Shown in pieces: positions 1 through 20,000 of a stretch of DNA of 20,000 nt. Under the pieces are notes generated by a model that was not told where the DNA came from, searched no databases, and was given only the letters and a program-made list of their open reading frames with translations. A program made the translations under genes and the position numbers. Position 1 is the first letter of the stretch; each line of letters starts with the position of its first letter. This DNA comes from an uncultured virus (IMG/VR IMGVR_UViG_3300034106_002919) (Duplodnaviria; Heunggongvirae; Uroviricota; Caudoviricetes), in the IMG/VR virus record IMGVR_UViG_3300034106_002919. One strand, given 5' to 3'.

Positions 1-125
1 GACTTGATGCTGGTGCAGAGTTATATGTTGATTCTGTTGATGAGAAAGAGGCTTGGCAAAAGCTTTGGGACTCAATTGATGCACAGATTGAAGCAAAACT
101 TCAGGAAGTTGATCTAGGTAAGTAA
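1..125 (+). CDS. 3' end of a hypothetical protein (partial)
   Basis: Open frame from base 3 (LDAGAELYVDSVDEKEAWQKLWDSIDAQIEAKLQEVDLGK*). Its TAA at 123-125 overlaps the ATG of the next gene (TAATG). Confidence 0.75.
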   Translation, partial: LDAGAELYVDSVDEKEAWQKLWDSIDAQIEAKLQEVDLGK

Positions 126-409
126 TGATTGACGACTCTAGAGCGTTGTGTCAAGGTGACGAAAAAAGCAGCGCTTGGTTTTCATATCAAATTGAAGATA
201 TTAACTACGCTAAATCAGTTTGTGCTGAGTGTGAAGTTAAATTGCCATGTTTCTTTAATGCTTTAGAAAATGAGTTTATGGGCGTTAACGCTGGTATATC
301 TGAATTTGAATTTATGATGAAAACATGGAAGGAGGCAAAGACTAAAAATGAATCTAACTGGACAAGAAGTGATAAAGTACTTCAAAGAATCCTGCGAGAA
401 GCACTCTAA
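125..409 (+). CDS. whiB: WhiB-family Fe-S transcription regulator
   Basis: Four-Cys pattern ALC...AKSVCAECEVKLPC, followed by ALEN..GVNAG (variant of the WhiB G[VI]WGG turn); 94 aa. Confidence 0.8.
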   Translation: MIDDSRALCQGDEKSSAWFSYQIEDINYAKSVCAECEVKLPCFFNALENEFMGVNAGISEFEFMMKTWKEAKTKNESNWTRSDKVLQRILREAL

Positions 410-653
410 GTTATTCATCCCAGATATTCCTAGGGAAGATGCTGTTGCAGAGAGTCTTGGAAAGTATTACAATTCAAAAGACCTTGAAAAAGCCATTGAT
501 TGGTATGTAAATACAAATAAAGGACCATTCCTTGTATTTGACTTTGCTGTTCAATCAAGGGATATTATTGAAAAGGCAAAATATGAATCTGAAGCCGTTG
601 ATCGGTTTAAGCAAATTGTTGAGGAAACAAAAAGAAAGTTCCATACTGAATGA
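348..653 (+). CDS. hypothetical protein (possible helicase-associated/replication protein)
   Basis: 101-aa ORF with AAGGAGG about 13 nt upstream and an ATGA overlap with the helicase start. No recognisable motif. Confidence 0.7.
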   Translation: MNLTGQEVIKYFKESCEKHSKLFIPDIPREDAVAESLGKYYNSKDLEKAIDWYVNTNKGPFLVFDFAVQSRDIIEKAKYESEAVDRFKQIVEETKRKFHTE

Positions 654-1867
654 ACTATGAATCAAAACTAATTAATGCCATCGTTGACACAGGAGATTAT
701 GTAACTGCTGTAAACGCTGGTTGTGAAAACTGTTTTATTGAATACAGAGACATTTGGAGTTTTATTAACTCTCATTACGAGAGTCATAAGAAAGTTCCAT
801 CTAAAGAAACAGTCAAACATCACTATCCAGACTTTGAGTTCTTTAATACTACAGAACCAATTGATTACTATATTGATGAGGCAAAAAGGGAATCTCTGTC
901 ATATCAGACAAGACAGATTGTTGCAAAAGCACATAATGTTTTGACTGATAGTGGTCCAAAAGATGCTCTGACTTATTTGATGGAAAGTACATCAAAGCTT
1001 TATAAGTTCTCAAGTAGTCTTAAAGACACAGACCTGGTTGGAGAATGGAAAGATAGGCTTGATGACTTGAGAGAGAGATCTCTTAATCCAAATAAAGAAT
1101 TTATCGGTATTCCAAGTGGTATTTCTGTTATTGATAAAACATTTGGCGGTTGGCAACCAGGTGACTTTGTTGTACTGCTTGGCTGGACAGGTGTTGGTAA
1201 ATCATTTATTGCAAGACTGTTTGCGGTTAATGCTTGGAAGGCTGGCTATAGGCCAATGATCATTTCATTAGAAATGAATAAGCACCAAGAAGGTCAAAGA
1301 CTTGATACTTTGCTTAATAATGGTGAGGGGCATTTTACTAATACTGATCTTATCAAGGCAAATCCAAGCGTTGTTGGTACATACGAAACTTGGGGTGAAA
1401 AGATGTTTGATGGCAAACAGCCAATCTATCTAATCACATCAGAAGGTCTTGAAACAGCCGACCAAAACATGGTTCAGGCAAAGATTGACCAGTACCATCC
1501 AGACCTAGTTATTCTTGACTATCACGGTCTATTTGATGATGCTACAGGCGCTAGGAATGAAACTGAGAAGGCTAAGAACCTTTCTAAAGCCTTTAAGAGA
1601 ATTGCGGTTAAGAATAATGTTCCTATCATTGACGTAGCAGCAGTAACTATGGCTGATGGTCACTCAGATAGACCACCAGAACTTGAAGAAGTTGCATGGA
1701 GTAAACAGCTTGCGTATGATGCTGACTTAGTTCTTGCAATCCACAGAGAATTTAACTCTGATCTTTTTCAAGTAGTATCTAGAAAGGTTAGAAGAGCAAC
1801 ACATTTTGGTTTCTATCTTAGATGGAACCTTGAGACAGGAAAATGGGCAGAAGAATGGGATCTGTAA
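650..1867 (+). CDS. dnaB: DnaB-like (SF4) replicative DNA helicase
   Basis: GIPSGISVID..GGWQPGD, Walker A GWTGVGKS, ISLEM, Walker B LVILDY, YDADLVLAIHR, KVRR. Confidence 0.92.
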   Translation: MNYESKLINAIVDTGDYVTAVNAGCENCFIEYRDIWSFINSHYESHKKVPSKETVKHHYPDFEFFNTTEPIDYYIDEAKRESLSYQTRQIVAKAHNVLTDSGPKDALTYLMESTSKLYKFSSSLKDTDLVGEWKDRLDDLRERSLNPNKEFIGIPSGISVIDKTFGGWQPGDFVVLLGWTGVGKSFIARLFAVNAWKAGYRPMIISLEMNKHQEGQRLDTLLNNGEGHFTNTDLIKANPSVVGTYETWGEKMFDGKQPIYLITSEGLETADQNMVQAKIDQYHPDLVILDYHGLFDDATGARNETEKAKNLSKAFKRIAVKNNVPIIDVAAVTMADGHSDRPPELEEVAWSKQLAYDADLVLAIHREFNSDLFQVVSRKVRRATHFGFYLRWNLETGKWAEEWDL

Positions 1868-2040
1868 AAAAACGAGAAATTGCTGGTGTAGCCAGAGATA
1901 TTGAAACTATTATTAGACTTAGACCTTGGATGGAAGATGAAGCAAGAAATATCCACGGTCAGTTTAGTAAGTCAAAATTAATCACAGACTATGATAGTGA
2001 GAATGAACTCTTTAAATTCAAAATCATCCTTGAACCATAA
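1843..2040 (+). CDS. small hypothetical protein
   Basis: 65-aa ORF filling the gap between helicase and primase. The start may be the second ATG at 1855. Confidence 0.6.
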   Translation: MGRRMGSVKKREIAGVARDIETIIRLRPWMEDEARNIHGQFSKSKLITDYDSENELFKFKIILEP

Positions 2041-2938
2041 TCTTAGACAAGAGATAGTAAAGTTATTTGAGAATCATAATATTCAGATTGTTAATGAATC
2101 TGGAGAAGAAATAACTACCTATTGTCTTTTTCACCAAAACACAAATAGCCCTGCTTTTTATATCAATATTAAAACAGGCCTATGGCAGTGCTTTAACCCA
2201 TCTTGCAATAAAAAGGGTAACTTTAGACAACTGTACAGGCATGTAACAGGAAAGTCTTATGGCAAAGATATTGCTTTAGACCCAATTGCCTTAAAGTTGA
2301 TGCTAGAAAAAGAACTTGGTGATGAAGACCATAAAGATGAATTACAAATAGAGCAAATTCAACTTGATTATGAAAATGGTGAAGATAAGAAATTACTTAA
2401 TCAGTTTTTTGAAAGAGGTCTTTCTTATGAAACATTAGAATATTTTGAAGTTGGATATTCTAAAGTTAAAGATAGAATTGTGATTCCTGTAAGAGATCAG
2501 CAATATAAACTGGTTGGTTTTATTGGAAGAGCAGTATATGATTACCAAGAACCTCGTTATTTATACAACAAGGGGTTTAAGAGAGCGAATGTGCTATTCA
2601 ATATACAGAATGCAAAGAAATACGATTCATGCATTATTGTTGAGGGTAGTACTGATGCAATGAAGGTTCATCAGTCAGGGTTCCCAAATGTTGTAGCAGC
2701 ATTGGGTGCAAAAATGTCTGATAACCATTTCGCCATGCTCAGAAAATACTTTGATGAAATCATCATCTTTTCTGATAATGACGGAGCAGGTGACGAAATG
2801 GCATCTGCTATAATTGTTGGGTGTCAAGGCAAAAGGATGTATAGAGCCAGCATTAGTGATGGTCTTAAAGATCCAGGCGAAATGACAGAACAACAAATTA
2901 AAGAAGCAATCACAAACAAAAAAACCACATACATTTAG
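1991..2938 (+). CDS. dnaG: DNA primase (CHC2 zinc finger + TOPRIM)
   Basis: CLFH...SPAF...WQCFNPSC zinc finger, RIVIP..GFIGR, PRYL, TOPRIM IVEGSTD and DNDGAG, KDPGE. Exact start uncertain. Confidence 0.92.
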   Translation: MIVRMNSLNSKSSLNHNLRQEIVKLFENHNIQIVNESGEEITTYCLFHQNTNSPAFYINIKTGLWQCFNPSCNKKGNFRQLYRHVTGKSYGKDIALDPIALKLMLEKELGDEDHKDELQIEQIQLDYENGEDKKLLNQFFERGLSYETLEYFEVGYSKVKDRIVIPVRDQQYKLVGFIGRAVYDYQEPRYLYNKGFKRANVLFNIQNAKKYDSCIIVEGSTDAMKVHQSGFPNVVAALGAKMSDNHFAMLRKYFDEIIIFSDNDGAGDEMASAIIVGCQGKRMYRASISDGLKDPGEMTEQQIKEAITNKKTTYI

Positions 2939-2951
2939 GAGGTAGGTAGGA
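2936..2951 (+). promoter_or_regulatory. strong ribosome-binding site
   Basis: TAGGAGGTAGGTAGGA immediately before the ATG at 2952; contains the full AGGAGGT. Confidence 0.7.
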
Positions 2952-3596
2952 ATGTTTAATTCAATTAAAACACTTAAAGATTTGGAATCAGCTACAGTTC
3001 CAAAGACAAATCAAGGTAGCGGAGTCAAGAAGTATTTTACTATTGGCTCTGGAGAATCTTACAAGATTCGTTTCCGTCAGGAACTTACAGAAGACGCTAA
3101 GTTTTATGACGAACAAGTAGGGGCAGGTATTACTGTTCCTGTTATCACATCACCAATTAACTGGAAATGGAAGACAGCATCTACAGCGAATTTGGCACAG
3201 TTTGATTACCGCTGTTGGGGTAACGAACAGGCTGTCGTTGATAAGCGCTGGAAGCCAAAGCAACACTTGCTGATCAACATTGCTGTTGAGACTGAACCAG
3301 GAAATTGGGAACCTCGTATCATTGATACGACATTTAATCAGCGTCATATTGGCCTTATTCTTATTGAATACGCCAAGGAATTCGGGACAATTACCGACAG
3401 ATACTATAAGTATTCTCGTACAGGAACAGGTGCTTCAGACACAAACTATAGCCTTATTCCTCTTGAAGTTGCTGAGATGCCAGAAGTAATTAAAAACCTT
3501 CCGCTTCATCAACTTGATAATATTTATACAACTCTTGATTACAGCAAGCAACAGCAGTTCTTGACTACTGGTGAAATTGCTAAAGACAGTTGGTAA
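2952..3596 (+). CDS. probable single-stranded DNA-binding protein (gp32-like)
   Basis: Position after primase, strong SD, KIRF.. N-terminal strand and SRTGTGASDTNYSL element typical of phage SSBs. Function inferred. Confidence 0.6.
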   Translation: MFNSIKTLKDLESATVPKTNQGSGVKKYFTIGSGESYKIRFRQELTEDAKFYDEQVGAGITVPVITSPINWKWKTASTANLAQFDYRCWGNEQAVVDKRWKPKQHLLINIAVETEPGNWEPRIIDTTFNQRHIGLILIEYAKEFGTITDRYYKYSRTGTGASDTNYSLIPLEVAEMPEVIKNLPLHQLDNIYTTLDYSKQQQFLTTGEIAKDSW

Positions 3597-3608
3597 AGAT
3601 TGGAGTGT

Positions 3609-3636
3609 GATGGCAGGGGGTAAAACCCCTGCCATC
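3609..3636 (+). terminator. GC-rich stem-loop (terminator or processing/stability hairpin)
   Basis: Perfect 11-bp inverted repeat GATGGCAGGGG-gtaaaa-CCCCTGCCATC downstream of the SSB gene; no clear U-tract. Confidence 0.6.
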
Positions 3637-3643
3637 TACTATT

Positions 3644-4156
3644 ATGAAAAACATTGTTTTAGACCTTGATGGCGTTATTGCTGATATCGCTTATGGGCTT
3701 AATAAAGTTCTGAAAGATAAGGTTGATTATTCTAAATGGTTGATTGAAGATAATTGCGATCAACAAGCTTTGGATATATTTGGTAATCCTTTGTTTTGGA
3801 AAAATCTTAAACCATTTGAAGATGCTTGGCATCAAGTAAACTATTGGTTTAGTTGTAATTATGACGTTTATGTTGTAACTGCTAGAAGAACCGATGCCTC
3901 AATGAGCAATACAGAAACTTGGCTTGATTCTTGGCGTATCAGCACAATGCGACCAATATTTACCAATATTGGAGAAAAGCATACTGTTATTAAAGAACTC
4001 AATCCAGTATTTGTAGTTGAAGATAATCCGAATGAAATTGCGATTCTAGAGAATCACGGAATCAACTGCTACATGCGTAATGCATGGTATAATCAGGACA
4101 GAAAAAAAGAATTTAAGAATATTGACACACTTTACGAATTGAGAATAAATGACTGA
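3644..4156 (+). CDS. HAD-superfamily 5'(3')-deoxyribonucleotidase-like phosphatase
   Basis: Motif I DLDGVIAD, motif II VVTAR, Lys (GEK), motif IV VEDNP, C-terminal AWYN. Confidence 0.85.
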   Translation: MKNIVLDLDGVIADIAYGLNKVLKDKVDYSKWLIEDNCDQQALDIFGNPLFWKNLKPFEDAWHQVNYWFSCNYDVYVVTARRTDASMSNTETWLDSWRISTMRPIFTNIGEKHTVIKELNPVFVVEDNPNEIAILENHGINCYMRNAWYNQDRKKEFKNIDTLYELRIND

Positions 4157-7100
4157 TTTTGTTCATCTTCATTGCCATAGTGAATACTCACTGCTTGATG
4201 GAATGTCAACACCAACAGATATTGCAAGAATTGCTTCAACTAACGGACAATACGCTGCTGCTATTACAGATCATGGAACAATGGGAGGATTCTTAAAGTT
4301 TCAGAAAGCCTGTGAGTCTCATGCTGTTAAGCCTATCTTTGGTGTAGAAGCATATTTTGTTCCATCAGTGATTAGTGATGGTGAAGGTAAGCATGAGAGA
4401 TTCCATCTTATCCTTCTTGCTAAGAATGATGAGGGATTGAAGAAGTTGTTTAAAGCATCTCAAGTAGGATGGGCTAATAACTTTTATTATAAGCCAAGAA
4501 TTGATTTTGAACTACTTGAAGACTTAGTTGATAATGACATTGTTGCACTCTCTGGTTGTATGGGTAGTGCAATTTCTAAGGCAATCACGGCAGACAATTC
4601 TGCAAGAGCAGAGCAGTTGGCTGAAAGGTTTGTGTCTATTTTTGGAGATGACTTTTACTTTGAGACACAGGCATGGAACCCTAAGAAATTAAATGATGGA
4701 CTTATCTCTCTTGCTGAATCTTTTAATAAAAAAGTAGTAGCGACTGCTGATTGCCATTTCCCAACTTATCAAGACAGAGGAGCCGAAGAGGTTCTTCTTC
4801 TTGTTTCGCAGTACCCAAGTTTTAACGCTCCAGAATTGAGAAGAGCAAGAGATAACAATTCTGTCTGTCAAGATGGAAGTATTGATATTATTGACAAAAT
4901 GAATGCAATGTACCCAGATAGACATTTGCGTTTTGATGAAATCAATCCTTATATTGCACCTGCTTCTGACATTACTGAGTGGTTTAAGAAAGCTGGTTAC
5001 GACAGAACAGATATTCTTGAGAATACGATTGAAGTTGCAGATAAATGTACGGCAAAGATGCCTACAAAAAGAAATCTTTTGCCAAAGTATTCTAAGTTTA
5101 CTGACTCAGCATCTTATCTAAAAGAGATTGCTGACTTTGCAATTAAACAAAGAGGCCTTGGTCAAGAGTATAAAGAACGTCTTGATGAAGAGATTAAAAT
5201 CATTAATGATTTAGGTTTTGCAGACTACTTCTTGATTGTATGGGATCTTGTTCATTGGGCAGATGCCAATAATATTGGTCGTGGTACTGGTAGAGGATCT
5301 GTTGGTGGAAGTGTGCTTGCATTTCTTCTTGATATCTCAAAGGTTGACCCAGTTAAGTACAGCCTGTTGTTCTCAAGATTTATTAATCCAGAGAGAAACG
5401 ACTATCCAGACATTGACTTAGACTTTGAAGATAAGCGCAGACACGAAGTTAGAAACTATCTCAGAGAACGATGGGGTGAAGACAATGTAGCAGCAATTGC
5501 TACATATGGAGAATTTAAGCCCAAGTCTGTTATTAAAGACGTATCTAGAGTGTATCAAGTTCCATTTGAAGAAATTAACAGCATTACACCATTCTTTGAA
5601 ACACTACAAGAACTAGAGTCATCACCTAGGGGTAAGTCGTTTATGACAAAGTATCCCGACATTATGAAGATCTCTAAGAAACTTGAAGGTCGTATTAGAA
5701 ATACAGGCGTTCATGCTGCTGGTATGGTTGTATCTTCTATACCATTAACAGAAGTATGTCCTGTTGAAACAAGGAAGGAAACAAACCAAGACGGTAGATT
5801 CCTTGTTACTGCTTTTGATATGGATGATGCAGAAGCAGTTGGTCTTATTAAGGTTGATATTCTTGGTCTTAAAACTGTTTCGGTTATTAAAGACTGCATT
5901 GCCAAGATTAAAGAACTTTATGGTGTTGATGTATCAGAAGTTTCACTACAACTTGACGATCCTAAAGTATACGATAATTTTAATAAAGGGAATACTGTTG
6001 GAGTATTCCAAGCAGATGCTGCTGCTTATAGAAACCTAATTGACCGAATGGGTATTGATAACTTTAATGACCTTGTAGTTAGCAACGCACTAGTTCGCCC
6101 TGGTGCTCTTCTATCTCAGGGGCAAGATTATATCAACAGGAAGAAAGGCATTGATAATCCATCTTATGCACATCCTCTTGTGAAAGACATTCTTGAAGAG
6201 ACATACGGAACTGTAATTTTTCAGGAACAACTTATGCAAATGGCAGTTATTCTTGCCGACTTCTCTTGGTCAGATGCTGATAAGCTTAGAAAAATTATTG
6301 GTAAGAAGCGAGATGCTAATGAGTTTGAACAATTTAAAGAGAAGTTTGTAAACAATCAATACTTAACAAGAAAGCAGTCTGAGAAGATTTGGGCAGACTT
6401 TGAATTGTCGGCTCTATATATGTTTAATAAGTCTCACGCAGTTGCTTATTCAATGCTCTCGTATCAGACAATGTGGTTGAAGATTAATTATCCAGCAGAG
6501 TTTGTATGGTCGCTACTTTATAATGAAGAGGCTACGGACAAAATTACTGCTTATCTAATGGAAGCACAGAGGCTAGGGGTTAGTATCCTGCCTCCAGATG
6601 TAAATCTTTCTGATGAGTATTTTACGATTGATAAAGGCAACGGAATTAGATTTGGTCTAAAAAATGTTGCTTCCTGTGGTAACTCTGCAATTAAAGAGAT
6701 CTTAAATAAAAGACCTTTCTCTTCTTTTGATGAGTTTAATAACAAGTGTACAAAAACTGCTGTTAAGAGTAATCTTAGAGAAAATCTAGATAAGATTGGT
6801 GCATTTGAATCTCTTGGTCATGTGTCGCAGTTTGACCATAAGAAATATTACTTACCAATTCTTGGCTTTGCTATTGACGATCTTGATTCAAATAATGAAC
6901 TTGATGAAATGGTAGGAAATATATCTGAGTTCCATGAAATCAATTCTGAGCTAACTTTGGTTAAGGCAATTGTTAGATCAACTAAGAAAACACCACAGTA
7001 TCTTAGAGTAGAGTTTGAGGATAAATCAGGCTCTTGCACCTTGTTCGCTGATAGAAATGCAGAGATAGCCCAAAGAGACTATATGTATGCTCTTATTGGA

Positions 7101-7538
7101 GATAGGACTATCCATACATTCTGTGATGCATACCATTATCATGATACTGAGTTGTATGACATTATGATGATGAAAAGAAATGGGACTAACCATCAATACA
7201 GTTGGCTCTATGATCATGGCCTTGGCTTTGTAGAAGATGAAAAGTGTCTACTTAATATCTTTAGTGCTAGAAAGTTTACAACATCAAAAGGTAAAGAGAT
7301 GGCAAACATCTATGCCTTTGATGGGAAAAAGATTGTAAAGATTGTACTCTTCTCAGCAATATGTAAGAAAGTATATCCACAGATTAAATTAGGTCAGTGG
7401 TATGCAGCTAAACTAGAAAAGATTGATGATAGAAACAATTTAACAAGAATTGACTCTTATAAACTAACTAGCGATCAAGCAATTATTACTGCTGATAGTT
7501 ATATTCAAAGAAAGGGTCTAGTAAAGAGCAATGTTTGA
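4149..7538 (+). CDS. dnaE: DNA polymerase III alpha subunit (DnaE, family C)
   Basis: PHP HLHCHSEYSLLDG, ITDHG, GRGSVGGS, catalytic PDIDLDF, HAAG, KVDILGLK, FQEQ, FNKSHAVAY, LPPDVN, FGLKNV HhH. Confidence 0.97.
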   Translation: MTDFVHLHCHSEYSLLDGMSTPTDIARIASTNGQYAAAITDHGTMGGFLKFQKACESHAVKPIFGVEAYFVPSVISDGEGKHERFHLILLAKNDEGLKKLFKASQVGWANNFYYKPRIDFELLEDLVDNDIVALSGCMGSAISKAITADNSARAEQLAERFVSIFGDDFYFETQAWNPKKLNDGLISLAESFNKKVVATADCHFPTYQDRGAEEVLLLVSQYPSFNAPELRRARDNNSVCQDGSIDIIDKMNAMYPDRHLRFDEINPYIAPASDITEWFKKAGYDRTDILENTIEVADKCTAKMPTKRNLLPKYSKFTDSASYLKEIADFAIKQRGLGQEYKERLDEEIKIINDLGFADYFLIVWDLVHWADANNIGRGTGRGSVGGSVLAFLLDISKVDPVKYSLLFSRFINPERNDYPDIDLDFEDKRRHEVRNYLRERWGEDNVAAIATYGEFKPKSVIKDVSRVYQVPFEEINSITPFFETLQELESSPRGKSFMTKYPDIMKISKKLEGRIRNTGVHAAGMVVSSIPLTEVCPVETRKETNQDGRFLVTAFDMDDAEAVGLIKVDILGLKTVSVIKDCIAKIKELYGVDVSEVSLQLDDPKVYDNFNKGNTVGVFQADAAAYRNLIDRMGIDNFNDLVVSNALVRPGALLSQGQDYINRKKGIDNPSYAHPLVKDILEETYGTVIFQEQLMQMAVILADFSWSDADKLRKIIGKKRDANEFEQFKEKFVNNQYLTRKQSEKIWADFELSALYMFNKSHAVAYSMLSYQTMWLKINYPAEFVWSLLYNEEATDKITAYLMEAQRLGVSILPPDVNLSDEYFTIDKGNGIRFGLKNVASCGNSAIKEILNKRPFSSFDEFNNKCTKTAVKSNLRENLDKIGAFESLGHVSQFDHKKYYLPILGFAIDDLDSNNELDEMVGNISEFHEINSELTLVKAIVRSTKKTPQYLRVEFEDKSGSCTLFADRNAEIAQRDYMYALIGDRTIHTFCDAYHYHDTELYDIMMMKRNGTNHQYSWLYDHGLGFVEDEKCLLNIFSARKFTTSKGKEMANIYAFDGKKIVKIVLFSAICKKVYPQIKLGQWYAAKLEKIDDRNNLTRIDSYKLTSDQAIITADSYIQRKGLVKSNV

Positions 7539-8148
7539 TTTAATTATTAGCGATAGCAAATGGTCTGAATCGCATGGTGCTGAAGGAAACCATCTTGGAA
7601 TGGGAATAATGTATTATGCAATTCCATATGTTCTAAAAGCACAGCATTGTGTATGTCTAGGATCTGGCGCTGGTTTTGTTCCTAAATTAATGCACCGCGC
7701 ACAGTCTCAATTGATAGAAGAGAGCATTATTTCTTCTCATAAAATTACATTAATTGATGCCAATATTGGACCTTGGGGACTTCCAGTTTATCAGGAAGGG
7801 ATTGATGGTTATCCTGAAATTACTTTAATAAAGTCTATAACAGACGATGCTGTACAACTTGTTGACAATATTGACTATCTACATGTTGATGCAGATCATA
7901 CATATGACCAAGTACTTAATGACTTTAATAATTATTTATCAAAAATGAATGGTGATAACTGGGCAATAACTGTTCATGATACATATAATTTTAGCGATGC
8001 AGATCATCCACCAATTGGTTCTTACCAAGCTGCTATTGATTTCTCGCAAGCAAATGATTTATATTTTACAAATTTTAGAATAGGTTGTGGTACTGGATTA
8101 ATTATGCCAAGGAGGAAATTTGAAACGCTGGGAATATTTAATTTCTGA
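7531..8148 (+). CDS. class I SAM-dependent methyltransferase (Methyltransf_24-like)
   Basis: CVCLGSGAGF glycine loop, TLID, IDYLHVDADHTYDQVLNDF and ITVHDT match the DxxHxY..D/HD signature. Confidence 0.8.
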   Translation: MFDLIISDSKWSESHGAEGNHLGMGIMYYAIPYVLKAQHCVCLGSGAGFVPKLMHRAQSQLIEESIISSHKITLIDANIGPWGLPVYQEGIDGYPEITLIKSITDDAVQLVDNIDYLHVDADHTYDQVLNDFNNYLSKMNGDNWAITVHDTYNFSDADHPPIGSYQAAIDFSQANDLYFTNFRIGCGTGLIMPRRKFETLGIFNF

Positions 8149-8608
8149 ACAATATAAAATTAGAAAAATTATTGCTTCACATTATTTATCTTCATGTGAC
8201 AATGTGATTGATGTTGGTAGTTATGGGGAGCATTTAATTGGGATTGATGCCAATAAACTACATTCTATTGATCCACTAATGTCAATTCCTGATTCTTTTC
8301 ATGGAACATTTTCCGAATGGCTTAGTCGTAATCAAAACCTATATGGAACAATAGGTGTAGCAATTCTTGGTTTTGATATAGAGGGTGATGGAGAATATGA
8401 AGAACTACTATCTTTTTTAAAAGGAGTAGATACCATTGTGCTAGAATATGCTATGGAGTTTGAGCCATCAGTGCAACAATCAAAGCATTTAATGAGTCAA
8501 ATTCCACATAAGGTTGAAACTGTAATCAATCTAGAGTTACCAGAAGTGAAAACAGAAGGTTTCCCAACATACAGTAAAAGAAAAATTACTATTTTGAAAA
8601 GAGGATAA
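8120..8608 (+). CDS. small SAM-methyltransferase-like protein
   Basis: TTG start, VIDVGSYG motif I, SIDP motif II-like, VLEY; minimal Rossmann-like pattern. Confidence 0.5.
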   Translation: MKRWEYLISEQYKIRKIIASHYLSSCDNVIDVGSYGEHLIGIDANKLHSIDPLMSIPDSFHGTFSEWLSRNQNLYGTIGVAILGFDIEGDGEYEELLSFLKGVDTIVLEYAMEFEPSVQQSKHLMSQIPHKVETVINLELPEVKTEGFPTYSKRKITILKRG

Positions 8609-9523
8609 ATGTTAGTAGTAGATAAAAGAAAAGGCGATACAATGCCTCAACATGAGATTATTAAGACCCCAAGTCTTGGTCTTAACAGAGCTCTTGGTGG
8701 AGGTCTTTATACAGGTGCAACCCATCTATTTTGGGGAACGCCATCGGTTGGTAAAACAACTATGTGTTTCAGAATTATTGCAGAAGCCCAAAAAATGGGC
8801 TACAGGCCAGTAATTATTGATTCAGAATATTCTTATAGAGATGAATATGCAGCAAAGTGTGGAATTAACACAGAGGATGTTGTTATTATTCAATCAACAG
8901 TTGTTGAAGATATTCTTAAGAATGTTCATCCATATCTTACACACGAAGATGAAAAACATATCTTTCTGTTTGACTCACTATCAAACATCATTAAAGAAGA
9001 ATTTTATGACAAACCAGAAGGTGGTAAAGCAATGGGTCTTCAGTCAAGAAGTCAGGGCTTCCTTCTTCAAAAATTGGTTAATTATCTTCATAAAGAAAGA
9101 AACATTATGCTGTTTGTAGCCCATCAAACCATTGATCTAAGCGGAATGTATGCTGTTACAAAAGCAAAGATGGGTAATACTGTTCATCACAATATGCATA
9201 ATATTGTAAAATTGTTTTTGTCAATGTCTCAGAAAGAGATGGACCGTGATGAAACAAATAAGATTACAAGTCAGAGAGCAGTTTGGACAATTGAAAAGAC
9301 AAAGCAGATTCCTACAATTGGATCATCTGGTTATTATTATGTCCTTCCGCAAGAGGGAAAGATTGACACAGAGAGAGAGTTGATTGATATTGCTGTTGAA
9401 ATGGACATTATCCAGAGAAGAGGTGCTTGGTTCTCTTTTAATGAAGAAAAGTGGAACGGCATGAGCAAGATTGAACTAAATGACTCTCAAAGAGAAGAGA
9501 TTATTAAACTTATTAATGGTTAA
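8609..9523 (+). CDS. recA: RecA/UvsX-like recombinase
   Basis: LNRALGGGL, Walker A GTPSVGKTT, IDSE, Walker B FLFDS, C-terminal IIQRRGAWFSF; GAGGA SD upstream. Confidence 0.92.
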   Translation: MLVVDKRKGDTMPQHEIIKTPSLGLNRALGGGLYTGATHLFWGTPSVGKTTMCFRIIAEAQKMGYRPVIIDSEYSYRDEYAAKCGINTEDVVIIQSTVVEDILKNVHPYLTHEDEKHIFLFDSLSNIIKEEFYDKPEGGKAMGLQSRSQGFLLQKLVNYLHKERNIMLFVAHQTIDLSGMYAVTKAKMGNTVHHNMHNIVKLFLSMSQKEMDRDETNKITSQRAVWTIEKTKQIPTIGSSGYYYVLPQEGKIDTERELIDIAVEMDIIQRRGAWFSFNEEKWNGMSKIELNDSQREEIIKLING

Positions 9524-9526
9524 GTA

Positions 9527-10774
9527 ATGCTAATCTCTCTTCACACAGATCAGCATATTAAGGATGCTGTAAATATATTTGGCTATGCCTACGGATATAA
9601 TAGAATTTGTAAACATTTTAATAAGTTTGTTTATAGAAATCAAAAACTAAATGTAGTTCAAAATTCACCAGAGGCAAGGGTTCAAATGTTTTATATGGAA
9701 CCTGAATGGTATAACCTAGAAACAATGACCAGCTTTAGAGCGCCAGGTTTTCGCAAATTTTATGATCATCAATATAAAATATATGGGACTCATTTAGAGT
9801 CTACACAAGCATGGCCTCATTGGATTGAGTCAATGAATCAGGTTGATGAAATATGGACAGGTAATCAGTTTGCAGCAAATGCTGTAATTGAATCTAAAGT
9901 TAAGACTCCTGTTTATGTATTTGAGCATGGAATTGATGACGGATGGACTCCTAAAATGCGTGGAAAAGGGTCTAAAATCCGTTTCCTTCATGTTGATTCT
10001 GGTAGCCCAAGAAAGAGGGCAGATCTTGTTGAAAAGGCATTTTTAACCCTTTTTAAAGGCAATACGGATGTTGAACTAACACTTAAATACCACAGTCATG
10101 AATATGATGGTGGTTTTAATGTTCTGGATTTATTTAATGATAATAAAAATGTTAAAAAGATCTATAAGACAGTAACTCATGAAGAAATGGTTGAACTATT
10201 TCATTCTCACGATGTTCTTGTATACCCATCAGAAGGTGAAGGTTTTGGTTTTATTCCTCTTCAAGCGTTAGCGACAGGAATGCCAACAATATCAACTGGT
10301 AGATGGTGCTCGTATGAAAAATACATGCCAGGAAATATTATAGATTCTAAACTTGGAAGAACTACATATACTGGATATGAGTATGGAGATGTGGTCCTTG
10401 CAGAGTTTGATTCTCTTGTGCAACTTATGGAAAACGCTTATAAAAATATTAATTCACAAGCAGAGTTCTATTATAAGCAAGCACCAAAAGTTTATAAAGA
10501 ATACAATTGGCAAGGTAGATGCGACACTTTTTTGAAATCTTTTATTAAAAGAGTCGGTATCAACATGCTCAAGCCAGATGAATCAAAGAGAGAGCCTGGA
10601 AAGAAATTGATATACTTTAAATCAGGAGTCGCCTTCTGCACCCATTCGGGAGTAAAATTTGATCAAAGCAATAGGCTTCAAGAAGTTCCTGAGTTTGAAT
10701 TTGATAATTTACTTAGTCAACCAAATTTTAGAGAACCTTCTGAAGAAGAAATAATTAAACACAGGGGGTATTAA
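9527..10774 (+). CDS. GT-B fold glycosyltransferase (GT4-like) with C-terminal extension
   Basis: DEIWT, EHGID, FLHV..RK, DVLVYPSEGEGFGFIPLQALATGMPTI, YNW. Confidence 0.9.
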   Translation: MLISLHTDQHIKDAVNIFGYAYGYNRICKHFNKFVYRNQKLNVVQNSPEARVQMFYMEPEWYNLETMTSFRAPGFRKFYDHQYKIYGTHLESTQAWPHWIESMNQVDEIWTGNQFAANAVIESKVKTPVYVFEHGIDDGWTPKMRGKGSKIRFLHVDSGSPRKRADLVEKAFLTLFKGNTDVELTLKYHSHEYDGGFNVLDLFNDNKNVKKIYKTVTHEEMVELFHSHDVLVYPSEGEGFGFIPLQALATGMPTISTGRWCSYEKYMPGNIIDSKLGRTTYTGYEYGDVVLAEFDSLVQLMENAYKNINSQAEFYYKQAPKVYKEYNWQGRCDTFLKSFIKRVGINMLKPDESKREPGKKLIYFKSGVAFCTHSGVKFDQSNRLQEVPEFEFDNLLSQPNFREPSEEEIIKHRGY

Positions 10775-11073
10775 TGAAGAGAGATGAAAAACAAGAAATT
10801 AAAAAAGATAAAGCAAAAGCAGTAAAAAACTCTGGTCGTGGTTTTAAGAAAGGCGATGCAACATTTCATGAATTTGTTTTAGATTACAAACATAATGGTG
10901 CAAGTTTTACATTAACTAGAAAAGCTTGGCTAAAGATGAGAAAAGATGCTTGGAACTCAAACTATAAACATGCTTGTATTTCAGTTGTTCTTGGAGAAGA
11001 TTCTGATGTGAAGGTTGCTATAATTGACTGGCAGGTATTTAAAGACCTTATTGAAGGTTCTCAATATGAATAG
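10774..11073 (+). CDS. small PD-(D/E)XK nuclease, probable Hjc-type Holliday junction resolvase
   Basis: NSGRG..KGDA...VLDYK pattern; 99 aa; TAATG coupling to the upstream gene. Confidence 0.6.
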   Translation: MKRDEKQEIKKDKAKAVKNSGRGFKKGDATFHEFVLDYKHNGASFTLTRKAWLKMRKDAWNSNYKHACISVVLGEDSDVKVAIIDWQVFKDLIEGSQYE

Positions 11074-11236
11074 ATCTTACATGGACCCAGAACACACAGA
11101 GCATCTTCTTGAAATTAAAATTAAACAAATTCAAGATGAACTTAGAAAAAATTATGAGCAAAGAAGTTTTCTTAATATCTGCTTAAGCGATGCTATAAAT
11201 GAACTTGCATTGTTTAGATCTAAGAAAGGCTCATAA
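11066..11236 (+). CDS. small coiled-coil hypothetical protein
   Basis: ORF 11024..11236. The ATG at 11066 overlapping the upstream gene end is the more likely start. Confidence 0.55.
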   Translation: MNRSYMDPEHTEHLLEIKIKQIQDELRKNYEQRSFLNICLSDAINELALFRSKKGS

Positions 11237-11711
11237 TTTGAAACCAGCAAACTTTCCCATAAAGTCTTCAGAACTTAAGTGGTTAAAAGCTTGTACAATG
11301 CTTGGAGAAATATTTTCAACTTGTTCAAGAAGAAAATATTTTGCAGTAATCTTAGCAGAAAATGGGCGTGTATCAGGTATTGGATATAACGGTGCTTTGC
11401 CTAATTTAAAACATTGTATTGACGGAGGATGCCCTAGGGCTTTTACTGATGTTGAGCATGGTTCAAATTATGACAACTGTGTAGCAGTACATGCAGAAGC
11501 AAATGCTTTGCTTTGGTCTGATAGAACAATGAGGCAAAGTGGAACCTTAATTATAAATGGTCCTCCATGCTTTAGTTGTGCAAAACTAATTGCAACATCT
11601 GGTATTTCAAAAGTTCTGTGTTTGAGAGATGATGAGTATAAAAATTTTGATCAAGTTGAAAAGCTGCTTAAAGAAGCGGGTATATTTTTAGGAGTAATTG
11701 ATGAAATCTAA
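11199..11711 (+). CDS. dCMP deaminase (zinc-dependent deaminase)
   Basis: STCSRRK, GYNG, HAEANA, PPCFSCAKLI. Start uncertain (TTG at 11238 possible). Confidence 0.9.
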   Translation: MNLHCLDLRKAHNLKPANFPIKSSELKWLKACTMLGEIFSTCSRRKYFAVILAENGRVSGIGYNGALPNLKHCIDGGCPRAFTDVEHGSNYDNCVAVHAEANALLWSDRTMRQSGTLIINGPPCFSCAKLIATSGISKVLCLRDDEYKNFDQVEKLLKEAGIFLGVIDEI

Positions 11712-11955
11712 AGTTTTAAAAATGATAAAAATGAAAAGATATTTCTTCATTAGATCGCTATTAGAAGAAATCTATTTAGAAATTGATTCTTTGGAGCGTT
11801 TGGCGAAGAATCACAAGGTTGTCTCTGATACACTAGCGAGCACCATATGCGAAATTGTTGAACACAGTTCGCCATCATGGGTAAGTAAGATGAAGCAGTT
11901 AGGTATAGATCAAAAGATACAAAAGTCTATGGAGACATATGAACGAACAAGGTAA
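11698..11955 (+). CDS. hypothetical protein
   Basis: 85-aa ORF with GGAG upstream, overlapping both neighbours. Confidence 0.6.
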   Translation: MMKSKVLKMIKMKRYFFIRSLLEEIYLEIDSLERLAKNHKVVSDTLASTICEIVEHSSPSWVSKMKQLGIDQKIQKSMETYERTR

Positions 11956-13246
11956 AACATTTGGAAGCCTATTTGCAGGAGTTGGTGGTTTTGACATTGG
12001 TTTAGAAAACGCTGGCTGGAAATGTGAATGGCAAGTTGAATGGGATAAGCATTGTCAAGAAGTACTTAAAAGACACTGGCCCGACATTCCTAAGTATCTT
12101 GATGTTCAAGATGTAGATGGAACAAAAATTAAGCCAGTAGATATGATTACCTTTGGTTCACCTTGTCAGGATTTATCTGTCGCTGGTAAGCGAGCAGGTC
12201 TTGATGGCGGTCGTTCAGGTATGTTTTTTGAAGCAATTAGAATAATCAAGGAGATGCGTAATGCAACAAATGGAGAATATCCAAAATGGGCAATCTGGGA
12301 AAATGTACCAGGTGCCCTCACAAGCAATAAAGGAGAAGATTTCGCAGAAGTCATCAACCAAATGGCAAACATCGGGGCATTGGCAATTGAATGGCATGTC
12401 TTGGATGCACAATGGTTCGGAGTCCCCCAGAGAAGAAGAAGAGTATTTGTCATCGCTTGTTTTGATTCTGCAACCGCTGAAAGATGTGGAACACAAATAT
12501 TACCTGTCCCCGAAGACAGCGATGGGAATATTAAGAAGAGCAGAAAGAAAAGGAAACACTATGCCAGAACCATTGAGACAGGCTCTGATAGACCTGTCCT
12601 CTACGATAAATCAGGATATGGAAAGTGGTCAGAAGGCGGAGTAAGTCTATCCGCTAGTGATTATAAAAGACCAGAAATGAATTTCATCCTTGAACCATAT
12701 GTCAAGGTTGTTAGATCTGGTGCAAGAGATGCAGAAGGTAATTTACCAGCAGAAGTTTGGAGAACAGAAGATATTAGTCCAACTTTAAATGCTTTTGATA
12801 ATACTGGCGAGTCTAGAGCGACAGTCATGATTGTTGATGGAACAAGAGTTAATGATGTTCGTATTTACGAAGATGGAATTATGCCAACTCTAAAACATAG
12901 GATGGGTACTGGTGGTGGACAAGTCCCATTGGTAGGGATTTCTGATGGGGATAAAACATACTCTTTCCATATTAAGCAAGATCCAATATCTGAAAAAAAT
13001 ACATCAATATGCATCACCGAACAAATGGGTGTAGGAGTAGCAATTCCAAGTGAATATACACCAGAACTTGTATTGCGTAGACTCACTCCTCTTGAATGTG
13101 AAAGATTAATGGGATTCCCAGACAATCACACAGAGTTTGATTCAAATGGTAAAAAGATTGCCGATACAAATCGTTATAAGATGTGTGGTAATGCAGTAGC
13201 ATCACCAGTAGCAGAATGGATAGGGAGGCACTTAATTGGATATTAA
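11939..13246 (+). CDS. C5 cytosine DNA methyltransferase
   Basis: Motif I LFAGVGGF, IV GSPCQDLS, VI WENVPG, VIII PQRRRRVF, IX RRLTPLECERLMGFP, X YKMCGNAV; GGAG SD. Confidence 0.95.
   Translation: MNEQGKTFGSLFAGVGGFDIGLENAGWKCEWQVEWDKHCQEVLKRHWPDIPKYLDVQDVDGTKIKPVDMITFGSPCQDLSVAGKRAGLDGGRSGMFFEAIRIIKEMRNATNGEYPKWAIWENVPGALTSNKGEDFAEVINQMANIGALAIEWHVLDAQWFGVPQRRRRVFVIACFDSATAERCGTQILPVPEDSDGNIKKSRKKRKHYARTIETGSDRPVLYDKSGYGKWSEGGVSLSASDYKRPEMNFILEPYVKVVRSGARDAEGNLPAEVWRTEDISPTLNAFDNTGESRATVMIVDGTRVNDVRIYEDGIMPTLKHRMGTGGGQVPLVGISDGDKTYSFHIKQDPISEKNTSICITEQMGVGVAIPSEYTPELVLRRLTPLECERLMGFPDNHTEFDSNGKKIADTNRYKMCGNAVASPVAEWIGRHLIGY
12261..12644 (+). CDS. nested alternate-frame gene, M.EcoHK31I beta-like MTase partner polypeptide
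   Basis: +1 frame inside the MTase; AAGGAG at 12248-12253, 7 nt before the ATG. The C-terminal part SSLVLIL..KYYLSPKTAMGILRRAERKGNTMPEPLRQAL resembles beta-type polypeptides nested in C5-MTase genes (recognised from memory). Confidence 0.7.
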   Translation: MQQMENIQNGQSGKMYQVPSQAIKEKISQKSSTKWQTSGHWQLNGMSWMHNGSESPREEEEYLSSLVLILQPLKDVEHKYYLSPKTAMGILRRAERKGNTMPEPLRQALIDLSSTINQDMESGQKAE

Positions 13247-13472
13247 ATTTCTTGTTGGATGGAGTATTGGTATTAGTAACTTTATACTTACAGTCTATTT
13301 GTATAGAAAACAAAATATTACAAAATATAAAAATGTAATTATAAAATACAACCAAGCTTTGAACAAGTATGACAAAACAATTCAAAATCAAGATTGGCAA
13401 GCATTGCCAGAGGTAGAAAAAGAACTTGATGAAGCAATCAACAATGTAAGGAGTATTACAAATAATGAGTGA
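13236..13472 (+). CDS. small protein with N-terminal transmembrane helix
   Basis: TTG start with GGGAGG SD; hydrophobic FLVGWSIGISNFILTVYLY followed by a basic/coiled-coil tail. Confidence 0.65.
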   Translation: MDIKFLVGWSIGISNFILTVYLYRKQNITKYKNVIIKYNQALNKYDKTIQNQDWQALPEVEKELDEAINNVRSITNNE

Positions 13473-13680
13473 TCCAGCATTTTTTGAGTTATTAAAACTC
13501 TTGGAAGAGTCTGAAGCAGAACTTGAATTAATTAAAGGAGATTTGGAAAACTGGAAATATGTAGCAGATTTATTTGCATCATTTTATGACCATAGAACAT
13601 CTAGTACTCAAATTAATACAAATCTTTCTGAAGCATATGGCATATATATTAAACTAAAGGAACTAGATGAGCGAAAATGA
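13465..13680 (+). CDS. hypothetical protein
   Basis: 71-aa ORF with AAGGAG SD, overlapping both neighbours. Confidence 0.65.
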   Translation: MSDPAFFELLKLLEESEAELELIKGDLENWKYVADLFASFYDHRTSSTQINTNLSEAYGIYIKLKELDERK

Positions 13681-13819
13681 TCTTAATAAACTTTTCTTTT
13701 ATGAGGGAAAAGTAGAGCAGCTTCTTGTTGAAAAAGAAAAGTTGCTTATTAAAATTAAACTACTTGAAGATGAAATTACACTATTAAAGTCAAGACTTTC
13801 TTCTTATCAAAGCAGATAA
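13667..13819 (+). CDS. 50-aa coiled-coil protein (not in ORF track)
   Basis: MSENDLNKLFFYEGKVEQLLVEKEKLLIKIKLLEDEITLLKSRLSSYQSR*; AAGGA upstream; fills the gap; leucine periodicity. Confidence 0.65.
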   Translation: MSENDLNKLFFYEGKVEQLLVEKEKLLIKIKLLEDEITLLKSRLSSYQSR

Positions 13820-13824
13820 TAAAA

Positions 13825-14040
13825 ATGCTTTGGTCTTGGATTCTTGGCATACTTGGGGTAACTGGTCTTTGGCTTGCTGGCAAACAAGTTTGGTGGGGCT
13901 GGTTGATTACCCTAATAAATGAAATTTTATGGATAACTTACGCTATTGCTACAGAGCAGTATGGATTTATCTTTATGGCCATATGTTATGCTATGGTCTA
14001 TCTTAGAAATGCGATTGTAAATAGGAGATTAAATGATTAA
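13825..14040 (+). CDS. PnuC-like three-helix membrane protein
   Basis: Three hydrophobic segments with WSWIL..GLWLAG...WWGW..NEILW..YA....YGF pattern typical of phage PnuC-like small proteins. Confidence 0.6.
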   Translation: MLWSWILGILGVTGLWLAGKQVWWGWLITLINEILWITYAIATEQYGFIFMAICYAMVYLRNAIVNRRLND

Positions 14041-14134
14041 GGAAATTGGATACTTTATTTGGATGTTCTCAGCGGTGACAATTTTGACCGTTGTTGTGCT
14101 AAACTATCTTGATAAAAAGAGTAAAGGAGAATAA
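14033..14134 (+). CDS. 33-aa single-pass membrane peptide (not in ORF track)
   Basis: MIKEIGYFIWMFSAVTILTVVVLNYLDKKSKGE*; AGGAG SD; TAATG coupling to the next gene. Confidence 0.6.
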   Translation: MIKEIGYFIWMFSAVTILTVVVLNYLDKKSKGE

Positions 14135-14454
14135 TGCCAGACATTATTGTTGATATTGATTGGCTATCTTCACAAATGGGTGAAGATGCCGAAGAATTTA
14201 TTGAGTGTATGAAGATTGTAGATGACATTATCAACAATCCAAATCACTATGTAGGAGGACAGGCTATTAAGTACGCAAACATTTTGGCAGCATATAGAAC
14301 CAAAATGATTGTTAAGTCTCAAGCATTTAAACGCCGATCATCTATGATGACGGAGAAAGATAAGACGGTAAATGATATATGGAAAACCATGTATGAAGCA
14401 CTTGCCGAAAATATTAATGTTCTTAAACTGGCCGCTAAAGGCGGTTATAATTGA
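14134..14454 (+). CDS. hypothetical helical protein
   Basis: 106-aa ORF with AAGGAG SD, directly upstream of the Cas4-like nuclease. Confidence 0.75.
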   Translation: MPDIIVDIDWLSSQMGEDAEEFIECMKIVDDIINNPNHYVGGQAIKYANILAAYRTKMIVKSQAFKRRSSMMTEKDKTVNDIWKTMYEALAENINVLKLAAKGGYN

Positions 14455-15191
14455 GAGCTTTTAATGCTTTAAGAAATCCAGTCCCTAAAGAAGAAAAGAC
14501 TGATCCTGTAATAAATGATGCAGAAGTCGCTGAAGAACTTGTTAAGTCTATTAATCAATCGTTTGAGAAGAGAAATGTTGAATTTGAAAAAAAAGTTGAT
14601 GGTTTTCATCCTAGTTACACAAATCAGTGCTCTAGATATTGGTACTACATCTTTCAAGGCGTAAATGTAATACCATCGTTTTCTGCACAGACATACCGTA
14701 TTTTTGATAACGGTCATGCTGTTCACGAACGCATATACTCATATTTTAGGGAAATGGGGATACTTGTAGCAGAAGAGATTCCTGTAACTTATGAAAATCC
14801 CCCAATTACTGGCACTGCTGATGGTATAATTGACTTTCACGGAAAGAAATTGATTGAACTAAAATCAATATCTACAGAAGGTTTTGAGTACAGAAGAATA
14901 TATAACAAGCCAAAAGATGATCATTATAGGCAAGCACAAATCTACTTGCGCTGCTTGGATCTAGAAAGTGCATTTGTAATTTATGAAAACAAGAATAATC
15001 AAGACATTCTGCCAATCCTAATTCATAGGGATGAAAAATTTATAGATAATCTGTTTAAGAAATATACAGATATCTATACTAGGTACAAGGAGTCAAGAAT
15101 GCCAAAGCGACCATATAAGCAAACATCGCCAAAATGTACATCTTGTGAACTGTACCAGTATTGCTGGGCAGACGAAAATGGCGGTTCATGA
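14451..15191 (+). CDS. Cas4-like / PD-(D/E)XK exonuclease
   Basis: HPS...QCSR, GHAVH, GTADG, IELKS, QAQIY and C-terminal CTSC-x5-C (split four-Cys cluster); TTG start. Confidence 0.85.
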   Translation: MRAFNALRNPVPKEEKTDPVINDAEVAEELVKSINQSFEKRNVEFEKKVDGFHPSYTNQCSRYWYYIFQGVNVIPSFSAQTYRIFDNGHAVHERIYSYFREMGILVAEEIPVTYENPPITGTADGIIDFHGKKLIELKSISTEGFEYRRIYNKPKDDHYRQAQIYLRCLDLESAFVIYENKNNQDILPILIHRDEKFIDNLFKKYTDIYTRYKESRMPKRPYKQTSPKCTSCELYQYCWADENGGS

Positions 15192-15486
15192 GGTAAGAGT
15201 TTGTGCAAATGAAGATTGTTATACTGGCTTTATTGCAAAGTCTTATAACGCTATATATTGCTCGGCAGAGTGTAGAAAAATCTGCACTAATAAAAAACTT
15301 TTAGAGAAATATCATGAAAACAAAAATCAAAAAAATAAAAAAAGAGTTTGTAAAACTCAAAGTTGTTCAACAATTCTTTCACGATATAACAAAGAGAATA
15401 TTTGTGAAAGTTGTAAAAACGAAAGGTTCATCAAAAGACTTGTATCTTGGGGCTGGGATGAAGAAAAACTCAGAAGAGAACCATGA
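15178..15486 (+). CDS. cysteine-rich zinc-finger protein
   Basis: CANEDC...YCSAEC and CKTQSC...CESC (eight Cys). ORF is open from 15145; the ATG at 15178 is the more likely start. Confidence 0.7.
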   Translation: MAVHEVRVCANEDCYTGFIAKSYNAIYCSAECRKICTNKKLLEKYHENKNQKNKKRVCKTQSCSTILSRYNKENICESCKNERFIKRLVSWGWDEEKLRREP

Positions 15487-16055
15487 GCCTCAAGAATATA
15501 ATGAGAGCAAAAAATGCATGGGAAAATGTTCTTGCAATTGACCCCGCATCTCACTCACTAGCATGGGCGGTTATTAATCGCAATAAAGAGATTGTTGAGA
15601 CTGGAAAGATTGATCTATCTAAATTTAAAGATGTTTCTGTTAAGTTTGAATCAATTCAGTCTGGTATCAAAGATATTCTTGAAAAACACACAATTGATTA
15701 TGCTGTAATTGAACAGTCTGTCTATATTCAAAACTTTCAATCAAGCAGGATTATTTCTTACATAATTGGCTTTACTTGGGGAATTTTAAATGTCTACGGA
15801 GTAAAGACTCAAGATGTTAGTCCTCTAATGTGGAAGCCTGGTATTGGATATAAGAATGTAACAAAGAAAGATCAGGTAGAACTTGAAAAGAACGGAGAAA
15901 AAGGTTCAATACAAATCAAAATGAAAAACGAAAGAAAGCAGAGAGTAAGAAGCATTGTTTGCGCTGCTTTTGGAAACGAAATTGATGGTATAGACGATGA
16001 TGATATTGTTGACGCAATTGGTATTGGTCTGTGGTATCATTTAACGCATGGCTAA
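15483..16055 (+). CDS. ruvC: RuvC-like Holliday junction resolvase
   Basis: LAIDPAS..LAWA, AVIEQ, P..WK, DDIVDAIGIG; the acidic tetrad is present. Confidence 0.85.
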   Translation: MSLKNIMRAKNAWENVLAIDPASHSLAWAVINRNKEIVETGKIDLSKFKDVSVKFESIQSGIKDILEKHTIDYAVIEQSVYIQNFQSSRIISYIIGFTWGILNVYGVKTQDVSPLMWKPGIGYKNVTKKDQVELEKNGEKGSIQIKMKNERKQRVRSIVCAAFGNEIDGIDDDDIVDAIGIGLWYHLTHG

Positions 16056-16344
16056 CGAACCGTATAAAGACAAGGTGTTCTTGTACGAGATGTATGTTAC
16101 AAGAAGAATGAATTTGACAGATATTTGTAAGCACCTAAAAAAGTCTTACAATATTGAAGTTACACCTCAAGCAATTTATAACTGGGTTAAAAAGCACGAT
16201 CTTCTTAAATATAGGGGTAAAGGTAGAAACTTAAATGCTGGAAGACCAAAACCTGCAAAATCTCCAATGCAAAAAGAGGTTGAGAAAAAAAGAAGAGAAA
16301 TGCAAGCCATAAATAGACAAAGAAAGAAGAAATTTGGAAAATGA
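16048..16344 (+). CDS. HTH DNA-binding protein
   Basis: LTDICKHL...VTPQAIYNWVKKH helix-turn-helix with a very basic tail. Confidence 0.7.
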   Translation: MANEPYKDKVFLYEMYVTRRMNLTDICKHLKKSYNIEVTPQAIYNWVKKHDLLKYRGKGRNLNAGRPKPAKSPMQKEVEKKRREMQAINRQRKKKFGK

Positions 16345-17096
16345 GAAGATTAGTAACATCACAGGATACAGTTACATTTGTAAATCTTGATATGATTTAC
16401 AACAAGGTAAGAGTAATTGAAGCAAAACAGAATGAGACTCAGTTTAAGTGTCTAGGCTCTGGTCTTTGTTGTCGTATTGGGCTAAGAATCCATATGGCAG
16501 AGTGTGCAAATATTGCTTTCAAACTTAGACACAAATATTACCTTACTCTTGAAGATAAAGGTCAACAAGCTGCTGATGATTGGATGAATGAAGTAATTCA
16601 AGATCTAAAAGATGCTATGTATGATAAAGACTGGCAACCAGATGGAGAAACAACTCGCCATTGTGCCTTTTATAAGGGCGGTTGCACTATCTATGAATAC
16701 AGACCAATGGTCTGTAGAACATTTGGAACAATTACAACCGTAGATGATTACTGCCCAAGAATTAGAAATGCTTACGGTTCAATTGATTACTTTAGCGGTG
16801 ATGCAGTTATTAGAGTTATCAAAGAGTTCCAAGATATCCTTAAAGACTACGCAAGCGATAAAGACTACACATACGATATGGTTGTATATATGCCATTAGG
16901 TGTACTAAGTTTCTTGCTTGATACAGAAGAACTTGAAGAACTTGCAAACAATACAGATGAAAAGTTTTGGCAAGGAGTTGTCGGCTGGTACAACTACAGG
17001 GTTCAGTTTACTAAGCAGTATGGTTATTCTTACGATGAACTTGGCAAAGAAGCCGAAGCTATTGGCAATAAACTATCTTTTAATAACGAAGACTAA
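16341..17096 (+). CDS. YkgJ-family (CxxCxxCC) cysteine-cluster protein
   Basis: FKCLGSGLCCR and HCAFYKGGCTIYEYRPMVCRTF motifs. Confidence 0.85.
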   Translation: MRRLVTSQDTVTFVNLDMIYNKVRVIEAKQNETQFKCLGSGLCCRIGLRIHMAECANIAFKLRHKYYLTLEDKGQQAADDWMNEVIQDLKDAMYDKDWQPDGETTRHCAFYKGGCTIYEYRPMVCRTFGTITTVDDYCPRIRNAYGSIDYFSGDAVIRVIKEFQDILKDYASDKDYTYDMVVYMPLGVLSFLLDTEELEELANNTDEKFWQGVVGWYNYRVQFTKQYGYSYDELGKEAEAIGNKLSFNNED

Positions 17097-17109
17097 TTTT
17101 GTTAATTTG

Positions 17110-17118
17110 TGATATTAT
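17110..17118 (+). promoter_or_regulatory. putative extended -10 promoter
   Basis: TG-A-TATTAT in the largest gap between ORF-track genes, just upstream of a strong SD; no consensus -35. Confidence 0.4.
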
Positions 17119-17139
17119 TTTTTGTACGAAAGGAGTGCA

Positions 17140-17220
17140 ATGATCATTAGTCGTGTAACAGAGCGTCTTGTTCTATTTCTAGAATGTGACACTCTCAAAA
17201 TCTATCGGGTTGTATCCTGA
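17140..17220 (+). CDS. 26-aa microprotein / possible leader peptide (not in ORF track)
   Basis: MIISRVTERLVLFLECDTLKIYRVVS*, preceded by GAAAGGAG (17128-17135). Confidence 0.55.
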   Translation: MIISRVTERLVLFLECDTLKIYRVVS

Positions 17221-17231
17221 TACTAAGTAGC

Positions 17232-17256
17232 AGGGGTCCCGAAAGGGACCCCTTTT
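17232..17256 (+). terminator. intrinsic terminator-like hairpin
   Basis: AGGGGTCCC-GAAA-GGGACCCCT with a GNRA tetraloop, followed by TTT. Confidence 0.75.
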
Positions 17257-17263
17257 AAATATT

Positions 17264-18334
17264 ATGAAAATAATTTGGACAAATAATACTAATTCAACAA
17301 TATCTGAAGGTTATGGGTATGCATCACATCATATCTTTAATCAACTTACACAATATCAAGACTTGAACATATGCGATGCAAATGTACAACTTGATACTGA
17401 ACTATCCATGTCTCCTGTAAATTTGGGCTATGCCGTATCCAAGAAGTTTGATTGCGACATTCTAATCAACTGCTCACTACCAGATGCCTATAACAAATGC
17501 GATGGTTATAACATTGGCTTCTCGTATTGGGAGACAGATCAGTTACCCAGAGATTGGGTTATAGAGATGAACAAGATGGATGAGATTTGGACAACATCAC
17601 AATGGGCTAAGAATGTCTTTATTAATTCGGGTGTTACTCAACCAGTCTTTGCCTTTGAATTGGGCGTGGACCCAAAATTATACTATCCAAGTCATCGTGG
17701 GCTTTCTGGCTCCTTTTCTTTTCTTAGCATTGGCTCTCCATCAACGCGAAAGAACTCTCAGATGGTCGTGGATGCCTTTTTAAGCCTGTTTGAAGGTAAA
17801 GAGGGCTATAGATTGATTTATAAAAGTTCTGGACCGCCTGACGCAAGGATTGGGAAAGGATCTGGGAATATGAGGTCGCTTTACGGTCACGAACAAATTG
17901 AGGTTATTGATGATATTTTATCTGACGAAGATTTGGCAAAATTGTATGATAGGGCTAACTGTCTTGCATATCCAACCAGCGGGGAAGGTTGGGGAATGAT
18001 TCCGTTTCAGGCAATTATGAAAGGTATTCCTACGATTTGTACAAAGGCTACGGCTTGTAGAGAGTATGCAGATCTATCTGTTCCTTTAAAGTATAGTTGG
18101 TCAAATAGAAACCTTTTTGGTATATATTCTGGTAATGGGTGTTGGGCTGCACCAAATTTCACCGATTTATGTGATAAAATGCTATATGTAGTTAATAACT
18201 ACAATGATGTTGCCGACTTTACATATAAAAATGCGATGAGTGTCCACGAAAGGTACTCATGGGAGTCGGTCACAAAGGATTATTACAACAGGCTATGTCA
18301 AATATTGAGCAATATAAAGAAAAGACGCTCTTAG
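17264..18334 (+). CDS. GT-B fold glycosyltransferase (GT4-like), paralogue of 9527..10774
   Basis: SEGYG, YWETD, MDEIWTTS, ELGVD, RKN, LAYPTSGEGWGMIPFQAIMKGIPTI, YSW. Confidence 0.9.
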   Translation: MKIIWTNNTNSTISEGYGYASHHIFNQLTQYQDLNICDANVQLDTELSMSPVNLGYAVSKKFDCDILINCSLPDAYNKCDGYNIGFSYWETDQLPRDWVIEMNKMDEIWTTSQWAKNVFINSGVTQPVFAFELGVDPKLYYPSHRGLSGSFSFLSIGSPSTRKNSQMVVDAFLSLFEGKEGYRLIYKSSGPPDARIGKGSGNMRSLYGHEQIEVIDDILSDEDLAKLYDRANCLAYPTSGEGWGMIPFQAIMKGIPTICTKATACREYADLSVPLKYSWSNRNLFGIYSGNGCWAAPNFTDLCDKMLYVVNNYNDVADFTYKNAMSVHERYSWESVTKDYYNRLCQILSNIKKRRS

Positions 18335-18879
18335 ACAAACTGCAAGATGTTGAAGATGCTGGTCTTTTATTCGTAAAGGGTTATAAGTTTTCAGAAATTG
18401 CAGCTTTGCTTTCTATTTCTGTAAAGGATGCGAAAGAGCATGTTGAGGAGTATAAAAAGATTCTCAACCGTCAGGCTGAAGAAGATCCTTACTTCTTAGA
18501 GAAACTTCAGTTTAATACAATTAAAGCCCTCCAAGAGTTTGATCAGATTAGCAAAGAGGCTTGGGAAACAGTTAGTATTGCAACAGATCATGGAATGGTT
18601 GCTGCAAGAATTCAGGCCTTGAAACTTGCTGGTGATATTGCTACAAAGAAAGCCCAATTACACAAGTTGATGGGCGGTAATCAGGCTGATAGTGAATATA
18701 TTGCCAGAATGCAAAGAGCAGAAAGTGTGAACCAGGTTTTATCAAAGGTTCTTAGAGATGTTATTGGTAAGCATCCATTAATTGCTGATGAGGTTCGTAA
18801 AGAATTAGCAATTGCATTTGAAATTATGAATAACGGACAGCCAGAATATGAAGAAGGCGAAGTTATTGAAGATGAGTAA
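18295..18879 (+). CDS. probable terminase small subunit (HTH + helical)
   Basis: KGYKFSEIAALLSIS HTH followed by long helices; lies upstream of the TerL-like ORF. ORF is open from 18259; ATG 18295 preferred. Confidence 0.55.
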   Translation: MSNIEQYKEKTLLDKLQDVEDAGLLFVKGYKFSEIAALLSISVKDAKEHVEEYKKILNRQAEEDPYFLEKLQFNTIKALQEFDQISKEAWETVSIATDHGMVAARIQALKLAGDIATKKAQLHKLMGGNQADSEYIARMQRAESVNQVLSKVLRDVIGKHPLIADEVRKELAIAFEIMNNGQPEYEEGEVIEDE

Positions 18880-19729
18880 AATAACTGACACAATTGATGA
18901 ACTCTTTTATAAAAGATATATGGTCAAAGATTACTCACTAGATGAGTGCATTGACATTACATTTCAAATCTACAACTATGCACAAAATAAGTATCCAAAC
19001 ACAGTAAAAAAACTTCTGATGTTCTCTGGCGGTAATGATTCTCTTGTAATGCTAGATGTTCTAAAAGATCACATTGATTCAGTAGTTCATATCAATACTG
19101 GAATTGGGATTGCAAAGACAAGAGATTTTGTAAGAAAAACTTGTAATAATTACAACTTAGATCTAATTGAAGAAACACCAGACCCAGAAAACTCTTATGT
19201 TGAGTTAATAAAAAGATATGGCTTCCCTGGGCCTGGTCAGCACAGATTAATGTATGCAAGACTAAAAGAAAGACAGATTAGATCTGTCAATAGAAAGTTT
19301 GTAACAAACGGAAGAAAACAACGGGTTCAATTCTTTACTGGTGTTCGCGTTGATGAGTCTTCAAGAAGGTGGAAAACATCAGACGAGATTCATAGAGAAG
19401 GAAGTTTTGTTTGGATTAGTCCACTAATTCACTGGAGTAATGAAAACATGGCTGAATATAAAAAGACAAGAAATCTTCCATTAAATGAAGTCAGCATTAA
19501 CCTGCATATGTCTGGGGAATGCCTATGCGGTTCTTTTGCAAAAAAAGATGAATTTGAGCAAATTAAATTCTTCTATCCAGAAGATGCTGCTTATATTGAA
19601 GAGTTGCAAGAATTGATAAAAGATTGCGATGTTAAATATAAAAAATGGGGATGGAGAGAAGATCACAGGAGAATCAAGAATAGAACTGGTATACTTTGTT
19701 CTTCTTGTGATTTTAATTATGAGTCATAA
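18872..19729 (+). CDS. PAPS-reductase-family (PP-loop) protein
   Basis: MFSGGNDS PP-loop, HINTG, RLKE, TGVRVDESSRR, SPLIHWS, SGECLCG, LCSSC. ORF is open from 18848; ATG 18872 preferred. Confidence 0.85.
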   Translation: MSKITDTIDELFYKRYMVKDYSLDECIDITFQIYNYAQNKYPNTVKKLLMFSGGNDSLVMLDVLKDHIDSVVHINTGIGIAKTRDFVRKTCNNYNLDLIEETPDPENSYVELIKRYGFPGPGQHRLMYARLKERQIRSVNRKFVTNGRKQRVQFFTGVRVDESSRRWKTSDEIHREGSFVWISPLIHWSNENMAEYKKTRNLPLNEVSINLHMSGECLCGSFAKKDEFEQIKFFYPEDAAYIEELQELIKDCDVKYKKWGWREDHRRIKNRTGILCSSCDFNYES

Positions 19730-19788
19730 TTTGAAACGAGAAAAAGCTCCCATAAAGGTTGATTTTTCTTGTAAAGGAATAGGTGCGT

Positions 19789-20000
19789 ATGAGTGATTTT
19801 ATTGGAATGAATCTTAACTTAGAGGATTTTGATAGACTATTAAAACAAGAAGATCTTAATGAAGAACCTGTACCAATTGAAGTGTTTGTACAAGATAAAA
19901 AGTTTCTCGGTTTGCCTCCGCTATCCCCTATTCAATTAGAAATCGTTCGTCATTCCACTCAGATTTTGAAAAAGCATACACTACAAAAACTGATGGGTCA
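19789..20000 (+). CDS. probable terminase large subunit, N-terminus (partial)
   Basis: MSDFIGMNLNLEDFDRLLKQEDLNEEPVPIEVFVQDKKFLGLPPLSPIQLEIV..., open to the window end. The PV.IE.FV...LG...LS..Q pattern resembles TerL N-termini; the ATPase motifs would lie outside the window. Confidence 0.6.
   Translation, partial: MSDFIGMNLNLEDFDRLLKQEDLNEEPVPIEVFVQDKKFLGLPPLSPIQLEIVRHSTQILKKHTLQKLMG

Follow-up and report, generated by a model that had tools for sequence, protein, structure and literature searches.

A nested +1-frame gene within a phage C5 DNA methyltransferase gene may encode a small second chain of the enzyme

In this study we describe a second gene that lies wholly inside the C5 DNA methyltransferase gene of an uncultured virus of the Caudoviricetes (IMG/VR record IMGVR_UViG_3300034106_002919). 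From the conservation patterns in related genes we hold with high confidence that this nested open reading frame (ORF) is a real overlapping gene under selection. We consider it fairly probable that the methyltransferase is a two-chain enzyme and that the nested protein is its small second chain, supplying a structural element that follows motif VIII. According to the mechanism we propose, the overprinted +1 gene inside the phage methyltransferase gene would be read by ribosomes from a Shine-Dalgarno site and an ATG of its own, giving a protein of 127 residues. The N-terminal half of this protein would be mostly disordered, and its C-terminal half would bear the element that some ordinary enzymes carry about 30 residues after motif VIII. 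In the main chain of the nested type a variable linker occupies the element's place. The small protein would adjoin motifs VII-VIII and IX and complete or stabilise the enzyme, which would make it a two-chain methyltransferase. Translation of the small chain, its binding and a need for it in activity are steps that we infer.

The window, by which we mean the whole stretch of 20,000 nucleotides that was analysed, carries the methyltransferase gene at 11939..13246 on the plus strand, as do all features described here. In the ORF list it is one continuous frame of 435 residues with motifs I-X. The main chain belongs to the C-5 cytosine DNA methyltransferase family PF00145 (216.1 bits against a cut-off of 22, E 1.1e-63, residues 8-432), with motifs I, IV, VI, VIII, IX and X all read in one frame. 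M.HhaI aligns to residues 5-175 and 371-430 (E 1e-29), which places motifs I-VIII and motifs IX-X in a single frame. Motif IX (RRLTPLECERLMGFP, 13076..13120) is located by the ORF translation, the M.HhaI match and the complex model discussed below, and motif X is likewise in frame in the main chain. Between motif VIII and the recognition region lies a poorly conserved, low-complexity linker (residues 176-235, 12464..12643).

The nested gene occupies 12261..12644, stop codon included, and encodes 127 residues from an ATG start. Its first base lies 322 nucleotides, or 3 x 107 + 1, after that of the methyltransferase gene, so the ORF is in the +1 frame. It overlaps main-frame residues 108-236, which contain the ENVPG of motif VI, motif VII, the QRRRR of motif VIII and the low-complexity stretch PVPEDSDGNIKKSRKKRKH. 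A Shine-Dalgarno-like AAGGAG (12248..12253) stands 7 nucleotides upstream of the nested ATG and is read in the main frame as the K-E of IIKEMR. An earlier note on this DNA, made from the letters alone, had described a 127-codon +1 ORF across motifs VI-VIII and the start of the variable region with an AAGGAG site before it, and the ORF list and the sequence confirm this description. The nested peptide text that the note quoted is found in the translation of 12261-12644, and the motif IX that it recognised in the host chain is indeed kept in the main frame.

The start signals are shared by relatives. A Shine-Dalgarno match of at least 5 nucleotides precedes the first ATG by 4-12 nucleotides at 106 of the 181 distinct nested starts, compared with 82 of the 5982 other ATG triplets within the same genes, an enrichment of about 40-fold. 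The beginning of the nested protein, M-[DE]-N-I-Q, is conserved in several clades. In many genes a stop codon lies 4-5 codons upstream of the nested ATG; in Bacillota genes there is a TGA four codons before the nested start, within the main-frame E-M-R codons that also give GAGG. The nested ORFs possess, in other words, translation start signals of their own, as a same-strand overlapping gene does, and we infer that translation begins at this Shine-Dalgarno site and ATG.

To judge whether the frame is under selection we turned to related genes. A tblastn search with the nested protein hit 110 phage records, and what is annotated at the matches is in every case a methyltransferase gene or a hypothetical protein. 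For Streptococcus phage Javan261 and Mycobacterium phage Lucky2013 the matching ORFs, of 129 and 157 codons, are again +1 to the methyltransferase. Eighty viral loci were fetched with the main-frame protein only (45-100% identity), which avoids selection by the nested frame. Among the 53 distinct genes of this set in which a simple pattern located motif VIII, the +1 frame is open for 116-159 codons at the nested site in all 53, and the same genes have 5-30 stops each elsewhere in the +1 frame. For a further 80 loci the query was P0019, a natural fused variant that contains the nested text, and for this reason only the first set avoids this bias. Using profiles of the N-terminal half, the nested protein and the C-terminus on 163 sources, we found the nested +1 match in all 157 loci holding the N-terminal half of the enzyme, and the C-terminus was in the main frame in 141 of these. 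Frequent +1 stops in homologues, which the earlier note would have taken as evidence against the gene, were not seen in these loci.

The variation within the overlap points in the same direction. In pairwise comparisons of 20 representatives with less than 90% identity, third-position identity in the main frame is 0.38-0.55 outside residues 105-220 and 0.65-0.80 inside, so that third-position variation is suppressed within the overlap only. Across main-chain residues 171-215 of the same representatives, identity at position 3 (0.73-0.80) even exceeds that at position 1 (0.53-0.62), the mark of a stretch in which the +1 frame is conserved more strongly than the main one. The earlier note had suggested that selection acts on the nested frame where the main frame is of low complexity, and the position identities agree with this; in the linker at 12464..12643 selection is mainly on the +1 frame. 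The nested interval was free of stops in only 0-4.5% of 2000 synonymous shuffles per gene, a result obtained for 20 of 20 genes. Together with the 157 loci this indicates that the frame is kept open beyond what the main-frame protein would allow for, and both the stop avoidance and the synonymous suppression that the earlier note had proposed to look for in homologues are seen.

It might be argued that there is no gene here at all, and that the open +1 frame is a by-product of a conserved main frame and its codon usage. The longest open +1 stretch anywhere in the gene is indeed matched in length by 0-256 of 1000 synonymous shuffles across the 20 representatives; with up to 256 shuffles equalling the observation we rejected this whole-gene test as stand-alone evidence. 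Conservation of the main frame alone also gives 9-19 bits of +1 likeness. A profile built from 20 nested proteins nevertheless scores 86.0 bits in the +1 frame of Javan261 and 82.5 bits in that of Lucky2013, against shuffle means of 18.7 and 8.7 and maxima of 43.9 and 33.4, and none of 300 shuffles reaches the observed score. The C-terminal half of the nested protein (residues 58-112) scores 44.8-61.3 bits in five distant genes, from a Streptococcus phage, a Mycobacterium phage, Heyndrickxia, an E. coli P1-like plasmid and a Verrucomicrobiota metagenome-assembled genome (MAG). The shuffle maxima there are 5.8-26.9 bits, with none of 300 shuffles reaching the observed score in each gene. The N-terminal half exceeds the shuffles in four of the five genes (0-1 of 300 reach it); in the P1-like gene it is not conserved beyond the main-frame constraint, as 98 of 300 shuffles reach it. 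The +1 conservation is moreover strongest where the main frame is least conserved, and it spans AT-rich and GC-rich genomes. The idea of a by-product is contradicted by the position identities, the shuffles, the Shine-Dalgarno enrichment and the scores of the C-terminal half, and we find it scarcely credible.

Another way to reach the +1 frame would be ribosomal frameshifting, with the nested sequence forming part of a fusion product, as the earlier note had allowed for. Some database proteins do join the two texts. In 12 of 12 long database matches examined the nested text runs on in frame into the recognition region and motifs IX-X, and in P0004, P0007 and P0010 it is fused to the N-terminal half of the enzyme. 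Yet all ten fused proteins that were looked up are clusters of 1-2 members found on 1-3 metagenome contigs, as expected of sporadic indels or assembly errors, and this is how we read them. The layout that joins the nested text to the recognition region and motifs IX-X was not found among 223 DNA loci holding all three parts, and 210 of these have the enzyme in one frame; we rejected the fused architecture as a common form. In 10 viral or phage loci that do have a frame change, inspection showed the nested ORF reaching its usual end, with the break only afterwards, in the recognition region. A shift out of the main frame would also lose motifs VI-X. Since a conserved ATG and a Shine-Dalgarno site belong to the ORF itself, with the upstream stop in many genes, a +1 frameshift fusion seems very unlikely.

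The question that follows from a selected overlapping gene is what its product contributes. The conserved core of the nested protein is formed by residues 58-112 (SSLVLILQPLKDVEHKYYLSPKTAMGILRRAERKGNTMPEPLRQAL, 12432..12596), and consists of the post-motif-VIII element followed by a helical hairpin. The element has the pattern hydrophobic-x-x-ILE/Q, a few residues, then V-x-x-KYYLS-x-K, and the hairpin reads GILRRA..RGK.LP..L..AL. We searched for it with a 43-position profile of nested residues 58-100 in the three frames around motif VIII of 32 PF00145 genes from Bacillota genomes. It is clear in the main frame in only three of these 32 methyltransferases, 29-38 residues after motif VIII (L254 with 15.8, L260 with 14.1 and L263 with 9.3 bits). 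In three short genes the profile matches the +1 frame, at 3-5 codons past motif VIII (L244 with 17.4, L275 with 16.8 and L276 with 21.6 bits). Weak main-frame scores were obtained for L255 (4.0 bits) and L259 (2.7 bits), and the maximum over 1920 residue shuffles was 6.9 bits. No gene of the 32 has the element in both frames, and the +2 frame never scores above 1.1 bits. Among distinct main chains of the nested type, 0 of 121 reach 5 bits (maximum 2.8), and in the +1 frame 120 of 121 do. These scores show the element to be exclusive to one frame or the other. Since it is matched in either frame, it may be regarded as an ordinary part of some C5 methyltransferases that is here written in +1. 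The likeness between the nested and the in-frame element is short, covering 19-33 aligned residues with 9-16 bits. The element is not universal, for 26 of the 32 sampled enzymes do not show it in any of the three frames, and its absence alone is no proof that a main chain is incomplete.

A comparison with E. coli Dcm using hhalign gave a sole match of nested residues 64-96 to Dcm 308-338 (starting at 293 or 308), which is the expected place, and the main-frame alignment with Dcm ends at Dcm 283. The match is not significant, with E 0.07-0.1 and a probability under 1% both for Dcm alone and for a 25-row profile. This profile gained nothing because the Dcm relatives are all 73-100% identical. 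When the nested profile was compared with the sequences of solved structures, no methyltransferase was found; a poly(ADP-ribose) glycohydrolase at E 0.5 was taken as chance.

Structure models suggest how the two chains may fit together. Folded alone, the nested protein is disordered to about residue 60 and has helices at 84-97 and 103-113 with pLDDT of about 90. The element itself has a pLDDT of 57-60 in the nested protein alone, compared with 84-96 in the fused variant P0019, in which motifs IX-X are present. With the P0019 model, nothing in the PDB reached E 0.001 in a Foldseek search, in which methyltransferases came up only via the motif IX-X part, and a wide fold search (VIA) with the same model returned helical hairpins only (best Z 4.9). 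The co-folding of both chains that the earlier note had called for was run with the main chain of 435 residues (55-row alignment) and nested residues 36-120 (62-row alignment). It gave ipSAE values of 0.83, 0.75 and 0.84 and at best 0.00 for three controls; these are model confidences from a run in which we used alignments of our own, the pairing of rows is not traceable and both chains are encoded by the same DNA. In calibration, the ipSAE mark is reached by 116 of 157 solved complexes and by 2 of 215 mismatched pairs. The runs share at least 72% of their contacts, and the pLDDT of the partner is at least 73.

The predicted interface on the main chain comprises residues 147-156 and 158-163 (motifs VII-VIII), 180-199 in the linker, 376-390 around motif IX, and residues 423 and 427. 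Nested residues 36-43 (QTSGHWQL, 12366..12389) are modelled as pairing with main-chain residues 149-154, the strand of motif VII, through the contacts 151:40, 150:41, 152:39 and 153:38 (main:nested) with an expected error of 0.5-0.6 A. In the model, main-chain residues 383-386 of motif IX are in contact with nested residues 69-71 (the ILQ of the element) and 80-82 (its YYL). Judging from this model, the small chain most likely binds the main chain by motifs VII-VIII and IX. The proposal of the earlier note that the partner may supply a structural element after motif VIII is favoured by these observations: the element is in frame elsewhere and only in +1 here, and the complex model passes its controls.

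The main rival to a supplied element is a regulator that binds the same surface. The nested protein might tune or gate methylation, for instance its timing in infection, its specificity or stability, or might have a job of its own such as counter-defence, with the overlap serving co-expression. The complex model would fit a regulator as well as it fits a subunit, and the disorder of the N-terminal half in the model is a feature of many regulators. All ten motifs are still read in a single frame in the main chain, and the 26 ordinary methyltransferases in which we detect no element are presumably active. Against a regulator stands the nature of the conserved core, which is an element found also within the main frame of other methyltransferases, at the corresponding position, and in one frame only. 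In the best 80 bacterial loci the nested motif is never found outside a methyltransferase gene, and no family of known function matches the nested protein: Pfam and NCBIfam give none, and PHROGs gives only phrog_16143, for relatives. For these reasons we think a regulator or an independent function unlikely, and favour a small chain that supplies the element.

How does this arrangement compare with methyltransferases already known to consist of two chains? M.EcoHK31I of E. coli HK31 (YGGCCR), reportedly described by Lee, Kam and Shaw in 1995, is a C5 methyltransferase of the alpha/beta kind. According to passages of two papers (PMC2836561, PMC3404938), its beta chain is encoded in another frame within the alpha gene and has motif IX, and alpha has motifs I-VIII together with X, plus the recognition domain. 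N-terminal truncations of beta are described as lowering the affinity stepwise and reducing, not abolishing, activity (PMC2836561). Our system resembles M.EcoHK31I, as described there, in that a second polypeptide lies wholly inside the methyltransferase gene in another frame. The beta chain associates with the large chain, as we propose here from the model, and its behaviour on truncation resembles a disordered N-terminus joined to a C-terminal core, as in the nested protein. The earlier note had likened the nested segment to the class of this beta chain. The evidence does not bear this out as stated, since beta is described with motif IX and in our gene motif IX belongs to the main chain. 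The nested chain carries an element after motif VIII that is not among the numbered motifs, and is by description set apart from beta. Within what these passages report, the two systems share the same idea but divide the enzyme differently, as our main chain retains motif IX. M.EcoHK31I is described in them as a single enzyme, whereas the layout reported here recurs in 157 viral loci, in the best 80 loci from bacteria, and in 110 records of phages and 226 of plasmids.

M.AquI (CYCGRG) is described in a passage of PMC3404938 as a two-subunit C5 methyltransferase split after motif VIII in the variable region. One chain has motifs I-VIII with some of the variable region, and the other has the remainder and motifs IX-X (PMC3404938). 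The two-chain layout that we propose is similar to that description, but our main chain is an uninterrupted frame of 435 codons from which only a short element is separate, and the gene is therefore not of the M.AquI type as described. The ten related loci with a frame change look split within the recognition region in the manner described for M.AquI, with the nested ORF retained. Ordinary single-chain enzymes, for example those of loci L254, L260 and L263 and perhaps E. coli Dcm (308-338), share with the nested chain the text ..ILQ/LLE..V..KY.[LI]S.K.. after motif VIII. They have it in their own chain, 29-38 residues past the motif, whereas here it is in +1, 3-5 codons after motif VIII begins, overlapping the motif VIII codons.

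The investigation of the taxonomic distribution shows a wide range of carriers. Among 1.84 billion representative proteins, the profile found 5125 matches at E of 0.001 or less and 3733 at 1e-10. The pattern YLSPK[AT][AC]xGI matched 419 stretches, with one genome per species. The best 80 of these 419 loci are mostly from Bacillota, and also from Alistipes, Bacteroidales, Verrucomicrobiota, a Proteobacteria MAG and Hydrogenedentes. All of these best 80 have the nested motif in the +1 frame of a methyltransferase and none has a stand-alone copy; the enzyme is complete within a single frame in 69, is cut by the end of the locus in 8 and has a downstream frame change in 3. Among plasmids, 226 records matched, of which 182 are from Escherichia and 223 are typed as non-mobilizable. 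From their size and gene content we take them for P1-like phage-plasmids. At one plasmid locus (L283) the +1 frame holds an ORF of 164 codons in a gene of 672 residues that fuses a C5 domain to a Dam domain.

The nested gene has so far largely escaped annotation. The nested protein has no match in Pfam or NCBIfam, PF00145 included, and the ESM Atlas offers only clusters of hypothetical proteins without names. In PHROGs the one family matching the nested proteins of relatives is phrog_16143 (a 139-position profile labelled 'DNA methyltransferase'), which matches those of Lucky2013 (5.1e-11), Javan261, P0009 and P0015, so some phage annotations already call the ORF. Its label is silent on an overlapping gene or a small subunit, and the window's own nested protein matches neither this nor any other PHROGs family at E up to 0.1. 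Our search of the literature, which lay outside most subscription journals and REBASE, found no description of the nested gene and brought up only M.EcoHK31I and M.AquI; a passage on P1 dmt in a review (PMC12707154) does not include it.

The nested-gene layout is the principle of M.EcoHK31I in another form, widespread and unannotated. Going further, we put forward as a tentative idea, somewhat more doubtful than the two-chain enzyme itself, that a large class of C5 methyltransferases of phages, prophages and plasmids, including the P1-like dmt of E. coli, may be obligate two-chain enzymes. Their element would have moved to the +1 frame, and a titratable small subunit would control methylation. 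Should the enzyme depend on its small chain, many genes annotated singly as cytosine methyltransferases would make two proteins, including those of P1-like phage-plasmids. Cloned 'orphan' methyltransferases could then work or fail depending on whether the hidden frame survives codon optimisation; codon-optimised clones may lose function because recoding of the main frame destroys the nested gene. If true, few same-strand overlapping gene pairs of bacteria and phages would be as widespread or as ancient, and this one would be a clean natural case of a protein fragment shifted into another frame of its own gene. The small subunit would then be a hidden control point through which a mobile element governs the timing of DNA methylation.

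The methyltransferase gene of the window (11939-13246, + strand) lies in a phage replication and nucleotide-metabolism block at 650-19729, in which every gene is on the + strand. The block encodes a DnaB-like helicase, primase, single-strand-binding protein, polynucleotide kinase, a DNA polymerase of 1129 residues, a UvsX-like recombinase, Holliday junction resolvases, a Cas4-like exonuclease, a PAPS-reductase-like gene and two glycosyltransferases (9527-10774 and 17264-18334), with a dCMP deaminase (11199-11711) directly upstream of the methyltransferase. The closest virus record among those compared has 55% of sampled words in common with the window. On the - strand, two open frames of 95 codons (12166-12453) and 93 codons (12215-12496) run across the doubly coding stretch, and in Streptococcus phage Javan261 an antisense frame of 152 codons is found at the corresponding stretch. 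These antisense frames are probably a by-product of stop avoidance in the two sense frames.

At ten related loci (L002, L091, L103, L129, L132, L137, L138, L143, L156 and L162) the methyltransferase changes frame within the recognition region and is found as two ORFs overlapping by tens of bases, with the nested ORF retained in all of them. These frame changes could be splits like that of the two-subunit enzyme M.AquI, recombination between recognition modules, or errors. In the annotation of Mycobacterium phage Lucky2013, motifs IX-X lie in a hypothetical protein listed after a 279-residue 'DNA methylase'. Nested text is also found in frame with the recognition region and motifs IX-X in twelve database proteins (P0019, P0023, P0031, P0033, P0036, P0079, P0086, P0132, P0145, P0147, P0160 and P0162). 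The ten of these that were looked up come from metagenome contigs and fall in clusters of one or two members.

The open frames of the long nested-type methyltransferases at L249, L252 and L253 have 677-721 residues, and the PF00145 profile aligns only over positions ~3-130 of 324 in them, so that routine domain searches register these enzymes as partial or weak matches.

The arrangement is also plasmid-borne. E. coli plasmid NZ_CP020522.1 (L283) carries a nested +1 ORF of 164 codons at 2219-2713, within a CDS (1918-3936) whose 672-residue product is a fusion of C5 and Dam methyltransferases. Its C-terminal core is the same as that of the window's nested protein, which matches 226 plasmid records, including 182 from Escherichia and 26 from Salmonella. 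Of these records 223 are typed as non-mobilizable, and the matching plasmids are probably P1-like phage-plasmids, a label given in this analysis.

Three loci from Bacillota genomes (L244, L275 and L276) encode short methyltransferases, with open frames 334-453 codons long, whose main chain reaches a GKTLIQLIGGxQGQRVYS-type stretch within ~22-30 residues of motif VIII. Their +1 frame encodes a shortened version of the post-motif-VIII element, for example SLIDILETKVPEKYFLSPEAT, and stops shortly after it, without the GILRRA hairpin. These loci may belong to a second lineage with the nested-gene arrangement, or may carry a smaller form of it.
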